Shown: piece by piece, positions 1-32,000 of the stretch
How positions within the stretch are numbered: the stretch's first letter is position 1
Layout of the letters: every line of letters begins with the position of its first letter
Source: an uncultured archaeon
GTDB taxonomy: Archaea; Iainarchaeota; Iainarchaeia; Iainarchaeales; DATDZZ01
Direction of reading: 5' to 3'
Assembly (NCBI GenBank): GCA_964373795.1
Contig: CAYJVY010000010.1
Coordinates: 17,710-49,709, forward strand
Length of the DNA stretch: 32,000 nucleotides
Position numbers and translations under genes: made by a program
Notes under the pieces: model-generated
Seen by the model: the letters and a program-made list of their open reading frames with translations, nothing else
The model's database searches: none
Told to the model about the DNA's origin: nothing

Positions 1-49
1 ATTTCATGCAAGTTTAGCAAGAACCTTATATTGCAATGAATCAGGAGTA

Positions 50-280
50 ATGCCAATGATGGGTTTGCGTTCAATGATGGGGTTTAGTAATAATGGTTCT
101 GGAATGATGGGCAACCTTGGACAAGGATTTGGAATGATGAATTCAACTACTGGTTTTAATATGCCTTTTTTTGGTTACTTTAATTTGTTTAACGTTCTTT
201 ATTTGATTTTATTAATTGGAATAATTGCATTGGTTTATTTTGGAGTTTTTAAACTTCTTAATTCTAAAAAGAAAAAGTGA
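50..280 (+). CDS. Small Met/Gly-rich membrane-anchored protein, hypothetical (possible Cu(I)-binding Mets motifs)
   Basis: 76-aa ORF. AGGAG at 43-47; start is ATG 50 or, with better spacing, ATG 56. The first 40 aa carry four MMG/MMN motifs (PMMG, SMMG, GMMG, GMMN). One hydrophobic helix (LYLILLIGIIALVYFGVF) and a KKKK tail follow. Confidence 0.55.
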   Translation: MPMMGLRSMMGFSNNGSGMMGNLGQGFGMMNSTTGFNMPFFGYFNLFNVLYLILLIGIIALVYFGVFKLLNSKKKK

Positions 281-290
281 GGTGTTTGAT

Positions 291-560
291 GTGTGTGAAA
301 AAATAGGTTTAAAGTCTAGTCTTTTATCTGGAGGATTAACTGGATTGGCTTTGTATTTGCTTTGCGGAGCATTAATTTATTTACTTCCAGGGATTGCAAT
401 GAATCTTTTCACTTCAATGATTCACAGCTCTATTGCTTTACAAGTAAAGCCTTTCGAATTTACTGCATTAGTTTTAGGGGCAATAGTTGCATTTGCTGTT
501 GGAGCATTCATTGCAGGGGCATTTGCTTTCTTCTACAACTCCCTTGGATCAAAAAAATAA
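291..560 (+). CDS. Small multi-pass membrane protein, hypothetical
   Basis: The track ORF 225-560 overlaps the previous gene. GAGGTG at 279-284 followed by an in-frame GTG at 291 is the more plausible start. The product is almost entirely hydrophobic and Gly/Ala-rich (GGLTGLALYLLCGALIYLL, LVLGAIVAFAVGAFIAGAFAFF). Confidence 0.5.
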   Translation: MCEKIGLKSSLLSGGLTGLALYLLCGALIYLLPGIAMNLFTSMIHSSIALQVKPFEFTALVLGAIVAFAVGAFIAGAFAFFYNSLGSKK

Positions 561-602
561 TGCATAATAGATTTGTGCAATAGTAAATGTTTTAAATTCT
601 TT

Positions 603-629
603 TATTCATATATATGAATATATGAATAA
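603..629. promoter_or_regulatory. Palindromic operator-like site overlapping the ArsR-family gene start
   Basis: Perfect 18-bp palindrome TATTCATAT/ATATGAATA at 603-620. A tandem second TATGAATA copy lies at 621-628 and includes the ATG at 622. TTCA-N6-TGAA half-sites resemble known ArsR/SmtB operators. Confidence 0.5.
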
Positions 630-939
630 AGAGTTGCTTGAATTGCATGCTGGTTTGTGTAAAACCTTAGCTGATCCAAAGCGTTTAGAATTGATTTACT
701 TGCTTAGCAACAAGGAGAAATCTGTTTCTGAGTTAGTGAAATTGACTGGAATGCGTCAAGCTAATGTTTCACAGCACTTGGCTGTTTTAAAGCAGAAAAA
801 TATTGTTGCAAGCAGAAGAGAAGGTACACTGGTTTACTATTGTATTGCTTTTCCTAAAATGGTTAAAGCTTGCAATCTTATTAGAGAGGTTTTATTGCAG
901 CAATCTGGCAAGAGAAAAAAAATATTGGAAAAGGAGTGA
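622..939 (+). CDS. ArsR/SmtB-family winged-helix transcriptional regulator
   Basis: 105 aa. Family-typical LADPKRLELIYLL ... SVSELV ... GMRQANVSQHLAVLKQKNIV ... REGTLVYY. Only one Cys (GLCKTL), so it lacks the classical CVC metal site. Confidence 0.9.
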   Translation: MNKELLELHAGLCKTLADPKRLELIYLLSNKEKSVSELVKLTGMRQANVSQHLAVLKQKNIVASRREGTLVYYCIAFPKMVKACNLIREVLLQQSGKRKKILEKE

Positions 940-943
940 TTTA

Positions 944-1264
944 ATGAAGATCGGAATTGTTCTTTCTTCTAGAGTTGAAGAGGTTGTGTGGAATGCTTTT
1001 CGTTTTGGTGTTCTTGCATTAAAATCAGGCCATGAAGTTAAAACCTTTTTAATCAATACAGGAGTTGAATTAGAAGAAATTTCCAGTGAAAAATTTAATG
1101 TCAATGAACAAGTAAATGGTTTTATTTCTTCTGGAGGAAAAATCTTGGCTTGTGGCACTTGTTTGAAGCACCGCGACAAAGAAGGAAGCAATGTTTGCCC
1201 AATATCTACAATGAAGGACTTGCTTAAATTAGTTGAAGAATCAGACAGAATTCTTTCCTTTTGA
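944..1264 (+). CDS. DsrE/DsrF-like sulfur-relay family protein
   Basis: AAGGAG at 931-936, then ATG at 944; the track ORF from 803 is an upstream extension into arsR. 106 aa: MKIGIVLSS...VWNAFRFG...GGKILACGTCLKHR...CPISTMKDL, typical of small DsrE-like proteins encoded next to ArsR regulators. Confidence 0.8.
   Translation: MKIGIVLSSRVEEVVWNAFRFGVLALKSGHEVKTFLINTGVELEEISSEKFNVNEQVNGFISSGGKILACGTCLKHRDKEGSNVCPISTMKDLLKLVEESDRILSF
1208..1254 (+). repeat. 47-nt exact repeat shared with the decayed DsrE-like paralog (10053-10099)
   Basis: ACAATGAAGGACTTGCTTAAATTAGTTGAAGAATCAGACAGAATTCT is identical at both sites. The extended match 1176-1254 vs 10021-10099 has about 5 mismatches. Confidence 0.9.
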
Positions 1265-1492
1265 CTATTTGCAACAATTTTCTTTTTCCTTTTTGTTGTC
1301 TTTTTCTTCTATTTTGCATTCCTTGATTTCTTGAGCTAATATAATAATTGTTCCTATAACTAGCAGCAAACTTAGAATTCTAATTTCCCATCCATTAAAG
1401 GGCAGAAAAGCAAGCTTCCAGTTAACCCAAGTAATGTAAGCAGTAAAGAACTGCTTATAGGGCAAGCAGAAGTAATTAATGTGCTTACTCAT
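1265..1492 (-). CDS. Small membrane protein, hypothetical
   Basis: 75-aa ORF with one clear TM helix (ILSLLLVIGTIIILA) and a charged C-terminus ending in CCK. It lies downstream of, and co-directional with, the Cys-rich micro-ORF at 1601-1732. Confidence 0.45.
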   Translation of the reverse strand: MSKHINYFCLPYKQFFTAYITWVNWKLAFLPFNGWEIRILSLLLVIGTIIILAQEIKECKIEEKDNKKEKENCCK

Positions 1493-1600
1493 GTAAACGA
1501 AGCAAAGATTCCTTCTTTTAATTTAAGTTTTCTTGTTTGCTTTAGTTTGAAGAAATACATGCTTAAAGCTAATCCGCTTTGCTAGGCTTTATTTCCATAG

Positions 1601-1732
1601 TTAACTAAGTGCTTTTAGTAAAAGCTTCCGTGCTTGTGGTGATAAGTGCTTTAATTCTTTTGTACTGATGCAAATGCAGCAATCACATACAGGACAAATC
1701 CCTCCACTATAACACGGTTTTTTTGTTGTCAT
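1601..1732 (-). CDS. 43-aa Cys-rich micro-protein, hypothetical
   Basis: Below the ORF-track cutoff. GGAGG lies 8 nt upstream of the ATG (forward CCTCC at 1741-1745). Hand translation: MTTKKPCYSGGICPVCDCCICISTKELKHLSPQARKLLLKALS. Six Cys within 15 residues. Divergent from the HxlR regulator gene. Confidence 0.45.
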   Translation of the reverse strand: MTTKKPCYSGGICPVCDCCICISTKELKHLSPQARKLLLKALS

Positions 1733-1805
1733 ATTATTCCTCCAAAATTTAATAGTTTATTTAATATACTAATAGCGTTAATAGTTATTTAATGTAGGTG
1801 GTTTC

Positions 1806-2198
1806 ATGAGAGAAACTAGTTTACAATTAGTAACTAATAATCAAGATAATAATAAAGAATGTAGAATGAAAGGTAATGGTTATTGTCCAAAGCCACTCGA
1901 AAGAGTGGCTGTTTTTTTAATCAAAAAATGGACGCTAAGCATAATAGTAACAATTGGAAATTTTAATACTATTCGATTCAATGATTTGTTAAAAAGAATT
2001 GAAGGCATGACACAAAAAACTTTATCAGAAAGATTGCGAGAACTTGAAAAGCGCAATATTGTTGTGCGCCATGCTTTTTCTGAAAGGCCTCCAAGAGTTG
2101 AGTACTCCTTAACATCAAGTGGTCAGAAAATCATGAAAGCAGTTTTACCATTACTTAAACTAGCTGAATCAAATGCCTTACTAAATAAGGTGCAATGA
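1806..2198 (+). CDS. HxlR-family (DUF24) winged-helix transcriptional regulator
   Basis: AGGTGG lies upstream of ATG 1806. Motifs: CP...IKKWTLSIIV...RFNDLLKRIEGMTQKTLSERLRELEKRNIV...RPPRVEYSLTSSG. The conserved N-terminal Cys is typical of redox-sensing HxlR proteins. Confidence 0.85.
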   Translation: MRETSLQLVTNNQDNNKECRMKGNGYCPKPLERVAVFLIKKWTLSIIVTIGNFNTIRFNDLLKRIEGMTQKTLSERLRELEKRNIVVRHAFSERPPRVEYSLTSSGQKIMKAVLPLLKLAESNALLNKVQ

Positions 2199-2438
2199 CG
2201 AATTTGATGCGAACTTAGTTTTCTATATGATGTTTTTCCTTGCAGTCAATCCCATTTTTTATTTATTGCATACAAAGCAACAGCTATTGATAGTAGCCCA
2301 AGAGCATTATTGCTAAAGCCACTAGAAAAGCAAACAAGTAAGAAATTGATGCCCATTATTTGCCTCTTTTTACACACCATTACAAGGCAATATAAAATTT
2401 TGTACTCCAACTGTATACAAATGCATAGTAAGAATTAA

Positions 2439-3197
2439 TTATACAGTAGATAGTTTTGAGTTGAGTTTGTTTAGCTTGTTTTTTGCAGTATTTAAATGCT
2501 TTTCAGTTTTTTGTTTTCCTATTGCAAAATTGTCAGCGTTTTTTTCTTCTTGACTAAATAATGATTTCATTTCAGAGAACGCAAATATTGGGGAAATTTT
2601 TGTTAAAAAAAATCCCAAAGACTTTATTTTAGGGGTTTTTGTTTTTATGTGGTATACTTCATGCAATATCACTGATTCTAGTTCTTTTCTTGATAAAAGC
2701 TCTAACAAACCAACAGAAAAAAATATCTTTGCATGAATTGAAGTACTAGAAAACGCTTTTGGAGATATGTCATCTATTAAGAAGATTTTTGGCATTTTCA
2801 TGCCTTCAATTCTTGTTATCTCTTTTATTTTTTCATACAAATCCCCTGAAACGACTTCAGTTGCTTTTAAAGAATACTGGTAAACAAGCGGGGCGACTAT
2901 ATAGCCTAAAATAATTGCCCCCAAAATTGAGACAGGTATTGCTGTCAAATAAGCTGAGGCCATGCATGCAAGAAATGAACCACACTTTAATGAGAACAAA
3001 AAGTAAAGAACTGGGAACACTATTGCGAAAATGTGTGCGTAAATCCAAAAGGTTTTATTAGCTGTTTCTTTTTTCCTGATTTTCCAAAAGGACACTCCTA
3101 AAAGTAGAAGAGATGTTCCAATTGTGAAAATCCCATCAATACTTGAAATGAATGCTGGAATGCATACAGTTGCCATACAAGTGAGATCGGTAAGCAT
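2439..3197 (-). CDS. Membrane zinc metallopeptidase, BlaR1/M56-like signal transducer without an extracellular sensor domain
   Basis: 252 aa. Several N-terminal TM helices, then an HExxH motif (VILHEVYHIK). Located 3 nt downstream of a BlaI-family repressor gene, the canonical BlaI-BlaR1 order. Confidence 0.7.
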   Translation of the reverse strand: MLTDLTCMATVCIPAFISSIDGIFTIGTSLLLLGVSFWKIRKKETANKTFWIYAHIFAIVFPVLYFLFSLKCGSFLACMASAYLTAIPVSILGAIILGYIVAPLVYQYSLKATEVVSGDLYEKIKEITRIEGMKMPKIFLIDDISPKAFSSTSIHAKIFFSVGLLELLSRKELESVILHEVYHIKTKTPKIKSLGFFLTKISPIFAFSEMKSLFSQEEKNADNFAIGKQKTEKHLNTAKNKLNKLNSKLSTV

Positions 3198-3200
3198 TTT

Positions 3201-3575
3201 TTAATCACTTTTTTCTCCAAATCTTTCATTAAAATATGCAATAGCTGTTGAACCAAATTTTTGAATCAATTTGTTGACACTTTTTTCTAAAACCCTTTTT
3301 TCAAATTTTTCTGGACTGATTTTCAATACGTAAGCATATCTATAGCCACCTCTGCAGTTTTCGATCTCTCTTTCAGTGAGCCCTTTTTTATGCAATCTAT
3401 CCAAAAACACTGATACAGTAGTAGGGGAAACTATTTTTTTGTTCCTTTTAAGGGCTTGATGAATATCTTTAGAAATTGATTTACCTTTTTTTCCAAGTAT
3501 ATATAAAATAGCTAACTCCAAATCACTTAAAGCGTCTTTTAATTCATTCTTTATTATGAAACTCTCTCTAATCAT
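3201..3575 (-). CDS. BlaI/MecI/CopY-family winged-helix repressor
   Basis: 124 aa. Motifs: LSDLELAILYILGKKGKSISKDIHQAL ... VSPTTVSVFLDRLHKKGL ... YRYAYVL. No C-terminal CxCxxxxCxC, so it is not a classical CopY metal site. Confidence 0.8.
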   Translation of the reverse strand: MIRESFIIKNELKDALSDLELAILYILGKKGKSISKDIHQALKRNKKIVSPTTVSVFLDRLHKKGLTEREIENCRGGYRYAYVLKISPEKFEKRVLEKSVNKLIQKFGSTAIAYFNERFGEKSD

Positions 3576-3685
3576 GGCATAAATATATTTCCCTAAACCT
3601 TATATAAACATGTCGACTTACACCAATGATTAAGTTTTACAAAAAATGGTAAAGCTTTTAAATAAGTTAGCATTCAAATATAATA

Positions 3686-5131
3686 ATGGTTGGAACAAAG
3701 TATTGCTCTATTTGCGGCCTAAAATCAAAAAAAGGCTTTGAAAAATTTGGTGAAGGCTTTTGCTCAAAAAAACATGCAAATGAATTTGTTCTACAAACCA
3801 GAAAACAAAAACTTGCAAAAGCAAATAGTGGGCAGTCAAGGAAAAAAAGTATTAGTGGTTTTAGTAATTTTTTTACGCCGCTAGAAAATTCTATCAACAT
3901 TTTGTTAAACGAGAAATATGCCAAAACTTTTTTTGTAGCTTTTTCTATTAGCCTGATTTTTTTTAGTTTCCTGAATGGATTGTTTCTAATTCCTTTTCTT
4001 GAAATAGGTTTTGGTAGAATGGCAGAAGTAACAGTTTTTGACTACCTTTATTTGACATTTTCTTCCATACTAATAGCTGTCCTTGTCAGCTTATTTTTTT
4101 ACCAGAGAAATGAGTTAACAAAAACCTTTGATTCTGGAAACCTGGTTGGAACTGGCTCAACTTCTTTGGCAGGATTTCTTGCAGCAATTTGCCCTGTATG
4201 TCAGTCAGTATCACTTGCAGCTTTTGGTGCAACTGTATTAGCTATTCCTTTAGGTCCACTCATTCCAGTTCTTGGCTTTTTAAAATTTTTTGGACTAGGC
4301 TTGCTAGGGTTAAGCGTTTACATTGTTTCCAATAATATTTATAAAAAAACCTGCACAGCTTGTGCCCCAGAGTCACTGCTTGTGGAAAAAAAATTAAGCA
4401 ATTCTTTTCTTGAAGAATTCTTCTTGAAAAACAATTGGGGATTTTCTTTGCTAGTTGTTTTTGGAGTCATTCTAGTATTAAATCAGTTTCTTTTAACCAA
4501 TGCTTTTTCAGGATTTGCTCCACAACCAGGAACTGCTGCATTCTTGACTGCTACTAATGCTATAACAGTTGACGCAAAAAGCGAGTTAAATTATGGGGCA
4601 AAAATTACTATAAAGCCAATGCCTTTAGCCGTGAATGAGGCATCTGCAATAGCTGGATACAAAACAAAAGTAAAATCATTGCCTACAATTAGTGAAATCG
4701 AGGTTACTCCTTCTACAGGTGATCTAACCCAAGATATTGCTAACAATGTAATACCTAAAGGAAAACCTTGGTATAGTGAAGAGACTGGAGGAATTAGTTT
4801 TGATGACGCAATAAAGGCTCAACAGCTTTGGGCTAGAGGAAGAGCAATTCAATTGAGTCCTGAAGAGCAAAAAAGATGGGACAAAATTGTAAATTCTTTT
4901 ACCTGTGATTATTGTTGTGGAAGTCCACAAAACCCCACAATTATTACAAGATGTGGTTGCGCTCATTCGTATGCAGCACAAGGAATGGCGAAATGGTTTA
5001 TAAAAAATTATGGTGACAAGTTCTCTGATGAAGAAATATATGGTGAAATGGCTAGATGGTATGCTTTATGGTATCCAGGGCCAACTGTTAAAAGAATTGT
5101 CCAAGAAATCCAATCACAGTCAAACATTTAA
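3686..5131 (+). CDS. Multidomain membrane protein: N-terminal TRASH-like zinc ribbon, TM region with intramembrane CPVC, C-terminal Cys-cluster domain
   Basis: 481 aa. The N-terminus CSICG-x15-FCSKKH resembles TRASH / zf-FCS. TM helices include GFLAAICPVCQSVSLAAFG. The C-terminal soluble domain carries CDYCCGS-x10-RCGCAHS. Confidence 0.7.
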   Translation: MVGTKYCSICGLKSKKGFEKFGEGFCSKKHANEFVLQTRKQKLAKANSGQSRKKSISGFSNFFTPLENSINILLNEKYAKTFFVAFSISLIFFSFLNGLFLIPFLEIGFGRMAEVTVFDYLYLTFSSILIAVLVSLFFYQRNELTKTFDSGNLVGTGSTSLAGFLAAICPVCQSVSLAAFGATVLAIPLGPLIPVLGFLKFFGLGLLGLSVYIVSNNIYKKTCTACAPESLLVEKKLSNSFLEEFFLKNNWGFSLLVVFGVILVLNQFLLTNAFSGFAPQPGTAAFLTATNAITVDAKSELNYGAKITIKPMPLAVNEASAIAGYKTKVKSLPTISEIEVTPSTGDLTQDIANNVIPKGKPWYSEETGGISFDDAIKAQQLWARGRAIQLSPEEQKRWDKIVNSFTCDYCCGSPQNPTIITRCGCAHSYAAQGMAKWFIKNYGDKFSDEEIYGEMARWYALWYPGPTVKRIVQEIQSQSNI

Positions 5132-5168
5132 TTCTAAAAAATGGTAAATAAAAAGGAGGGATTAAGTA

Positions 5169-5399
5169 ATGGCTTTGAAAACAGTATTGCTAGGCGCCTT
5201 GCTAGTAGTAATGGTTATAGTAGGATTGTTGCAAACAGTTCAAATACTTAACCTTAGCACTGCATTGAATTCAGGTGTTGGCTTGGTTACAGCAAAACCT
5301 GCTTCAATTAGTGTGGCTGGTGCAACAGCAAACAGTATAAAATCTACTGGTTCTGCAACTAGTTTGGATAACCTGCCTGGCATGGTTGGCGGATGTTGA
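5169..5399 (+). CDS. Small single-pass membrane protein ending in PGMVGGC, hypothetical
   Basis: AAGGAGGG at 5153-5160. 76 aa: an N-terminal TM helix (LLGALLVVMVIVGLL), a Ser/Ala/Thr/Gly-rich linker, and a terminal LPGMVGGC. Its stop codon overlaps the next gene start (ATGTTGA at 5393-5399). Confidence 0.6.
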   Translation: MALKTVLLGALLVVMVIVGLLQTVQILNLSTALNSGVGLVTAKPASISVAGATANSIKSTGSATSLDNLPGMVGGC

Positions 5400-6805
5400 A
5401 AATTTTTCGGGAAAACACAATGCAGAAGAATTTACTTATTAGTGGCGCATTAATAGCCTTGCTTATAATTGTTTTGTTTAACTCTTTGCAACTTACAGCT
5501 TTGGCTTCTCTAGCCAATGAAAAGACTGCAATAGCAAAAGAAAATTCGAGGCCTGGAAAAATTCAGTTAATAGAGTTGATTGTGCCATGCAGTGATTGCA
5601 TAGGCATTGATTCATTATTAGTTGATTTAAAAAAGCAAAACCTTGAAGTAGTTTCTGAAAAAAGGCTTGCCTCTAATTTGCCAGAGGCACAAAATTTAAT
5701 AAAAGAATTTGGTTTAACCAGGCTTCCAGCACTAATTGTTTTTGGTGAAACAACCAAGCAAAATCAGGTTAAAAGTTTTTTTGAAAAAAATGGTTTTAAA
5801 TTGAATGATTTAAATCAAGCGGTTTTTGAAACAAAAAAAGTGCCTTATTTTGATTTGAAAAATAATTCTGTTAGAGGAAGAGTATCAGTGGTTTCTTTGA
5901 CTGCAAAAGATTGCAGTAATTGTAGCTCTTTTGCAACGCTATTACCCTTGCTGAGAAACCGCGGAATAGTTTTTGATGAAGAAAAATTCTTGGAATTTAA
6001 TTCAAGTGAAGGAAAAGACTTTGTTCAAAAACATGGCTTGCAGAAAGTTCCAGCAATTTTTTTGTCAGAGAACATTCAAGAATACCCTGAAGTTTTTAAT
6101 GCATTAATTAATCAGCTTGGTTTCAAGCAAGGAAAAGGATATATTTTTCGTGAACCGCTTAGCGCGCCCTTTGTTGATGCTTTAAGTGGTGAAACAAAAG
6201 GATTAGTTAAAGCTATTTTTTTGGATGACTCTTCTTGCAATGATTGCTATGATGTGAATATGCATAAACAGATTTTTGACAGGTTTAAATTATTTTTAAA
6301 TGAAGAAGAAACAGTGGAAGTTTCTAGCGAGAAAGGGCAACAATTGATTAGTGATTACAATATTAGCAGAATTCCAACTGTGTTGCTTTCACCAGAAGCA
6401 AAAGAGTATCAAGAACTTGTGAATGTTTGGAGAGCTGTTGGAACAATTGAAGAGAATGATTGGTTTGTTTTTAGAGAGCCTAGTGCGTTATCTGGAGTTT
6501 ATATTGATTTGAATTTGAATTTAATTGTTAATCCAATACTTGTTCTTGGAGCAGAGTTTGAATTTCAGCCAAGCACAATTTCAGTTAAAAAAGGACAACT
6601 TGTTAAAATTACCTTTGTAAATGTTGGGCAAGCAGAGCATGATTTTGTAATTAATGAATTAAATATTAAAACAAAATTATTGAAACCTCAGGAAAGTGAA
6701 ACAATTGAATTCATTGCAGATAAAACCGGAGAGTTTTCTTTTTATTGTTCAGTGGAAGGCCATAAAGAACAGGGAATGAAAGGAACAATCATTATTTCGA
6801 AATAA
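5393..6805 (+). CDS. Membrane-anchored fusion of three thioredoxin-like CxxC modules and a C-terminal type-1 cupredoxin domain
   Basis: 470 aa with an N-terminal TM helix. Three modules each have a CxxC (CSDC, CSNC, CNDC) followed about 45-55 aa later by a cis-Pro-type strand (RLPALIVF, KVPAIFLS, RIPTVLLS). The C-terminus FVNVGQAEHDF ... FYCSVEGHKEQGMKG supplies the His/Cys/His/Met copper ligands. Alternative start at ATG 5420. Confidence 0.8.
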   Translation: MLKIFRENTMQKNLLISGALIALLIIVLFNSLQLTALASLANEKTAIAKENSRPGKIQLIELIVPCSDCIGIDSLLVDLKKQNLEVVSEKRLASNLPEAQNLIKEFGLTRLPALIVFGETTKQNQVKSFFEKNGFKLNDLNQAVFETKKVPYFDLKNNSVRGRVSVVSLTAKDCSNCSSFATLLPLLRNRGIVFDEEKFLEFNSSEGKDFVQKHGLQKVPAIFLSENIQEYPEVFNALINQLGFKQGKGYIFREPLSAPFVDALSGETKGLVKAIFLDDSSCNDCYDVNMHKQIFDRFKLFLNEEETVEVSSEKGQQLISDYNISRIPTVLLSPEAKEYQELVNVWRAVGTIEENDWFVFREPSALSGVYIDLNLNLIVNPILVLGAEFEFQPSTISVKKGQLVKITFVNVGQAEHDFVINELNIKTKLLKPQESETIEFIADKTGEFSFYCSVEGHKEQGMKGTIIISK

Positions 6806-6839
6806 CAGTTTTAATGAAAGAATGTATTAATTTGGTGAT

Positions 6840-7559
6840 TTGTTGGAAAAAGATAAGATTGTTCCAGCTATTTTTGGTTTTTTTTTAATAATTTTAATCA
6901 GTTTGTCTGTGTTTTTTGCATTACCTATGGTTTTTCCAAACAAAAGTAATTCTTCTGTTACATTTTCTTTTGCTGTTCTAAATTCAGATAATTTTTCTAA
7001 GAAGAATTTTACTGAATTTGATAGAAAGCTCGCTATCAAGTTAATGGATAAAGATGAAGATGGAAAATGTGATGCTTGCGGAATGAATGTAGAGTTGTGC
7101 ATGGATTCTGGACAAATAGAGTGTAACATGGTTCCTGGTGCTAAATTTGGAGTGCTTGGCTCTGCACACATCCATGCAAATTTTAAAGTTTTTTTGAATG
7201 GAAAAGAATTTGATTTTGGTCAACAAAAATATGCTGTGAAAAGCAGGTTTATGCATGTAGAAAATGATGTTCCAGAAGAGTTTGGAAAACTCTTACACAT
7301 TCATGCAACTGGCATGCCTTTGTGGCTGTTTTTTGAAAGCCTTGGAATGAAATTAAGCAAAGATTGTTTTGAATTGGATACTGGAGAAAATTTTTGCAGT
7401 AATTCAGATAATTCATTAAATTTTTATGTTAATGGTCAACCAAGTAATGAGTTTCAAGACTATGTCCCAAAAGACAAGGACAAGATTCTGATTAGTTTAT
7501 ATGGCAATGAAACAAATGACATAGGGAAACAATTAGAATCAATTACAAACTATTCTTAG
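6840..7559 (+). CDS. Membrane-anchored extracytoplasmic His/Cys-motif protein (paralog of 7564-8070), family not named
   Basis: 239 aa, TTG start. N-terminal TM helix. Cys4 cluster CDACG...C...C. Then HIHANFKVFLNGKE ... LHIHATG ... LFFESLG ... C...C ... FYVNGQ ... EFQDYVPKDKDKILI. Confidence 0.6.
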   Translation: MLEKDKIVPAIFGFFLIILISLSVFFALPMVFPNKSNSSVTFSFAVLNSDNFSKKNFTEFDRKLAIKLMDKDEDGKCDACGMNVELCMDSGQIECNMVPGAKFGVLGSAHIHANFKVFLNGKEFDFGQQKYAVKSRFMHVENDVPEEFGKLLHIHATGMPLWLFFESLGMKLSKDCFELDTGENFCSNSDNSLNFYVNGQPSNEFQDYVPKDKDKILISLYGNETNDIGKQLESITNYS

Positions 7560-7563
7560 GGAA

Positions 7564-8070
7564 ATGATTTTTATGAATTGGACAAATTTTTTTCTACTTT
7601 TTGCCATTGCTTTTTTGGTTTTTTTTGTTGGATGTGTTTCTGAGCAAAACAGCTTTGACTATCAAGAAGTTCCAAAAGAATTTGTTGTCCCAAAAAACTC
7701 AATCCACTGGCATCCCAAACTACAAATAAAAGTAAACAACCAGCTTCAACAAATCCCAACAGGTATTGGAATAAGCATAGGCAAAATGATTGATTTTGAT
7801 GTAAGTGGAATGAATATGTCTCCAATTCACACACATGAAGGCAATGGCACAATCCACATAGAAAACCAAAAGCCATGGCTAAAACCAGGAACTCTAACAC
7901 TAGGATACTTTTTTCATGTATGGAGCAAAAAATTTAGCAGTGAATGCATTTTTGACTACTGTAATAATGAAAAATCTAAAGTAAAAATGTTTGTCAATGG
8001 AAAAGAAAATCAAGAATTCGAAAAATATGTAATGCAGGACAAGGATGACATCTTGATTGTTTATGAATAA
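7564..8070 (+). CDS. Lipobox/TM-anchored extracytoplasmic His-motif protein (paralog of 6840-7559), family not named
   Basis: 168 aa. Signal peptide with FVGC. Motifs: HWHPKLQIKVNN ... SPIHTHEGNGTIHIE ... TLGYFFHVW ... C....C ... MFVNGKENQEFEKYVMQDKDDILIVYE. Same motif order as the upstream gene. Confidence 0.6.
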   Translation: MIFMNWTNFFLLFAIAFLVFFVGCVSEQNSFDYQEVPKEFVVPKNSIHWHPKLQIKVNNQLQQIPTGIGISIGKMIDFDVSGMNMSPIHTHEGNGTIHIENQKPWLKPGTLTLGYFFHVWSKKFSSECIFDYCNNEKSKVKMFVNGKENQEFEKYVMQDKDDILIVYE

Positions 8071-8494
8071 AAAAGAAATAAAACCTGAGAACAAGTTTAG
8101 TTTTTTAAGTAGTTTTTCTGGCGGGGCAAGCATTCTAAGCTCTTATCAAGTGTGTCATAATGTGTGCATGGGTTTAATTGGTTTGCTTTCATTAATTGGA
8201 ATTACACTTGTTGGAATGCCTTTGGCTTTTTTGTTACCATATACTGTGCCTTTTTGGGTTATTGGTACTGCTTTACTTGTAATTACTTTTTTTATTTACT
8301 TTAAAAAACCTAAATGTATGTCGAGAAATTTGCTGATATTTAATACAGGAATAATTATTGCTGCAATTCCTTTTAAGGAAGTTCAAGAATTCCAACCATT
8401 TTTTTGGGTAAGTGGAGGAATAATTATATTAATTGCAGTTTACAATTTTTTAAATAAAAAAATTTTGAAAAAGTTTATAAATAAAAACATCTAA
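8063..8494 (+). CDS. Four-helix membrane protein with intramembrane CHNVC motif, hypothetical
   Basis: ATG at 8063 overlaps the stop of the previous gene (8068-8070); the track start at 8057 is a TTG. FSGGASILSSYQVCHNVCMGLIGLL then MPLAFLLPYTVPFW, the same module layout as 9328-9753 and the TM core of 3686-5131. Confidence 0.6.
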   Translation: MNKKEIKPENKFSFLSSFSGGASILSSYQVCHNVCMGLIGLLSLIGITLVGMPLAFLLPYTVPFWVIGTALLVITFFIYFKKPKCMSRNLLIFNTGIIIAAIPFKEVQEFQPFFWVSGGIIILIAVYNFLNKKILKKFINKNI

Positions 8495-8523
8495 AGAGTG
8501 TAATTGTTGTAAAAGGTTGTTGT

Positions 8524-8577
8524 ATGACTAAAGTTATTTTTAGTGTTGAGGGAATGCACTGTAATGCTTGTGTTTAA
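8524..8577 (+). pseudogene. Truncated heavy-metal-associated (CopZ/HMA) domain remnant
   Basis: ATG ACT AAA GTT ... translates to MTKVIFSVEGMHCNACV, then TAA. This is the first beta strand plus the GMxCxxC loop of an HMA domain with nothing after it. Confidence 0.6.
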
Positions 8578-8625
8578 GGAATGGAATTTTTGTTAAAATT
8601 AAAAAAAGGATAAAAAATATAAAAG

Positions 8626-9189
8626 GTGGTACAATTGGATGAATTTAAATGTGAAGTTTGTGAAAGAATTTTTAAATATGAAGATGGTTTGGAATTGCAT
8701 AAACAAGCAAAACACTCAAAACCAGAAAAAAAAGAACCGTTAATTAAAATTTCAAGTGGACAAAAAAAGAAATTTATAAAAACTGCAATAGCTTTAGTTG
8801 TTTTAATTGCTGTAATTGGTTTTGTTTATTATATTATTACCATTCCGAAGGTGGTATTGCCACCAATTACTATACAAGGACATATTGAACAAAAGCCTTC
8901 AAGTCATATTTTAAAAGAACCAATGGAATTAAGAGTGCAAAAGCATATGTTAGAACATGCAGATGGAACTGGGCCTCCAGGAATAATAATAAATTATAAT
9001 TGTGAAGATTTTAACTGTGAACCGGATTTAATTTTAAATCTTGAAAAATTTGCAAAAAAGTATCCAGTAAATGTATATGTTGCGCCTTTTAATGGAATGA
9101 CTGAAAAAATAGTGTTAACAAAATTTCAAAAACTGCAAAAATTAGATAATTATGATGAAAAATTAATTGAAAATTTCATAAAAAATTAA
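8626..9189 (+). CDS. C2H2 zinc finger - TM helix - DUF3105-like extracytoplasmic domain protein
   Basis: 187 aa. The start is uncertain: GTG 8626 lies inside AAGGTGG, and TTG 8635 has better spacing. FKCEVCERIFKYEDGLELHKQAKH fits C-x2-C-x12-H-x4-H. TM helix AIALVVLIAVIGFVYYII. Then HMLEHADGTGPPGIIINYNC ... VYVAPFNGMTEKIVLT ... LIENFI, which matches my memory of DUF3105. Confidence 0.65.
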   Translation: MVQLDEFKCEVCERIFKYEDGLELHKQAKHSKPEKKEPLIKISSGQKKKFIKTAIALVVLIAVIGFVYYIITIPKVVLPPITIQGHIEQKPSSHILKEPMELRVQKHMLEHADGTGPPGIIINYNCEDFNCEPDLILNLEKFAKKYPVNVYVAPFNGMTEKIVLTKFQKLQKLDNYDEKLIENFIKN

Positions 9190-9327
9190 TAACTGTTATA
9201 ATCCAGCAAAGAAAATAATTAATTTAGAAATTATATTTTAAGAGATACTAACAAAATCAGTTTGTTTTTGAATAATGTTTTTTCCTAAAATTTTTATCTT
9301 TAATAAATTATATTGGAGTTTTTATAA

Positions 9328-9753
9328 ATGGAAATTTTTCAATCTATTATCAAAAATTTTAGGATCCCTGGATTTTTGGCAAAATTTGTAATTTATAGTA
9401 TAGGGCTTTTTATAATATTGGGAATTCCCACAGCTCTTTTTCCTAATCCAATAATTCCATATACTAGAATGATTCCTTCAAATATTTTAGATTATGTTTT
9501 TTTATTCACTACAAGTGTTTTAGCAGGTTTTTACTTTGCATTGCCTAAAAGCAATGCATGCAATCCAAATAAAAGCGCTTTCGGTGGAGGAATTTTTGGA
9601 TTCCTTGCTTTTGCTTGTCCGACATGTATTCAGTTATTAGTGTTACTTTTTGGTTATGCGTTTTTGTTCAATATTTTAAATCCTTTAAGGCCGATTATTG
9701 GATTACTTTCAATTGGATTTTTGTTATTCGCAATTAGCAAAAAAATTCTTTAA
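9328..9753 (+). CDS. Four-helix membrane protein with intramembrane CPTC motif, hypothetical
   Basis: TTGGAG lies upstream of the ATG. 141 aa. FGGGIFGFLAFACPTCIQLLVLLFG then LNPLRPIIGLLSIGFLLFAI. Confidence 0.6.
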   Translation: MEIFQSIIKNFRIPGFLAKFVIYSIGLFIILGIPTALFPNPIIPYTRMIPSNILDYVFLFTTSVLAGFYFALPKSNACNPNKSAFGGGIFGFLAFACPTCIQLLVLLFGYAFLFNILNPLRPIIGLLSIGFLLFAISKKIL

Positions 9754-9789
9754 GGGTTTATGTTCTATATTAAATTAAGAGGTTAAAAA

Positions 9790-10112
9790 ATAAAGTTTGG
9801 AATTATAATTGGAACAATTGAACCTGAAGTGGTCTGGAATGTATTTAGATTTTGAGTTACATCATTAAAAGCAAATAATGAATAAAAATTTTTCTAATAA
9901 ACAAAGGAGTTGAAATAGAAAGTATTCGAGATGAAAAATATAGTGTAAAAGAACAAATTGATTTATTCATTGAAAACAAAGGACAAATACTAGCTTGCGG
10001 AACATGTCTAAAGTCACGCAACAAAGAAGGAAGCAATATCTGCCCAATCTCAACAATGAAGGACTTGCTTAAATTAGTTGAAGAATCAGACAGAATTCTA
10101 ACATTTGATTGA
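9790..10112 (+). pseudogene. Decayed paralog of the DsrE-like gene at 944-1264
   Basis: The start codon position reads ATA, 6 nt after a GAGGT. In-frame TGA at 9853 sits at the Gly22-equivalent. A TAA follows about 11 codons later, then a 1-nt deletion. After the frameshift the frame is open and reads GVEIESIRDEKYSVKEQIDLFIENKGQILACGTCLKSRNKEGSNICPISTMKDLLKLVEESDRILTFD. Confidence 0.85.
10053..10099 (+). repeat. 47-nt exact repeat, partner of 1208-1254
   Basis: Identical 47-mer at the 3' end of both DsrE-like copies. Confidence 0.9.
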
Positions 10113-10141
10113 AATACTATATACAAATAGTTTTGAAAAAC

Positions 10142-10300
10142 TTATTTCTTTTTTTGTTTTCTTTGTTTTGCCAACTTAATTAGTTTTTTGATTTTTGATT
10201 CTTTGCTTTTTTTAGAGGATTTTCTGCCTTTATTTTTTACAGGCTTTTTGCTTTTTGCAGATTTTTTAGATTTTTTTACTGGTTTTTTCTTTTTTGGCAT
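10142..10300 (-). CDS. 52-aa extremely Lys-rich basic micro-protein, hypothetical
   Basis: Hand translation: MPKKKKPVKKSKKSAKSKKPVKNKGRKSSKKSKESKIKKLIKLAKQRKQKKK. No clear SD. The track ORF 10188-10382 (+) is its Phe/Leu-rich mirror image. Confidence 0.3.
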   Translation of the reverse strand: MPKKKKPVKKSKKSAKSKKPVKNKGRKSSKKSKESKIKKLIKLAKQRKQKKK

Positions 10301-10716
10301 AAAATCACTTTTTATTAAAATTGTATCAGGACTCGGTGAAAAAGTGCCTCAAACAATTACTAAATCAATCTTAACCCTTTAGCTTGTTTTAAAGGTTATC
10401 TTTTTCGCTTTATGGCAAAGCATAATAAGCGCAGATTTCATGTGAAGAGTTATAGTCCTGTCTTCACATCAATGGCTGAACACTTAACATAGGCTACCAT
10501 TAATAGCACTCTTTTCAGAGCAACCGAATAATCCTACAATGTTTGCATTTTCAATACAAACGATTAATATTGTACTTTTGTTTTTAATAAATTTTTTTAC
10601 ATTGAAAAATAAACTAATAATTGAAAACTATTTAGTTTTTCAAACTAAATCTTTTAAATAAATCGAATATGATTTAAAGTGTTGTATGCAAATCATGAAA
10701 TAAGTTGAGGGAAAGG

Positions 10717-11562
10717 ATGTCTAAAATTCATTTTAATCTTTTTATTGTTGGTGGAGTTTTAACATTTGCCTCAATTTTTGCGGCAATTCAGTTAAAATTT
10801 TCGTATTGGTATTTACCTTTTCTTGTTGGAAGCTGGTTTTTTTTTGACTTTATTGATTTTAAATATAGAAAAACTTCAATTCTTTCAAAATTATTGCAAG
10901 GCAATTTGGAAAAAGTTTTAATTGTTTACCTTATGTGGGCATTAATGGGTTTATTCTTAGATGTTTTTTTTGGCATTATACTTGGAGAATTATGGTTTTA
11001 TCCTAGCCACAATAGAGGGATTCATTTTCTATACCCTCCATTATTAATTTATCCTTTAGGTGCTTTTTCAGTATATGAATTGTATTATGGTGTTCGAGGT
11101 TTTGTTGGAAAAAAATTTAAGGAATTAAAAATTATTGAAACAAAAGGAAAAGAATTAATTGCTAAACTTCAGTTATTGATTGCGTTGATTTCTGGAATAA
11201 TTCCCTTTGTTTTTCTTCTTTTAGGCCAAACTGGTTTTATCAAGGAATTGTTGGTTGTGTTAATGGTTTTAAACATTTTCGCTTTTGATGCACTGCAATA
11301 TATTTTATCAAAAAAGTCAATTTTGTTTAATTTAATTAATTTAAATAAATTGGAAATAATTACTTTGGCTATTTCACTTTTTTTAAGTGTCTTGTTGCAT
11401 GAATTTCCAAATGTTTTTGCAAAAGAGTGGGTTTATCAAAATATTCCTTTTGTTTCAGTTGAATTGTTTGGAATTCCATTGATAGTTGCAACAATTGGCT
11501 GGCTTTTTTTAATAGTGAATGTAGTTGGCAGTGGAAATGCAATTCTTTTTTCTAAAAAGTAG
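10717..11562 (+). CDS. Polytopic membrane protein, hypothetical
   Basis: GAGGGAAAGG lies upstream of ATG 10717; the track start at 10705 is a TTG. About 8 hydrophobic helices. No motif I can assign. Confidence 0.6.
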   Translation: MSKIHFNLFIVGGVLTFASIFAAIQLKFSYWYLPFLVGSWFFFDFIDFKYRKTSILSKLLQGNLEKVLIVYLMWALMGLFLDVFFGIILGELWFYPSHNRGIHFLYPPLLIYPLGAFSVYELYYGVRGFVGKKFKELKIIETKGKELIAKLQLLIALISGIIPFVFLLLGQTGFIKELLVVLMVLNIFAFDALQYILSKKSILFNLINLNKLEIITLAISLFLSVLLHEFPNVFAKEWVYQNIPFVSVELFGIPLIVATIGWLFLIVNVVGSGNAILFSKK

Positions 11563-11563
11563 T

Positions 11564-12781
11564 TCAGCCAATTAGAATTTCTTTTAATGTGTTAAATGAA
11601 AACAAGTTTTTTGTGGGCGTTTCTGAAAGCAAGCTATGTGAAATTAGTTTTGATATTTGTTTGTTTTTAGAAGCATTTTTTATTGCCAAATTAAGTATGA
11701 ATTTGTTTGTTAAAATTTTTTGAATTTTTAAATCAGTTGAAAGTTCTTGCCATATTGCCTCATAAAGAAGATTTTCGTATTCTTTTAATTTATTTTCACT
11801 GAAATTATTTTCTTTAATAGATTGTAATAAAACTTGGGAAGCAACTTTCCCGCTCAAAAGTGCATTTCCAATTCCTTCCCCTGTAAAGGGATCTATTAAA
11901 CCAGCTGCATCCCCTACAAATAATACTCTGTCAAAAGAAATTTTTCTTTTTTTTAATCCACCTAATGGAAGAGTCCAGCCTTTTATTTCTGAAATCATTT
12001 TAGCGTTTTTAAACCTGTCTTTAAAATGCGGATTTTGAAGTATTTTGAATAAAATATCTTTTAGGTTTTTTTTATCAGAATATTTTAAGTGGATTCCTAA
12101 TCCGACATTTGCAGTTGTATTAGATATAGGAAAAATCCAAAAATAACCTGGAATTAGTTCATTAACAAAATGAATTTCAAGTCTATTGCTTAAACCATTT
12201 ACATTTTCAAAATATGCTCTTAATGCAATTGCTTCTGAATCTGTAAAATCAATTCCTAATTGTTTACTGGCAAAACAAGTAGAGCCGTTTGCGAACACAA
12301 TTGATTTTGTATTAAAAGTTACATGTTTATGGGTTTTAATATTTTTTGCTGAAACTAGAATAGAATCACTTTTTACTTCAAAATTTTTTACTTCAATTCC
12401 TTCCAAAACCTTTGCAACTTGTTTTGCTTTTTCAAATAAAATATTGTCAAAATTTTTTCTTTTTATGACAATTCCGCAGGTTTTTTTATTTTCCGCGTCA
12501 ATTGAAACATTTAATCCATTAGGCGAAGAAAATAACACTCCTTTTATTTTTTCATGTTCGAATTTTTCTATTTCTTCAATTAAATCCATTTCTCTCAATA
12601 AAGAAATGGATTTTCCGCTTAAGCCATCTCCACATGGCTTATCTCTAGGAAAAAATTCTTTGTCAACTAACAATACTTTTGCATTTGATTCTCTCAAAAA
12701 AATTACAGTAGAACTTCCAGCAGGTCCTGCCCCAACTACTAAAACATCAAAAATTTCTTCCAATTTTTCGCCTTTTAACAA
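11564..12781 (-). CDS. Geranylgeranyl reductase family FAD-dependent oxidoreductase (archaeal lipid saturation)
   Basis: 405 aa, TTG start. FDVLVVGAGPAGSS dinucleotide fold. VLLVDKEFFPRDKPCGDGLS matches the PRxKxCG signature. VLFVGDAAGLIDPFTGEGI. Confidence 0.9.
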   Translation of the reverse strand: MLKGEKLEEIFDVLVVGAGPAGSSTVIFLRESNAKVLLVDKEFFPRDKPCGDGLSGKSISLLREMDLIEEIEKFEHEKIKGVLFSSPNGLNVSIDAENKKTCGIVIKRKNFDNILFEKAKQVAKVLEGIEVKNFEVKSDSILVSAKNIKTHKHVTFNTKSIVFANGSTCFASKQLGIDFTDSEAIALRAYFENVNGLSNRLEIHFVNELIPGYFWIFPISNTTANVGLGIHLKYSDKKNLKDILFKILQNPHFKDRFKNAKMISEIKGWTLPLGGLKKRKISFDRVLFVGDAAGLIDPFTGEGIGNALLSGKVASQVLLQSIKENNFSENKLKEYENLLYEAIWQELSTDLKIQKILTNKFILNLAIKNASKNKQISKLISHSLLSETPTKNLFSFNTLKEILIG

Positions 12782-12828
12782 ATTTATAATAATTAGTCTT
12801 ATAAGGGGAAACTATTAAAGTTTATTTT

Positions 12829-13245
12829 TTAATGTTTTTTGAATGTTTTGGCACAGTATTTACAACAAAAATTTGTTTTCCTTCCCTTAATTTTTTTTGT
12901 ATAGCGACTTTCAAAAACTTTACAACCGCAATGGACACAAACAGTCAATCTTGGAGAAATACTTAATTCAATTAACTCTCCAAATCTCGACAGAATTTTT
13001 TTAATAAACTTTTCTCCTTCTAAAGTTAATGAATAAACTTTTTTCTCTCTTTGCTTTTTTTCTTTTGAAACAATTAATTTATTTTTTTCAAGCAATGCAA
13101 GAAAAGGATATATTTGCCCCGGGGAAACTTTTTTCTCTGATTTTTCTGAAACTTTTTTAATTAATTCATATCCGTGCATAGATTTTGAGTTTAACAGCAT
13201 TAGAGCATAAAATTTAGTTAAATTGTCTATTTTTATTTTATCCAT
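12829..13245 (-). CDS. PadR-family winged-helix regulator fused to a C-terminal TRASH metal-binding domain
   Basis: 138 aa. PadR core: ALMLLNSKSMHGYELIKKV ... SPGQIYPFLALLEKNKLI ... KVYSLTLEGEKF. C-terminus: CVHCGC-x19-FCCKYCAKTF (TRASH: Cys pair ... C-x3-C). Divergent from copA. Confidence 0.8.
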   Translation of the reverse strand: MDKIKIDNLTKFYALMLLNSKSMHGYELIKKVSEKSEKKVSPGQIYPFLALLEKNKLIVSKEKKQREKKVYSLTLEGEKFIKKILSRFGELIELSISPRLTVCVHCGCKVFESRYTKKIKGRKTNFCCKYCAKTFKKH

Positions 13246-13286
13246 ATCATATTTTGATGCGAAAAGGTTTAAAAGAAGTTACATTT

Positions 13287-13300
13287 TATGATATATCATA
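13287..13300. promoter_or_regulatory. Perfect 14-bp palindrome TATGATATATCATA in the PadR-TRASH / copA divergent intergenic region
   Basis: Read directly. Related ATATCATAT / TATGATAT copies lie at 13246-13256 and 13302-13309. A TTTAAA TATA-like box at 13268-13273 is about 25 nt from the PadR ATG. Confidence 0.5.
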
Positions 13301-13590
13301 TTATGATATTATAAGTGTCACTTAAAAAATTAATGTGTATATTTAGAGGAAGTAATCCTATTGATTGTCATTAAAAAAAATAAAGTTGAAAAATTTAAAG
13401 TGCATTCTCTGGGCGGGCCAATTTAGAGGCGTTTAATTGACAAATGAATTAAATATAAAAGCATTGGATTGTGCAGTAATTGCTGCAGGATTAATTGCGT
13501 GGGTTTACAATTTTTCTTTGAAAAAATTTAGTTAGTTTTGAATTCATTAAATTTTTAAACAACAAAAGTACTGTATTAATGAGGTTTAAT

Positions 13591-16248
13591 ATGGCAAAAG
13601 ATCCAAATTGTGGAATGACTGTGGATGAAAAAAAAGCAAAGTTTGTTTCCAATAAAGGTGGAAAGAAAACTTATTTTTGTTCATTAAATTGTTTGAAGAC
13701 TTTCGAATCCAAACATGGTTCGAAAGCTTCTTCCGCAAAAACTACAAAAATGCCAGAAAAAATAGCGCTTAAAAATTCAAAAATTGAAGGCACTAATTCG
13801 AAACTTATTTCAATTACTGGAATGCATTGTGCTTCTTGTTCTCAAACAATTGAAAAAGCATTAACAAAACTGCCAGGAGTTGTTTCTGCTAATGTTAATT
13901 TTGCTTCTTCTAAAGCATTAGTGAAATACGATGCAAGTAAAGTTGGGGAAAAAGAATTTTTTTCCGCAGTTGAAAAATCAGGATATGGGGTAGTTAAAGA
14001 AGAATTTGGTGGAGAAGGAAAAGAGATTTTAGCAAAGATTGATATAATTGGAATGAGTTCACAACATTGTGTTGGAGTTGTAGAACAAACCCTGCATAAA
14101 TTACATGGATTAGACAATATAAAAGTTAATCTTGGAACACAAACAGCAGAATTCCTTTATAATAAAGAGAAAATTTCTTTGCAGGAAATAATTTCTGCAA
14201 TAAAGAATTCTGGATATGAGGCAAGAATTGCTTTGCCTGAAGATAAGGAAAAAATCGCTCGCGAAAAAGAAATTCAGGAATACAAATTCAAATTCGTGGT
14301 TTCTTTTTTGCTTTCTGCTCCTTTGATGATTTTCGCAATAGGCCCGGCAGTAGGAATTGTTTTGCCTGAATTTATTAAGCAAAACTTTTTAGCAATTCAA
14401 TTTCTTTTAGCAACTCCTGTAATTCTTATAGGTTACAAATTTTTCACAAACGGTTTCAGAGCTCTTTTCATTAACAGAATTCCAAACATGGATTCTTTGG
14501 TTGCATTAGGAGTAGGAGCCGCTTATGTTTGGAGTATTTTTTCTTCTCTGCAAATTCTTTCTGAAATTCCAGGATTTGGAGTGGACTCATTATATTATGA
14601 AATATCTGCATTTTTGTTGACATTCATCATTTTAGGAAAATATTTGGAAGCAGTTGCAAAAGGCAAAACTTCTGAAGCAATCAAAAAACTTTTAGGCTTG
14701 AAGCCAAAAACTGCTTTTGTTGAACGCGCAGGAAAAGAATTGGAAATTCAAATTGACGAGGTTCTAATAGGAGATATTGTAATAGTAAAACCTGGACAAA
14801 AAATTCCAGTTGATGGAACAGTTGTTTCTGGAGACAGTTATGTTGATGAATCAATGATTTCAGGAGAACCATTGCCTGTGCACAAAATTGTTGGCAGTAA
14901 AGTAATTGGTGCAACAATTAACAAACAAGGTTTTTTCAAATTTCGTGCAGAAAAAGTTGGCAGTGAAACAATGTTGGCTCACATTATTAGAATGGTTGAA
15001 GAAGCTCAAGGCTCTAAAGCTCCAATTCAAGAATTTGCTGACAGAATTTCTTCATGGTTTGTTCCAGTAGTTATTGCTTTAGCAATTATTTCTTCTCTTG
15101 CATGGCTTTTAGTTGGCCAGCCTTTTTTGTTTGTTTTACAAATATTTATTACTGTTTTAATTATTGCTTGTCCTTGTGCTTTAGGTTTAGCTACTCCTAC
15201 TGCTGTAATGGTTGGCACTGGTTTAGGAGCTCAAAATGGAATTTTATTCAAATCAGCTGCTTCTTTGCAGAAAGCCCATGAAGTTCAAACAATTGTTTTT
15301 GATAAGACTGGCACGCTTACAAAAGGCAAGCCAGAAGTAACAAATATTGTTTCAGTGAATGGAAAAAAAGATTTAGATGTTTTAAGTTTTGCAGCTATTG
15401 CTGAAAAAAATTCAGAGCATCCATTAGCTGAAGCAATTTTAAACAAAGCTAATTCTTTAAAGTTAAAAGTTGTTTCTCCAAAAAATTTTGAAGCAGTTTC
15501 AGGTAAAGGAGTTAATGCTTTTTTTAAGGGAACAAAAATTCTTGTAGGAAATAAAAAATTTTTTTTAGAGCAAAAAATTTCTTTTAAAGAACTTGAAGAA
15601 AAAATTTTTGCGCTGGAATTAGAAGCAAAAACAGTTGTATTAATTGCAGTTAATGGAAAGCTTTTAGGTGCAATAGCTATTGCTGATTCTTTAAAGGATT
15701 TCTCTAAAGAAGCTGTTCAAGAACTTCATAATTTAGGAAAAGAGATTGTAATGATTACTGGAGACAATAAGACTACTGCTGAAGCAATTGCTAAACAAGT
15801 AGGCATTGATTTTGTTTTAGCAGAGGTTTTACCCGAACAGAAAGCTCAAAAAGTTAAAGAACTTCAGTCTTCGGGAAAAAAGGTTGCATTTGTTGGAGAC
15901 GGAATTAACGATGCCCCTGCATTAGCTCAATCAGATGTTGGAATTGCAATTGGTTCTGGAACTGATATTGCAATTGAAGCAGGAGAAATTGTTTTAATTA
16001 AAAATGATTTAAGAGATGTTGTTACAGCAATTGATTTATCTGCTTACACTATTAGAAAGATTAAGCAAAACTTTTTTTGGGCATTTATTTACAATGTTGC
16101 TGGTCTTCCATTAGCTGCAGGAATTTTATATCCTTTAATTGGATGGCTTTTAAATCCAGTTATTGCTGGAATTGCAATGGCTTTTTCCTCTGTATCAGTT
16201 GTATCCAATACCTTGCTAATGAAGGGCTTTAAGCCTAGAATAAAGTGA
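13591..16248 (+). CDS. copA: Cu(I)-translocating P1B-type ATPase
   Basis: GAGG at 13581-13584 favours ATG 13591 over ATG 13579. N-terminal TRASH/YHS-like CGM-x20-FCSLNC. HMA 1 has GMHCASC; HMA 2 is degenerate (GMSSQHC). Also [44 protein letters not shown]. Confidence 0.95.
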
Positions 16249-16653
16249 TTAAAGTTTTTTTTCCATATAATATTCTTTTGCAATTTTTTTATATCCTTGT
16301 TTTTCATAAAATTTTGTAGCTTTTTGATTTTTTATTTCAACATTAATGCATGAAATTTTTGCTCCAAGTTTTTTCAATCTTTTTTCAGCTTCTTTTAATA
16401 ATTTTTTTCCTATTCCCATTTTTTGATATTCTGGACTAACTCCTAATCTATAAATTGATGAATCCCAGTTATCAAAAGTAAAGAAAACACATCCAATAAT
16501 TTTTCCTTGTTCTTCTGCTACAATTATTGAGTTTTTAGGAGTCTTAGAATTAAGTTTTTTCTTTGAATCAAAGTTTTTATCAAATAATCCAACTAATTGT
16601 AGCAATTTTTTTACTTGAATATAGTCTTGTGGTTTATAGTTTCTTATTTTCAT
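16249..16653 (-). CDS. GNAT-family N-acetyltransferase
   Basis: 134 aa. IIGCVFF ... IYRLGVSPEYQKMGIGKKLLKEAEKRLKKLGA ... KFYEKQGY (acetyl-CoA binding Q/RxxGxG/A motif). Confidence 0.85.
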   Translation of the reverse strand: MKIRNYKPQDYIQVKKLLQLVGLFDKNFDSKKKLNSKTPKNSIIVAEEQGKIIGCVFFTFDNWDSSIYRLGVSPEYQKMGIGKKLLKEAEKRLKKLGAKISCINVEIKNQKATKFYEKQGYKKIAKEYYMEKKL

Positions 16654-16699
16654 TAAATATTATTTAATAAAAATAAAGAAAAAGGAATTAGTTATCAAA

Positions 16700-16877
16700 T
16701 CATTTGTTCATTTTCTTGTCGTCAATAAATTCGTTTAACTCTGTTTGGGAATAATCAAGTGTTTTTGTGAAACCTGTTCCATCTTTTGTTAGTGGGTTTG
16801 TTATTTTTCCTTCTTCTAACTATTTTATTTGTTTGCCTGAGTCTTCTGCTACATTAATTGTTTTTTTCAAGTCGCCT
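16700..16877 (-). pseudogene. Orphan, decayed C-terminal cassette homologous to the pre-tip segment of the 1665-aa protein
   Basis: Minus-strand translation: GDLKKTINVAEDSGKQIK*LEEGKITNPLTKDGTGFTKTLDYSQTELNEFIDDKKMNK*. The first 18 residues are identical to the giant protein (GDLKKTINVAEDSGKQIKWLEEG). The Trp codon is TAG here (16820-16822). The sequence after LEEG is unrelated. There is no start codon. Confidence 0.75.
16807..16877. repeat. 71-nt near-identical direct repeat, copy A (partner 17999-18069)
   Basis: TTCCTTCTTCTAACTATTTTATTTGTTTGCCTGAGTCTTCTGCTACATTAATTGTTTTTTTCAAGTCGCCT compared with copy B: 2 mismatches, with 56 consecutive identical nt. Confidence 0.9.
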
Positions 16878-16897
16878 GATGTTGCACTAAATTGATA

Positions 16898-16955
16898 CTG
16901 CGAGGCTCGAAGAGCCCGCAGAGTTATTACAGGGTCATAGGGGCGGAGCCCCTAT
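16898..16955. other. Two adjacent GC-rich stem-loops in an AT-rich intergenic region
   Basis: Hairpin 1 (16898-16921): CTGCG(A)GGCTC-GAA-GAGCCCGCAG, 10 bp with one bulge. Hairpin 2 (16937-16955): ATAGGGG-CGGAG-CCCCTAT, 7 bp. Confidence 0.6.
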
Positions 16956-17038
16956 TGTCATTAGCCAATTGTTATTTTTAGGCCTGTTTGTATGCTTTGC
17001 TTGCTAGTTCTATTATTCCTGTTTTGGATATCAGTTAG

Positions 17039-17689
17039 TTAAAGATTATTAATTATTTTAAATATGTTTTGTTTGAACTCTTTTGGTAGTGTTTTAGCTT
17101 TATTTTCTATTGCTTTTAGGATTGCTTCCTTGACGTTTTTGTCTTTATCGTGAACAAGTTTTTCTGAGACTATTTTTTGTATTTGTGTTGGCAGGTTATT
17201 ATAATTCCAAATGATGCTGTATACAATAGTTGCCCTAGTCAGAGAATTTTTGTTGCCAGCAGCATCCGTAAAAATTTTTTGTATTTGTTTTGGTAAAATG
17301 TTGAAATTTTTTGCAATGATACCATATTTTATTGTTGGTGTTGTTTCTTCTGCTGTTTTTGGTTTTTCTAAAATTATTTTGCAAATTAAGTTGTTTATCT
17401 GTTTTTCTTTTAATGTTTCTTCGAAGGCTTTTTCATATAAATCTGAGATATATTCTGACCCTCCGTCTGTTTTTATGATTTTTTTTTGTGTAAATTTTTC
17501 AAAAAGGTTGTTGAAGTTGTTTTTATATTTTATATTGAATTTTTTGCATAGGTATTCAAAGGCGTTTTTGTATTCTTTTCCTTGATTATAGCTTGTTCCA
17601 AAATAATACCATATAGTTAAAAACAATTGTTCCTCGTAGTCCATTTCAAGGATTTTTTTTGTTGCTTTTTGTATTTCTAGTTCTTGCAT
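17039..17689 (-). CDS. Repeat-containing cytoplasmic protein, candidate immunity protein for the upstream C-terminal tip
   Basis: AAGGAG (forward CTCCTT at 17699-17704) lies 9 nt upstream of ATG 17689 and 8 nt after the giant gene stop; the track start at 17743 overlaps the giant gene. 216 aa with no signal peptide. Three HEAT-like repeats: ILPKQIQKIF, NLPTQIQKIV, TLPKEFKQNIF. Confidence 0.65.
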   Translation of the reverse strand: MQELEIQKATKKILEMDYEEQLFLTIWYYFGTSYNQGKEYKNAFEYLCKKFNIKYKNNFNNLFEKFTQKKIIKTDGGSEYISDLYEKAFEETLKEKQINNLICKIILEKPKTAEETTPTIKYGIIAKNFNILPKQIQKIFTDAAGNKNSLTRATIVYSIIWNYNNLPTQIQKIVSEKLVHDKDKNVKEAILKAIENKAKTLPKEFKQNIFKIINNL

Positions 17690-17711
17690 ATTTGTTTGCT
17701 CCTTAAATTTT

Positions 17712-20700
17712 TTATTTGCATTGGAAATTGTCATATGTTTCATATTTTGGAGGGTAAGAGGTTATTATACTTCCATCGCTTCCAACAATTGTTGCCATGA
17801 ATTTTGCTCCAATTTTTAGTAAATAGCACTCTTTTGGAGGTTTTCCGTCAATTGTTTTGCCTAGCAATTTTTTTCCAGGATTTTTAATTGACTCAAATAT
17901 TTTAGACTGAATTATTTCGTTGTCATTTAGCCCAATTTTTGCAAAATCTCCACTATCAACATGTTTTGTTTTTATGTGTTGCCAGCCCTTGTATTGGTTT
18001 CCTTCTTCTAGCCATTTTATTTGTTTGCCTGAGTCTTCTGCTACATTAATTGTTTTTTTCAAGTCGCCTCCTTTTTCTAGAACTGTTTCCATGTTTTTTA
18101 CTGGAACATTTTTTGTGTTCTTTAATCTATTTATTGCTTCGACTCCATCGTCTCCGTAATGCTTTAACAAATTCGGCAACGCATCAATTGTTTCTTTTTT
18201 TGCTCCTCTTTCGAATAGTATTCCTAGATTTTTTAATTCCTTTAACTGTGTTTTGTTAAACGTTCTAGTAATAGTACTTTTCACTCCTTTTGTTACTACT
18301 TCAAAAGTGATTTTTGCTTTTTTTGCGATTTTAACTAGATTTTCAACAGCATTTGCTATCTTGCTTAATTTGTACCATTTTTTTGCAGAATCTAAGACTC
18401 TGACTGTTTTTACACTAGCGATTCCAAAATCTACTAAAGGGCCATCAGCTGGAACTATTATTGCTATAACATTTCCAACACTTAAAAGTGTATCCACTAA
18501 TCCCCATATAGTCCATTCTCCTCTACACCAATCTCCAAAAGCAAATTCGCAAGCAATATTGAATCCAAGATCCGCAAAAGTCTTATCTGCGTTATCCTCT
18601 AATTCCAGTATTTCAACATCAATTGTTGATACAGTTCCATCTGGCAACAAATTATTTTCACTGCCATTAAGCACAGCAAAAGATGTTCCGCCAAATTGTT
18701 TGCTTAAATATTGTGTTCCATCCATTACTCCGTCTCCGTCAGAGTCTTTTTTTATAGGATTTGTTCGTGTAACAGTTGTTTCCTCTAAATCTGTTAAACC
18801 ATCGTTATCTGTGTCTTCTTTGAATGCATTTGTTCCATAAACTTTTAATTCATGATAGTCATCTAAACCATCATCATCTGAATCTTTTTTGTTTGGATCT
18901 GATCTTAATGCATAATAGTTTCCGCCGATTGGTAGAATTGTTACTTCTCCCATTTCAAATCCATCGCTTACTCCGTCTCCATCAGAATCATATTTTTGTG
19001 GATCTGTGTAAATGTATTTGAATGTTCCTGTTCGCATTCCACTTGATTCTTCATTATTTGTTAATCCATCTCCATCTGAATCTGGGGCTATTAAAATGCT
19101 TTTACAAGCAGAATTATCGAATTCGCTTGATTCTGCAATTACGTTGTCTGGATCTAGTACTAGGCAAACTCTTTCAACTCCGTATTCTGCATACCAAGTT
19201 ATTTGTGTTAGCCTCATGCTGTTGCCTGCAATGCTTGAAATTGTTGTTGAAGAAATCTCTGTTCCAGTAGAGTTATTTCTTCTAAATGAAACTTTTACAT
19301 TGTTTGCTGTTTCAGTGTCGTTGTTTCTTATATTTGCTTTTATTTTAATTGCATTGCCAGATAAGTATGTGTTTTGGAAATCAATTATTCCATTCCATGT
19401 TTTTCCATATGGATTGGAATTTGACAAAAAATAACTGCTAAAATGAGTTGTTTTTCCCCAGACGTATTTTTCTGTGGAGTTTATTCCTTGAATTTCTAAT
19501 GGTTTGAAAACCATTTTTTCTTCGTCTAAATAATAAAGCCTTAATTCGTTTGATTGTAAGCCTTTTAATTCTTCTTCTGTGTAATAGAATCTCATTTCTG
19601 CTTCATTGAATGAGTTATTACCTTTAATGTTAAATTTTGCTCCTTTGATTAAAGTAGTTGTATCAACTGTTGAAGGCAAATCAGTTGGATCTTCAACTAT
19701 CGAGATTTTTTTCCTCAAGTCTCCTTTTCCTGTGACAATTAGTTTTGTGTCTTGGCTTTGTGTTGGAATTTCTTGAATAAATATTTCTTGCCCATCTGGA
19801 ATTCCATCATTATCTGAATCATTTGTTAAAATATTTGTGCCAAAAGAGATTTCTGCTTCGTCATTTAATCCGTCTCCATCTGAATCTTTTGAAATTGGAT
19901 TTGAATGAAGTTCATTTATTTCTTTGTAGTCTGTTATTCCATCAAAATCAGAATCGTTTGTGTCAGGATTTGTTCCAAAATTAAATTCCTGTAATGCTGT
20001 CAAACCATCTCCATCCAAATCAATTAATGCATCACTTGAAATTGAATCTGTTGAAGTTTGATTTGGATTTGTTCCTTGAATAAATGCTTCAAAATAATCA
20101 TTTAATCCATCTCCATCCGAGTCAGCATTAAATGGATTTGTTTTTCCTTTGAATTCCTCTAAATTATTTAATTTGTCGCCATCAAAGTCTTCATCTGCAT
20201 CACTTACGCCATCAAAATCAGAGTCTTTTAGTAATGGGTTTGTAAGTAAAACATTTTTTTCATAGTCTTCTGGAAGAGTGTCCCCATCAAGCAAAAATGT
20301 TTTTTCCCATGTAGATTCATTTCCCGCAATATCTCTTGCAATAATTTTGTATTGGTTTTCTCCAAGGATAAACTTTGAATTGAATACAAACAAACCATTT
20401 TCATCAACATTTAAAGTTAAATTGTTTAACGTGACATAAATTCCTGGCTCTGTTTCTCCTATTATCAAGTACTCTGATTCCTCTATTGTTGTATCTGTAA
20501 TAGAGTCATTAATTGAAAGCATTGGAGGGGTATTGTCAATGATTATTTGTGTTGATTTTTCCGCTGTATTTCCTGCCTTGTCTTCTGCTGTTATTTTTAA
20601 TTCGTGTGAACCGTCTTCAAATTCTGTTGTGTTTAAATTGAATGGTAGTATTGAGTTTAAAAAATTTGAATCTAAAAATACTTGGAGTTGTTTCAAGTTT

Positions 20701-22709
20701 TTTTCTATTATGTTTGCGTTCACGGAAACAATTTGCCTTAAATGGCTTCCAGTGCTTGGATTAATGTTTTCAATTTTTGGAGGAGTGTTGTCAAATTCTA
20801 CTTGAGTTGTTTTTTCGTTTTCGTTCCCTGCTTTGTCGTTTGCATAATATTTTATTTCATGCAATCCGTCAGCGTACTTTGTAGAGTCAACTTGGTAAGG
20901 CAAATGATTTGATATCTGCAGACCATCTATGAAGAGTTTTGTTAAATCTAAGTACAAGTCGTAAGTGCTTCCAAGTACATCAAATACCCCTCGCAGAAAT
21001 GCTCCTGTCAAAGGATAAGTAATTTCAATGCTTGGAGGAGTTTTGTCTATTACGAAACTCACTTGCTTTGTTGCAGTGTTTCCTGCTTTATCTGTTGAAG
21101 AAACTAAAAGCAAGTGCTCGAATTCTGTTGAAATAATTTCTCCCAAAACATATGCTTGGTTGTTGAGTAAAAAAGTATTCGTGTCAGGGTTTAGTTCTAC
21201 TACATTAATTAATGGAAGCACGTTTGAATTGTAGAATTTTCCTTCTTCTATTCCTGTAATAAATATTTTTGGAAGAGTGTTGTCGACTGTTACTTGAATT
21301 GTTGTTGTGTTAGTGTTTCCTGCTAGGTCTTTTGCAAATAAAAGAATTTCATGTAATCCATCTGATGCTTCATTTAAAGTGTTCCAGTTAAAGGAATTAT
21401 TTTGAGTTTTTGCTTGGCCATCTATTCTCCATTCAAGAAAATTAAAGTATTTATCTGTTGCAGTGCCTGAAACACTAATGTTTTGTCTCAAGAAAGAATT
21501 GTGCAGAGGAGAAATTATTTTTACTTCTGGAGGAGTTTTATCTATTGCAAATTTGTATTCTAGAATCGATTCGTTTCCTGCTAAGTCTTTTGCTGTTGCG
21601 CGTAAAATATATTCGTTTTCATTAGAGACCTTGGATCCTGAAACAAATTCTGCAGAATTCAAAGTTGTTTGTGTTTCACTTAAATGCTTGTCTATGATTA
21701 AAATTTCAGGATTCAAATCATAATTGTAGTAAGAATTGTTTTCTACTCCTAAAAATTCAATTTTTGGAGGAGTAATGTCTAAAACTATTTCAATGCTTTC
21801 ACTTTTCCCTGTATTGCCGAATCTGTCAGTTGAAAAAACAGTAACTAAATTATTTCCATCTACTAATGGAACAGTTCCAGAATAAACCCCGCTAATCAAA
21901 GGGAACTCGTAATTTGAGTCATTCACTTGAACTACAACTGAATTAATTGTCTGCAATTGTACATCCCAAACAGTTCCAGAAACTGTTTGCATTTCTTGGT
22001 TTGTGTAAATGTTTGTTTGCGGAGATGAAATAAAAACTAAAGGAATTGTGAATTCATCTAGTAAGCTTAGGCCAGCAAATCCTTCAATCCAGGAGTTCTT
22101 GAAGTGTTCTATTGAATTAGGCGAGTTACCTATGTTCAACTGGTGTTGTGCCTTGTCATAGCTTTCTTTTGCTTTCTGTAAATGGTTTGAAGCCTGCAGG
22201 AAAACGTTTTCATCTTCTATTTCTGGTAGAACCTTTTCAATTACTTCAATCAAGTTTTTGGAAATATTTTGATCTGCTTGTACAAGCCTACTTATTGCAA
22301 ACAATAGTTTGTTGTTATCCAGATTAGAGCTCTCCCTATTGTAAAGAGTTCTTATGAAATTTCCTGCTTTTTTTTCGAAAACAAAAACATTTGCATCCAA
22401 AATCAAGTCTTGCGTAATCCAGAATTCTGGTTTAAGGCTTGCCTCGACATTTGAATCTGCTTGCAAAAGCTTGTCAAGATCGTCTTCAACTGCTTCTGGA
22501 ATCAGTTCCTGTAAAAAACTTCTTGCTTGATTTTTCAACTCAAAAGGAGTCAAGTTTTCTTGTGTAAAAACCAATTCTGTGTCATTCAAATTATTCTGTG
22601 CATTCCCGGCTGCAAAAGCGCTGGAGAAGAATACAGTTATGAATAGCAAAACACAAATGCTTTGCCAAAACTTTTTTTCCACACGCATAAATATCATCTT
22701 TCTATCCAA
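17712..22709 (-). CDS. Giant secreted/anchored surface protein: Ig-like repeat array, TSP3-like Ca-binding repeats, CARDB-like domain, pre-toxin-like segment and short variable C-terminal tip (polymorphic-toxin-like)
   Basis: 1665 aa with an N-terminal hydrophobic signal (ICVLLFITVFFSSAFA). At least six repeats of about 95 aa, of the form (I/V)DKTPP ... DGLHE ... (A/T)KD(L/K)AGN ... DNTPP. Two blocks of D-x-D-x-DG-x-x-D repeats (DSDGDGLND, DSDFDGITD, DTDNDGLTD). ANIRNNDTETANNVKVSF looks CARDB-like. Hydrophobic WGLVDTLLSVGNVIAIIVPADGPLVDFG. The last 96 aa start at GNQYKGWQHIKTKH. Confidence 0.85.
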   Translation of the reverse strand: MDRKMIFMRVEKKFWQSICVLLFITVFFSSAFAAGNAQNNLNDTELVFTQENLTPFELKNQARSFLQELIPEAVEDDLDKLLQADSNVEASLKPEFWITQDLILDANVFVFEKKAGNFIRTLYNRESSNLDNNKLLFAISRLVQADQNISKNLIEVIEKVLPEIEDENVFLQASNHLQKAKESYDKAQHQLNIGNSPNSIEHFKNSWIEGFAGLSLLDEFTIPLVFISSPQTNIYTNQEMQTVSGTVWDVQLQTINSVVVQVNDSNYEFPLISGVYSGTVPLVDGNNLVTVFSTDRFGNTGKSESIEIVLDITPPKIEFLGVENNSYYNYDLNPEILIIDKHLSETQTTLNSAEFVSGSKVSNENEYILRATAKDLAGNESILEYKFAIDKTPPEVKIISPLHNSFLRQNISVSGTATDKYFNFLEWRIDGQAKTQNNSFNWNTLNEASDGLHEILLFAKDLAGNTNTTTIQVTVDNTLPKIFITGIEEGKFYNSNVLPLINVVELNPDTNTFLLNNQAYVLGEIISTEFEHLLLVSSTDKAGNTATKQVSFVIDKTPPSIEITYPLTGAFLRGVFDVLGSTYDLYLDLTKLFIDGLQISNHLPYQVDSTKYADGLHEIKYYANDKAGNENEKTTQVEFDNTPPKIENINPSTGSHLRQIVSVNANIIEKNLKQLQVFLDSNFLNSILPFNLNTTEFEDGSHELKITAEDKAGNTAEKSTQIIIDNTPPMLSINDSITDTTIEESEYLIIGETEPGIYVTLNNLTLNVDENGLFVFNSKFILGENQYKIIARDIAGNESTWEKTFLLDGDTLPEDYEKNVLLTNPLLKDSDFDGVSDADEDFDGDKLNNLEEFKGKTNPFNADSDGDGLNDYFEAFIQGTNPNQTSTDSISSDALIDLDGDGLTALQEFNFGTNPDTNDSDFDGITDYKEINELHSNPISKDSDGDGLNDEAEISFGTNILTNDSDNDGIPDGQEIFIQEIPTQSQDTKLIVTGKGDLRKKISIVEDPTDLPSTVDTTTLIKGAKFNIKGNNSFNEAEMRFYYTEEELKGLQSNELRLYYLDEEKMVFKPLEIQGINSTEKYVWGKTTHFSSYFLSNSNPYGKTWNGIIDFQNTYLSGNAIKIKANIRNNDTETANNVKVSFRRNNSTGTEISSTTISSIAGNSMRLTQITWYAEYGVERVCLVLDPDNVIAESSEFDNSACKSILIAPDSDGDGLTNNEESSGMRTGTFKYIYTDPQKYDSDGDGVSDGFEMGEVTILPIGGNYYALRSDPNKKDSDDDGLDDYHELKVYGTNAFKEDTDNDGLTDLEETTVTRTNPIKKDSDGDGVMDGTQYLSKQFGGTSFAVLNGSENNLLPDGTVSTIDVEILELEDNADKTFADLGFNIACEFAFGDWCRGEWTIWGLVDTLLSVGNVIAIIVPADGPLVDFGIASVKTVRVLDSAKKWYKLSKIANAVENLVKIAKKAKITFEVVTKGVKSTITRTFNKTQLKELKNLGILFERGAKKETIDALPNLLKHYGDDGVEAINRLKNTKNVPVKNMETVLEKGGDLKKTINVAEDSGKQIKWLEEGNQYKGWQHIKTKHVDSGDFAKIGLNDNEIIQSKIFESIKNPGKKLLGKTIDGKPPKECYLLKIGAKFMATIVGSDGSIITSYPPKYETYDNFQCK
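17999..18069. repeat. 71-nt near-identical direct repeat, copy B (partner 16807-16877)
   Basis: Lies inside the giant gene and encodes GDLKKTINVAEDSGKQIKWLEEG, immediately before the 96-aa C-terminal tip. Confidence 0.9.
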
Positions 22710-23938
22710 ATATCTGATTCGCTAACTGTAAGATTTGGCTTTGGTACAATGCACGTATTGCCCGAACATCCATAAGAGCAGTTTTCTACAGATTGATCGT
22801 TAATATAGTAAGAACTGCCTTCAGAGCAATAAACGCCGTAACTTGAACTGCATGTATAGTCGTGATATAATTGTTTTTTTCTTAACTGTGAGCCAGAACA
22901 ATAGAATTCAAAAGAGTCAGCATAGTTTTTGTTGTCACAGTTTTCAATTGTTTTTGTCTCTGTTGAATTGCTTGAAGTACAGCTTGCAGAAGAGCATCCA
23001 GGAGTAGTAATTGTTCTGCTTTGAATAATGTTGTCATTAGAACAATAGTTATTGCTCCAATTTCCATAAGTAGTGTCTCCACAATCTTTTTGTTTTACTT
23101 TTTGTGTTTGGTTTAAACAAGAAGCACTAGTAGTTGAAGGATTCAAACAATATGATTCAGCATAGTCTCTGTAAACATCTCCGTCATAGCAGTAATTGTT
23201 TCCTGTGTATCCTGTTGTTCCACAGTCAGATGCTTTAGTGCAGGCAAAGGTTTTACATTGTCCACTTGAACAGTACTGGTTTGTTCCACAGGATTGATAT
23301 AATTCTGATTCTGTTGAATTGTTGGAATAACAGTTTCCGCTTGAACAGCCTTTTAGTGTTACACTTCTTTGCCTATAAACATTGTTGTCATTACATGTGT
23401 AACTCCAAGACCCATAAGAATTGTCTCCGCATTCTTGTTTTTTGTCTCCCCAGTCTCCACAGGAATTCTTCCAGTAAACGTCATTGCTTAAACAAGCATG
23501 AGTAAAATTTGCAGTGCAGACTTGTGGAATGAATTCAACATATAAATTCCATGTTCCAGATCCACTATATCTTTTGATTTGAAAGTGGTAGTAACCTGTT
23601 GTAGAAATGTTGAATTGAACTGTTTCGTTTGCACTGCCAGTGGTTCCAGATCCAACTTGGCCTGAAATACAGTTTTTATAAATATATAAATCAAAGTCTG
23701 CTCCGCTTGGGCCATAAAGATATGCTTTATATGTTCCTGACTTGTCTAAGTAGACATCAACCCAATCTTCTTCATCTAGGATTGGGTAAAGCGACTCTGA
23801 TGCCCAATTGTTTACATTCATTTTTTTTCCAGGGCCATCACAGTGATCCCATATAAAATGAGTAGCATTAACACTTGGCAGTAGTAAAAGTGTTATTAGT
23901 AAAATTAGTAAAAATCCAAGGATTTTTGTTTGAGTCAT
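22694..23938 (-). CDS. Secreted Cys-rich repeat protein with an N-terminal PPC-like (pre-peptidase C-terminal-like) beta domain
   Basis: 414 aa. Signal peptide LGFLLILLITLLLLPSVNA. DWVDVYLDKSGTYKAYLYGPSGADFDLYIY ... YHFQIKRYSGSGTWNLYV looks PPC-like. Repeated Cys modules follow (CGDNSYGSWSYTCNDNNVYRQRSVTLKGCSSGNC and CGDTTYGNWSNNYCSNDNIIQSRTITTPGCSSASC), with many N-x-S/T sequons. Overlaps the giant gene start by 16 nt. Confidence 0.7.
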   Translation of the reverse strand: MTQTKILGFLLILLITLLLLPSVNATHFIWDHCDGPGKKMNVNNWASESLYPILDEEDWVDVYLDKSGTYKAYLYGPSGADFDLYIYKNCISGQVGSGTTGSANETVQFNISTTGYYHFQIKRYSGSGTWNLYVEFIPQVCTANFTHACLSNDVYWKNSCGDWGDKKQECGDNSYGSWSYTCNDNNVYRQRSVTLKGCSSGNCYSNNSTESELYQSCGTNQYCSSGQCKTFACTKASDCGTTGYTGNNYCYDGDVYRDYAESYCLNPSTTSASCLNQTQKVKQKDCGDTTYGNWSNNYCSNDNIIQSRTITTPGCSSASCTSSNSTETKTIENCDNKNYADSFEFYCSGSQLRKKQLYHDYTCSSSYGVYCSEGSSYYINDQSVENCSYGCSGNTCIVPKPNLTVSESDIWIER

Positions 23939-23951
23939 TTTATTGCCTCAA

Positions 23952-24611
23952 CTATTTTTTCTCTTTCTTTGATTGTTCTGATTGAATTGGTAAGCCTAGT
24001 TGTTTTGCTAGCTCTTTTAATTCTTCTTCAGTCATTTTTGATAGTTCTTCAGGGCCATAAGTTTTTCCACCTATGCTGTAAACTTCTGTTGGTTTGTCGT
24101 CTCCAGGCATTGTTTTCTTTATTTCTTCAAATTCTTCTCTTTGTGTTTCTTCTGCCAGTTTTTGTTGTTCTTCTTTTTTCATGGAAGTTATTTCTGAAAC
24201 TTGATAAATTTTTCCTCCAACTTCAACTGGCTTGTTTTCATCCAACCATTTCTGTACAAGAATTTCTTGAGAAGTAGGTTTGGTCATTCCATCAACCAAT
24301 ACTTGAATATCTTCTTCAGAGACTGTGTCTTGTTCTGCAAGTATTTGTTTTAATTTTTTTTGTTGGTTTTCAGTAAGTTTTTCTTTTGCATCAGGGTCTT
24401 CTGCAATTTTTTTTTCAATTATTTCTTCAACTTTTTTTTCTTCTTCTGTTGAAAGAGTTTTTGTTTTTACTGTAGAATAGCCTGGAGCGCCTTGCAATTG
24501 CTTGTCAACCAATGAAGCTAAACTAGTTTGGTTAACACATCCTGAAATAAAAATAGTTACCAAAATTAATGCAATAGCTGTCTTAATTACTCCCATTGAA
24601 TTCCCCCTCAT
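23952..24611 (-). CDS. Lipobox-anchored Glu/Lys-rich protein, hypothetical
   Basis: 219 aa. Hydrophobic leader ending in FISGC (lipobox-like). The remainder is highly charged and predicted coiled/extended (EEEKKVEEIIEKK, KKEEQQKLAEETQREEFEE). First gene of the co-directional locus. Confidence 0.6.
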   Translation of the reverse strand: MRGNSMGVIKTAIALILVTIFISGCVNQTSLASLVDKQLQGAPGYSTVKTKTLSTEEEKKVEEIIEKKIAEDPDAKEKLTENQQKKLKQILAEQDTVSEEDIQVLVDGMTKPTSQEILVQKWLDENKPVEVGGKIYQVSEITSMKKEEQQKLAEETQREEFEEIKKTMPGDDKPTEVYSIGGKTYGPEELSKMTEEELKELAKQLGLPIQSEQSKKEKK

Positions 24612-24628
24612 ATTTGTTCTGTGGGGAT

Positions 24629-24772
24629 CTTAATTTAATTATTTGCCGTGCTGTTAAGACCTCTGGAGAAGCATTTGTTAATGATTTTAATGTTAAAACC
24701 CATTCAAACGAGGTTAGAAAATCTATTGGAATGGTTTTTCAAGACCCTTCATTGGATGAAGAGTTAACTGCT
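24629..24772 (+). pseudogene. Fragment of an ABC-transporter ATP-binding protein
   Basis: The translation KTSGEAFVNDFNVKTHSNEVRKSIGMVFQDPSLDEELTA matches the segment between Walker A and the Q-loop of ABC ATPases (xPTSGxxxxxGxD...RxxIGxVFQxxxLxxxLT). Walker A, the signature motif and Walker B are all absent. Confidence 0.7.
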
Positions 24773-24861
24773 TTTTCTCTTGCAACTTTTTTAATTATAG
24801 TTAAATTGTTTGAAAAACTTTGAATTTTTTCTAGAGCGCAATTAGACTTAGTTTTGGCTTT

Positions 24862-25392
24862 TTAAGCAGTAAACCTATTCAGTAATTTGTTTGAAGAAAA
24901 TGATTTGTTTATCTTGTTTTCATTTTCAAGAGCTAGTGGAAGAGTTAATTGCTTGTTTTCTTTAATTTCTTCTAATCTCCATTGAATTAAGGTGTCTTTA
25001 TTTAAAGTGTATTCTTCAATTCCTTTACTTGCTTCTTCTCCGTTAATGTAGAGTTTTAAATAATTATTTCCTCTTGACTTTATTCCTTCAATTCCTCTTA
25101 CAAAGCTTCCAAAATGAGTTTTTTCTATTTCAATTCTTTCAAGTTCTTGTAAAGCATTTAATGCATTAATGCCTTTTGAAAGAATTAATTCTTTGCTGAA
25201 AACCTGAATTGAAACATTTATTGACTCTTTAAAGAATTCACTTAAATGAATCCATAAAATAATCATTAAATCAATTACGAAAAACATTCCTAAAAGCATT
25301 GTCAAAGGATTTGAATCAATAATTGAAACTATTCCAAGCCAGGCAAACAAAATCAACAAAGAATACAAGTAAAGTTTCAACATTTTTTTCAC
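24862..25392 (-). CDS. Membrane-anchored DUF4430-like (transcobalamin-like beta-grasp) domain protein
   Basis: 176 aa with two N-terminal TM helices. Then SKGINALNALQEL ... FGSFVRGIEGIKSRGNNYLKLYINGEEASKGIEEYTLNKDTLIQWR, the pattern I associate with DUF4430. Confidence 0.55.
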   Translation of the reverse strand: MKKMLKLYLYSLLILFAWLGIVSIIDSNPLTMLLGMFFVIDLMIILWIHLSEFFKESINVSIQVFSKELILSKGINALNALQELERIEIEKTHFGSFVRGIEGIKSRGNNYLKLYINGEEASKGIEEYTLNKDTLIQWRLEEIKENKQLTLPLALENENKINKSFSSNKLLNRFTA

Positions 25393-25629
25393 TCAATTAA
25401 AAATAAAATATAACAAGGGGACAATTTAAAATAAAACCCTTATCTCGGGTGAAAGCGCCCCCTGTTTTGTTTTTCATTTTCTATTTATCAGGTTTTCACC
25501 TGCAATTAATACAATTAAATTTAATTTAATTCTGCGCAATTAACTTTTCAAACCAGTTTTCAAGGTAAACTTTGAAAACAAAAAAGTTTTTATTTTTCAG
25601 AAAAAGATTTTATTTGAATAAGGAATTAA

Positions 25630-25701
25630 TGCCCAGGGAGAGACTCGAACTCTCGACCGCCCGATTATCAGTCGGGTGCTCAACCACTAAGCTACCCGGG
25701 C
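25630..25701 (-). tRNA. tRNA-Ile (anticodon GAU)
   Basis: Reverse complement: GCCCGGG TA GCTT AGTGGTT GAGC A CCCGA CTGATAA TCGGG CGGTC GAGAG TTCGAGT CTCTC CCTGGGC A. A full cloverleaf can be drawn by hand. No encoded CCA. Confidence 0.9.
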
Positions 25702-25705
25702 ACTA

Positions 25706-25730
25706 AGCTTTTCTTTGGAAAAGAAAAGCT
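25706..25730. other. Perfect 11-bp hairpin abutting the 5' end of tRNA-Ile
   Basis: AGCTTTTCTTT-GGA-AAAGAAAAGCT, 4 nt from tRNA position 1 on the leader side. Confidence 0.6.
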
Positions 25731-25834
25731 GGCAAAAGAAAGCACAAAAAGTATTAACAAAAGATTTTTCGGAAACTTTTAAAGCATTAAAATTTAATTA
25801 GCTTGCACTTCCTTTGAATATAAACATATTATCT

Positions 25835-25858
25835 TACTTAAATTAATAAATTTAATTA
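25835..25858 (+). repeat. 24-nt AT-rich promoter-like element, copy 1 (partner 26087-26110)
   Basis: TACTTAAATTAATAAATTTAATTA vs TACTTAGATTAATAAATTTAATTA, one mismatch. Confidence 0.7.
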
Positions 25859-26086
25859 TAAGTTTGTTAAAGGCTTATTTTAATTCAGTGAATCTTTTTG
25901 GATGAGTTAACTCTAATACTTGTTTTTTCTTCCTTCAATCATGTCAACTGCATGTTTTGCTGTCGTATACCCTACTGTTGTTTCTTGATCGCACATTGCC
26001 ATTGCAGTGAAAACGTTTTTTTGAAATTCCCCTGCTATTGGAAGCCAATCTTTTGTTTTTCTTGGATTTTAGCATTATATTTAAAT

Positions 26087-26110
26087 TACTTAGATTAATA
26101 AATTTAATTA
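26087..26110 (+). promoter_or_regulatory. 24-nt AT-rich element, copy 2; probable BRE/TATA promoter of tRNA-Gln
   Basis: Ends 31 nt upstream of tRNA-Gln position 1, the expected position for an archaeal TATA box. Confidence 0.55.
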
Positions 26111-26140
26111 CAACTCTAGTTTTTATTCGTCCTTGTTTTC

Positions 26141-26213
26141 AGCCCGATCGTCTAGTGGCCAAGGATACGGGCCTTTGGAGCCTGTGACGTGAGTTCGACT
26201 CTCACTCGGGCTA
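26141..26213 (+). tRNA. tRNA-Gln (anticodon UUG)
   Basis: Acceptor AGCCCGA / TCGGGCT with the A1-U72 pair typical of archaeal tRNA-Gln. Anticodon arm CGGGC CTTTGGA GCCTG. T arm GTGAG TTCGACT CTCAC. Followed by a T7 run. Confidence 0.9.
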
Positions 26214-26265
26214 TTTTTTTCATAAAACAGTTTCTTTCTTATTCTTTTTCTTTTTTAATTTTTTC

Positions 26266-27003
26266 ATGTTGCCAATAAATCAATATAATTGTTTTTCAAG
26301 TGTATATGATAAAGTGACAGATAATGAATGCTATCAAGCATGGCAAAACTTTGTTTTAGGCAAGTTTTTTTTCAAACCAAATTTTGTAGTTGACTTAGGT
26401 TGTGGTACAGGTAGAAGCGCATTTATTTTTGCTGAAAAAAAATTGAAAGTAATAGGCATTGATCCGAGTTCTAAAATGCTTGCAGTTGCAAGAAAGAATG
26501 CAAAGAAAAAAAACTTGAAAGTTGAATTCAGAAAAGGTACTGCACAGAATTTTAAATTAAAAGTTAAAACTGATTTAATTGTTTCTTTTGCTGACATGTT
26601 AAATCATTTGCTTTCAGAAAAAGAATTACTTAAAGCTTTTCAAAACATTTATTCAAATCTTTCTTTTCAGGGAAGTTTTTTCTTTGAATTTAATTCTTTA
26701 CAAGGAATTAAGTCAATGAATTTATATGAAAATGAAGGAGAATTTGTTAATGGAAAAGCCTTTATTTGGGAAAATAATTGTTTTGAAGATTTTTGGGAAG
26801 GAAAAATGAGCATCTTCAAAAAACAAAAAAATGGTTTATTCAAGCTTTCACAAGAAGCAGTTCTTGAAAGAGGTTATTCTCTTAAAACAATTAAAAAATA
26901 TTTACTTTCTGCAGGCTTTAAAGAAATAAATTTCTTTGATGAAGAAACCTTGAAAAAACCTTCAAAAAAGTCTTTCAGAATTTATGGAATAGCAAAAAAA
27001 TAA
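26266..27003 (+). CDS. Class I SAM-dependent methyltransferase
   Basis: 245 aa. VVDLGCGTGRSAFIFA (motif I), VIGIDPSSKMLAVARKNA, DLIVSFADMLNHL. Confidence 0.85.
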   Translation: MLPINQYNCFSSVYDKVTDNECYQAWQNFVLGKFFFKPNFVVDLGCGTGRSAFIFAEKKLKVIGIDPSSKMLAVARKNAKKKNLKVEFRKGTAQNFKLKVKTDLIVSFADMLNHLLSEKELLKAFQNIYSNLSFQGSFFFEFNSLQGIKSMNLYENEGEFVNGKAFIWENNCFEDFWEGKMSIFKKQKNGLFKLSQEAVLERGYSLKTIKKYLLSAGFKEINFFDEETLKKPSKKSFRIYGIAKK

Positions 27004-27066
27004 GCTTTTTAAGAAAAAGCTTGCAAAAAATATGTTTAAGGAATTAATTATCTTTAAGTGAATAAA

Positions 27067-27201
27067 ATGACTGAAGCAAAATATCCAAATGAAAAATGCA
27101 CTTTATGTGGCGCGATTAACGCAGAAGTTAAATGGGCTGGACAATACTGGCACGTGAAATGCAAAAGGCGTAGCAAGAAATTAGCAAAAGGAATGTTCTA
27201 G
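27067..27201 (+). CDS. 44-aa zinc-ribbon-like micro-protein, hypothetical
   Basis: Hand translation: MTEAKYPNEKCTLCGAINAEVKWAGQYWHVKCKRRSKKLAKGMF. It has CxxC ... HxxC. It looks more GC-rich by eye than the flanking spacer. No strong SD. Confidence 0.35.
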   Translation: MTEAKYPNEKCTLCGAINAEVKWAGQYWHVKCKRRSKKLAKGMF

Positions 27202-27202
27202 T

Positions 27203-28405
27203 TTAGTTTCGGGCTTTTTTTCGATACTCAAATGAAATTTTTTTGCTTCCTTCTACTTGCGGTTGGTCGAAAGGATTAACATCTCGTAAAAGTGCAGAAT
27301 AAACTGCCAGGAATTGAAAAAAAGCTATAAGTTCTCCAATATTTTGTTCGTCAGCTTTTTCCAATGCAATCTCAATAACTGGAATATTGTTTTGAATTGC
27401 ATCCTCATAAGTTCCTCTGAATTCAAATTCCATTAGTTTTCCTGTTTCAGAGTTGTTAATTATTTTTAGTCTTTCCTTTAATTCAGAGTTTTCCAGCAAC
27501 TGTTTTGACACATTTATTTTTTGTTTTGTAGAAAAGTTTTTCACTCTTAAAAAGAGTCCGCAAATGTTTTTATGTCCTCCAAAAAAGCGTTGATTTGTAT
27601 GGTGTTGAGATTGAGGAGCTTCTGCACATAAAAAAGTTTGTCCTTTTTCTTGTTTGCAGACAGATTCATGCATTAATTGCATTATTAATTCATTGAAGGA
27701 GTTAAGTTTTGTGGAGTAAATAGGCAGGAATACTTCTGTAAATCCATGTAACTCGAGCTTGTACAAAACTGCTGCAAGCTTTAAGGCATTGTTTTGTTCA
27801 AAAGGAATTTTGTAGTTGTATTTTGTATATCCTTCTTGTATTCCTTTGTGAATTGCTTTAATTTTTATTTCTGCAAGAGCAGCTGGAAGTAAAGCAACTT
27901 CTGTTCCTCCTGAAAATCTTCCTCCAACATTAGGGTGTTCTATTAACTCTAAGCCAAGATTTTGAGCTATTTTGTGGAAAGGATTATTGTTAAAGGTTGT
28001 TATTGCAATTGTTTTGAATTCTTTGAAATAGAAAAAATTTTCATTTGATTCGTTTGTTATTCCTGATTTGCTTATTACTATTGCAACGCTTTCATTTTTT
28101 TTGCAAGATTTTTTTACTTGCAATATAAAATCTGGATCGAGAGTTTTAACAAAGAAGACTTTTTTCTTTGAATTAAATTCTTTCAAGCTTTTGTAAATTG
28201 CTTCAAAGCTTGAAATGCTTCCCCCCATTGCTATGACTATAATGTTTTCATATTTTTTGAATTTTTTTTGAAAATTTTTTATTAAATTAGTATTTGTTTT
28301 GTAAGTGTAAAAAGTTGGTTGTTTTTGTAAATGAATTTTTGAAAGTTTTTCTTGTAAATCAGTAAAATTGTTTATTTTTGAGTGAGAGAAATTTATTTCA
28401 ATCAT
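27203..28405 (-). CDS. pgi: Glucose-6-phosphate isomerase (SIS-type PGI)
   Basis: 400 aa. IIVIAMGGSISSFEA, VAIVISKSGITNES, HPNVGGRFSGGTEVALLPAA (PGI GGRFS signature). Confidence 0.8.
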   Translation of the reverse strand: MIEINFSHSKINNFTDLQEKLSKIHLQKQPTFYTYKTNTNLIKNFQKKFKKYENIIVIAMGGSISSFEAIYKSLKEFNSKKKVFFVKTLDPDFILQVKKSCKKNESVAIVISKSGITNESNENFFYFKEFKTIAITTFNNNPFHKIAQNLGLELIEHPNVGGRFSGGTEVALLPAALAEIKIKAIHKGIQEGYTKYNYKIPFEQNNALKLAAVLYKLELHGFTEVFLPIYSTKLNSFNELIMQLMHESVCKQEKGQTFLCAEAPQSQHHTNQRFFGGHKNICGLFLRVKNFSTKQKINVSKQLLENSELKERLKIINNSETGKLMEFEFRGTYEDAIQNNIPVIEIALEKADEQNIGELIAFFQFLAVYSALLRDVNPFDQPQVEGSKKISFEYRKKARN

Positions 28406-29303
28406 TTTCAGCCTCTTCTTTCCATCCTTCTGCTTCCCGTTTTTTTATTGCGTTTTTTATTTCAGGAATTCCATAAATTGCTTCTGGAATGCCTTTAACT
28501 AAGTCAGAGCTTACAAATCCATATCCTTTTTCTTCTAATAATTTGTCTCCTATTTTGCAGTTAATAAATACTCCTGCACTAGCTGCAGTAAAATTATCTG
28601 CTCCTTGAGCTTTAAATGCAGTGCAAATTCCTGCTAACACGTCTCCTGATCCTCCTACAGTCATTCCAGCATTTCCTGTTTTATTGATTTTAGTTTTTAC
28701 TCCGTCTGAGATTACATCAATTCTGCCTTTAAGTAGTATAACGCAATTAAATTCTTTAGCCATTTTTTTTACTAGAGAAATTCTTTCACTTGTTTTTTCA
28801 GTTGGTTCTTCCTCGAAAAGCATTTGGAATTCCCTTTTATGAGGAGTTAATAATCCTTTAATGTTTTTTTTCTCTAAAACTTGTAAAGCATCTGCATCAA
28901 TTACTATTTTTTTTTCCGAGCATTTTTCTACAAACTTGTTTAAGAATTTTTTTGTCTCAGATTGTTTTCCTAGTCCAGGGCCAATTGCAATTGAATCAAA
29001 TGTTTCAGCTAAAGGAATTAATTCTTTTAAGTGTTTTTGAGTGAAATAAGTGCCTTGAAATTTTCTAGTAATGAAGTCAATTGAAAAAGAATTTATTGCG
29101 TATGCAGCCTTTTCTGGAGCTGCTACTTGAATTAAATCAATTCCAGTTCTTAAAGCTGCTAAAGCAGTTAATGCTGGCGCGGAAACATAGTTTTCAGATC
29201 CACCTATTACTAATACGCATCCGTTTTCTCCTTTATGTGAAAATGGATTGCGAATTTTTACTGCTTTTATTACATCTTTTTCTGAACAAATATCGTAATT
29301 CAT
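28398..29303 (-). CDS. ADP-dependent NAD(P)H-hydrate dehydratase (YjeF C-terminal / carbohydrate kinase family)
   Basis: 301 aa. HKGENGCVLVIGGSENYVSAPALTALAALRTGIDL, GNAGMTVGGSGDVLAGI. Overlaps the pgi start by 8 nt. Confidence 0.85.
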   Translation of the reverse strand: MNYDICSEKDVIKAVKIRNPFSHKGENGCVLVIGGSENYVSAPALTALAALRTGIDLIQVAAPEKAAYAINSFSIDFITRKFQGTYFTQKHLKELIPLAETFDSIAIGPGLGKQSETKKFLNKFVEKCSEKKIVIDADALQVLEKKNIKGLLTPHKREFQMLFEEEPTEKTSERISLVKKMAKEFNCVILLKGRIDVISDGVKTKINKTGNAGMTVGGSGDVLAGICTAFKAQGADNFTAASAGVFINCKIGDKLLEEKGYGFVSSDLVKGIPEAIYGIPEIKNAIKKREAEGWKEEAEND

Positions 29304-29310
29304 TTTTTTT

Positions 29311-31209
29311 TCATTCCATGACTTTTTTTAATTCTTCTTTTAATATTTTTGCAACTTCTTGTCCTGAGGATTTTCCTTTTACTTCTTTCATTATGTCTCC
29401 CATTAAGCCGCTTATTGCGTTTAATCCTTTTTCTTTTACTAGTTTTTGATTTGCTTGAACTATTTTTTGAATTATTTTTCGTACTTCTGTTTCATTTAAG
29501 GAAGTTAAATTCATTTCAATTATTATGTTTTCTAATTCTTTTTCAGGCATTGCACTCCATTTGCTTAAAACTTCGTTTAAAATGTCTTTAGTTATTTTTT
29601 TGTTTTTTAATGCATTCATTATTTCTTCAATCATTTTGTATGAAATGTTTTCTGTTTTAACATTGTTTCTTTTTAATTCAACTAAATTTTCTAATAGTAA
29701 AACAGCCAGAGTTGTTGGTTCAAATCTTTTTGCAATCATTTTTTCAAAAAATCTTGCATGATTGTTTAGCTTCATTTTTTCTGCTAGTTTTTCGTTTAAA
29801 TTAAATTTTTCCATATAAAGTTTTTTTCGTTCGTCTGCCCATAAAGGTAAGTCTTTTTTTAATTCTTCTAATTGTTTTTCATTAATTGCTATTGTTGGAA
29901 TATCTGTTTCGGGATACATTCTTGCTCCGCCTGATAAAATTCTAGAGTATTCTGTGTTGCCGTCTTCTAATGCGTTTCTTGTTTCTTTTGGAATTCCTTC
30001 TAATGCTTGAATTGCTCGTTCTAGAACTGCTTCTAATGCTTTAATGGTTTTTGTTTCCTCGCCTGTTACTATTACAAATGCATCCATGTCTTCGCATTTA
30101 AGTGTTTTTTTAATTGAATTAATTTCGTTTTCAGTTATTCCATATGAAGGTAATTCGTCTGAGTGAATTAATCCTTTTAATCCTGTTTTAACTTTTACAT
30201 GTGAAGCAAATTCTGTTCCAAGTCTTCTTCCTGGTTGAATTTCTTTTCCAATTAATTCTTTGAATCCTTTTAATTTTAATCCGTATACTTGATTTTTTTT
30301 CTCTAAAGTTGTTTTAATTATTTTTGATTCAGTTTTTTGAAATTCATCTGCTAAGCTTTTGAATTCTGGTTTTAATTCTTCTTTTTTAATTTTTCTTGCA
30401 AGTAATTCTTTTTTTATTTCAAGTAATGTTACTTGTCTTTGAACTTCTCTTTTAACAAATTCATCAATTAACTCAATTTCTTGAACTCCTTTTATTTCAA
30501 TTCTTGTTCCTTCTTTGATTGAAATATTTACGTCTTGCCTAATTGTTCCTAAACCTCTTTTAGCCTTTCCAGTTATTCTAAACATTTCTCCTATTTTGAA
30601 AGCGCATTCTTTTACTTCTTCTGGAGAGTTTAAATCTGGATCAGTAGCTAATTCAATTAAAGGAATTCCAAGCCTATCTATTCTGTAAATAATTTCTTTT
30701 TCAGTGTTTTCAATTAATCTTGCAGCGTCTTCTTCTAAAATAATTGATTGAATTCCAATTTTTTTGTTTTTTATTTTAATTTCTCCTCCAACTGCGACTA
30801 AAGCAGTTCTTTGAAACCCGCTTACATTTGATCCATCAATAATTGATTTCCGCATTACGTAAATTTTGTCTAGTGCATGTGATTTTCCAAGCAAGGCAAC
30901 TTCTAAAATTGTTTTTAATGCTTCTTCATTTACTTTCATTGCAGGTTCTTCGTCTAATTCAACTAAACAAGTAGTATCAGTATATGCTTGGTAGGCAAAG
31001 GTAATGTTTTTTTTGAATGCATCTAGTGCTGCTTGCTCGAATTCTCCTAACTCTGATGGAACTGGCCTGATTTTTCTTTTAAATATCTTGTCAGGAGAGT
31101 CTTCTCTTAAAATTGAGGGGCATCTGCAAAAAAGTTTTCCTACATCTAGTTGTTGATGGCATTCTAATCCAGCGATTAATCCTAGTTCTTTATAATTAAG
31201 TTCTGGCAT
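29311..31209 (-). CDS. gatE: Glutamyl-tRNA(Gln) amidotransferase subunit E
   Basis: 632 aa, the archaeal GatE length rather than the roughly 475 aa of GatB. N-terminus GLIAGLECHQQLDVGKLFCRCPS. GFQRTALVA. Cradle and insertion domains, with a C-terminal YqeY-like tail. Confidence 0.9.
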   Translation of the reverse strand: MPELNYKELGLIAGLECHQQLDVGKLFCRCPSILREDSPDKIFKRKIRPVPSELGEFEQAALDAFKKNITFAYQAYTDTTCLVELDEEPAMKVNEEALKTILEVALLGKSHALDKIYVMRKSIIDGSNVSGFQRTALVAVGGEIKIKNKKIGIQSIILEEDAARLIENTEKEIIYRIDRLGIPLIELATDPDLNSPEEVKECAFKIGEMFRITGKAKRGLGTIRQDVNISIKEGTRIEIKGVQEIELIDEFVKREVQRQVTLLEIKKELLARKIKKEELKPEFKSLADEFQKTESKIIKTTLEKKNQVYGLKLKGFKELIGKEIQPGRRLGTEFASHVKVKTGLKGLIHSDELPSYGITENEINSIKKTLKCEDMDAFVIVTGEETKTIKALEAVLERAIQALEGIPKETRNALEDGNTEYSRILSGGARMYPETDIPTIAINEKQLEELKKDLPLWADERKKLYMEKFNLNEKLAEKMKLNNHARFFEKMIAKRFEPTTLAVLLLENLVELKRNNVKTENISYKMIEEIMNALKNKKITKDILNEVLSKWSAMPEKELENIIIEMNLTSLNETEVRKIIQKIVQANQKLVKEKGLNAISGLMGDIMKEVKGKSSGQEVAKILKEELKKVME

Positions 31210-31273
31210 TAATTATCACTTAGATTTAGAAGAATAAGGTTTTTATTTTAATTTTAATGCAATCAAAAAAGCT

Positions 31274-31780
31274 TTACATTAAAAATTTTTCAACCAAGCC
31301 TGAAACAAATGGAACAGCTGTTTTTTCTTCTTTGTAGGCTTTATACATTAAGTAAAACCTGTAAAGCGCTATAAGCAATGCAAACCCTATGTAAACAAAA
31401 AGTATTAAGAATGCAAGCAACATTAATAAACCGCCTATTCCTCCTAAGAAAATAGTGAATATTCCTAGCAACCAGAAAACAAAAAATATTACTCCAAATA
31501 CTATTCCTAATCCAAATAAAATTAATTCAAGAACTAATGATTGAGCTGAATGAAATTTAACAAATTTATCGTCTTTTCCCACAGTGAAGTAAATTAGTAA
31601 TGGCAGTATTATTGGAACTGGAAAGAAAGGAAAATAAGATGCTGCAGCAATTAAATTATTTTTTATTCCGCTTCCAGAATCAGAACTTTTTTTTTCTTGG
31701 CTTGCAGGCATTGAAGGTTCTGGAGTTGAAACTAAAGCTGGCTTAATTTTTACAATGCTTGTACTTGATTTTTTAATCAT
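31274..31780 (-). CDS. DUF4870-like small membrane protein
   Basis: 168 aa. AAASYFPFFPVPIILPLLIYFTVGKDDKFVKFHSAQSLVLELILF, followed by two further TM helices. Confidence 0.55.
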   Translation of the reverse strand: MIKKSSTSIVKIKPALVSTPEPSMPASQEKKSSDSGSGIKNNLIAAASYFPFFPVPIILPLLIYFTVGKDDKFVKFHSAQSLVLELILFGLGIVFGVIFFVFWLLGIFTIFLGGIGGLLMLLAFLILFVYIGFALLIALYRFYLMYKAYKEEKTAVPFVSGLVEKFLM

Positions 31781-32000
31781 GCATTAATTAAATATTTAAG
31801 TATTTTTAAAACTTGTGTTTGGTGAGTTGTAAAGTAAACGTTACCTAACATCAAGCTTATGAGAAGTTCGTGAAGCGAATTTGGGTGGAGAAGTGTGCAA
31901 GACTTTGTAATCTCATATCCTTGTTATATTCCCTAAAGGGCTGAAATTTAGTGCAACGTTCCGAAGGAAAATTTTTGAGTCAGAAGTCGGCCGTCAGATT

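Follow-up and report, generated by a model that had tools for sequence, protein, structure and literature searches.

We found that a 76-amino-acid (aa) protein encoded in a 32,000-nucleotide (nt) stretch of archaeal DNA (the window, to which all positions refer) is the product of the middle gene, B, of a three-gene module, A-B-C, that is conserved in, and restricted to, DPANN archaea and CPR bacteria. B belongs to a conserved, previously undescribed family that has no record in Pfam, NCBIfam, the PDB, or the literature. We propose that it is the tethered one-thiol arm of an extracytoplasmic thiol relay in a copper-stress neighborhood, a reading to which we give an even chance. The features on which the analysis draws are collected in Table 1.

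Table 1. Positions of gene B, its parts, and its neighbors in the window
Feature	Position	Strand	Basis or remark
Met-rich protein	50-280
Membrane zinc protease of M48/M56 type (BlaR1-like), paired with the repressor	2439..3197	-	Pfam PF01435, E = 2.4e-06
BlaI/Penicillinase_R-type repressor, divergent from the A-B-C operon	3201..3575	-	Pfam PF03965, E = 4.7e-11
Gene A, 481 aa, extracytoplasmic Cys5His domain, no MVGGC tail in this copy	3686..5131	+
A, cytoplasmic CxxC…FCSxxH finger	3704-3775	+
A, 4-TM module	CPVCQ 4190-4204, CTAC 4352-4363	+
A, fifth TM with NQ motif	4442-4495	+
A, Cys5His domain motifs	FTCDYCCGS 4898-4924, CGCAH 4952-4966	+
AAGGAGG, Shine-Dalgarno-like	5153..5159	+	9 nt before the ATG of B; read from sequence
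Gene B, membrane-tethered single-cysteine peptide	5169..5399	+	ORF list, phmmer family, synteny, DNA pattern
B residues 1-34, N-in signal-anchor and juxtamembrane helix with Q-x-x-Q-L motif	5169..5270	+	AlphaFold2, alignments, motif logo
B residues 35-68, disordered Ser/Ala/Gly/Thr-rich tether	5271..5372	+	pLDDT 42-66
B residues 69-76, LPGMVGGC with the only Cys	5373..5396	+	followed by TGA 5397-5399
Gene C, 461 aa, TM anchor, three thioredoxin-like units and type-1 cupredoxin	5420..6805	+	alternative ATG 5393
C, CxxC motifs	CSDC 5588-5599, CSNC 5912-5923, CNDC 6236-6247	+
C, type-1 cupredoxin C-x4-H-x4-M	6746-6778	+
Two paralogous His-motif proteins, A-B-C operon, downstream	6840-7559 (DGKCDACGM), 7564-8070	+
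145-aa membrane protein with CHNVC, weak relative of the CPxCQ module	8057..8494	+	E = 2.7e-4 against the module HMM
Free-standing 4-TM CPxC-module paralogue, FACPTC	9328..9753	+	hmmsearch E = 2.3e-10 against the module HMM
P1B-type ATPase (CopA)	13579-16248

Gene B starts with ATG, and its product as given in the ORF list, MALKTVLLGALLVVMVIVGLLQTVQILNLSTALNSGVGLVTAKPASISVAGATANSIKSTGSATSLDNLPGMVGGC, contains exactly one cysteine, which is the last residue. AlphaFold2 (AF2), run with 18 homologues, modeled a single helix at residues 2-34 (pLDDT 87-96) and disorder in everything beyond it. The ORF list and this model together upheld the original prediction of an N-terminal TM helix, a flexible linker, and a tail ending in Cys. 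The N terminus of B is on the cytoplasmic side; the helix crosses the membrane and extends about 12 residues past it, a stretch with a conserved Gln. Next comes a disordered tether of about 35 residues, which displays LPxMVGGC-COOH, and with it a single thiol, at the outer face of the membrane.

A word-indexed protein search with B returned no match except B itself, and an exhaustive phmmer search was therefore required. Against 1.84 billion representative proteins, it matched 17 small proteins of 66-133 aa that share the architecture of B, and all 17 end in MVGGC. In each of the three cases that were looked up, a B-like ORF precedes the homologue of the downstream gene. When loci were instead anchored on the upstream protein A only, a small TM ORF ending in MVGGC followed A directly in 44 of the 72 loci with enough sequence. 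Three further A-anchored loci have two separate B-like ORFs whose end departs from the usual one (MVGSC in L153 and L165, LQSMVGGC in L154).

To gene B as a spurious ORF or noncoding stretch we assign next to no probability. Its short length, its low-complexity middle, and the self-match in the word-indexed search would suit such a reading. Against it stand a strong Shine-Dalgarno sequence, more than 100 syntenic homologues, and an invariant C terminus combined with a variable linker. Moreover, gene callers call B as a gene, and two other assemblies contain an identical protein. As far as sequence analysis reaches, the spurious-ORF reading is refuted, and gene B is evidently a real, translated small membrane protein.

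Scanning 185,579 species genomes with the DNA pattern gave at least 120 matching stretches. Among the matches listed, about 105 to 110 are B or A termini in DPANN or CPR genomes; about 10 listed from other phyla all fail as family members, since TGG is not a stop codon or the ORF has just 5 aa. The family thus defined spans more than 100 species genomes, nearly all of them of DPANN archaea or CPR bacteria. The search for small MVGGC ORFs beside thioredoxin-like genes elsewhere, which the original prediction had called for, was positive, with the hits mostly in these two groups. Conservation of the terminal motif, on which that prediction had staked itself, is strict: MVGGC followed by a stop is invariant across more than 100 genomes, and the prediction thus clearly withstands its own refuting condition. 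In sets not chosen by motif, M, V, G, G, and C are invariant, and L and P are present in at least 90% of the members. The stop codon follows the cysteine immediately in all B members, and from the TM segment onward 103 of 103 family members contain exactly one Cys, in line with the earlier claim that the only cysteine of B is its C-terminal residue.

At the membrane end, Q22 is invariant in a 21-sequence alignment. In a motif logo of 104 sequences, Q occupies this position in 94, and the next two motif positions are Q in 88 and L in 84. The linker is variable (24-83 aa, median 35; S 23%, A 12%, G 12%, T 7%). No match to B was found in Pfam, NCBIfam, or PADLOC, and none in a PDB sequence search with the B profile. 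A full-text literature search for "MVGGC" yielded unrelated acronyms only, and one on disulfide bond formation in DPANN or Patescibacteria yielded nothing relevant. We define the LPxMVGGC-tail small-protein family by a Q-x-x-Q-L anchor helix, an S/T/A/G linker, a terminal single Cys in LPxMVGGC, and a gene position between A and C; the window protein has every one of these features.

Among the approximately 105 loci compared, B was present in 105, A in 101 (78 of them tailed), and C in 82. The prevailing order of the genes is A-B-C, and the gaps between them are short. Many of the loci come from groundwater assemblies (NC_groundwater and Hainich H41-H52). The original prediction had B translationally coupled to C through an overlap of stop and start codons. 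The B-C linkage is indeed tight, and the TGA of B does overlap an in-frame ATG at 5393. This ATG, however, is created by the Gly-Cys codons GGA-TGT, and the gene caller starts C at the ATG at 5420, 20 nt after the B stop, which is the more likely start. The claim of coupling through the overlap is accordingly weak.

The assignment of C as a thioredoxin-cupredoxin fusion with three CxxC motifs was borne out by Pfam and NCBIfam, PDB sequence matches, homologues, and the family census. Three CxxC motifs spaced by about 100 aa are found in 65 of the 94 C members. As the key feature of the partner, however, the cupredoxin had been overstated: a T1-copper-like C…H…M near the C terminus is found in about 14 of the 94 C proteins (about 15%), and the cupredoxin on C is accessory. 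The idea of a tethered thiol that works with the neighboring CxxC protein fits all findings, but it overlooked the upstream partner, A, which is at least as likely a partner of B as the downstream thioredoxin-cupredoxin protein.

In most genomes A carries the same LPxMVGGC tail as B, at the end of a protein of 200-460 aa. Its Cys5His domain (FTCDYCCGS…CGCxH) was modeled with confidence. A had no match in Pfam, NCBIfam, or PADLOC, and a PDB sequence search with its profile was likewise negative. A Foldseek comparison of the confident A model with the PDB gave no match to the Erv/ALR, DsbB, or VKOR folds; the best E value was 0.7 with TM-scores below 0.2, and therefore A has no structural analogue in the PDB.

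The sharing of one tail by A and B bears on the question of whether LPxMVGGC is a catalytic thiol at all. It could instead be a C-terminal signal for sorting or modification (by cleavage, by lipidation, or by linkage to the S-layer or wall), which we judge to be quite unlikely. The motif stands at the extreme C terminus of two different extracytoplasmic proteins, opens with LP-x as does the sortase motif LPXTG, and has the eight-residue invariance typical of enzyme recognition sites. It is not followed, however, by a hydrophobic segment or a basic tail as are LPXTG, PGF-CTERM, PEP-CTERM, and GlyGly-CTERM, and no sortase-, archaeosortase-, or rhombosortase-like gene was found among the conserved neighbors (about 8 kb). 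Furthermore, the same motif occurs in archaea and bacteria despite their differing envelopes, and the N-terminal helix already gives B an anchor. Three other fates of the tail were set aside: double-glycine leader cleavage, which would free a single Cys; ubiquitin-like GG activation, as the tail lies outside the cytoplasm and thus out of reach of ATP; and CaaX-type prenylation, as no aaX follows the Cys.

The anchor itself admits another reading, to which we give very little credence: a Sec signal would be cut after V-Q-A/T, and B would be a secreted, soluble Ser/Thr-rich peptide of about 50 aa with a terminal thiol, either RiPP-like or a diffusible thiol or copper ligand. Indeed, V-Q-(A/T) precedes the conserved Q-L (V in 66, Q in 94, and A in 73 or T in 20 of 104 sequences) and agrees with the -3/-1 rule of signal peptidase I. 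The residues after the putative site are nevertheless conserved (Q in 88 and L in 84 of 104, followed by a further L and K), and in the AF2 model the same helix continues past it. Related N/Q-containing motifs at the anchor ends of A and C do not suit cleavage either, and conserved maturase or exporter genes are missing nearby.

The proposed thiol relay also draws on neighbors that could bring electrons across the membrane. The DsbD_TM/CcdA assignment is confirmed by Pfam (E = 2.7e-14), and CcdA is known as an electron transporter, not a metal transporter. CcdA was nearby in 47 of 84 loci with a tailed A versus 1 of 45 loci in which A is fused to a CPxCQ module (Fisher p = 1e-10), with the limit that subfamily phylogeny accounts for part of this complementarity and the loci are therefore not independent observations. 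Fusion and tail never occurred together in one A protein, and stand-alone CPxCQ modules were found in none of the 84 tailed-A loci. In loci of the window type, the 4-TM CPxCQ module is fused to a tail-less A; the window itself has no CcdA, and its own A is tail-less. Such complementarity is the pattern expected of two alternative membrane entry points to one relay. At the sequence level, the fused module was rejected as a diverged CcdA (hhalign probability 0.2). Relatives of the CHNVC membrane protein, which lies downstream in the window, occur in 12 to 16 loci.

In the relay that we propose, reducing equivalents would enter through a membrane module, namely, CcdA where A has its own tail and, in the window type, the CPxCQ module with 4 TM segments that is part of A. 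Through its terminal Cys, B would engage in short-lived mixed disulfides both with the cysteines clustered in the A domain (CxxCC and CGC, with His) and with each CxxC site of C, the triple-thioredoxin protein. LP-x-MV-GG would serve as a docking motif in which Gly-Gly allows the Cys to reach into the active site of a partner, and the ultraconserved A domain would be the most likely receptor of the ultraconserved tail. Physiologically, the module probably serves to maintain thiols and copper sites of the envelope in the reduced state during copper or oxidative stress. The relay steps, their direction (reducing or oxidizing), and the receptor of the tail are all what we infer. The single Cys of B cannot cycle alone and needs a partner thiol, be it in the tail of A, another B, the cluster of A, or C; in the window type, the relay rests on a putative CPxCQ conduit with no detectable homology to CcdA. 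CPR and DPANN are reported to be without electron transport chains (PMC7507113).

Since the nonligand residues L, P, V, G, and G are conserved as strongly as M and C, docking is favored over bare metal binding. Docking is also favored because the tail of A has a pLDDT of 71-77 versus 45 for the disordered linker of A, although in this model its moderate value may merely reflect its invariance in the alignment, and because the A domain is far better conserved than C (median identity to the window of 63% versus 32.5% in the same 102 loci).

The main rival of the thiol relay, somewhat unlikely in our estimate, is an arm that captures Cu(I) or another thiophilic metal at the membrane surface with the Met72 thioether and the Cys76 thiolate, perhaps with two arms acting together. 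As part of that reading, the arm would pass the metal among the Cys5His site of A, the CxxC sites of C, and the cupredoxin sites, for detoxification or for loading of copper proteins. The invariant Met four residues before the Cys suits Cu(I) ligation equally well. The window also offers a copper context: besides the cupredoxin domain of C, it encodes a P1B-type ATPase and a Met-rich protein, and the CxxC…FCSxxH fingers on A and CopA are putatively TRASH-like, although Pfam did not call them. Among related loci, CuA-type cupredoxins were found in 14 and CopA in 9, and a multicopper oxidase and HMA proteins lie near loci L005 and L006. In the window-type loci, Met-rich and DGxCDxCGM proteins come directly after A. 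Relatives of the His-motif proteins were detected by BLAST in 32 to 33 loci, and their motif is enriched in the window-type loci. Some B linkers (L052, L065, L068, and L108) additionally contain a YEEMMxxMHP insert. Scs proteins, which both bind Cu(I) and act as oxidoreductases, provide a precedent (PMC10907172, PMC8900818).

Against the metal arm, invariance of five nonligand residues is unusual for a simple metal-binding tail and suggests protein recognition. Moreover, the strongest conserved partner outside A-B-C is CcdA, an electron transporter; the cupredoxin is confined to a minority of the C proteins, as described above; and many loci with the A-B-C core have no recognizable copper gene within 8 kb. 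The BlaI-type repressor is paired with A-B-C in 23 of the approximately 105 loci and the M48/M56 protease is present in 22. A BlaI-type palindromic operator was sought in the intergenic region 3576-3685 of the window, and nothing convincing was found. A separate family of small lipoproteins ending in GGGCG(G) occurs in related loci and is missing from the window.

The roles listed in the original prediction for the tail (substrate, carrier arm, metal hand-off, or terminal modification) fared unevenly. The neighborhood favors a carrier arm, but sequence analysis alone does not tell the arm from metal hand-off or terminal modification. The 12-residue tail of B, SLDNLPGMVGGC, can be made as a short synthetic peptide and is directly testable.

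A tethered thiol arm resembles known designs without matching any of them. Among sulfhydryl oxidases and sulfur-transfer proteins, Erv2, with its C-terminal CGC tail, and DsrC, with its C-terminal arm, use a mobile segment whose redox-active Cys shuttles from an active-site Cys pair that is occluded to partners outside and back. These tails are part of the enzyme and use two Cys (in DsrC, one is penultimate and the second lies upstream), whereas the arm of B also exists as a separate gene product and has one Cys. In both B and SoxY, the carrier of the Sox sulfur-oxidation pathway, the flexible C terminus of an extracytoplasmic protein bears a single glycine-flanked Cys. The carrier-arm Cys of SoxY is visited by several partner enzymes and carries covalent adducts, and arm cysteines can cross-link with one another (PMC5336275). 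SoxY, however, is a folded beta-sandwich partnered with SoxZ and ends in GGCGG instead of MVGGC-COOH, and its host organisms differ from those of B. In line with this, B matched no Pfam or NCBIfam family, the SoxY beta-sandwich included, AF2 gave helix plus disorder, and the neighbor census, in which A, C, CcdA, BlaI/M48, and cupredoxins were seen, contained no SoxZ or other sox genes.

Among extracytoplasmic reductive pathways fed by CcdA/DsbD, the copper-induced ScsABCD system of Salmonella in particular is a parallel: it, too, combines a DsbD_TM-family electron transporter, thioredoxin-like proteins tethered to the membrane, and a small membrane protein without an assigned role, ScsA, and both systems are genetically linked to copper and redox stress (PMC10907172, PMC3322552). 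DsbD and ScsB are electron hubs that feed Trx-like proteins in copper stress (PMC3322552, PMC10907172). ScsA has a CxxC (CLAC) motif and a peroxidase-like signature (PMC10907172); B has no sequence homology to ScsA, no CxxC, and no match to an NCBIfam or Pfam family. Furthermore, Scs lacks a counterpart of the Cys5His protein, C is triple Trx-like, and the window type swaps CcdA for the unrelated 4-TM CPxCQ module.

Comparison with other thiol, sulfur, and metal carriers was negative. A thioredoxin fold with CxxC (Dsb/Scs/ResA) is absent from B and present in its neighbor C. B did not match the HMA domain of CopZ-type metallochaperones, and it has one Cys only and no MxCxxC. It has no beta-grasp in the AF2 model, as ubiquitin-like sulfur carriers (ThiS/MoaD/SAMP) would, and its tail is outside the cell; E1-like or JAMM genes were not found among its conserved neighbors. 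As a substrate of sortase, archaeosortase, or rhombosortase, B would lack the hydrophobic helix and basic tail after the motif. No RiPP cluster, with a maturase (such as radical SAM, YcaO, or LanM) and an exporter or protease, was found in the census of approximately 105 loci, and B does not look like a RiPP precursor, since the same tail also closes the much larger A.

DPANN and CPR, which account for much of the diversity of microbes and live on host cells, have an envelope biochemistry that, to our knowledge, is hardly charted. In these two groups together, the A-B-C module is conserved in more than 100 species genomes, and all three core proteins are without functional annotation. A and B match no described family, A has a confident model that finds no structural match in the PDB, and B is a peptide of about 70 aa whose last eight residues are invariant. 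Proteins of the size of B are often missed or ignored by gene callers and annotation pipelines; LPxMVGGC followed by a stop codon, after a Q-x-x-Q-L anchor, makes annotation of the B family easy.

A redox or copper shuttle, if that is what the arm is, would show how these organisms handle thiols and copper at their surface while putatively dispensing with the usual DsbB or VKOR machinery, and a stand-alone tethered monothiol would be a new type of carrier. More tentatively, and with some doubt, DPANN and CPR may possess a distinctive extracytoplasmic redox machine in which B serves A and C as a protein-borne "cofactor," fed by CcdA or by a previously unrecognized 4-TM CPxCQ electron conduit. 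In that machine, B would stand in for a low-molecular-weight thiol (e.g., glutathione) or supply the half that a split CxxC lacks. If so, it would represent a new principle by which episymbionts keep disulfides and copper in balance at their cell surface.

The 76-aa ORF of gene B, in a window with a G+C content of 31%, has the Shine-Dalgarno (SD) sequence AAGGAGG 9 nt 5' of its ATG. Its product leads from MALK through a hydrophobic helix and a Ser/Ala/Thr/Gly-rich stretch to the LPGMVGGC end, and its only Cys is the last residue. AlphaFold2 (AF2; 18 homologues) modeled residues 2 to 34 as a single continuous helix (pLDDT 87 to 96) and the remainder as disordered (pLDDT 42 to 66). ORF translation and modeling thus gave exactly the N-terminal helix, low-complexity linker and single terminal Cys of the original prediction. 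The proposed coupling to gene C, which encodes the downstream thioredoxin (Trx)-like protein, stood in part: the TGA of B (5397-5399) overlaps an in-frame ATG at 5393, but coupling via ATG-TTG-A was not established, the gene caller having started C at ATG 5420 on the identical contig. A convincing SD sequence was found at neither candidate start. The ATG at 5393 arises because the codons GGA-TGT of Gly75-Cys76 create it. GGA-TGY (Gly-Cys) codons automatically yield an ATG 7 nt before the end of the B stop (window 5391-5399), which can mislead start-codon calls for C; in six other loci, too, the longest downstream ORF starts at such an ATG, with a -7 overlap. B and C are tightly linked genes. 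The nearest relatives of the window genes are labeled Woesearchaeota, Aenigmarchaeota or other DPANN, and the ORF translation at 29311-31209 reads as an archaeal GatE; the window therefore comes from a DPANN archaeon.

Features of the window and their positions
Feature	Position	Strand	Remarks
Met-rich 76-aa protein	50-280		MPMMGLRSMMGF…GMMGNL…GMMN; C-terminal TM helix
M48 protease	2439-3197		Divergent from A-B-C operon
BlaI repressor	3201-3575		Divergent from A-B-C operon
4-TM CPxCQ module	3866-4370 (in A), 9328-9753, possibly 8057-8494		Fused to A or stand-alone
A extracytoplasmic domain	4586-5128 of gene 3686-5131	+	Cys5His, FTCDYCCGS…CGCxH
Gene B	5169-5399	+	ORF, 76 aa
Three paralogous membrane-anchored proteins	6840-7559, 7564-8070, 8626-9189		H-x-H … H-(T/I)-H motifs
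Putative PadR-type regulator, 138 aa	12829-13245	-	Read from sequence
P1B-type ATPase (CopA)	13579-16248	+	Putative TRASH-like finger at N-terminus; family read from sequence
1665-aa secreted protein	17712-22709	-	Many repeated domains, calcium-binding-like DxDxDG repeats
414-aa Cys-rich secreted protein	22694-23938	-	After 1665-aa protein

A word-indexed protein search with B returned no match except B itself. Exhaustive phmmer against 1.84 billion representative proteins found 17 small proteins (66 to 133 aa; E = 3e-7 to 9e-4), all with the same plan, and Q22, M72, V73, G74, G75 and C76 were invariant in the alignment. A small ORF ending in MVGGC precedes all three examined C homologues (32 to 34% identity), once as AAMVGGC without the LP. 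Among 80 metagenome loci identified solely by motifs of A, the protein encoded upstream of B, downstream sequence was sufficient in 72; in 44 of these a small transmembrane (TM) ORF ending in MVGGC lay immediately 3' of A, and MVGSC, LQSMVGGC and IPxMVGGC were rare tail variants. A DNA pattern scan for L-P-x-M-V-G-G-C-stop in one genome per species (185,579 species) listed at least 120 stretches, about 105 to 110 of them genuine protein ends; the pattern-derived locus L057 also has an MQGGC variant. Among the matches listed, B is almost entirely restricted to DPANN and CPR: the genuine ends fall almost all in Woese-, Nano-, Aenigmat- or Micrarchaeota or in CPR lineages such as Paceibacterota, Magasanikbacteria and Uhrbacteria. 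About 10 listed matches in other phyla (Paenibacillus, Planctomicrobium, Rubrivivax and others) were non-ORFs, with TGG at the stop position or a 5-aa ORF, and serve as an internal negative control. The suggested search for MVGGC-ending small ORFs beside Trx-like genes in other genomes hence led, by phmmer, synteny and DNA pattern, to a conserved family. These sequence comparisons rule against a chance ORF, and the probability that B is spurious is negligible.

Many MAGs titled "uncultured Methanosarcinales archaeon" carry the module (related loci L011, L016, L022, L031, L033 and others). Their B genes closely resemble Woesearchaeota B, and the module occurs otherwise only in DPANN/CPR genomes; the labels are probably placeholders or errors.

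B is a conserved protein built from a single helix, a disordered tether and a terminal LPxMVGGC that is invariant and contains its single Cys. In 104 distinct sequences, the linker measures 24 to 83 aa (median 35; S 23%, A 12%, G 12%, T 7%), and exactly one Cys occurs from the TM helix onward (103/103). A juxtamembrane motif, V-Q-(A/T)-(V/F/I)-Q-L-x-x-L-K, is present, and P-S-(S/N)-(L/I)-(Q/D)-(N/D) is favored just N-terminal to LPxMVGGC. The tail is predicted to lie outside the cell, because a conserved Lys precedes the helix and the neighbors are anchored the same way. Signal cleavage at V-Q-A would make B a secreted peptide, which is very improbable since the residues beyond this site are conserved and helical. 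That LPxMVGGC is a sorting or modification signal also seems improbable: the motif is the very end of the protein, the conserved neighbors include no sorting enzyme, and archaea and bacteria share the motif.

The pattern-derived loci usually contain two MVGGC ends, 200 to 900 bp apart; the first belongs to A, the second to B, and C follows. In a census of about 105 loci, B was counted in 105, A in 101 (78 tailed, i.e., ending in LPxMVGGC) and C in 82, with A-B-C as the dominant order and short intergenic gaps. In the pattern-derived loci, A comprises 200 to 460 aa and combines an extracytoplasmic domain with a TM anchor that ends in LFNQxQ; B, which shares the tail and the type of anchor, looks like A minus the globular domain. 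The A domain, in which FTCDYCCGSP…PTII…CGCxH is invariant, is 60 to 77% identical among the closest DPANN homologues of the window. It has 173 detectable homologues; the 120 listed are all unnamed or "hypothetical protein," and none of these 120 carries a Pfam domain. The confident AF2 model of A (P0134; mean pLDDT 88) consists of a TM helix, a small beta element and a five-helix domain. It had no match in the PDB by Foldseek (best E = 0.7, TM-score below 0.2), nor did the A profile match PDB sequences, and the domain appears to be a novel Cys5His fold. Protein C combines a TM anchor with three Trx-like units; it typically contains three CxxC about 100 residues apart, with a variable, often acidic inner dipeptide. 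A T1-copper-like C…H…M near the C terminus is present in only 14 of 94 C proteins, including that of the window, where the predicted cupredoxin domain was borne out by Pfam Cupredoxin_1 (E = 8.9e-14), a C-x4-H-x4-M site and matches to copper nitrite reductase and nitrosocyanin in the PDB.

The window A (481 aa) lacks the tail and has instead an N-terminal extension, with a cytoplasmic, putatively TRASH-like C-x2-C…F-C-S-x2-H finger and a conserved 4-TM module containing CPVCQ in the third helix and K-T-C-x-x-C just after the fourth. We compared architectures in 169 A-containing loci. The 45 loci with such a fused A had no tailed A, CcdA nearby in 1, a stand-alone CPxCQ module in 6 and B in 36, whereas the 84 loci with a tailed, single-TM A had CcdA nearby in 47, stand-alone CPxCQ in none and B in 80. 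The remaining 40 loci, neither fused nor tailed, had CcdA in 6, stand-alone CPxCQ in 14 and B in 36. The difference in CcdA (1/45 versus 47/84; Fisher p = 1e-10) is one between subfamilies, whose counts are not phylogenetically independent. B is obligately associated with A and C, and also occurs with CcdA or the CPxCQ module. Extracytoplasmic Trx-like proteins are fed by CcdA, which transports electrons across the membrane (PMC3322552). The CPxCQ module has no homology to CcdA detectable by hhalign (probability 0.2) and may be a new membrane thiol or metal conduit. Their mutual exclusivity is as expected of two alternative entry points into one pathway, and mainly for this reason we favor a thiol relay over metal trafficking alone.

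Within the tail, invariance is as strict at the non-ligand positions L, P, V, G and G as at M and C, which points to a protein-recognized docking motif over a bare metal-binding tail. An invariant peptide most simply implies an invariant receptor. Across 102 loci compared for both proteins, the A domain had a median identity to the window of 63% versus 32.5% for C, with A exceeding C in 84; A is therefore more likely than C to be the docking partner. AF2 pLDDT values for the tail on tailed A (71 to 77), compared with 45 for the disordered linker of A and 50 to 55 for the B tail alone, are weakly suggestive of docking in cis.

The census also revealed recurrent neighbors: DsbD_TM/CcdA near 42 loci, a second cluster in 11 judged CcdA-like from sequence and without a Pfam match, a zinc-finger/TM/His-motif family in 38 (including the window genes starting at 6840, 7564 and 8626), a putative VKOR-type Trx-like domain protein in 25 (read from sequence; no Pfam match), the BlaI repressor in 23 and its M48 protease partner in 22, CuA-type cupredoxins in 14 and CopA in 9. 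Membrane-bound winged-helix regulators (MarR/TrmB-like, DUF7343) adjoin the module in 17 loci (L011:2082-2585, L012:6270-6773 and 15 others); two TM helices flank their extracytoplasmic C-x5-6-C loop, and these regulators are candidates for sensing metals or the redox state of the envelope. The putative PadR-type regulator, upstream of the P1B-type ATPase on the opposite strand, has relatives in 4 related loci and ends in a Cys-rich tail read as TRASH-like (CVHCGC…FCCKYCAKTF). The 1665-aa and 414-aa proteins may be surface or adhesion proteins of an episymbiont. A second small "tethered cysteine" family, absent from the window, comprises 55- to 75-aa lipoproteins with an L-x-G-C lipobox, often a Gln-rich stretch, and an internal (Y)VGGGCGV or terminal GGGCG(G) reminiscent of SoxY (L017:4505-4705, L030:2725-2937, L048:4985-5176, L006:5073-5246, L044:781-948 and about 18 more loci). 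Its gene, usually directly 3' of B, occurs only in tailed-A loci (23/84 versus 0/45 fused-A).

Could B instead be a Cu(I) hand-off arm? Its invariant Met, four residues before the Cys, would fit, as would the copper context of the window (CopA, the Met-rich protein and the cupredoxin on C) and the Met-rich and DGxCDxCGM proteins of window-type loci. The motifs of the Met-rich protein resemble Cu(I)-binding sequences, and in L180 and L181 longer relatives sharing its C-terminal anchor come after A. The three His-motif paralogues, one with DGKCDACGM and one with a C2H2 zinc finger and a weak DUF3105 match, possibly bind metal. Some B linkers (L052, L065, L068, L108) have a Met/His-rich insert, ETYEEMMARMHPDQ or AEYEKMMDEMHPGW (a related EKMMYEHHG in L108), reminiscent of copper-binding sequences. 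We consider a Cu(I) arm rather unlikely.

We give about even chances to B being a tethered monothiol arm. Its Cys would exchange disulfides with the Cys cluster of A and the CxxC sites of C, the tail of A or a second B being further possible partners. Reducing equivalents would reach B through the membrane module. [quoted passage not shown] Neither A nor B is covered by Pfam, NCBIfam, PADLOC, the PDB or any article in the literature searched. The module reuses known parts (Trx-like domains, CcdA) and adds two new ones, the Cys5His domain without a PDB match and the stand-alone tethered monothiol; we therefore place it as a variant among the extracytoplasmic thiol relays, a known kind of system to which it would belong; that it embodies a new principle is the less likely but still a realistic prospect. 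The arm would serve to maintain the proper redox state of thiols and copper sites at the cell surface.

Follow-up and report, generated by a model that had tools for sequence, protein, structure and literature searches.

The question raised by this locus is what a thioredoxin (Trx)-fold dithiol chain, anchored in the membrane of a tiny-genome DPANN archaeon, could be doing with a one-electron copper centre at its end. The gene lies within a 32,000-nucleotide stretch (hereafter the window, the whole of the DNA that was analysed) and encodes a membrane anchor and three CxxC Trx-fold modules covalently joined to a complete type-1 (T1) cupredoxin. An initial annotation, made from the window alone, had called this arrangement unusual and had suggested that the protein might reduce Cu(II), re-oxidise thiols or load copper onto partners. 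As set out below, the operon to which the gene belongs appears to carry reducing power outward to cysteine- and copper-handling proteins.

The reading frame is intact (Table 1). Public gene calls begin at M10 (ATG at nt 5420), which gives a protein of 461 aa and is the likely start; an identical protein (P0001) is present in public data. The longer frame contains exactly seven cysteines, namely three CxxC pairs and one copper ligand. The membrane anchor proposed initially is borne out by a hydropathy segment and by a long helix at residues 2–52 of the AF2 model, and the basic residues that precede the anchor suggest an N-in topology, with the remainder of the protein outside the cell. The model as a whole has a pLDDT of 87 and a pTM of 0.70. 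Foldseek searches with it return PDI and ERdj5 for the multi-Trx part and a copper-bound cupredoxin (4hcf) for the C-terminal part.

Table 1. Features of the Trx–cupredoxin locus and its surroundings (window coordinates; fractions are related loci in which the gene is present)
Feature	Position (nt)	Strand	Details
BlaR1-like M48/M56 membrane metalloprotease (HEVYH)	2439..3197	-	PF01435, PF05569; HtpX-like in NCBIfam
BlaI/MecI/CopY-family (Penicillinase_R) repressor	3201..3575	-	PF03965 43.5 bits; divergent from the operon
Operon partner, 481 aa	3686..5131	+	directly upstream of the Trx gene in 70/80 loci
Small N-anchored protein, 76 aa	5169..5399	+	tail ...LDNLPGMVGGC-stop; Ala/Ser-rich linker
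Trx x3–type-1 cupredoxin ectoprotein gene	5393..6805	+	intact ORF, 470 aa from ATG 5393
N-terminal transmembrane signal-anchor	5417..5518	+	hydropathy segment, ~aa 9-42
Trx-fold module 1, aa 54-162	5552..5878	+	CSDC C66-C69 nt 5588-5599; cis-Pro P112 nt 5726-5728
Trx-fold module 2, aa 163-271	5879..6205	+	CSNC C174-C177 nt 5912-5923; cis-Pro P220 nt 6050-6052
Trx-fold module 3, aa 272-380	6206..6532	+	CNDC C282-C285 nt 6236-6247; cis-Pro P328 nt 6374-6376
Type-1 (blue) copper cupredoxin, aa 381-470	6533..6802	+	PF13473, PF00127, 2dv6, 4hcf matches
Copper ligands	H416 6638-6640, C452 6746-6748, H457 6761-6763, M462 6776-6778	+	aligned with 2dv6 T1Cu
His/Cys-rich ectoprotein, 239 aa	6840..7559	+	DGKCDACGM, GSAHIHA, HIHATG; downstream of the Trx gene
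Second His-rich ectoprotein, 168 aa	7564..8070	+	IHTHEGNGTIHIE...; distant paralog of the 239-aa gene; 47/80 loci
Membrane protein, 145 aa	8057..8494	+	QVCHNVC motif in TM helix; L001, L015; 41/80 loci
C2H2-finger + TM + DUF3105-like ectodomain protein, 187 aa	8626..9189	+	PF11303 28.5 bits, cut-off 25; 19/80 loci
Small membrane protein, 141 aa	9328..9753	+	TM CPTC motif; 37/80 loci
PadR regulator, C-terminal Cys-rich finger (CVHCGC...FCCKYCAK)	12829..13245	-	PF03551 60.8 bits
CopA-type P1B Cu(I) ATPase	13579..16248	+	YHS, two HMA, CPC, DKTGT, MxxSS (Pfam, motifs)

All three modules show the hallmark of the Trx superfamily, a CxxC that opens helix 1 and a cis-Pro loop approximately 45 residues further on. 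The CSDC, CSNC and CNDC motifs and the proline strands (P112 in LPA, P220 in VPA and P328 in IPT) lie where the initial annotation had placed them. The modules can be aligned to one another, and the two cysteines and the proline are the sole invariant columns of 15 pooled modules. The Trx folds are less well supported by Pfam than a first look suggests: PF00085 exceeds its cut-off solely as a sum over stretches (30 bits vs 23.5, best stretch aa 163–231), module 2 scanned alone remains under the cut-off at 16.3 bits, and modules 1 and 3 scanned singly give no Pfam match. Stretches of TIGR01068 and TIGR02187 fall within module 3 (aa 275–344). Single-module Pfam scans were too weak to serve as fold evidence and a profile of the pooled repeats was used in their place. 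Against the PDB this profile matches the Pyrococcus protein disulfide oxidoreductase (PDO) structures 1j08 and 1a8l (E 2e-7), where the CxxC and cis-Pro positions coincide in the alignment, followed by Trx, Grx and DsbA and nothing else. The pooled profile, the secondary structure and confidence of the model and its Foldseek matches together establish the Trx fold (beta-alpha-beta-alpha-beta-beta-alpha). Of the domain searches that had been suggested, those for a cupredoxin succeed with Pfam, while those for Trx succeed with the pooled profile and the model but not with single-module Pfam scans.

Conservation of the modules was assessed in 150 family representatives, about 25–40% identical to the window protein. 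Every CxxC is kept in at least 96% of them and every cis-Pro in 97–100%: C66/C69 in 148–149 and P112 in all 150, C174/C177 in 144 and P220 in 146, C282/C285 in 149 and P328 again in 150. On the basis of this conservation, all three modules look catalytically competent.

The assignment of the C-terminal part as a plastocyanin-like cupredoxin is solid, by sequence and by model. PF13473 (Cupredoxin_1) scores 51.8 bits in the whole protein and 56.2 in the domain alone (cut-off 27), and PF00127 (Copper-bind) 28.8 and 34.8, respectively (cut-off 21.2). The T1Cu domain of 2dv6 is matched in sequence at E 1e-11 with the same C-x4-H-x4-M loop spacing, and the AF2 model superposes onto 4hcf with a TM score of 0.90 and an rmsd of 1.4 Å. 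The 2dv6 structure is the nitrite reductase of Hyphomicrobium denitrificans, in which the T1Cu domain is N-terminal, and 4hcf is from B. anthracis. The blue-copper ligand set reported initially, H416 in EHDF followed by C452-x4-H457-x4-M462, is present in full. The same H/C/H/M ligands are found in every T1-fused homolog examined, despite an overall identity of 34–39%. Of the 150 representatives, 12 carry a cupredoxin in this part of the alignment, all with H/C/H/M; 11 are members of the Trx family and one (P0109) is an unrelated poly-plastocyanin. The combined pattern of cysteines, prolines and ligands is, on these alignments, far beyond chance. The protein is predicted to bind copper and may couple it to dithiol redox chemistry. 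The closest relatives of the domain are stand-alone cupredoxins of ~150 aa (49–55% identity), whose gene surroundings contained nothing informative.

Judged by its homologs, the window protein belongs to a large family of triple-Trx ectoproteins without copper, of which it is a rare variant with an extra domain. A word-indexed homolog search with 10 matches had indicated a tiny family; this was overturned by an exhaustive profile search, which enlarges the family to about 785 clusters when grouped at 50% identity, drawn from DPANN archaea and also from some bacteria. More than 90% of the members carry no cupredoxin. With an alignment of the 481-aa operon partner, 80 related loci were gathered, and T1 fusions occur in 3 of the 70 species-representative loci used for the fusion count. 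The literature searched held nothing relevant on a Trx–cupredoxin fusion, on the operon motifs or on a thiol/copper system in DPANN. The description 'unusual' is thus upheld: the fusion is undescribed in that literature and may be part of a possibly new system. About 80% of the operons have no cupredoxin within 10 kb, so that copper redox is dispensable for the core function, to which the copper theme could be secondary.

Several arrangements of the same parts are found among the relatives. T1 fusions are known with either two or three Trx modules. P0031 is a triple-Trx protein fused to a CuA-type cupredoxin, and P0076 carries CcdA (DsbD_TM; PF02683, 37.4 bits), two Trx modules and a T1 cupredoxin on one chain. 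At locus L015 a stand-alone cupredoxin is encoded within the same operon, and at L078 the Trx gene runs at its end into an overlapping gene for a CuA-type cupredoxin. The window gene would represent the fused form of a functional association that is divided among separate genes in other loci. Since the T1 and CuA loops are distinct, at least two independent cupredoxin fusions, one of each type, are claimed here; in a crude NJ tree, with a resolution too poor to count fusion events, the fused forms are scattered.

The stand-alone cupredoxins near the operon have Cys pairs in the copper loop, either of the CuA-type C-x3-C-x3-H-x2-M or YCxTC...H. Along with L078 and P0031, these pairs raise the possibility of a tethered maturation factor, in which TlpA/Sco-like Trx modules would keep the copper-site cysteines of a cupredoxin reduced and the fusion would tie one client to its chaperone. 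A precedent exists in TlpA, which reduces the cysteines of CoxB and ScoI before CuA is assembled (PMC7558416). However, the fused domain is of T1 type with a single Cys, both here and in 10 other representatives, which leaves no disulfide for the Trx modules to reduce. Most operons have no cupredoxin nearby, and three active modules seem too many for one client. A maturation role is thus unlikely for the window protein.

The gene order across the related loci shows the Trx gene to be part of a conserved operon whose other members include Cys-rich proteins. The 481-aa partner has three parts, a Cys/His finger in the cytoplasm, a polytopic domain in the membrane and an ectodomain. Its membrane domain has invariant TM CPVC (C169–C172) and CTAC (C223–C226) motifs, and its ectodomain an invariant CDYCCGSP...CGCAH, a Cys-rich head that may bind metal. 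The partner has more than 180 homologs, all labelled 'hypothetical' and none with a Pfam domain; it gave no profile match in the PDB, and its model (pLDDT 71) found no informative fold relative either (best Foldseek E 0.55). A VKOR/DsbB-like identity of the membrane domain was weighed and set aside, as the order of the cysteines is mismatched (by eye) and there is no support from sequence or fold.

In the 76-aa protein the sole Cys is the last residue. A ...MVGGC-type tail is common to L001, L005, L006, L011, L014 and L015, and an ORF with a VGGC tail is present in 76 of the 80 loci. Homologs of the 239-aa ectoprotein, which has no match in Pfam or NCBIfam, are found in L001, L014 and L015 and in 58 of the 80 loci overall. 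The 141-aa protein is a paralog of the partner's membrane domain (partner HMM, E 3e-9). Apart from the regulators, the protease and the DUF3105 match on the 187-aa gene, Pfam and NCBIfam provided no annotation for the operon neighbours.

The direction of electron flow is suggested by CcdA. CcdA adjoins the Trx gene in L014, and among loci without the polytopic CPxC domain in the partner it lies within 6 kb in 10 of 15, vs 3 of 50 among those with it (p = 3.7e-6, a statistic that ignores phylogenetic non-independence). Because the CPxC domain and CcdA are complementary in this way, the 481-aa protein is proposed to be a transmembrane thiol-electron conduit. No CcdA homolog was found in the 32,000-nt window, where the polytopic CPxC partner would substitute for it. 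CcdA/DsbD_TM modules export reducing, not oxidising, equivalents. That CcdA is fused or adjacent where the partner has no polytopic CPxC domain points to a link between the operon and CcdA/DsbD-type reductant import, and so to a reductive, DsbD/Scs-like pathway. Of the three functions suggested earlier, Cu(II) reduction would fit best with such reductive wiring, re-oxidation of thiols is disfavoured on account of the CcdA link, and loading of copper onto partners by the T1 site finds no direct support.

An oxidase role would take the form of oxidative folding, with the Trx modules as DsbA/PDI-like makers of disulfides in secreted proteins and the blue-copper domain, as electron sink, re-oxidising them in place of DsbB/VKOR and quinone in an organism that has no respiratory chain. 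The tandem architecture is PDI-like by Foldseek, and one stand-alone cupredoxin relative is located within 4 kb of a DsbB gene on a CPR-like contig. A search of the 80 loci for DsbB homologs came back empty, which fits the reductive wiring as well. Additionally, established redox potentials imply that transfer from thiol to T1Cu would be thermodynamically downhill. However, CcdA/DsbD_TM is fused or adjacent in relatives, and the large majority of the family, having no cupredoxin, would also be without an oxidant. The active site of DsbA is CPHC, whereas the CxxC dipeptides here are acid-biased across the family (CxDC/CxEC), and it is not obvious to what a lone T1Cu would pass its electrons. 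Oxidative folding is therefore regarded as quite unlikely.

The preferred reading, to which we give slightly less than even confidence, is that a cytoplasmic reductant feeds the Trx chain and that the chain passes single electrons to the copper centre, in connection with copper handling. Cytoplasmic reducing equivalents would cross the membrane via the 481-aa protein, through the TM CPVC and CTAC motifs and then the CDYCCG...CGCAH head; in relatives, CcdA would take over this step. The equivalents would hold the three CxxC modules as dithiols, and the Trx chain would serve Cys-rich and Cys-tailed, probably copper-binding, partner proteins. In the fused variant, the chain would also give electrons singly to its built-in blue-copper centre, and from there they would go on to an oxidant outside the cell, of which Cu(II) is the most plausible, as a contribution to copper handling together with the CopA encoded nearby. 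Since a dithiol donates two electrons and T1Cu accepts one, the transfer would require a thiyl or mixed intermediate. The identities of the domains, the conservation of active sites and operon, and the fusion to and complementarity with CcdA are observed; in this scheme we infer the outside topology, the direction of flow, the final acceptor, the coupling of dithiol to copper and the purpose of copper detoxification.

In the window, the CopA-type ATPase and the PadR with its Cys-rich finger provide a copper context, and CopA homologs occur in 10 of the 80 related loci. DUF411/CopG genes are found in L015 and L017, beside paralogous parts of the operon system. Met-rich proteins are encoded inside the L001 operon and in 21 of the 80 loci, although these matches may be compositional. 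The finger of the PadR regulator appears TRASH/YHS-like by eye, and in L005 a similar PadR adjoins a Trx2–cupredoxin gene. The BlaI-like repressor occupies the same place in L001, L011, L014 and L017 and is present in 34 of the 80 loci; CopY-type copper sensing by this repressor was rejected, as the C-terminal CxC motif is absent. The BlaR1-like protease, which lacks the sensor domain, has Cys-rich TM helices and co-occurs with BlaI, is presumably the signal-transducing partner of the repressor.

AhpC, SOD and thioredoxin-reductase-like genes are located near the operon in L001 and L011, and these neighbours fit a general oxidative-stress role equally well. They bear on a third alternative without any redox coupling, in which the cupredoxin would be an independent add-on (for instance a CopI-like module that binds or sequesters copper, or an unrelated electron carrier) with only its membrane anchor in common with a general envelope disulfide reductase/isomerase engaged in oxidative-stress repair. 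The rarity and patchiness of the fusion and the scatter of fused forms in the tree would be in keeping with this, as would weak matches to CopI, a plastocyanin-like copper-stress protein (PMC7558416). These matches fall far below the family cut-offs, however (NF051440, 29.8 bits vs 280; NF047895, 11.6 vs 200). An independent add-on also sits poorly with the two or more separate fusions of T1 and CuA type, with the stand-alone cupredoxins of the same operon and with a ligand set strictly kept in such divergent homologs. A purely additive cupredoxin is consequently judged very unlikely.

Among characterized systems, the proposed relay resembles DsbD/CcdA–DsbC/TlpA and ScsB–ScsC, in which a membrane thiol-electron conduit feeds extracytoplasmic CxxC proteins of Trx fold; the relatives with a fused or adjacent CcdA add to this likeness. 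In the Scs case, ScsC is maintained in the reduced state by ScsB and can then bind Cu(I) and deliver it to the copper protein CueP (PMC11634996); Scs has likewise been tied to copper tolerance (PMC11634996, PMC3322552). The differences from DsbD/Scs are several. Instead of one DsbA/DsbG-like domain there are three tandem active Trx modules on a single anchored chain, and in place of CcdA the window has an unrelated polytopic CPxC protein with its CDYCCG...CGCAH head. The covalent T1 copper domain and the archaeal/CPR host are further features of the present system. The modules themselves fall outside ScsC, DsbA and DsbC: at ~108 aa they have, in the model, no helical insertion between beta-3 and the cis-Pro, and the pooled profile ranks PDO, Grx and Trx above DsbA.

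PDO (Pyrococcus, Aquifex) and the eukaryotic PDI and ERdj5 are likewise built of CxxC-bearing Trx units in tandem. PDO, however, has two units and is cytoplasmic, whereas the window protein has three, is membrane-anchored and is predicted to face outward; the PDO family model TIGR02187 reaches 26.2 bits over three stretches vs a cut-off of 185. In PDI the b and b' domains are inactive, whereas CxxC and cis-Pro are present in all three modules here, and a copper domain is absent from both PDO and PDI/ERdj5, as is an anchor of the present kind. In 2dv6, T1Cu with the same H...C-x4-H-x4-M loop is likewise a built-in electron-transfer module on a redox enzyme, but here the partner is a dithiol/disulfide chain, neither a copper nor a haem enzyme. 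CopG, the DUF411 protein (PMC12341060), combines a Trx-like fold, Cys-rich copper binding and interconversion of Cu(I) and Cu(II) in one protein (PMC7558416). It does so in a single domain with a CxCC and a Cu4 cluster, whereas the window protein has ordinary CxxC motifs and its copper site in a separate cupredoxin.

A broader reading, which we consider somewhat unlikely, is that the operon represents a new envelope redox system, widespread in DPANN and present in some CPR-like bacteria. The polytopic CPxC protein with the CDYCCG...CGCAH head would then be a new type of conduit, interchangeable with CcdA, and the ...LPxMVGGC proteins, with the sole Cys at the C-terminus, would act as 'swinging arms'. 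Beyond these would lie the triple-Trx relay, with the blue-copper centre at its end in the fused variant. In that variant, the parts would together let electrons leave the cytoplasmic thiol pool for a one-electron acceptor outside the cell, be it Cu(II) or another oxidant, with neither quinones nor cytochromes involved; such a route would amount to a thiol-powered extracellular electron outlet.

DPANN archaea and CPR bacteria combine very small genomes with a lack of conventional respiratory chains, and the gene described here bears on their envelope redox chemistry and their handling of metal stress. It marks a very widespread, unannotated DPANN operon as a thiol-redox system. The rare fusions serve as Rosetta stones, one with CcdA placed N-terminal to the Trx chain and others with a blue-copper or CuA-type domain C-terminal to it, and together suggest where electrons may enter and leave. 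If the dithiol-to-copper relay is correct, it would link the two-electron chemistry of thiols to the one-electron chemistry of metals in the extracellular space in a new way, and it would provide testable roles for the CDYCCG...CGCAH protein, the ...MVGGC tail proteins and the His-rich ectoproteins, all of them unannotated families. If the broader reading holds, organisms with the fused variant, thought to be without electron-transport chains, would possess an extracellular electron outlet.

The architecture of the target, a membrane anchor with three thioredoxin (Trx) modules and a C-terminal type-1 (T1) cupredoxin, is a minority form within a large, unnamed family. Its reading frame is intact and encodes 470 aa; public gene calls start at the second Met (nt 5420), giving 461 aa (P0001, identical to the target), consistent with the short N-termini of homologues. 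The window has a G+C content of 31 % and encodes the archaeal enzyme GatE, and close homologues are labelled Aenigmarchaeota or DPANN, which places the host among the DPANN archaea. Basic residues precede a hydrophobic anchor at residues ~9–42, and the remainder of the protein is therefore predicted to be extracellular; cupredoxins are located outside the cell. The motifs on which the initial annotation had based its fusion of three CxxC modules to a blue-copper domain are all present: CSDC (C66–C69, nt 5588–5599), CSNC (C174–C177) and CNDC (C282–C285), the cis-Pro-type prolines P112, P220 and P328, and the ligand set H416 plus C452-x4-H457-x4-M462. The protein contains exactly seven cysteines, three pairs and the copper ligand, as do three-module fused homologues (P0015 has one additional N-terminal Cys).

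Cupredoxin identity of the C-terminal domain, as first proposed, is unambiguous. Both Pfam profiles exceed their cut-offs (PF13473, 51.8 bits against 27; PF00127, 28.8 bits against 21.2), and among solved structures Hyphomicrobium nitrite reductase gives the best sequence match through its N-terminal type-1 copper domain (2dv6, E 1e-11), in which FYCSVEGHKEQGM aligns to the target ligand loop YYCSIAGHRQAGM. In the AlphaFold model of the target (mean pLDDT 87, pTM 0.70), the predicted domain superposes on the copper-bound Bacillus anthracis Cupredoxin_1 structure 4hcf with TM 0.90 and rmsd 1.4 Å (Foldseek). Profile support for the Trx modules was partial: the full-length protein passes the Pfam Thioredoxin cut-off (30 bits against 23.5) as a sum over several stretches, whereas single-module scans gave 16 bits at most (module 2) or no Pfam match at all (modules 1 and 3). 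The three Trx folds are settled by other means. The ~108-aa modules are clear internal repeats of one another; across 15 modules aligned from seven proteins, only the Cys pair and the proline are invariant; and the pooled-module profile matches the Pyrococcus protein disulfide oxidoreductase (PDO; 1j08/1a8l, E 2e-7) with both CxxC and cis-Pro aligned, all remaining matches being thioredoxin, glutaredoxin or DsbA. Foldseek matched the multi-module part of the predicted model to PDI (abb′xa′) and ERdj5. The fusion described in the initial annotation is confirmed. The target falls outside the PDO and CopI families (26 bits with 185 needed, and 30 bits with 280 needed, respectively) and, by pooled-module profile and predicted model, is not of the DsbA/ScsC type.

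When 1.84 billion representatives were searched exhaustively by profile, 785 clusters fell below E 1e-30, the majority of 360–400 aa and covering the anchor and three Trx modules alone; variants with two or four modules exist. Among the 150 best representatives (about 25–40 % identity), every CxxC is ≥96 % and every cis-Pro 97–100 % conserved, and the residues between the two cysteines tend to be acidic (mostly CxDC and CxEC). Thus, judged from sequence, all three modules look catalytic, unlike PDI, whose b and b′ domains are inactive. A C-terminal T1 cupredoxin is found in 11 of 149 Trx-family representatives. The 8 % fusion frequency among the top representatives is inflated because the search profile contained the cupredoxin; 3 of 70 species loci is the better estimate. 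The target's cupredoxin subtype (36–38 % identity) recurs in P0009 and P0010, attached to a Cu,Zn-superoxide dismutase domain (303 aa) in one fusion and to a PQQ/BamB-like beta-propeller protein (680 aa) in the other, and therefore behaves as a portable module on various extracytoplasmic redox proteins.

Gene order around the target is kept in Aenigmarchaeota (L001), Woesearchaeota (L015/L016), Pacearchaeota (L017/L018) and a further DPANN genome (L014), as well as in two contigs of other lineage, one bacterial (L011; sigma-70, DnaG) and one of uncertain origin (L006). Gaps between consecutive window genes are 37, −7, 34, 4, −14, 131 and 138 nt. Eighty loci, all DPANN (L019–L098), were retrieved from species-representative genomes with the upstream partner protein as anchor. 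The Trx-repeat gene lies directly downstream of the partner in 70 and a VGGC-tail ORF is present in 76; the BlaI/M48 pair occurs in 34, a Met-rich protein in 21 (a count that composition bias may inflate), a stand-alone cupredoxin in 11, CopA in 10, DUF411 in 4 and a fused T1 cupredoxin in 3.

Features of the window and of related loci (L-numbers)
Feature	Position (nt)	Strand	Remarks
ArsR/SmtB metalloregulator	622–939	+	BigR/TsoR-like matches; overlaps next ORF
DsrE/YedF-like sulfurtransferase-type ORF	803–1264	+	
HxlR	1806–2198		
BlaR1-like M48/M56 protease	2439–3197	−	Divergent from operon
BlaI-family repressor	3201–3575	−	Divergent from operon
Partner	3686–5131	+	Membrane protein; invariant TM CPxC, second CxxC, ectodomain with invariant CDYCCGSP...CGCAH
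VGGC-tail protein	5169–5399	+	~70 aa, N-anchored; ends ...NLPxMVGGC, terminal residue the sole Cys
Trx-repeat protein (target)	5393–6805	+	Operon member
His/Cys-rich ectoproteins, small Cys-bearing membrane proteins	6840–9753	+	Downstream part of operon
HxH ectoproteins	6840–7559, 7564–8070, 8626–9189	+	GSAHIHA, HIHATG, IHTHEGNGTIHIE; Cys pairs
Second, small paralogue of partner membrane domain	9328–9753		
PadR regulator	12829–13245	−	C-terminal Cys-rich finger CVHCGC...FCCKYCAK; adjoins CopA
CopA-type Cu(I) P1B ATPase	13579–16248	+	YHS, two HMA, CPC, MxxSS
Very large ORF	17712–22709	−	1665 aa; followed by 414-aa and 219-aa ORFs
Similar PadR type	L005 2826–3239		Adjoins Trx2-cupredoxin gene
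Met-rich protein	L001 9183–9710		MMxxMM runs
CuA-type small cupredoxin	L015 11284–11676		C-x3-C-x3-H-x2-M
Second small cupredoxin type	L001 4569–5024		YCxTC...G.FG..HP
Other VGGC-tail proteins	L001 9756–9977; L005 1500–1676; L006 2316–2600; L011 4423–4719; L014 7757–7978; L015 8258–8467, 13521–13820, 13774–14019		
CxYCCG-domain proteins ending in VGGC tail	L006 1473–2291; L015 12890–13564		

Homologues of the 481-aa partner form a well-conserved family (~50 % identity) that extends over Woese-, Aenigm-, Nano- and Pacearchaeota and in which the TM CPxC, C223/C226 and the CDYCCGSP...CGCAH motif are invariant. The partner has no Pfam domain and no PDB match by sequence or predicted model. An extra N-terminal CxxC...C...H finger in the window partner and its nearest homologue is similar to the YHS/TRASH-like finger found in the neighbouring CopA and PadR.

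Several lines of evidence bear on electron direction. The CcdA/DsbD_TM module exports reducing equivalents from cytoplasmic thioredoxin (PMC3322552). It is fused to two Trx modules and a T1 cupredoxin in a single bacterial chain of 693 aa (P0076) and lies directly 3′ of the Trx gene in L014; CcdA is absent from the window. Within 6 kb, CcdA is present at 10 of the 15 loci with a single-TM partner versus 3 of the 50 with a polytopic one (Fisher p = 3.7e-6, uncorrected for shared ancestry, all co-occurrence statistics treating loci without phylogenetic structure). The polytopic CPxC domain and CcdA/DsbD_TM are thus nearly mutually exclusive, which suggests that CPxC partners are a new family of transmembrane thiol-electron conduits and, by the same complementarity, that the window partner is itself such a conduit. 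A single query found no DsbB homologue among the 80 loci, and the acid-biased CxxC dipeptides are unlike those of DsbA. Together with the CcdA link, this points to a reductive, DsbD-like pathway. That the target is instead an oxidative-folding catalyst with copper as electron sink is rather improbable: both the CcdA link and the lack of copper in most of the family speak against it.

Trx modules and cupredoxins are linked repeatedly, in several independent ways. T1 fusions carry two or three Trx modules, and P0031 is a CuA-type fusion (loop C-x3-C-x3-H-x2-M). In L015 a CuA-type cupredoxin is encoded on its own within the Trx operon, four genes downstream, and in L078 the last 14 nt of the Trx gene overlap a CuA-type gene. 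Both kinds of centre, T1 and CuA, serve electron transfer. That the target is a TlpA-like maturation factor tethered to its client cupredoxin is unlikely; this reading is attractive for nearby Cys-pair cupredoxins, but the fused T1 site has one Cys only. Such CuA-type small cupredoxins, present also in L024, L070 and L072, are encoded in genomes without obvious haem-copper oxidases, and the second small type is found in L026, L034, L066 and L087 as well. These may be what was reported for DPANN as short ‘nosZ-like’ or cupredoxin proteins (PMC10936187).

Several genes also place the locus in a copper setting. PadR and CopA may form a copper-responsive pair with an unusual regulator type. In L015, DUF411/CopG genes adjoin paralogous CEYCCG and MVGGC genes; CopG, which is DUF411 (PMC12341060), is a Trx-like Cu4-cluster protein with a proposed role in Cu(I)/Cu(II) interconversion (PMC7558416). 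In the Scs system, ScsB holds ScsC reduced, and reduced ScsC takes up Cu(I) and hands it to CueP (PMC11634996); this is the nearest functional precedent. In some operons the Met-rich protein lies between the partner and VGGC genes. Met-rich composition is typical of periplasmic Cu(I)/Ag(I)-binding proteins.

Among the remaining neighbours, VGGC-tail proteins (~60–100 aa) consist of an N-terminal TM helix, an Ala/Ser/Gly-rich linker and a C-terminus ending (N)LPx(M/Q)VGGC, its last residue the sole Cys; each looks like a tethered single-thiol ‘arm’. The three HxH ectoproteins are paralogous or related, uncharacterized and probably metal-binding, and some relatives have a cytoplasmic C2H2 finger ahead of the TM helix. 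Against Pfam and NCBIfam, the operon partner families matched no named family except for a weak DUF3105 match on the 187-aa gene (8626–9189), alone among the three. The BlaR1-like protease lacks a penicillin-binding sensor domain and has Cys-rich TM helices, and the BlaI-family repressor lacks the CopY CxC motif; on motif content the pair may act as a thiol- or metal-sensing proteolytic switch. The ArsR/SmtB, DsrE/YedF-like and HxlR genes make the left end of the window a thiol/metal-stress regulator cluster. The 414-aa and 219-aa ORFs had no Pfam match.

In the reductive reading, reducing power would enter through the CPxC/CDYCCG membrane protein and keep the three Trx modules reduced, and these would serve Cys-rich or Cys-tailed, probably copper-binding, partner proteins. 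In the fused variant they would, in addition, feed single electrons to the built-in blue-copper centre, and this centre would hand them on to an external oxidant, Cu(II) being the most plausible one, with copper detoxification as the putative purpose. The analysis establishes which domains are present, their conservation, the make-up of the operon and its relation to CcdA; topology, the direction of electron flow, the coupling of thiols to copper and the detoxification purpose are inferred. This four-step scheme as a whole is the favoured reading, put forward tentatively at slightly less than even confidence; a fusion without redox coupling between Trx modules and cupredoxin is very unlikely. 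The operon may alternatively have a general oxidative-stress role, as AhpC and SOD genes lie near it in L001 and L011. Both target domains come from known families and the wiring resembles that of DsbD/Scs; literature searches turned up neither the fusion nor the partner motifs, nor any such DPANN or CPR system. There is a possibility, albeit a doubtful one, that the operon constitutes a new envelope redox system, in which a new conduit, C-terminal-Cys arm proteins and a triple-Trx relay would act together.

Follow-up and report, generated by a model that had tools for sequence, protein, structure and literature searches.

A PadR–TRASH fusion protein divergent from copA: a very probable second class of copper sensor in Archaea

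To our knowledge, copper sensing in Archaea is understood experimentally only from the Lrp/AsnC–TRASH regulator CopR, in a few cultivated thermophiles and halophiles. The locus analysed here raises the question of whether a different DNA-binding protein can carry the same sensory module. In a 32-kb stretch of archaeal DNA (the window, meaning that whole stretch), a gene for a PadR-type winged helix-turn-helix (wHTH) protein with a C-terminal TRASH-type cysteine module runs divergently from copA, which encodes a Cu(I)-type P1B-1 ATPase (Table 1), an arrangement recognised in a first-pass annotation and borne out here. From its sequence we judge it very probable that the PadR–TRASH protein adds a second, so far undescribed class to the copper sensors of Archaea, since its family keeps the same 21-base palindrome before itself and before copper pumps.

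Table 1. Coordinates of the genes, domains and predicted sites of the PadR–TRASH/copA locus in the window.
Feature	Position	Strand	Basis or remark
PadR–TRASH regulator gene	12829..13245	-	138 aa plus stop, ATG start; ORF list
TRASH-type Cys module, presumed metal sensor (aa 100-138)	12832..12948	-	Invariant Cys, family Pfam matches, domain model
PadR-s2 dimerisation helix, single and long (aa 75-99)	12949-13023	-	Follows wHTH
PadR wHTH (aa 15-82)	13000..13203	-	Pfam PF03551
O2, weaker operator-like site, CCATATCATATTTTGATGCGA	13242..13262	.	Overlaps regulator ATG; matrix 7.8-8.4 bits
TATA-like box, TTTTAAAC on - strand	13268..13275	-	Read from sequence
Candidate TATA-like element, CATTTTATGA	13282..13291	+	Predicted; start would lie just past O1, ~13312-13318
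O1, main predicted operator, ATATATCATATTATGATATTA	13291..13311	.	Matches ATATATC-N7-GATATAT; matrix 18.7 bits
Small ORF, 32 aa, hydrophobic	13437..13535	+	Weak similarity, p ~0.004-0.012
copA, P1B-1 Cu(I)/Ag(I)-type ATPase	13579..16248	+	TIGR01511, YHS and 2 HMA, signature motifs
YHS of copA	13597-13707	+	Pfam
HMA1 of copA	13807-13986	+	Pfam
HMA2 of copA	about 14038-14229	+	Pfam

The regulator matched the Pfam PadR family (E = 1.3e-16, 60.8 bits, cut-off 27), as did all 29 of its aligned homologues, and its profile matches in the PDB spanned residues 8–95. In the full-length AF2 model (pLDDT 90.3), helices at 9–20, 25–36 and 42–54 and a beta wing at 58–73 are followed by the long helix and then by a beta-hairpin/helix module. 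Foldseek retrieved for this model only PadR-s2-type structures (among them 1xma, 3elk, 5zhc and LmrR), over ~90–97 residues. PadR subfamily 2 (PadR-s2) is defined by a wHTH followed by a single C-terminal dimerisation helix, ~110 residues in all (PMC3506622); the model fits this layout and deviates from it by an extra domain of ~40 residues after the helix. As modelled, the regulator is expected to be a small dimeric PadR-s2 protein in which the six-cysteine TRASH domain follows the dimerisation helix without a break.

The cysteine module reads C103-x2-C106-x-C108 ... F126-C127-C128-x2-C131-A132. Within it, C103-x2-C106-x20-C127-x3-C131 satisfies the pattern C-x2-C-x19-22-C-x3-C by which Ettema et al. 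reportedly described the TRASH motif in 2003, and this arrangement is invariant in 28 of 28 full-length homologues; six cysteines (C103, C106, C108, C127, C128 and C131) are invariant across the family. The first-pass annotation had proposed that a PadR-type wHTH and the blocks CVHCGC and FCCKYC stand in one ORF, which holds; CGC and FCC are, however, separated by 17 residues and not by the 19 given there.

The window protein matched PF24273 (TRASH_HVO_1752_C) at E = 0.0025 and 18.4 bits, under the gathering cut-off of 27. At family level the same model was matched by 21 of 29 members (best E = 9e-7), PF08394 (Arc_trans_TRASH) by three of the 29 (5.8e-5) and the Ta0938 model by 11 of them, and matches to YHS and zf-FCS were also present. 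A domain-only AF2 model of the module (pLDDT 88) resembled L24e/Rlp24 (TMq 0.69–0.74, rmsd ~2 Å over 41–42 residues) and 2das, the 'TRASH domain of ZMYM5', with TM values of ~0.6–0.74 over these matches. It fits the treble-clef-like fold of L24e and MYM fingers at Foldseek E-values of 0.2–1, which are weak because the domain has only 43 residues, and a PDB search with the TRASH part of the sequence gave weak matches to Ta0938 (0.005) and ZMYM5 (0.022). Known TRASH/YHS modules (Ta0938, L24e, MYM/FCS fingers and the ATPase YHS) share with the regulator module the C-x2-C...C-x3-C spacing and the beta-hairpin plus helix of a treble-clef-like fold, and Ta0938 has its FCCxxCA motif as well. These modules are stand-alone, ribosomal or attached to transporters; none of them is joined to PadR, unlike that of the regulator.

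The fusion recurs beyond this contig and does not come from two genes in a frameshifted arrangement, contrary to the refuting case named in the first-pass annotation. Full-length homologues (n = 57) are 41–60% identical to the regulator over ~99% of the length, the cysteines are invariant, and 61 clusters were found at E ≤ 1e-30 among 1.84 billion representatives. The family's PadR N terminus was present in 79 of 80 examined genome loci that had been found via the C-terminal motif alone, and this, together with the abundance of full-length homologues, rules out a frameshift or fusion artefact. A genome scan with a nine-sequence C-terminal alignment as query yielded at least 210 confirmed loci in species-level genomes. 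The family occurs in Bathyarchaeia, DPANN, Hadarchaeota, methanogens, Nitrososphaerales and Asgard, and the nearest homologues of the regulator are in DPANN-type MAGs. A metagenome scan with the full-length alignment keyed on a generic PadR peptide and returned mostly ordinary PadR genes, L001–L005 alone belonging to the family. Databases label its members only as 'PadR family transcriptional regulator', and we found no description of a PadR and TRASH combination in the literature searched, which also covered PadR with copper and archaea, Rv3488 with cadmium, and HVO_1752.

The copA product of the window matched TIGR01511 at 624 bits (cut-off 397) and carries all four motifs (TM4 CPC, TM5 N-x6-YN-x4-P, TM6 M-x2-SS-x5-N and DKTGT). 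It is indeed fronted by a TRASH/YHS-like module, as had been noticed at first reading: a YHS match (E = 1.3e-5, 25.5 bits, under the cut-off of 30.3) precedes the two HMA domains. A second ATG at 13591, which has GAGGT upstream and gives MAKDPNCGM, is likely the true start. The divergent spacer measures 345 bp, the length first reported, when counted to this second ATG, and 333 bp to the first (13579).

The family shows a link to copper export. A survey of archaeal genomes for PadR–TRASH genes beside P1B ATPases, which the first-pass annotation had proposed, showed a P-type ATPase adjoining the regulator in 10 of 12 close relatives, and nine of these ten carry the Cu(I) signature CPC / N-x6-YN-x4-P / M-x2-SS, the other having CPH. 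The ATPase is adjacent in L081, L083, L085, L087, L088, L089, L090 and L091 and lies 1.7 kb from the regulator in L004; in L092 an HMA protein adjoins it. Across 80 GTDB loci, a P1B ATPase was found within 6 kb in 24 and was absent from that distance in 56. L082, a close paralogue, stands beside a CDF transporter and is without the operator motif, and a Bathyarchaeia subclade keeps its synteny with an FAD protein instead of the ATPase. Given the 56 loci without an ATPase, and L082 beside its CDF gene, some parts of the family may respond to other metals or control other regulons.

The consensus of the family's predicted operator is ATATATC-N7-GATATAT, 21 bp in length. In 11 of 13 loci, leave-one-out matrices detected a single strong site (16–27 bits) whose distance upstream of the regulator is fixed. 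L091, L092 and L093 showed it again, and with a threshold of 12 bits a site occupied the corresponding position in 31 of 80 distant loci, in genomes of 35% to 63% GC. Orthologous regulator promoters have the order operator, 12–16 nt, TATA, ~24 nt, ATG. The motif also recurs before copA and copZ operons, even kilobases from the regulator. Thus L004 has a separate strong site (7551–7571) abutting the copA ATG, in the order TATA, 5 nt, operator, ATG; L124 has one at 2649, before a gene for a Met-rich protein that is followed by copA; and L110 has a site of 26.5 bits at 2049, with the core match of the ATPase a few hundred nt downstream. In L124, L126, L118 and L096 operator and TATA box are continuous, as GATATATTTATAT, and in compact divergent loci it lies 24–30 nt from the neighbour's ATG. 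The canonical PadR operator is an inverted repeat of ATGT/ACAT, 8–10 nt apart (PMC3506622). These half-sites are not matched by the family motif, the geometry of ATATC-N7-GATAT being similar; the mismatch leaves the PadR assignment intact because operator sequence is not a criterion of family membership.

When the window was scored with a matrix built from 11 other loci, the window itself being excluded, O1 was its best match, and the score was reached by none of 300 shuffles (maximum 17.4). The centre of O1, at 13301, is 56 nt from the regulator ATG, and the sites of orthologues are centred 54–56 nt upstream. O2, between the TATA-like box and the regulator start codon, was the second-best match in the whole window and is not significant alone, as an equal match occurred somewhere in 32 kb in 28% of shuffles; its placement mirrors that of the operator abutting the copA ATG in L004.

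Attention had initially been drawn to a 14-bp palindrome, TATGATATATCATA, at 13287–13300. It is exact and unique in the window, but it is not the evolutionarily conserved unit, and we rejected it as the operator: its left half is kept only in the window, L087, L090 and L004, apparently as the TATA side of the divergent promoter, and what all the loci share is ATATATC-N7-GATATAT. The conserved unit is a 17/21-bp palindrome, ATATCA-N5-TGATAT, at 13293–13309 (13291–13311). The ATATCAT/ATGATAT half-sites first noticed are meaningful as part of this motif, conserved across loci. Copies of ATATCATA/TATGATAT stand at 13244–13251, 13287–13294, 13293–13300 and 13302–13309; both flanking half-sites described earlier are therefore real, the one at 13302–13309 exactly as placed and the left one starting at 13244, over the start codon, rather than at 13246. 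The ATGATAT/ATATCAT 7-mer occurs five times in the 32 kb, and four of these copies lie inside a stretch of 66 nt; in none of 1000 dinucleotide shuffles did more than two cluster in this way.

The TTTAAA box first pointed out is present at 13268–13273, 23 nt from the regulator ATG, and transcription directed by the corresponding TATA-like box would give a near-leaderless regulator transcript. On the copA-facing side, the same CATTTTATGATAT-operator arrangement as in the window precedes a divergent DUF5676 gene in L087. A scan for sigma-70 promoters and intrinsic terminators was set aside as not applicable to an archaeon.

Among the closest known systems are the archaeal CopR/CopT regulators, and the statement in the first-pass annotation that they combine Lrp/AsnC with TRASH agrees with the literature, examples being P. 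furiosus PF0739, T. onnurineus CopR, S. solfataricus CopR/CopT and H. salinarum VNG1179C (PMC7830388). In CopR, TRASH is the copper sensor, and the protein is an Lrp/AsnC octamer that wraps ~150 bp and recognises a weak semi-palindromic motif (PMC7830388). PadR–TRASH is alike in having an N-terminal HTH and a C-terminal TRASH domain, a gene divergent from or beside copA, sites in the shared promoter region and, as a prediction, copper as effector (PMC7830388). Genomic linkage to copA and an operator motif in cop promoters, here as predicted sites, are present in the family as in CopR/CopT. PadR–TRASH is unlike CopR in its PadR-s2 scaffold, expected dimer and sharp 21-bp palindrome, in having six invariant cysteines (CxxCxC...CCxxC) against the four of C-x2-C-x19-22-C-x3-C, and in being without a His-rich tail. 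The window regulator gave no Pfam match to an Lrp/AsnC-type domain at E ≤ 0.1; its N terminus is PadR by sequence and fold, and it is therefore not a member of the CopR family, even if it probably works in a similar way.

With the PadR-s2 proteins LmrR, bcPadR1/2, Rv3488, TA0346 and RosR, its best fold and sequence matches, the regulator shares the wHTH plus single C-terminal helix and an inverted-repeat operator with comparable half-site spacing (PMC3506622); in both, the regulator acts on its own gene and on a neighbouring efflux gene, which for PadR–TRASH is a prediction. In known members of this subfamily the chain stops after the dimerisation helix, at ~110 aa, and organic ligands are sensed in a dimer pore, whereas PadR–TRASH appends its Cys-rich TRASH domain of ~40 residues and has ATATC/GATAT half-sites instead of ATGT/ACAT. 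CopY of Enterococcus hirae, a small dimeric repressor of the copA/copB operon, joins a winged helix to a C-terminal CxCx4CxC motif, and exchange of Zn for Cu(I) releases it from DNA. By analogy, such an exchange is a plausible model for PadR–TRASH, although CopY, compared here by description, has a BlaI/MecI-like DNA-binding domain, another cysteine motif and no TRASH fold.

We think it likely that PadR–TRASH is a dimeric repressor held on the 21-bp palindrome until Cu(I)/Ag(I) frees it. In the metal-free (or Zn-loaded) state, the dimer would bind ATATATC-N7-GATATAT, that is, O1 and more weakly O2, which would cover the transcription start and ATG of its own gene. In the family, predicted sites either overlap the TATA box or transcription start of copA, copZ and genes for small Met-rich membrane proteins or lie directly against it, so that binding would block recruitment of TBP/TFB or RNA polymerase and repress these targets; the regulator would also autoregulate its own gene. 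Cu(I), and probably also Ag(I), on the TRASH thiolates would change the geometry of the dimer, leading to DNA release and derepression of copper export genes. The data show the domain architecture and its conservation, the invariant cysteines, the gene neighbourhood and the conserved motif with its positions; that this protein binds the motif, which metal it senses and that it represses instead of activating are what we infer from them.

One observation counts against repression: at its own promoter the regulator has O1 upstream of TATA, where some archaeal regulators activate. An activator or dual regulator bound there and stimulating when copper binds, in the manner of the Lrp-type CopR of Saccharolobus and Pyrococcus, would suit an operator centred ~56 nt before the ATG and upstream of BRE/TATA in most loci, and P. 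furiosus CopR is reported to repress without copper and activate with it (PMC7830388). However, target-gene sites overlap the core promoter (copA of L004, and the four loci with GATATATTTATAT) and the spacing in compact divergent loci is a typical repressor position, which makes activation an unlikely mode. Characterised PadR-family members are, moreover, mostly repressors. It would be more surprising still if the cysteine module were only a structural zinc ribbon, in a regulator that answers another signal or autoregulates constitutively and whose proximity to copA does not reflect copper sensing. L24e and the MYM/FCS fingers of the TRASH fold are structural Zn modules, and both the GTDB loci without a nearby ATPase and the FAD-linked Bathyarchaeia subclade would be in keeping with this view; but operators before distant copA/copZ operons, copper ATPases beside 10 of 12 close relatives, two invariant cysteines beyond the TRASH four, which argue for more than one structural site, and the reduced metal sensitivity on TRASH deletion in CopR (PMC7830388) together render it very improbable.

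A further question is whether the proposed repressor controls copA in the window itself. The suggestion that sites between the two genes wire a copper switch stands in so far as the spacer contains the operator motif; this motif lies beside the regulator, and at ~270–290 nt from copA its direct control of that gene is uncertain. Control would need a long-leader transcript starting beside O1; otherwise O1 and O2 would act on the regulator gene only. The regulator could then be uncoupled from copA, which would use an unregulated promoter of its own near 13550, an outcome we hold to be possible if somewhat doubtful. The interval 13312–13600 is without operator-like sequence by the matrix (best score −9.4), a TATA-like TTTTTAAA lies at 13552–13559, ~25–35 nt before the copA start codons, the distance from operator centre to copA is unusually long (278–290 nt versus 9–66 nt to the next gene elsewhere), and T-runs occur at 13512–13516, inside the small ORF towards its 3′ end, and at 13536–13539, just behind this ORF. 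On the other hand, the copA-facing CATTTTATGATAT-operator module is conserved with L087, where it would drive a divergent cop operon, and the small ORF of the spacer may be related to membrane proteins that are co-transcribed with copA elsewhere.

If PadR–TRASH is a copper sensor, it represents a second and structurally simpler architecture in at least 210 species-level genomes, mostly of uncultivated archaea, and its comparison with CopR presents one metal-sensing module, TRASH, plugged into unrelated DNA-binding scaffolds. The operator is sharply defined, and the regulon can therefore be read from sequence: copA, copZ and small Met-rich membrane proteins. The regulator is small enough for immediate biochemical and structural work, and archaeal genetics might gain from it a compact part that responds to copper or silver. 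We tentatively extend this to a joint reading, in which large uncultured lineages might rely chiefly on PadR–TRASH to sense copper (Bathyarchaeia, DPANN, Hadarchaeota, some methanogens, Nitrososphaerales and Asgard). It would be a simple dimeric switch, its six-Cys/one-His cluster forming a polynuclear Cu(I)-thiolate centre in which Cu(I) possibly displaces structural Zn, in the manner of bacterial CopY. The switch would take over the function of the octameric Lrp-type CopR, and the ATATATC-N7-GATATAT regulon would include uncharacterised small Met-rich membrane proteins as new copper-handling parts.

The spacer itself yielded minor observations. The small ORF has no Pfam match; from its sequence it may represent a vestigial or shortened form of small membrane proteins that are encoded between regulator and ATPase elsewhere. 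Searches of the spacer with tblastn and Pfam for a decayed DUF5676 or copZ gene gave nothing significant, the weak C-terminal resemblance of this ORF apart. A structured RNA or riboswitch in 13312–13600 was discarded, with a fold z-score of −1.4 and only two tRNAs found by Rfam in the whole window. Besides these tRNAs, the window also encodes two markers of an archaeon, GatE and a geranylgeranyl reductase.

The minus-strand ORF next to copA encodes a 138-aa protein with a PadR Pfam match over residues 15-82 (60.8 bits against a cut-off of 27), and its last 36 residues read CVHCGC-x17-FCCKYCA; the gap between CGC and FCC, counted as 19 residues in the first-pass annotation, is 17. From 5.8 billion proteins, 57 full-length homologues were recovered (41-60% identity, ~99% coverage). 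They belong to MAGs of Aenigmarchaeota, Diapherotrites, Woesearchaeota and Hydrothermarchaeales, and those that have a name carry no other than 'PadR family transcriptional regulator'. With a profile, 61 clusters (E<=1e-30) covering both domains were obtained from 1.84 billion representatives. C103, C106, C108, F126, C127, C128 and C131 are invariant in the family alignment and A132 nearly so, which gives the TRASH spacing C-x2-C-x20-C-x3-C and two additional cysteines. GTDB was scanned, one genome per species, solely with the C-terminal peptide C[AV]HCGCKV, yielding 343 stretches, 210 of them confirmed, mostly in Bathyarchaeia and also in Woesearchaeota, Aenigmatarchaeota, Hadarchaeota, Methanosarcinales, Methanocella, Nitrososphaerales, Geothermarchaeales and the Asgard Borrarchaeum. 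The PadR N-terminus of the family lies on the same ORF as the peptide in 79 of the 80 loci retained; in the remaining one the ORF is interrupted by the contig end. The fusion noticed at first pass is therefore not unique to this contig, and the abundant homologues and these loci exclude a one-off frameshifted two-gene origin.

In the AlphaFold model of the regulator (pLDDT 90.3), a winged helix (helices 9-20, 25-36 and 42-54, wing 58-73) is followed by a single long helix (75-99) and, over residues 100-137, by three short beta-hairpin elements and then a helix. Foldseek matched the first 90-97 residues exclusively to PadR-subfamily-2 (PadR-s2)-type structures in the PDB (1xma, TA0346, Rv3488, RosR and LmrR), consistent with the sequence profile search, and the architecture fits how PadR-s2 has been defined, as a wHTH with one dimerisation helix behind it (PMC3506622). 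The C-terminal domain, modelled separately (pLDDT 88), resembles ribosomal L24e/Rlp24 (TM 0.69-0.74, ~2 A over 41-42 residues) as well as the 'TRASH domain of ZMYM5' and an FCS finger; its closest PDB relatives by sequence are Ta0938, with FCCxxCA in common, and ZMYM5. The window regulator alone scores under the Pfam cut-off for TRASH models, its C terminus giving weak TRASH-clan matches (PF24273, E=0.0025; Ta0938; ATPase-cat_bd); TRASH_HVO_1752_C is matched by 21 of 29 homologues (best 9e-7) and Arc_trans_TRASH by three. Together, the cysteine motif, the modelled fold and the family-level profile matches support TRASH membership of the predicted module.

Alignment of orthologue upstream regions revealed a common 21-bp palindrome, ATATATC-N7-GATATAT. 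A weight matrix derived from 11 loci other than the window matched the 32-kb window exactly twice at >=8 bits, at the main predicted operator O1 and the weaker O2. None of 300 shuffles reached the O1 score (shuffle maximum 17.4), while that of O2 is by itself unremarkable. Leave-one-out scans found a single strong site in 11 of 13 loci, typically centred 54-56 nt upstream of the regulator ATG (56 nt for O1), and the site is likewise present in the homologue loci L091, L092 and L093. Among the distant GTDB loci, 31 of 80, in genomes of 35-63% GC, carry a site of at least 12 bits at the equivalent position. The 14-bp palindrome described earlier (13287-13300) and the ATATCATA/TATGATAT copies next to it match their description exactly; the left half-site, placed at 13246, starts instead at 13244, overlapping the start codon. 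Judged from the alignment and the matrix scans, the conserved unit is the right half of this palindrome plus the flanking half-site at 13302-13309, whereas the left half (CATTTTATGATAT) is common to some loci only, and in L087 occupies the expected TATA-box position of the divergent promoter. The 32 kb contain five ATGATAT/ATATCAT 7-mers, four of which fall within 66 nt; in 1000 dinucleotide shuffles no 70-nt stretch held more than two.

The motif also occurs at a distance from the regulator, immediately before copper genes. A 27.6-bit site precedes the distal copA of L004 in the order TATA, 5 nt, operator, ATG, and one of 32.9 bits in L124 continues into the TATA box of an operon of a Met-rich membrane protein and copA; both extra copies lie kilobases from the regulator gene. 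In L110 a strong copy stands upstream of the core match of an ATPase whose start was not located. Similar junctions of operator and TATA box (GATATATTTATAT) stand before small Met/Gly/Trp-rich membrane proteins in L126, L118 and L170, and before an unrelated 138-aa ORF in L096. The membrane proteins of these three loci and L124, some with a SHOCT-like tail, lie directly behind the junction, and in L004 the gene of a similar 90-aa protein follows directly after that of the regulator. These proteins probably belong to the copper regulon, as members not yet characterised.

The window (31% GC) is archaeal, with GatE (GatB_N + GAD + GatB_Yqey) and a geranylgeranyl reductase. The divergent gene encodes a P1B-type ATPase (TIGR01511, 624 bits) with the complete Cu(I) P1B-1 signature (CPC, N-x6-YN-x4-P, M-x2-SS-x5-N) and two HMA domains; the TRASH/YHS-like module reported at its N-terminus was recovered as a YHS-like match (E=1.3e-5, under cut-off). 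Its true start is likely the second ATG, at 13591, preceded by GAGGT, and this start reproduces the 345-bp spacer of the first-pass annotation. The spacer contains no significant RNA structure (fold z=-1.4). It also holds two pairs of direct repeats, each resembling either a TATA-like or a Shine-Dalgarno-like sequence. A 32-aa ORF in the spacer shares its frame with an upstream 23-aa ORF, a single TAA separating the two, and its C-terminus (AGLIAWVYN) weakly resembles the C-termini of small membrane proteins encoded between the regulator and the ATPase in L083 (78 aa) and L087 (DUF5676). The ORF may represent a gene in decay or encode a mini-protein. Upstream of the regulator lies a copper-related neighbourhood that includes a thioredoxin+cupredoxin fusion protein and a 168-aa protein homologous (E=2e-46) to the gene directly downstream of PadR-TRASH in L089; no operator-like site was found in it (5393-8070).

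Gene contexts were compared for twelve close relatives of the PadR-TRASH gene. The small genes preceding the ATPase in five of the arrangements encode a CopZ-like HMA protein, DUF5676 or other small membrane proteins. All ATPases of these loci have the Cu(I) signature except that of L090 (CPH), and genes for cupredoxin, multicopper oxidase and thioredoxin/DsbA are repeatedly found in the vicinity. A P1B ATPase lies within 6 kb of the regulator in 24 of 80 GTDB loci, and in a large Bathyarchaeia subclade the regulator is syntenic with an FAD protein instead; the association with copper export is thus strong within the clade containing the window but not universal across the family. Where detected in that subclade (e.g. 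L122, L135, L143, L173), the upstream motif is half-degenerate, ATATATCTAAAAAACATTTAT. The L082 paralogue lacks the operator motif, which suggests a branch of the family with another metal and another DNA specificity. The Cu ATPase of L088 is split over two ORFs, either by a frameshift or pseudogene formation or by an assembly error.

Features of the window and of loci of PadR-TRASH homologues in other genomes (L-numbers)
Locus	Position	Strand	Feature	Remarks
Window	5393-6805, 6840-7559, 7564-8070		copper-related neighbourhood	5-8 kb upstream of regulator; 168-aa protein at 7564-8070
Window	7251-7496		second copy of 168-aa protein	weaker
Window	8626-9189	+	DUF3105 protein
Window	11564-12781		geranylgeranyl reductase
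Window	12829-13245	-	PadR-TRASH regulator
Window	13242-13262		O2	8.4 bits (weight matrix)
Window	13282-13291		candidate TATA	O1-adjacent transcript
Window	13291-13311		O1	ATATATCATATTATGATATTA; 18.7 bits (weight matrix)
Window	near 13312-13318		putative transcript start
Window	13316-13336 / 13366-13386		direct repeats	TGTCAyTwAAAAAAwTAAwGT; 81% identity, 50 nt apart
Window	13341-13349 / 13421-13429		direct repeats	ATTTAGAGG; exact, 80 nt apart
Window	13365-13436		23-aa ORF
Window	13437-13535	+	hydrophobic small ORF	32 aa, TTG start
Window	13579-16248		copA
Window	17712-22709	-	1665-aa protein
Window	29311-31209		GatE
L004	3501-3773		90-aa membrane protein
L004	7551-7571		operator copy
L110	2049-2069		operator copy
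L124	2649-2669		operator copy
L124	2755-3090		Met/Gly/Trp-rich membrane protein
L126	1393-1692		Met/Gly/Trp-rich membrane protein
L118	3438-3761		Met/Gly/Trp-rich membrane protein
L170	888-1256		Met/Gly/Trp-rich membrane protein
L082	180-1479		close paralogue	53% identity; overlaps CDF (Cation_efflux) gene
L088	2053-3045, 3069-4523		split Cu ATPase	HMA + E1-E2 part; hydrolase part
L098, L114, L122, L125, L129, L132, L135, L136, L143, L153, L157, L161, L173	about 5690-6150		regulator, FAD subclade	divergent from conserved ~460-aa FAD-dependent protein
L081, L091			ATPase	directly divergent from PadR-TRASH gene
L083/L084, L087, L088, L089, L090			ATPase	divergent, one to three small genes in between
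L085/L086			ATPase	co-directional, 4 nt downstream
L004			copA	1.7 kb from PadR-TRASH gene
L092/L093			membrane protein with HMA domain	downstream neighbour
L082			CDF transporter	neighbour

At the L004 copA the operator lies between TATA and start site, at the Bathyarchaeia targets it overlaps the TATA box, and in compact loci, L083, L087 and L090 among them, it is 24-30 nt from the ATG of the divergent gene; as predicted sites, these occupy positions where archaeal repressors block recruitment of TBP/TFB or RNA polymerase. The protein is most likely a dimeric repressor released by Cu(I)/Ag(I). By analogy with CopR, whose metal sensitivity is lowered by deletion of TRASH (PMC7830388), TRASH would be its metal sensor. 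The apo or Zn-loaded dimer would repress the cop genes and the regulator's own gene, and Cu(I)/Ag(I) on the Cys cluster would release it from the operator; the cluster, immediately after the dimerisation helix, could alter how the two wHTH domains are placed relative to each other. Mechanistic steps past sequence, structure prediction and comparative genomics are proposals.

The regulator may instead be an activator or have a dual role, because O1 lies upstream of TATA at the regulator's own promoter. In the window O1 is 278-290 nt away from copA, and the matrix scan found no operator-like sequence nearer that gene. Direct copA control in the window would need a transcript starting beside O1, for which a candidate TATA and a putative start are present.

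The characterised archaeal copper regulators CopR/CopT are, as the first-pass annotation stated, Lrp/AsnC-TRASH proteins, and P. furiosus CopR, encoded divergently from copA, is an octamer that wraps ~150 bp and both represses and activates (PMC7830388). The present regulator has the putative TRASH sensor and the genomic logic in common with them but lacks the defining Lrp/AsnC feature, and so is not a member of the CopR family. Its half-site spacing is like that of the canonical PadR operator, an inverted repeat ATGT/ACAT 8-10 nt apart (PMC3506622), but the half-site sequence differs, and it carries an additional domain present in no described PadR. In the searchable literature mentioning 'TRASH domain', PadR combined with TRASH is not described, and PadR with copper and archaea returned only an unrelated Halobacterium PadR without TRASH. 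The regulator is therefore a probable copper switch that joins TRASH to another DNA-binding scaffold, widespread, uncharacterised and with a well-defined operator, of relevance to archaeal gene regulation and metal homeostasis.

Elsewhere in the window, the 1665-aa protein is of secreted or surface type, in which Ig-like segments recur many times alongside Asp-rich repeats of the calcium-binding type (DSDxDGxxD), and the DUF3105 protein has a weak N-terminal C2H2-type zinc-finger-like motif.

Follow-up and report, generated by a model that had tools for sequence, protein, structure and literature searches.

A probable Sec-dependent polymorphic toxin locus in an archaeon, with a CdiA-CT(BWH57)-like C-terminal domain, a candidate immunity gene and a possible scar of cassette exchange

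Polymorphic toxin systems have reportedly been predicted in archaea by the survey of Makarova and colleagues (mBio, 2019); to our knowledge, a Sec-dependent polymorphic toxin in archaea has been a comparative-genomic prediction only, with no experimental test. The locus described here, which lies in a 32,000-nucleotide stretch of DNA (the window), raises the question of whether a giant secreted protein is such a toxin, and whether the small gene behind it encodes the matching immunity protein. The host is an archaeon, as the first-pass annotation of the window had claimed, with GatE scoring 783 bits versus a cut-off of 456. Overall, the locus probably represents an archaeal Sec-dependent polymorphic toxin with a BWH57-type tip, a candidate immunity gene, and the scar of a cassette swap. 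Judged by sequence, it appears to be a further case of the polymorphic toxins already predicted in archaea, belonging to a BWH57-like subfamily without a prior curated model.

The four tightly packed, co-directional minus-strand genes listed in the first-pass annotation were all recovered as ORFs (4/4; Table 1). The genes for the 219-aa and 414-aa proteins are 13 nt apart, and the stop codon of the giant gene lies 22 nt from the ATG of its co-directional 216-aa partner; an AAGGAG motif begins 8 nt 3′ of that stop, ahead of the partner ATG, exactly where it had been placed. One boundary was revised. The most likely start of the giant gene is ATG 22697, which shares the sequence ATGA with the TGA stop codon of the gene before it and yields a product of 1661 aa, the length of the public protein P0002 (NCBI record). 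The TTG at 22709 proposed earlier, with a 16-nt overlap of the 414-aa gene and a 1665-aa product, is less likely.

Table 1. Positions of the genes, domains, and repeats of the locus within the window (aa, residues of the giant protein)
Feature	Position	Strand	Basis
Gene 1, 219-aa E/K-rich predicted lipoprotein	23952..24611	-	ORF, composition, hydrophobicity
414-aa secreted Cys-rich protein	22694..23938	-	ORF; weak Pfam PPC domain, E 0.005
Giant putative toxin-delivery protein, 1661 aa (1665 aa from TTG 22709)	17712..22697	-	ORF, P0002
Ig-like repeat stalk, ~aa 222-800	20310..22046	-	Pfam Big_13 7e-25, Glucodextran_B 8e-22, Big_3_3, HYR
TSP3 Ca-binding block 1, ~aa 826-975	19785..20234	-	TSP3_bac 1e-19, 4 stretches; repeats D1/D2
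TSP3 block 2, ~aa 1208-1330	18720..19088	-	Pfam TSP3_bac and DNA repeats
Pre-toxin module, ~aa 1377-1539	18093..18581	-	Common to relatives; hydrophobic segment 18411-18512
Predicted toxin domain, BECR-fold RNase type, CdiA-CT(BWH57) family, ~aa 1540-1665 (~125 aa)	17715..18092	-	Sequence and fold matches
Repeat copy R1, encoding GDLKKTINVAEDSGKQIKWLEEG, the N-terminal beta-hairpin of the toxin domain	17998..18069	-	Repeat D9, AF2 model
216-aa candidate immunity protein, cytoplasmic, all-helical repeats	17039..17689	-	ORF, position
Pair of perfect, G+C-rich hairpins in the spacer separating partner gene and R2	16898..16954	-	Fold z-score -3.1
Orphan fragment: R2 (16806-16877) and 35-codon tail, TGA at 16701-16703	16701..16877	-	Alignment to R1

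The giant protein has the modular build that had been proposed for it: an N-terminal hydrophobic signal ending in AFA/AG, an Ig-like stalk (DNA repeat families D4-D8, with 255/495-nt spacing), two TSP3 blocks with a CARDB domain between them (aa 1116-1200; Pfam), a pre-toxin module containing the one further hydrophobic segment (near aa 1400-1433), and a C-terminal toxin domain. The pre-toxin module is common to P0003, P0004, P0006, P0007, P0010, L012, and L022, and has no curated family match in Pfam. PT-TG drew no match in the C-terminal 362 aa of the giant at E values up to 10, or in ten relatives at E values up to 0.1; the likeness of the module to PT-TG is one seen by eye only. No release or processing motif, and no protease, was found. 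Full-length homologues occur in Methanoperedens (L022, 32% over 1690 aa; L012, 38% over 1081 aa), and no close orthologues were found.

With respect to the tip, which had been described as 96 aa long and as matching no nameable family, comparisons of both sequence and modeled fold demonstrate homology to the BECR-fold toxin domain of CdiA-CT(BWH57). The toxin domain matched chain C of 7M5F with an E value of 1.5e-4 as a single sequence (phmmer) and of 5e-22 with a 27-sequence family profile. A Foldseek search with its AF2 model (pLDDT 83.8), as suggested in the first-pass annotation, returned 7m5f_C as the first and sole significant match (E 6e-5, prob 1.0, TM 0.52-0.56), followed by chains of the colicin D tRNase (prob 0.75-0.85). 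Identity to the 7M5F toxin is 26% over 100 aligned columns, and the match ends 9 residues before the stop of the giant. Because the domain starts near aa 1540 and spans ~125 aa, the tip is not a 96-aa unit; LEEG, previously taken as the junction between pre-toxin and toxin regions, falls in W-L-E-x-G, the most conserved motif within the domain.

The RNase activity of CdiA-CT(BWH57) was itself inferred from its fold, and its active-site residues H47, E51, H52, and R89 are candidates only (PMC8616854). These four positions align to H, K, H, and K in the window toxin—that is, both candidate catalytic His residues are kept (H1578 and H1583 in the 1665-aa numbering), with K1582 at the position of E51 and the Lys of a GKPP loop at that of R89. 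The first His is nearly invariant across the toxin family, and the second is kept in most members, being nearly invariant (90% or more) in alignment A2. Some family members reach Pfam PBECR1 or EndoU_bacteria weakly (E 1e-5 to 1e-8); the window tip matches neither of these models, nor that of colicin D, even at E 10.

Relatives of the toxin domain are mostly archaeal (Methanoperedens, Methanosarcina, Methanolobus, haloarchaea, Micrarchaeota, and GW2011_AR10), the family being found mainly in Methanoperedens, Methanosarcinales, and haloarchaea, together with two DPANN-type genomes. In all 27 occurrences (21 non-redundant loci), the domain ends no more than 22 residues from the stop codon, and the scaffolds N-terminal to it vary among Ig plus TSP3 repeats, PPC plus Cys repeats, NosD beta-helix, BNR, and LamG. 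A conserved gene of a ~150-aa family then follows the toxin in 12 occurrences, starting about -12 to +33 nt from the toxin stop in 11 of these, and other toxin subclades carry a downstream gene of a ~180-aa family; the family of the small gene tracks the toxin subclade. There is no curated model for the BWH57-like toxin subfamily or for either of the small-gene families. Furthermore, L012, L013, L014, L019, and L022 have downstream toxin modules, orphan or truncated, that contain 72-300-nt blocks 72-93% identical to the main gene. Full orphan modules are present in L012, L013, L019, and L022, and the fuller ones consist of an orphan toxin plus a ~150-aa gene. Judged by gene content and sequence, the family in other archaea shows the behavior of a polymorphic toxin system.

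The pattern of conservation along the protein is mixed. Divergent tips occur behind the same pre-toxin module, the toxin domain of P0004 sharing 14-29% identity with the others compared, and identity between two Methanoperedens homologues rises stepwise at the tip, from 58-92% along the protein to 98% over the last 100 aa. The collapse of conservation that had been suggested to follow LEEG did not appear in the comparison of the window protein with Methanoperedens: identity is 42% over aa 1551-1600 and 30-32% over aa 1601-1650, versus 32-38% overall. The logic of a polymorphic toxin invoked in the first-pass annotation is supported by the secreted modular giant, its C-terminal toxin domain, and the family pattern in relatives; the partner in the window belongs to neither recurrent small-gene family.

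Beyond the partner gene, a decayed copy of the segment just before the tip, with a different tail, had been noted and likened to an orphan CT cassette. The copy is real: R1 and R2 are 72 nt long and 97% identical, with two mismatches, sharp edges, and unrelated flanks. One mismatch in R2 changes TGG to TAG at 16821-16823, creating an in-frame stop, and the tail is unrelated to that of the main gene; the duplicated block, however, lies inside the toxin domain rather than before it, and the toxin HMM detects domain positions 10-29 only at the orphan fragment. No homologue of the 35-codon tail was found, and its product is too short and, in sequence, too unlike anything to be identified as an old toxin. 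Since a GNAT gene begins 48 nt past the fragment, no orphan immunity gene follows. The proposed orphan cassette thus amounts, in the window, to 72 nt with a stop, a 35-codon tail, and no orphan immunity gene. Between them, R1 and R2 bracket a 1.19-kb segment comprising the toxin core, the partner gene, and the hairpin spacer; the hairpins are unique within the window and received no Rfam or terminator call.

It is highly improbable that the 72-nt duplicate is an artefact of metagenome assembly. Assemblers do mis-join at short repeats, and the window lies on a 49.7-kb contig of an apparently uncultured organism, with its proteins otherwise present only on run-assembled contigs. However, two mismatches distinguish the copies, whose flanks are unique at either end, analogous partial duplicates exist in related genomes, and Logan contig L001, an independent assembly from run ERR3478686, is 100% identical over 18043-16848, running likewise from R1 across the toxin core, partner gene, and hairpins into R2. 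L001 breaks exactly in the shared 30-mer, as a true repeat would give; because both of its ends fall within the repeat copies, the junction of partner, hairpins, and R2 is seen in a second assembly.

The 216-aa partner is, as had been described, a cytoplasmic repeat protein, with internal repeats of ~34 aa (102-nt spacing; DNA repeat D18) and no hydrophobic segment. Its AF2 model consists of low-confidence helical hairpins (pLDDT 59), for which Foldseek returned nothing below E 0.3, the confident N-terminal half being faintly winged-helix-like (E>0.3). A search of 5.8 billion clusters recovered only the protein itself, and no match was found in PDB (including CdiI(BWH57)), Pfam (including the HEAT model), NCBIfam, or PADLOC, in agreement with the earlier statement that it belongs to no nameable family. 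Profile comparison with the ~150-aa and ~180-aa families gave hhalign probabilities of 0.6% and 0.1%, respectively. The ~150-aa family was not found anywhere in the 32 kb of the window by tblastn and HMM searches; the ~180-aa family was compared, by profile, with the 216-aa partner only.

The partner is the most likely candidate for the immunity protein, which would bind the toxin in the producer and in sibling cells, an assignment that we make tentatively and at slightly less than even confidence. It is an assignment by position only, because the protein has no homologue and is unrelated to both downstream families. Somewhat more doubtful, yet to be taken seriously, is the reading in which the toxin is real and the 216-aa gene is an unrelated passenger, such as a helical-repeat regulator of the winged-helix type, the cognate ~150-aa or ~180-aa gene being missing or elsewhere after loss or displacement in the rearrangement that produced the 72-nt duplication. 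Related toxins pair with one or the other of these families, and the toxins paired with the ~150-aa family are as close to the window toxin (35-39%) as they are to one another (30-57%); the searches of the window and of the partner described above point the same way. In addition, the best, non-significant fold matches of the partner are wHTH regulators, and L003 and L010 have wHTH-like genes of ~270-290 aa near their toxins rather than as the adjacent small gene. On the other hand, the 216-aa gene is co-directional with the toxin gene, follows its stop closely with an AAGGAG of its own, and encodes a cytoplasmic product; it is bracketed together with the toxin core by the repeat copies, as a toxin/immunity cassette would be, and the search for a cognate gene is confined to the 32 kb of the window. 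Polymorphic-toxin immunity proteins are, moreover, known for their great diversity, with helical-repeat types such as Imm-HEAT among them (PMC3482391).

A more distant rival holds that the giant is primarily an adhesin or surface-layer-associated attachment protein, serving perhaps in contact between cells or between symbiont and host, with a BECR-like tip that is inactive or serves in binding, and with no antagonism. Ig-like, CARDB, and TSP3 repeats, which make up ~80% of the giant, are typical of adhesins; a Lys takes the place of the candidate catalytic E51; the locus shows no recognisable immunity family or processing site; and, against the Methanoperedens homologues, the tip varies no more than the stalk does. 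This reading is nevertheless quite unlikely, given the retention of the two His residues across the family and the identity of the solved homologue, a CDI toxin bound by its immunity protein (7M5F). The domain also recurs at the extreme C-terminus of unrelated scaffolds, accompanied by small conserved genes and orphan modules, a pattern known for toxins and not for adhesins.

In the favored reading, that of a polymorphic toxin, the giant would be exported and displayed on the cell surface. Upon cell contact, the C-terminal domain would be delivered, perhaps aided by the hydrophobic pre-toxin segment, and the delivered domain would cleave RNA, thereby arresting the target cell. The 1.19-kb bracketed segment may be a scar left when a toxin-core/immunity cassette was swapped by recombination, an event in which an older 3′ end would have been displaced to become the present stop-interrupted stub. 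A bolder version, which we regard as unlikely, envisages a low-GC, possibly DPANN-type archaeon with a Sec-exported "toxin on a stick" that would need no bacterial secretion machine, whose pre-toxin module would carry a BWH57-type RNase across the envelope of another archaeon, with a novel helical-repeat immunity protein to neutralise it and possible inter-lineage action, either symbiont-host or between competitors, in addition to action between siblings. Action between this lineage and Methanoperedens would be conceivable because the full-length architecture is shared. If this version is correct, the pre-toxin module and the ~150-aa, ~180-aa, and 216-aa proteins would constitute new archaeal translocation and immunity families.

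Compared with known systems, the locus is closest at its tip to CdiA-CT/CdiI of Serratia marcescens BWH57 (7M5F), with which it shares the motif W/F-L-E-x-G ... H-I-x-x-x-H, including both His residues, as well as a toxin domain placed C-terminally in a very large surface protein whose gene is followed by a small one (PMC8616854). Unlike that system, the window has no CdiB, TPS, or FHA regions (no Pfam match in the giant or its neighbours), export would depend on a Sec signal peptide, the organism having no outer membrane, and the giant lacks an N-terminal cytoplasm-entry domain of the CdiA-CT type; its sole VENN occurs in the stalk (aa 322), over 1200 aa ahead of the toxin, and the downstream protein is a 216-aa helical protein dissimilar to CdiI(BWH57). 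The giant also differs from Rhs/YD-repeat toxins, having no RHS Pfam match, DPxG[LW] motif, or YD motif. Colicin D tRNase, PBECR1, and EndoU_bacteria share the BECR fold of the tip, although its catalytic constellation differs from that of colicin D. Earlier surveys already record BECR tips of the colicin D and barnase types in euryarchaea and depict them in archaeal "dark matter" islands (PMC3482391, PMC6393860). Most immunity superfamilies are absent from archaea according to Zhang et al. 2012 (PMC3482391). Like those predicted systems, the locus combines a Sec-type secreted multidomain protein, a C-terminal BECR nuclease domain, and a small downstream gene, with orphan modules in relatives; unlike them, it features a subfamily lacking a curated model, and the DUF4157 protease, their signature, is absent.

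The orphan cassettes of cdiA and rhs loci likewise show a near-identical 3′ block repeated past the gene in the immunity position and followed by a different tail, although in those cases the homology block is in the pre-toxin region. The hypervariable Ig-domain module of Thermococcales (PMC8416519) resembles the locus in having a large archaeal secreted Ig-domain protein and variable downstream genes, and its function is reportedly left between conflict, innate immunity, and self/non-self recognition. The resemblance is one of architecture, and the window giant differs in ending in a recognisable toxin domain.

The locus offers a compact test case, with a ~125-aa domain that has a solved bacterial homologue, two obvious point mutants, and one candidate antidote gene. 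Protection by the 216-aa protein would reveal a new immunity fold, and failure to protect would point to a toxin whose cognate immunity gene has been lost. The relatives add a mostly archaeal toxin family and two unannotated candidate immunity families, and the conserved pre-toxin module could be a translocation device.

The two genes upstream of the giant encode predicted secreted proteins, as previously annotated. The first product is rich in E and K (29% combined) and has a single hydrophobic segment, at its N-terminus, after which its sole Cys sits in the lipobox ISGC; it has no family match, and no homologue in related loci. The 414-aa protein contains 28 Cys residues and an N-terminal signal. 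In BLAST searches, it matched the interior of the toxin-bearing protein P0030 (38% over 129 aa, E 1e-17), as well as the interiors of toxin-bearing P0011, P0024, and P0012. It also matched PPC modules in the L024 toxin (44% over 74 aa). Relatives thus carry the modules of this protein fused N-terminally to the same pre-toxin and toxin modules, which links the 414-aa protein to the toxin within the operon.

The C-terminal toxin domain, or tip, of the giant secreted protein is shown by sequence, profile and predicted-structure comparisons to be homologous to a solved CDI toxin. A phmmer search of PDB sequences with the giant's last 119 aa returned one significant chain, 7M5F_C (E 1.5e-4), namely the CdiA toxin domain of Serratia marcescens BWH57 (PMC8616854). 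With the last 335 aa as query, exhaustive HMMER searching recovered 35 proteins; the match in most of these covers query 205-325 and lies at the extreme end of proteins of 94-1496 aa, and a 27-sequence profile of this stretch reached 7M5F_C at E 5e-22. Furthermore, an AlphaFold model of the tip built with 21 relatives (pLDDT 83.8) had 7m5f_C as its only significant Foldseek match (E 6e-5, prob 1.0), with colicin D tRNase chains next in the ranking (prob 0.75-0.85). The tip has no match in Pfam, NCBIfam or PADLOC; some of its relatives reach Pfam PBECR1 or EndoU_bacteria, neither of which is matched by the window's own tip.

These matches supply a family for the tip, to which the first-pass annotation could put no name, and they also move its boundary, which had been placed at a LEEG junction 96 aa from the end. 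The phmmer alignment to 7M5F_C begins at TINVAEDSGKQIKWLEEG, upstream of LEEG, and the domain is longer, extending from about aa 1540 to aa 1665 of the giant (1665-aa numbering). No columns of the family alignments are better conserved than W-L-E-x-G and the first His, which places LEEG inside the toxin domain; in the AlphaFold model it lies in the hairpin preceding the His-bearing helix. The authors of the 7M5F structure describe it as a BECR-fold RNase domain and propose H47, E51, H52, and R89 as candidates for the active site (PMC8616854); the window residues aligned to these by phmmer are H, K, H, and K.

Comparison over the full length of the giant likewise speaks against a change at LEEG. 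The protein was alignable end to end with two Methanoperedens proteins, namely a 1756-aa protein of Methanoperedens sp. MnB_21 (locus L022; 32% over 1690 aa) and a partial protein of Ca. M. nitroreducens (locus L012; 38% over 1081 aa). Counted in windows of 50 residues, identity to these amounted to 42% over aa 1551-1600 and 30-32% over aa 1601-1650, within the range of 20-63% seen elsewhere. Therefore, the proposed collapse of conservation after LEEG is absent from this comparison, which is with two distant homologues and not with close orthologues; a scan of genome and metagenome contigs with the 335-aa C-terminus had no match, and no homologue closer than these two was found.

The distribution of the toxin family was surveyed with a degenerate DNA pattern for the WLE[EKDN]G-x4-GW-x-HI motif, scanned over species-representative genomes. 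The pattern matched 14 loci, 2 of them bacterial (one weak) and 12 archaeal: Methanoperedens (3), Methanosarcina (2), Methanolobus (2), Natronorubrum, Halocatena, a Halobacteriales archaeon, a Micrarchaeota MAG, and GW2011_AR10. Together with metagenomic loci fetched by protein identity, these gave 27 domain occurrences in 21 non-redundant loci. The domain ended no more than 22 residues from the stop codon in all 27, behind N-terminal regions as varied as Ig-like plus TSP3 repeats, PPC plus Cys-rich repeats, NosD beta-helix, BNR, and LamG.

Twelve occurrences were followed by a gene of a ~150-aa family, which started approximately -12 to +33 nt from the toxin stop in 11 cases and after a gap of 582 nt in the other. 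Members are mutually 24-33% identical (E down to 1e-18) and, in at least 10 archaeal loci, directly follow a BWH57-type toxin domain; the family is a candidate new immunity family. A second family of ~170-185 aa (~180-aa family), with a common C-terminal LNPxL motif, is found downstream of several other occurrences, from other subclades of the toxin superfamily, among them the main Methanoperedens genes and EndoU-like variant tips. Neither family has a Pfam or PDB match. Extra short or truncated toxin modules occur downstream in L012, L013, L014, L019, and L022, having blocks of 72-300 nt in common with the 3' part of the main gene at 72-93% identity. Between the two Methanoperedens giants, identity is 58-92% lengthwise and 98% over the last 100 aa, with the downstream 184-aa genes almost identical; this step at the toxin boundary fits a recent exchange of the tip/immunity unit. 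Pairing of the toxin with a neighbor gene, together with orphan modules, is shown at the level of the family, which, to judge from these loci, behaves as a polymorphic toxin system, mostly archaeal. Two unrelated loci, L003 and L010, have paralogous ~270-290-aa proteins with an N-terminal winged-helix-like segment, encoded one or two genes downstream of their toxins.

Positions of the genes, repeats and neighboring features (window positions unless a locus is named)
Feature	Position	Strand	Basis or remark
219-aa gene	24611-23952	minus	ORF call
414-aa gene	23938-22694	minus	ORF call
Giant gene	22709-17712	minus	ORF call; likelier start ATG 22697
216-aa partner gene	17689-17039	minus	ORF call
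Repeat copy R1	17998-18069		within toxin domain
Repeat copy R2	16806-16877		orphan copy
Two hairpins	16898-16954	minus	
75-aa ORF	24596-24820	plus	antisense to upstream spacer of operon
tRNA-Ile and tRNA-Gln	25629-26213		
Copper-handling neighborhood	5393-6805 and 13579-16248		
~150-aa family	L003:10502-10954, L005:8204-8671, L007:7355-7810, L009:2580-3047; also L012, L013, L014, L015, L019, L022		
~180-aa family	L012:3542-4093; L022 ~1255-1806; L017:5088-5642; L023; L013; L020:3960-4511	minus in L022	
Winged-helix-like proteins	L003:11124-11951, L003:12820-13635, L010:9802-10680		

In the window, the four tightly packed, co-directional minus-strand genes of the first-pass annotation are present as ORFs, separated by 13 nt, an overlap, and 22 nt, with AAGGAG beginning 8 nt past the giant's stop codon. 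The giant most likely starts at the second of its two candidate codons, judging from an ATGA overlap with the upstream TGA; the resulting 1661-aa product matches entry P0002 of the public protein collection (from an NCBI record). The composition and secretion traits claimed for the four proteins agree with simple composition and hydropathy analysis. In the 219-aa protein (E+K = 29%), the sole Cys belongs to an ISGC that follows a single hydrophobic segment. A signal segment is present both in the 414-aa protein, which contains 28 Cys, and in the giant, which has in addition a single internal hydrophobic stretch at ~aa 1400-1433; the partner has no hydrophobic stretch. Pfam domains in the giant are Big_13, Glucodextran_B, Big_3_3, HYR, and CARDB, with TSP3_bac as two blocks.

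Toxin-bearing proteins of other archaea contain, within their N-terminal regions, the PPC and Cys-repeat modules seen in the 414-aa protein (P0030 in L010, P0011 in L005, P0024, P0012, and the GW2011_AR10 protein), and this fusion ties the 414-aa protein to the toxin system. The 219-aa lipoprotein has no relatives among any of the fetched loci and is a putative member of the system by its operon position. The gene directly upstream of the giant ends in PNLTVSESDIWIER (22694-22740), and a similar tail, PDLSITSIDIFFEKVI, occurs in Methanoperedens (L022 ~7087-7140); the two upstream-gene proteins are not alignable outside this tail, which resembles the first strand of a CARDB-like domain.

Beyond the partner gene, an orphan cassette had been proposed. 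A duplicated piece of the toxin gene with a different tail is indeed present there, but it comprises only 72 nt with a stop and has no orphan immunity gene. R2 duplicates R1 with two mismatches, one changing TGG to TAG and the other synonymous; the repeat edges are abrupt and the flanks of the two copies unrelated. Translated, the block reads GDLKKTINVAEDSGKQIKWLEEG, which in the AF2 model forms the toxin domain's N-terminal beta-hairpin. Past R2, 35 codons (KITNPL...KKMNK) lead to a stop, and a GNAT gene begins 48 nt farther, a space that could hold neither an orphan immunity gene nor the core of an old toxin. The 35-codon tail has no detectable relatives, and the orphan peptide, with its stop read as W, gave no candidates in a protein search.

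R1 and R2 flank a segment of 1.19 kb whose entire content is the toxin core, the partner gene, and a spacer of 161 nt. A repeat of this kind could be produced by assembly; an independently assembled Logan contig (L001, from ERR3478686), however, reproduces window 18043-16848 at 100% identity and breaks within the shared 30-mer at both ends, starting in R1 and ending in R2, and an artefact is therefore rejected. The end of this contig is joinable to its own start, which fits a true repeat and would also fit a toxin-core/partner segment existing as a circle or tandem of 1.19 kb. The "orphan" itself would fit a short recombination scar, left by a toxin-core/immunity cassette swap within the conserved start of the toxin domain, a reading supported by the fuller analogous duplicates in Methanoperedens and Methanolobus. 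Two perfect hairpins rich in G+C (TAGGGGC-TCC-GCCCCTA and CTGCGGGCTC-TTC-GAGCCTCGCAG; fold z-score -3.1) stand in the ~29% G+C spacer of the segment between R1 and R2. Neither Rfam nor a terminator-pattern scan recognizes them, and they are not repeated elsewhere in the window; possible roles are those of a small RNA, a terminator, or a recombination site.

The partner still belongs to no nameable family. It matched itself alone in a word-indexed search of 5.8 billion clusters, which recovers only relatives having short exact words in common with the query, and it has no PDB sequence match and no assigned Pfam, NCBIfam, or PADLOC family. The sole family-library match, rve (E 0.0026, 18 bits against a 32.6-bit cut-off), is noise. 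Because its single-sequence AF2 model is weak (pLDDT 59, confident for the first ~100 aa only) and Foldseek matches to PrfA/MarR/PadR winged-helix regulators are not significant (E>0.3), no fold was assigned. The C-terminal half contains repeats of ~34 aa that look HEAT-like by eye, without profile support.

Judged by toxin similarity alone, a ~150-aa gene would be expected nearby: identity between the window's toxin and those that pair with the ~150-aa family is 35-39%, and the latter are 30-57% identical among themselves. No such gene is encoded anywhere in the 32-kb window. Neither the ~150-aa nor the ~180-aa family is related to the partner by profile comparison (hhalign probability 0.6% and 0.1%, respectively). 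Given this singleton status and lack of kinship, the case for the partner as a candidate immunity protein is positional: its gene begins 22 nt after the giant's stop, behind a Shine-Dalgarno-like sequence of its own, the product is cytoplasmic, and the repeat-bracketed segment is shared with the toxin core.

Archaeal polymorphic toxins with BECR tips were reportedly predicted in the 2019 mBio survey of Makarova et al. To a specialist, the present locus is not surprising, yet it offers a clean, experimentally tractable case. Earlier predictions of such toxins in archaea are available (PMC3482391; PMC6393860). Unlike CdiA/CdiB systems, the locus has no TPS or FHA region and no pre-toxin VENN (Pfam and motif checks), and, unlike Rhs, the giant has no YD or DPxGL motif (motif check); assignment to either system was rejected on these absences. 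The segment before the toxin has no Pfam match to PT-TG. The pre-toxin module, the relatives' two neighbor families, and the singleton partner are all without a curated family model in the libraries searched.

By analogy with polymorphic toxins (PMC3482391) and 7M5F (PMC8616854), the giant would be Sec-exported and displayed at the surface, its toxin domain would cleave RNA in a target cell, the downstream protein would neutralize the toxin, and cassette recombination would diversify the locus. More speculatively, the hydrophobic pre-toxin segment might act as a translocation device, and the target cells might be siblings, competitors, or a host.

Gene content marks the window, with a G+C of ~30%, as archaeal: the score of GatE is 783 bits (cut-off 456 bits), and a geranylgeranyl reductase family protein is also encoded. 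A copper-handling neighborhood with no relation to the toxin locus contains an 889-aa ORF, by eye heavy-metal-translocating P-type ATPase-like, and a protein of 470 aa that combines thioredoxin-like and cupredoxin domains. Antisense to the operon's upstream spacer, the 75-aa ORF resembles an ABC-transporter ATPase fragment (Pfam ABC_tran E 0.006, profile positions 29-77 only), which suggests an earlier rearrangement at the upstream edge of the locus. Just past this fragment lie the two tRNA genes.

Follow-up and report, generated by a model that had tools for sequence, protein, structure and literature searches.

The toxin locus and its host

The window, by which we mean the whole stretch of 32,000 nucleotides that was analyzed, carries on its complementary strand the gene of a giant secreted surface protein (17712..22709), which the ORF list and translation read as 1665 amino acids from a TTG start. 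In the databases the protein is given with 1661 amino acids from an ATG, and an identical entry, P0001, is found in the representative library. A signal-peptide-like hydrophobic N-terminus is followed by Ig-like domains and TSP3 repeats, a hydrophobic pre-toxin region and, at the C-terminus, a toxin domain. The Pfam matches are Big_13 (7e-25), Glucodextran_B (8e-22) and CARDB (1e-6) for the Ig-like domains, and TSP3_bac (1e-19) for the repeats, which are of the bacterial, calcium-binding type. The protein thereby has the long repeat-bearing N-terminal region for secretion and presentation of polymorphic toxins. The window also holds a GatE equivalog (783 bits) and a member of the geranylgeranyl reductase family, at a GC content of ~31%, and the host is a low-GC archaeon, probably DPANN-like.

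The toxin domain comprises the last 129 (~125) amino acids of the protein (17715..18101, complementary strand). In a search of the PDB with the single sequence, phmmer matched residues 6–102 to 7m5f_C (E=1.5e-4), and a profile built from 18 family members matched the same chain with E=1.5e-19. The AlphaFold2 model of the domain has a pLDDT of 94.1, and Foldseek placed this model closest to 7m5f_C (E=2.8e-7, TM 0.63/0.68, 117 aligned columns), with a weak match to the colicin D tRNase as the next hit; PBECR1 and EndoU appear as weak matches among family members. 7M5F is the CdiA-CT toxin domain of Serratia marcescens BWH57, CASP14 target H1065 (PMC8616854). On sequence homology and the modelled structure we thus assign the domain to the BECR fold and to the CdiA-CT(BWH57)/7M5F family, and its activity is presumably that of an RNase. 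For 7M5F, H47, E51, H52 and R89 were put forward as candidate catalytic residues (PMC8616854), and the helix GWQHIKTKH of the archaeal domain aligns with H47/E51/H52. Both His residues are kept, and E51 and R89 are each replaced by Lys, which should be read in light of the 7M5F residues being themselves candidates. The beta-hairpin, the GxxHIxxxH helix and the C-terminal SNGY-type strand of 7M5F are likewise retained in the predicted fold. In contrast to CdiA-CT BWH57, with which identity is about 24%, the domain is borne by an archaeal Ig/TSP3-repeat surface protein rather than by a CdiA filament.

The family contains 36 other representatives with the common pattern WLExG...GWxHI...H...SNGYIVTxYP. 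W30 and L31 are invariant in the family alignment and E32 and G34 nearly so, which makes the segment discussed below the most conserved part of the family. Relatives that share the pre-toxin linker have cores that are only 24–41% identical or have different ends, such that the C-terminal toxin domain varies among proteins with a common upstream region. The original prediction of a polymorphic-toxin locus is therefore supported; the locus is ordinary in kind and unusual in its host.

Directly after the toxin lies a candidate immunity gene (17039..17689, complementary strand) of 216 amino acids, with an ATG preceded by GGAG and a start 22 nt past the toxin stop. A longer reading of 234 amino acids would start at 17743, but public assemblies call the 216-residue form. 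The protein has no Pfam or NCBIfam match and is an ORFan, its sole match among 5.8 billion proteins being itself. It is mostly helical, and its single-sequence AlphaFold2 model is of low confidence (pLDDT 59), a quality insufficient for searching by fold. We infer from its position only that this gene confers immunity to the toxin. In three related loci, the toxin is followed by proteins of ~150 amino acids that share the C-terminal motif G-x-[YW]-[IV]...GRLD[IV]. The 216-residue protein is unrelated to these immunity-like proteins, of which a search of the window revealed no member, and to the 98-residue CdiI of BWH57.

A direct repeat within the toxin fold

The repeat for which the locus was flagged was described as a pair of near-identical 71-nt segments with unrelated flanks, and it is real. 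A repeat search of the window gave 72 nt, with copy 1 at 17998..18069 within the giant gene and the orphan copy 2 at 16806..16877, both on the complementary strand and equal at 70/72 positions (97% identity). The two mismatches lie at 16819 and 16821 and are followed by a run of 56 identical nucleotides. The exact 53-nt core of the repeat occurs twice in the window and in none of 100 dinucleotide-preserving shuffles, while the flanks, when 60 nt were compared on each side, agree at 17/60 and 18/60 positions, i.e. at the random level. Conservation of the protein cannot account for 97% DNA identity inside a single locus.

In the giant gene, copy 1 reads GDLKKTINVAEDSGKQIKWLEEG, followed by 95 amino acids and a stop. 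These 95 residues form the variable core of the toxin domain (17715..17999, complementary strand), which starts with the GWQHIKTKH helix. The original prediction regarded the repeat as a handle ahead of the toxin tip. Homology, the AlphaFold2 model and Foldseek all place it elsewhere: the segment (…IKWLEEG) codes for a part of the toxin fold, its N-terminal beta-hairpin, with the strands TINVAE and IKWLE (E17-22 and E28-32 in the model), and precedes the helix with the candidate catalytic residues. It had also been suggested that the handle idea would fall if the segment were simply the most conserved part of a family with uniform tips; most conserved it is, but the tips, at 24–41% identity or with different ends, are not uniform.

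As the source data are a metagenome, as short-read graphs fork at a repeat and as IS hairpins are frequently found at contig ends, one should consider that two co-existing haplotypes were joined in tandem through the shared 72 nt. The first haplotype would contain the tip, the immunity gene and the IS end described below, and in the second, the TAG-bearing copy, its tail and a GNAT gene would come right after the giant gene. An independent assembly, the Logan unitigs of run ERR3478686, nonetheless recovered both junctions. Unitig L008 begins 30 nt ahead of the TGG variant, crosses the tip, the 216-residue gene and the GC-rich hairpins and ends 30 nt inside the downstream copy, and L001 runs from 30 nt ahead of the TAG variant through the tail into the GNAT gene. 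These break points are those expected from a k=31 graph at a true repeat. As the junction from the IS remnant to the orphan copy lies within L008, DNA with a copy downstream of the hairpins physically exists, even though the unitig graph alone is compatible with another arrangement in some cells. Moreover, the copies differ at two positions, such that an assembler with k > 72 can separate them; both lie on the 49.7-kb NCBI contig; and if TAG stood in the main gene of one haplotype, the encoded protein would be truncated. We thus consider an assembly artefact to be quite improbable.

The downstream copy and its tail

The changes in copy 2 turn TGG into TAG at 16820-16822, a nonsense change, and CTA into TTA at 16817-16819, a synonymous one, confirming the translations first proposed for both copies, including the Trp codon that became TAG. 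TAG is used as a stop in this genome, where it ends 3/26 long ORFs. As a relative (L002) has TGG CTG at the site where the orphan copy has TAG TTA, the latter is the derived state. Copy 2 has no start codon, and no homology was detected upstream of the repeat. It is followed by a tail of 35 codons and a TGA stop at 16700-02 (16700..16807, complementary strand), which reads KITNPLTKDGTGFTKTLDYSQTELNEFIDDKKMNK*.

This tail had been taken for an alternative C-terminal tip, a view that the data contradict. With 35 amino acids, the tail falls short of the family core of ~95; it has no GWxHIxxxH motif, its score with the family HMM is 0.3 bits, and the stop precedes it. No family match was found in the other reading frames of the region, and the orphan peptide with W restored had no homologue in a word-index search of billions of proteins. 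A full-length protein ending in the tail, which the original prediction proposed to seek, was found neither in that search nor among the retrieved proteins and loci, where blastp and tblastn of the tail gave only chance matches and blastn of its DNA, also against the window, only AT-rich noise. Two possible origins of the tail were considered and rejected. By eye, it resembles ...NGFIVTSHPEDKLVEFICK and could have been left over from the C-terminus of a homologous toxin that had suffered an internal deletion, but the HMM score and the other frames lend this nothing. A TSP3 repeat as the source (ITNPLTKD as compared to LTNPLLKD) has E of about 1 and no DNA support and is thus a chance resemblance. 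An immunity gene of its own is also lacking after the orphan copy, the next gene being a GNAT acetyltransferase (Acetyltransf_1, 9e-20) with its own AT-rich upstream region.

These findings bear on whether the orphan copy is a functional spare, in which case recombination at the 72-nt handle would swap a shorter toxic tip into the giant gene. The near-identical handle with unrelated flanks, a stretch such as orphan toxin/immunity modules share with the main gene, would fit such a role, as would the swap-ready orphans of two related loci (see below) and the experimental precedent in Rhs. Nonetheless, a stop that the genome uses lies inside the orphan handle, with just 14 nt of homology beyond it; the short tail has none of the features of the core; GNAT stands in place of an immunity gene; and the recombined locus would be left without its resident immunity gene. 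Such a role is thus largely refuted already and is, in our estimate, extremely unlikely. The orphan copy is most probably a non-functional relic of an earlier replacement of the toxin end and not a usable spare tip, and we infer that recombination of copy 1 with copy 2 could do no more than remove the toxin core along with the immunity gene, switching both off.

An IS200/IS605-type remnant beside the orphan copy

Between the candidate immunity gene and the orphan copy lies a truncated IS200/IS605-type right end (16894..16962, forward strand), with a double hairpin and a terminal TGTCATT. The first hairpin is CTGCGAGGCTC-GAA-GAGCCCGCAG (16898-16921) and the second ATAGGGGC-GGA-GCCCCTAT (16937-16955); the GC content spikes to 55% here, and the fold has z = -3.1. 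The remnant lies 17 nt from the 5' edge of the orphan copy, and residual similarity may reach 16878, i.e. the edge of repeat copy 2. An exact 24-mer of it was found in 38 metagenome contigs, 13 of which carry a Y1_Tnp gene (PF01797, E about 1e-11) just upstream in the same orientation. The double hairpin thus matches the right end found downstream of these genes, while, as distinct from a complete IS200/IS605 element, the window keeps the right end alone, which breaks off roughly where the transposase stop codon would lie. On the metagenome contigs, the left end carries a related ATACTGCG...CGCAG hairpin. In the hairpin region, scanning with Rfam and for tRNAs revealed neither a known RNA nor a tRNA fragment that might serve as an att site.

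It should hence be considered that the toxin core, immunity gene and IS end arrived as one mobile unit that entered at the hairpin sequence, through a single crossover of a circular intermediate or an IS200/IS605-associated rearrangement, and that the downstream copy is the original, possibly non-toxic, end of the gene rather than a displaced older toxin. Such an event would explain a block that is bounded exactly by the direct repeats (period 1192 nt) and ends in the IS remnant so close to the repeat edge, as well as a tail without toxin features. The orientation of the remnant argues against it, as this right end has its outer end towards the immunity gene and its inner side towards the orphan copy, such that excision by a Y1 transposase would mobilize the orphan side and not the toxin–immunity block. 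The window contains no Y1 transposase (tblastn with the associated TnpA), no left-end motif and no integrase or recombinase, and 0/38 of the IS-bearing contigs has a toxin domain. In addition, as the hairpin belongs to the toxin fold, at least the beginning of a toxin domain was already present in the ancestor. A mobile unit is therefore an improbable origin of the block, if a somewhat better one than an artefact of assembly. The IS remnant beside the orphan copy is a scar and not an active element.

Orphan modules in related loci

A switch from conserved to variable sequence at the repeat segment, as had been claimed for the window, holds in related genes. Locus L004 contains an intact orphan array, consisting of the main C-terminus, a 184-residue gene, an orphan toxin, a 152-residue gene and the start of a further copy. 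In the 112 nt of this array that end at WLEEG, the DNA of main and orphan toxin is 87% identical, as compared to 60% before this stretch and 52% after it. In L005, from a Candidatus Methanoperedens MAG, a toxin end is followed by a gene, the orphan P0005, a 156-residue gene and a second giant gene. Decayed fragments are also seen: P0006 (L003) ends 11 amino acids past WLENG, and P0008 (L002) starts inside the hairpin and stops mid-domain. The idea of a recombination handle thus stands at the level of the family, where archaeal orphan toxin and immunity modules join at WLE[ED]G, at least in L004.

Close relatives that would retain the arrangement before the event were not found by a search of the GTDB genomes with the exact handle DNA (0 matches) or by protein-guided scans of genome and metagenome collections, which likewise revealed no alternative haplotypes. 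A word-index protein search with the C-terminal 288 amino acids gave no match, and an exact look-up of the 234-residue reading and P0001 returned no record.

A proposed history of the locus

We consider it probable that the locus is a polymorphic toxin whose core and immunity gene are exchanged by recombination, and that the downstream copy is the decayed relic of such an exchange. Throughout this toxin family, catalytic core and immunity gene would be swapped together as one unit, with homologous recombination taking place in the pre-toxin linker and the hairpin, which are conserved. Here, an exchange may have brought in the present core and immunity gene and displaced the former 3' end downstream. 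The displaced copy would then have decayed, gaining two transitions, one of them nonsense, and its 5' side would have been lost in a deletion that also took the neighbouring IS transposase; most of its old core and its immunity gene would have been lost as well. One point should be considered when referring to this history: 97% identity over just 72 nt sits oddly beside a relic that is otherwise eroded and requires either a recent event or gene conversion.

A more specific reading is that the exchange point, rather than being a pre-toxin motif, is a junction within the fold of the toxin that directly follows the N-terminal beta-hairpin (WLE[ED]G), with the core and immunity gene being shuffled, the hairpin serving as a constant, built-in recombination site and IS200/IS605-type elements helping to move or trim the cassettes. 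We regard this as a doubtful, if possible, extension of the proposed history.

The locus resembles the Rhs/CdiA systems in its big delivery protein with a variable C-terminal toxin directly followed by a (here candidate) immunity gene, and in a downstream fragment that keeps a stretch of conserved upstream coding sequence, which in those systems is the substrate of recombination. [quoted passage not shown] 2014, PMC3967940). The stretch shared here is, however, just 72 nt long and forms part of the toxin fold, instead of standing ahead of a demarcation motif such as VENN or PxxxxDPxGL. The orphan, with its stop codon and 35-residue stub and with neither core nor immunity gene, is dead, and the host is an archaeon, the window containing no genes for a T6SS or for two-partner secretion. 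As the Pfam matches of the giant protein and its neighbours include no CdiB, TPS domain, haemagglutinin/FHA repeats or VENN, the toxin domain is common with CDI but the locus is not a CDI system. Archaeal polymorphic toxin systems were reportedly predicted by comparative genomics by Makarova et al. 2019, and the locus resembles these in its large secreted protein with a variable C-terminal toxin domain and an adjacent small immunity-like gene.

The flagged downstream repeat is itself a dead remnant and adds little alone. Cell-to-cell antagonism among archaea is known mostly from predictions, and the locus provides a concrete example: a giant surface protein of an archaeon whose toxin domain has a bacterial homologue of solved structure (7M5F). 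The locus also points to an unusual exchange point within the toxin fold and, if the exchange is indeed intradomain, this would be an archaeal intradomain cassette system, with examples in both a DPANN-like lineage and Methanoperedens. The intact orphan arrays of the relatives suggest that archaea diversify their toxins by displacement and recombination similar to those of Rhs and CdiA.

Direct repeat and its recovery in the reads

A repeat search of the window revealed a direct repeat of 72 nt with two mismatches (16806-16877 and 17998-18069), the exact 53-nt core of which occurs twice in the window and in none of 100 dinucleotide-preserving shuffles. In the 60 nt on each side of the two copies, 17/60 and 18/60 positions agree, which is the random level, such that a near-identical repeat with unrelated flanks is borne out as originally predicted. 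The upstream copy lies within a 1665-aa ORF on the minus strand (17712-22709; the giant gene), where it encodes GDLKKTINVAEDSGKQIKWLEEG and is followed by 95 residues and a stop. The downstream, or orphan, copy differs from the upstream copy by TGG to TAG, together with a synonymous change of CTA to TTA, and reads on as KITNPLTKDGTGFTKTLDYSQTELNEFIDDKKMNK before a TGA. As TAG terminates 3 of the 26 long ORFs of the window, it should be considered a real stop here. Translation of the orphan copy thus agrees with its earlier description as carrying TAG for the Trp codon and a different, shorter tail, of 35 aa.

Two unitigs of the Logan assembly of run ERR3478686 were retrieved by exact-protein look-ups. 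The first (L008, 1196 bp) has its start 30 nt ahead of the TGG variant, covers the 95-residue tip, the next gene and the GC-rich hairpins, and breaks off 30 nt into the downstream repeat copy. The second (L001, 1554 bp) begins 30 nt ahead of the TAG variant and extends across the tail into the gene that follows. These break points are those expected of a k=31 graph at a true repeat. The junction between the hairpins and the second copy is present in the reads of ERR3478686, and the arrangement is independent of the single assembly from which the window was taken. An assembly error, raised together with the original prediction as its possible undoing, is made unlikely by the recovery of both junctions in independent unitigs.

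The repeat lies inside the toxin domain

The C-terminus of the giant protein is not recognised by Pfam. Among solved structures, it was matched at E=1.5e-4 to 7m5f_C, the CdiA-CT of Serratia marcescens BWH57. HMMER, run exhaustively against 1.8 billion representatives, yielded 36 relatives besides the giant protein itself. With a profile of 18 of these 36, 7m5f_C was matched at E=1.5e-19. The AlphaFold2 model built on the 18-relative alignment presents a pLDDT of 94, and its best Foldseek match is again 7m5f_C (E=2.8e-7, TM 0.63/0.68), the next, weak match being the colicin D tRNase. The depositors of 7M5F described a BECR-fold nuclease domain with H47, E51, H52 and R89 as candidate active-site residues (PMC8616854). 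Here, both His residues are retained (GWQHIKTKH) and Lys is aligned with E51 and with R89. Judged by both sequence and predicted fold, the domain belongs to the 7M5F family.

The repeat had been regarded as a handle in front of the toxin tip. This is not borne out, as its 23 encoded residues lie inside the domain in every alignment, forming in the model the N-terminal beta-hairpin (strands TINVAE and IKWLE). The same segment holds the invariant W and L of the family alignment and its nearly invariant E and G, and the helix with the candidate catalytic residues starts five residues past it. What was called the handle is, according to alignments and model, the predicted first structural element of the domain, and the tip its putative catalytic core. 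In 7M5F, every residue in contact across the toxin-immunity interface is located past the hairpin.

A 36-nt stretch in the GNAT gene (16501-16536; …IIVAEEQGKII…) resembles a portion of the repeat at 78% identity (16832-16867 / 18024-18059; …INVAEDSGKQI…). This is probably a chance convergence of two beta-hairpin-encoding sequences, with microhomology near the island edge being possible as well.

Candidate immunity genes

For the ORF after the toxin (17039-17689, minus strand), the preferred reading has 216 aa and begins with the ATG at 17689, which follows a GGAG; this is also the form on record. Family searches gave no assignment, no homologue was found in the 5.8-billion-protein index, and a single-sequence model is helical and of low confidence. 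From its position, we infer that this is a candidate immunity protein.

The genes that follow related toxins belong to one small family of ~150-220 aa with a common C-terminal G-x-[YW]-[IV]...GRLD[IV] motif, found in contigs L004 (2530-2988), L005 (1511-1981) and L048 (9355-9810 and 9929-10603). These are likely the immunity family of this toxin clade; the 216-aa ORF falls outside this family.

The downstream copy

At the positions of TAG TTA in the downstream copy, contig L002 carries TGG CTG, and TAG TTA is, therefore, the derived state. The stop codon lies within the hairpin sequence, and upstream of the copy there is neither homology to the giant gene nor a start codon. The tail, with 35 aa as compared to ~95 aa in the core, lacks the His motif and scores 0.3 bits against the family HMM, and none of the other reading frames of this region scores. 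No homologue of the tail was found in the 5.8-billion-protein index, in the retrieved proteins and loci or in the rest of the window, nor did that index contain a full-length protein ending in it, as the original prediction had envisaged. The next gene past the tail encodes an ordinary GNAT acetyltransferase, and the window contains no member of the immunity-like family of L004, L005 and L048.

Taken as a usable alternative tip, the sequence after the orphan copy is largely ruled out by the interrupted hairpin, the short, homologue-less tail, the missing His motif and the missing immunity-family member. Unlike a functional orphan module of the Rhs/CdiA type, the downstream copy misses two defining features, as it has neither an unbroken ORF for a toxin nor an immunity gene of its own. 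We consider it rather likely that this copy is a relic. Were the two copies to cross over, the toxin core would be lost together with the 216-aa gene, and a truncated protein would remain.

An insertion sequence remnant at the joint

The 216-aa gene is separated from the downstream copy by a stretch of 55% GC with two perfect or near-perfect hairpins, for which Rfam and tRNA scans gave no match. By its shared 24-mer and hairpins, this stretch (16894-16962) is the right end of an IS200/IS605-type element. The 24-mer, ATAGGGGCTCCGCCCCTATGACCC, is found exactly in 38 JGI metagenome contigs (L009-L046), often at contig ends. In 13 of the 38, the two-hairpin unit lies just downstream of an IS200-type Y1 transposase gene in fixed orientation (PF01797, E about 1e-11), and the opposite end of those elements carries a related ATACTGCG...CGCAG hairpin. 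Among contigs, compensatory changes occur in the inner stem of hairpin 2 (GGCTC/GAGCC, GGTGC/GCACC, GGCTT/AAGCC), while hairpin 1 stays identical.

The element is widespread, with the 38 contigs differing greatly in GC (31-60%) and the associated Y1 transposases being 39-80% identical. In L031 (about 12120-12200), L036 (about 10480-10620), L046 and L043 (about 9300-9420), the hairpin ATAGGGGCTCCGCCCCTA[AT]GACCCC is repeated in tandem about every 27 nt with no transposase in the vicinity, apparently a different use of the motif.

The window contains only the right end, with its outer terminus toward the 216-aa gene. It breaks off roughly where the transposase stop codon would lie, at a distance of 10-17 nt from the repeat edge. 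The unit is thus a remnant of an IS200/IS605 element rather than an element. The element would have inserted downstream of the immunity gene and later lost its transposase and left end in a deletion that also took the 5' part of the displaced copy. A joint arrival of the toxin block and the IS end is the less fitting alternative, as the interior of the IS faces the orphan, not the toxin block, and a toxin domain is found in none of the 38 IS contigs.

Orphan modules and breakpoints among relatives

Several family representatives are short ORFs beginning in the pre-toxin linker. In L004 (Logan SRR8536198), a large-protein C-terminus with this toxin is followed by a 184-aa gene, P0021 (an orphan toxin ORF), a 152-aa gene and the beginning of another copy. 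L005 (Candidatus Methanoperedens MAG, NJD75615.1) presents a toxin end and a gene, then the orphan P0005 and a 156-aa gene, and finally another giant Ig/TSP3 gene. In L048, two immunity-like genes and then an IS110 transposase come after the toxin P0004. Main and orphan DNA of L004 are 60% identical in the 172 nt upstream, 87% in 112 nt ending exactly at WLE[ED]G and 52% afterwards. Among decayed pieces, P0006 (L003) ends 11 residues past WLENG, adjoining housekeeping genes, while P0008 (L002) starts inside the hairpin and stops mid-domain, its DNA being about 80% identical to the window's tip over about 150 nt. Breakpoints are found elsewhere too (P0003 diverges after IKW and P0011 well upstream), so the junction site is not exclusive.

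Given these arrangements, the L004 identity profile and the decayed fragments, the conserved linker and hairpin would act as a homology tract at the family level, with the catalytic core and downstream gene changing together. Core and downstream gene also change behind a shared homology tract in Rhs and CdiA loci, where main/orphan recombination via a near-identical stretch (522 bp at 95%) was demonstrated (PMC3967940). Of the predicted recombination handle with toxin-tip swapping, the recombination tract and a past replacement thus find support, but a usable alternative tip does not.

Host, giant protein and neighboring genes

The window, of about 31% GC, has genes for GatE (equivalog, 783 bits) and for a protein of the geranylgeranyl reductase family, and the host is, therefore, an archaeon, plausibly of a DPANN-like lineage. 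In the giant protein, a signal-like N-terminus is combined with Big_13, Glucodextran_B, CARDB and bacterial TSP3 repeats. Its pre-toxin region (window about 18100-18580, minus strand; residues about 1375-1535) is conserved and common to P0002, P0011 and L004, consisting of a hydrophobic stretch (…GDW..GEW…IIVPADGPL…SVKT…) and then a helical linker; against Pfam, pre-toxin families included, it gave no match at E<=10.

Just upstream, a gene for a Cys-rich secreted protein of 414 aa (22694-23938, minus strand) overlaps the start of the giant gene by 16 nt. Its repeated Cys module (…VYW.NSCG…C…) is also present in N-terminal parts of the family toxins P0032 (8e-18), P0009 (8e-9) and P0024. Probable roles for this protein are those of a functional partner or of a presentation module that has split off.

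Elsewhere in the window, a second, unlisted DsrE-like coding stretch (about 9825-10098, plus strand) is 76% identical over about 280 nt to the 3' part (980-1254) of the DsrE-like ORF 803-1264. The last 127 nt are 84% identical and the frame is conserved (GKILACGTCLK… / GQILACGTCLK…), with the second stretch being an apparent paralogue.

Relation to known systems

The locus resembles a polymorphic-toxin system that carries an orphan remnant. It does not qualify as a CDI system, because CdiB, the TPS domain, FHA repeats and the VENN motif are missing and the host is archaeal. Makarova and colleagues are said to have already predicted archaeal polymorphic toxins in 2019, and the locus therefore belongs to a known kind of system. 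The recurrent junction inside the toxin fold may be the one new feature, supported by a single clean profile (that of L004), by the window and by a few fragments.
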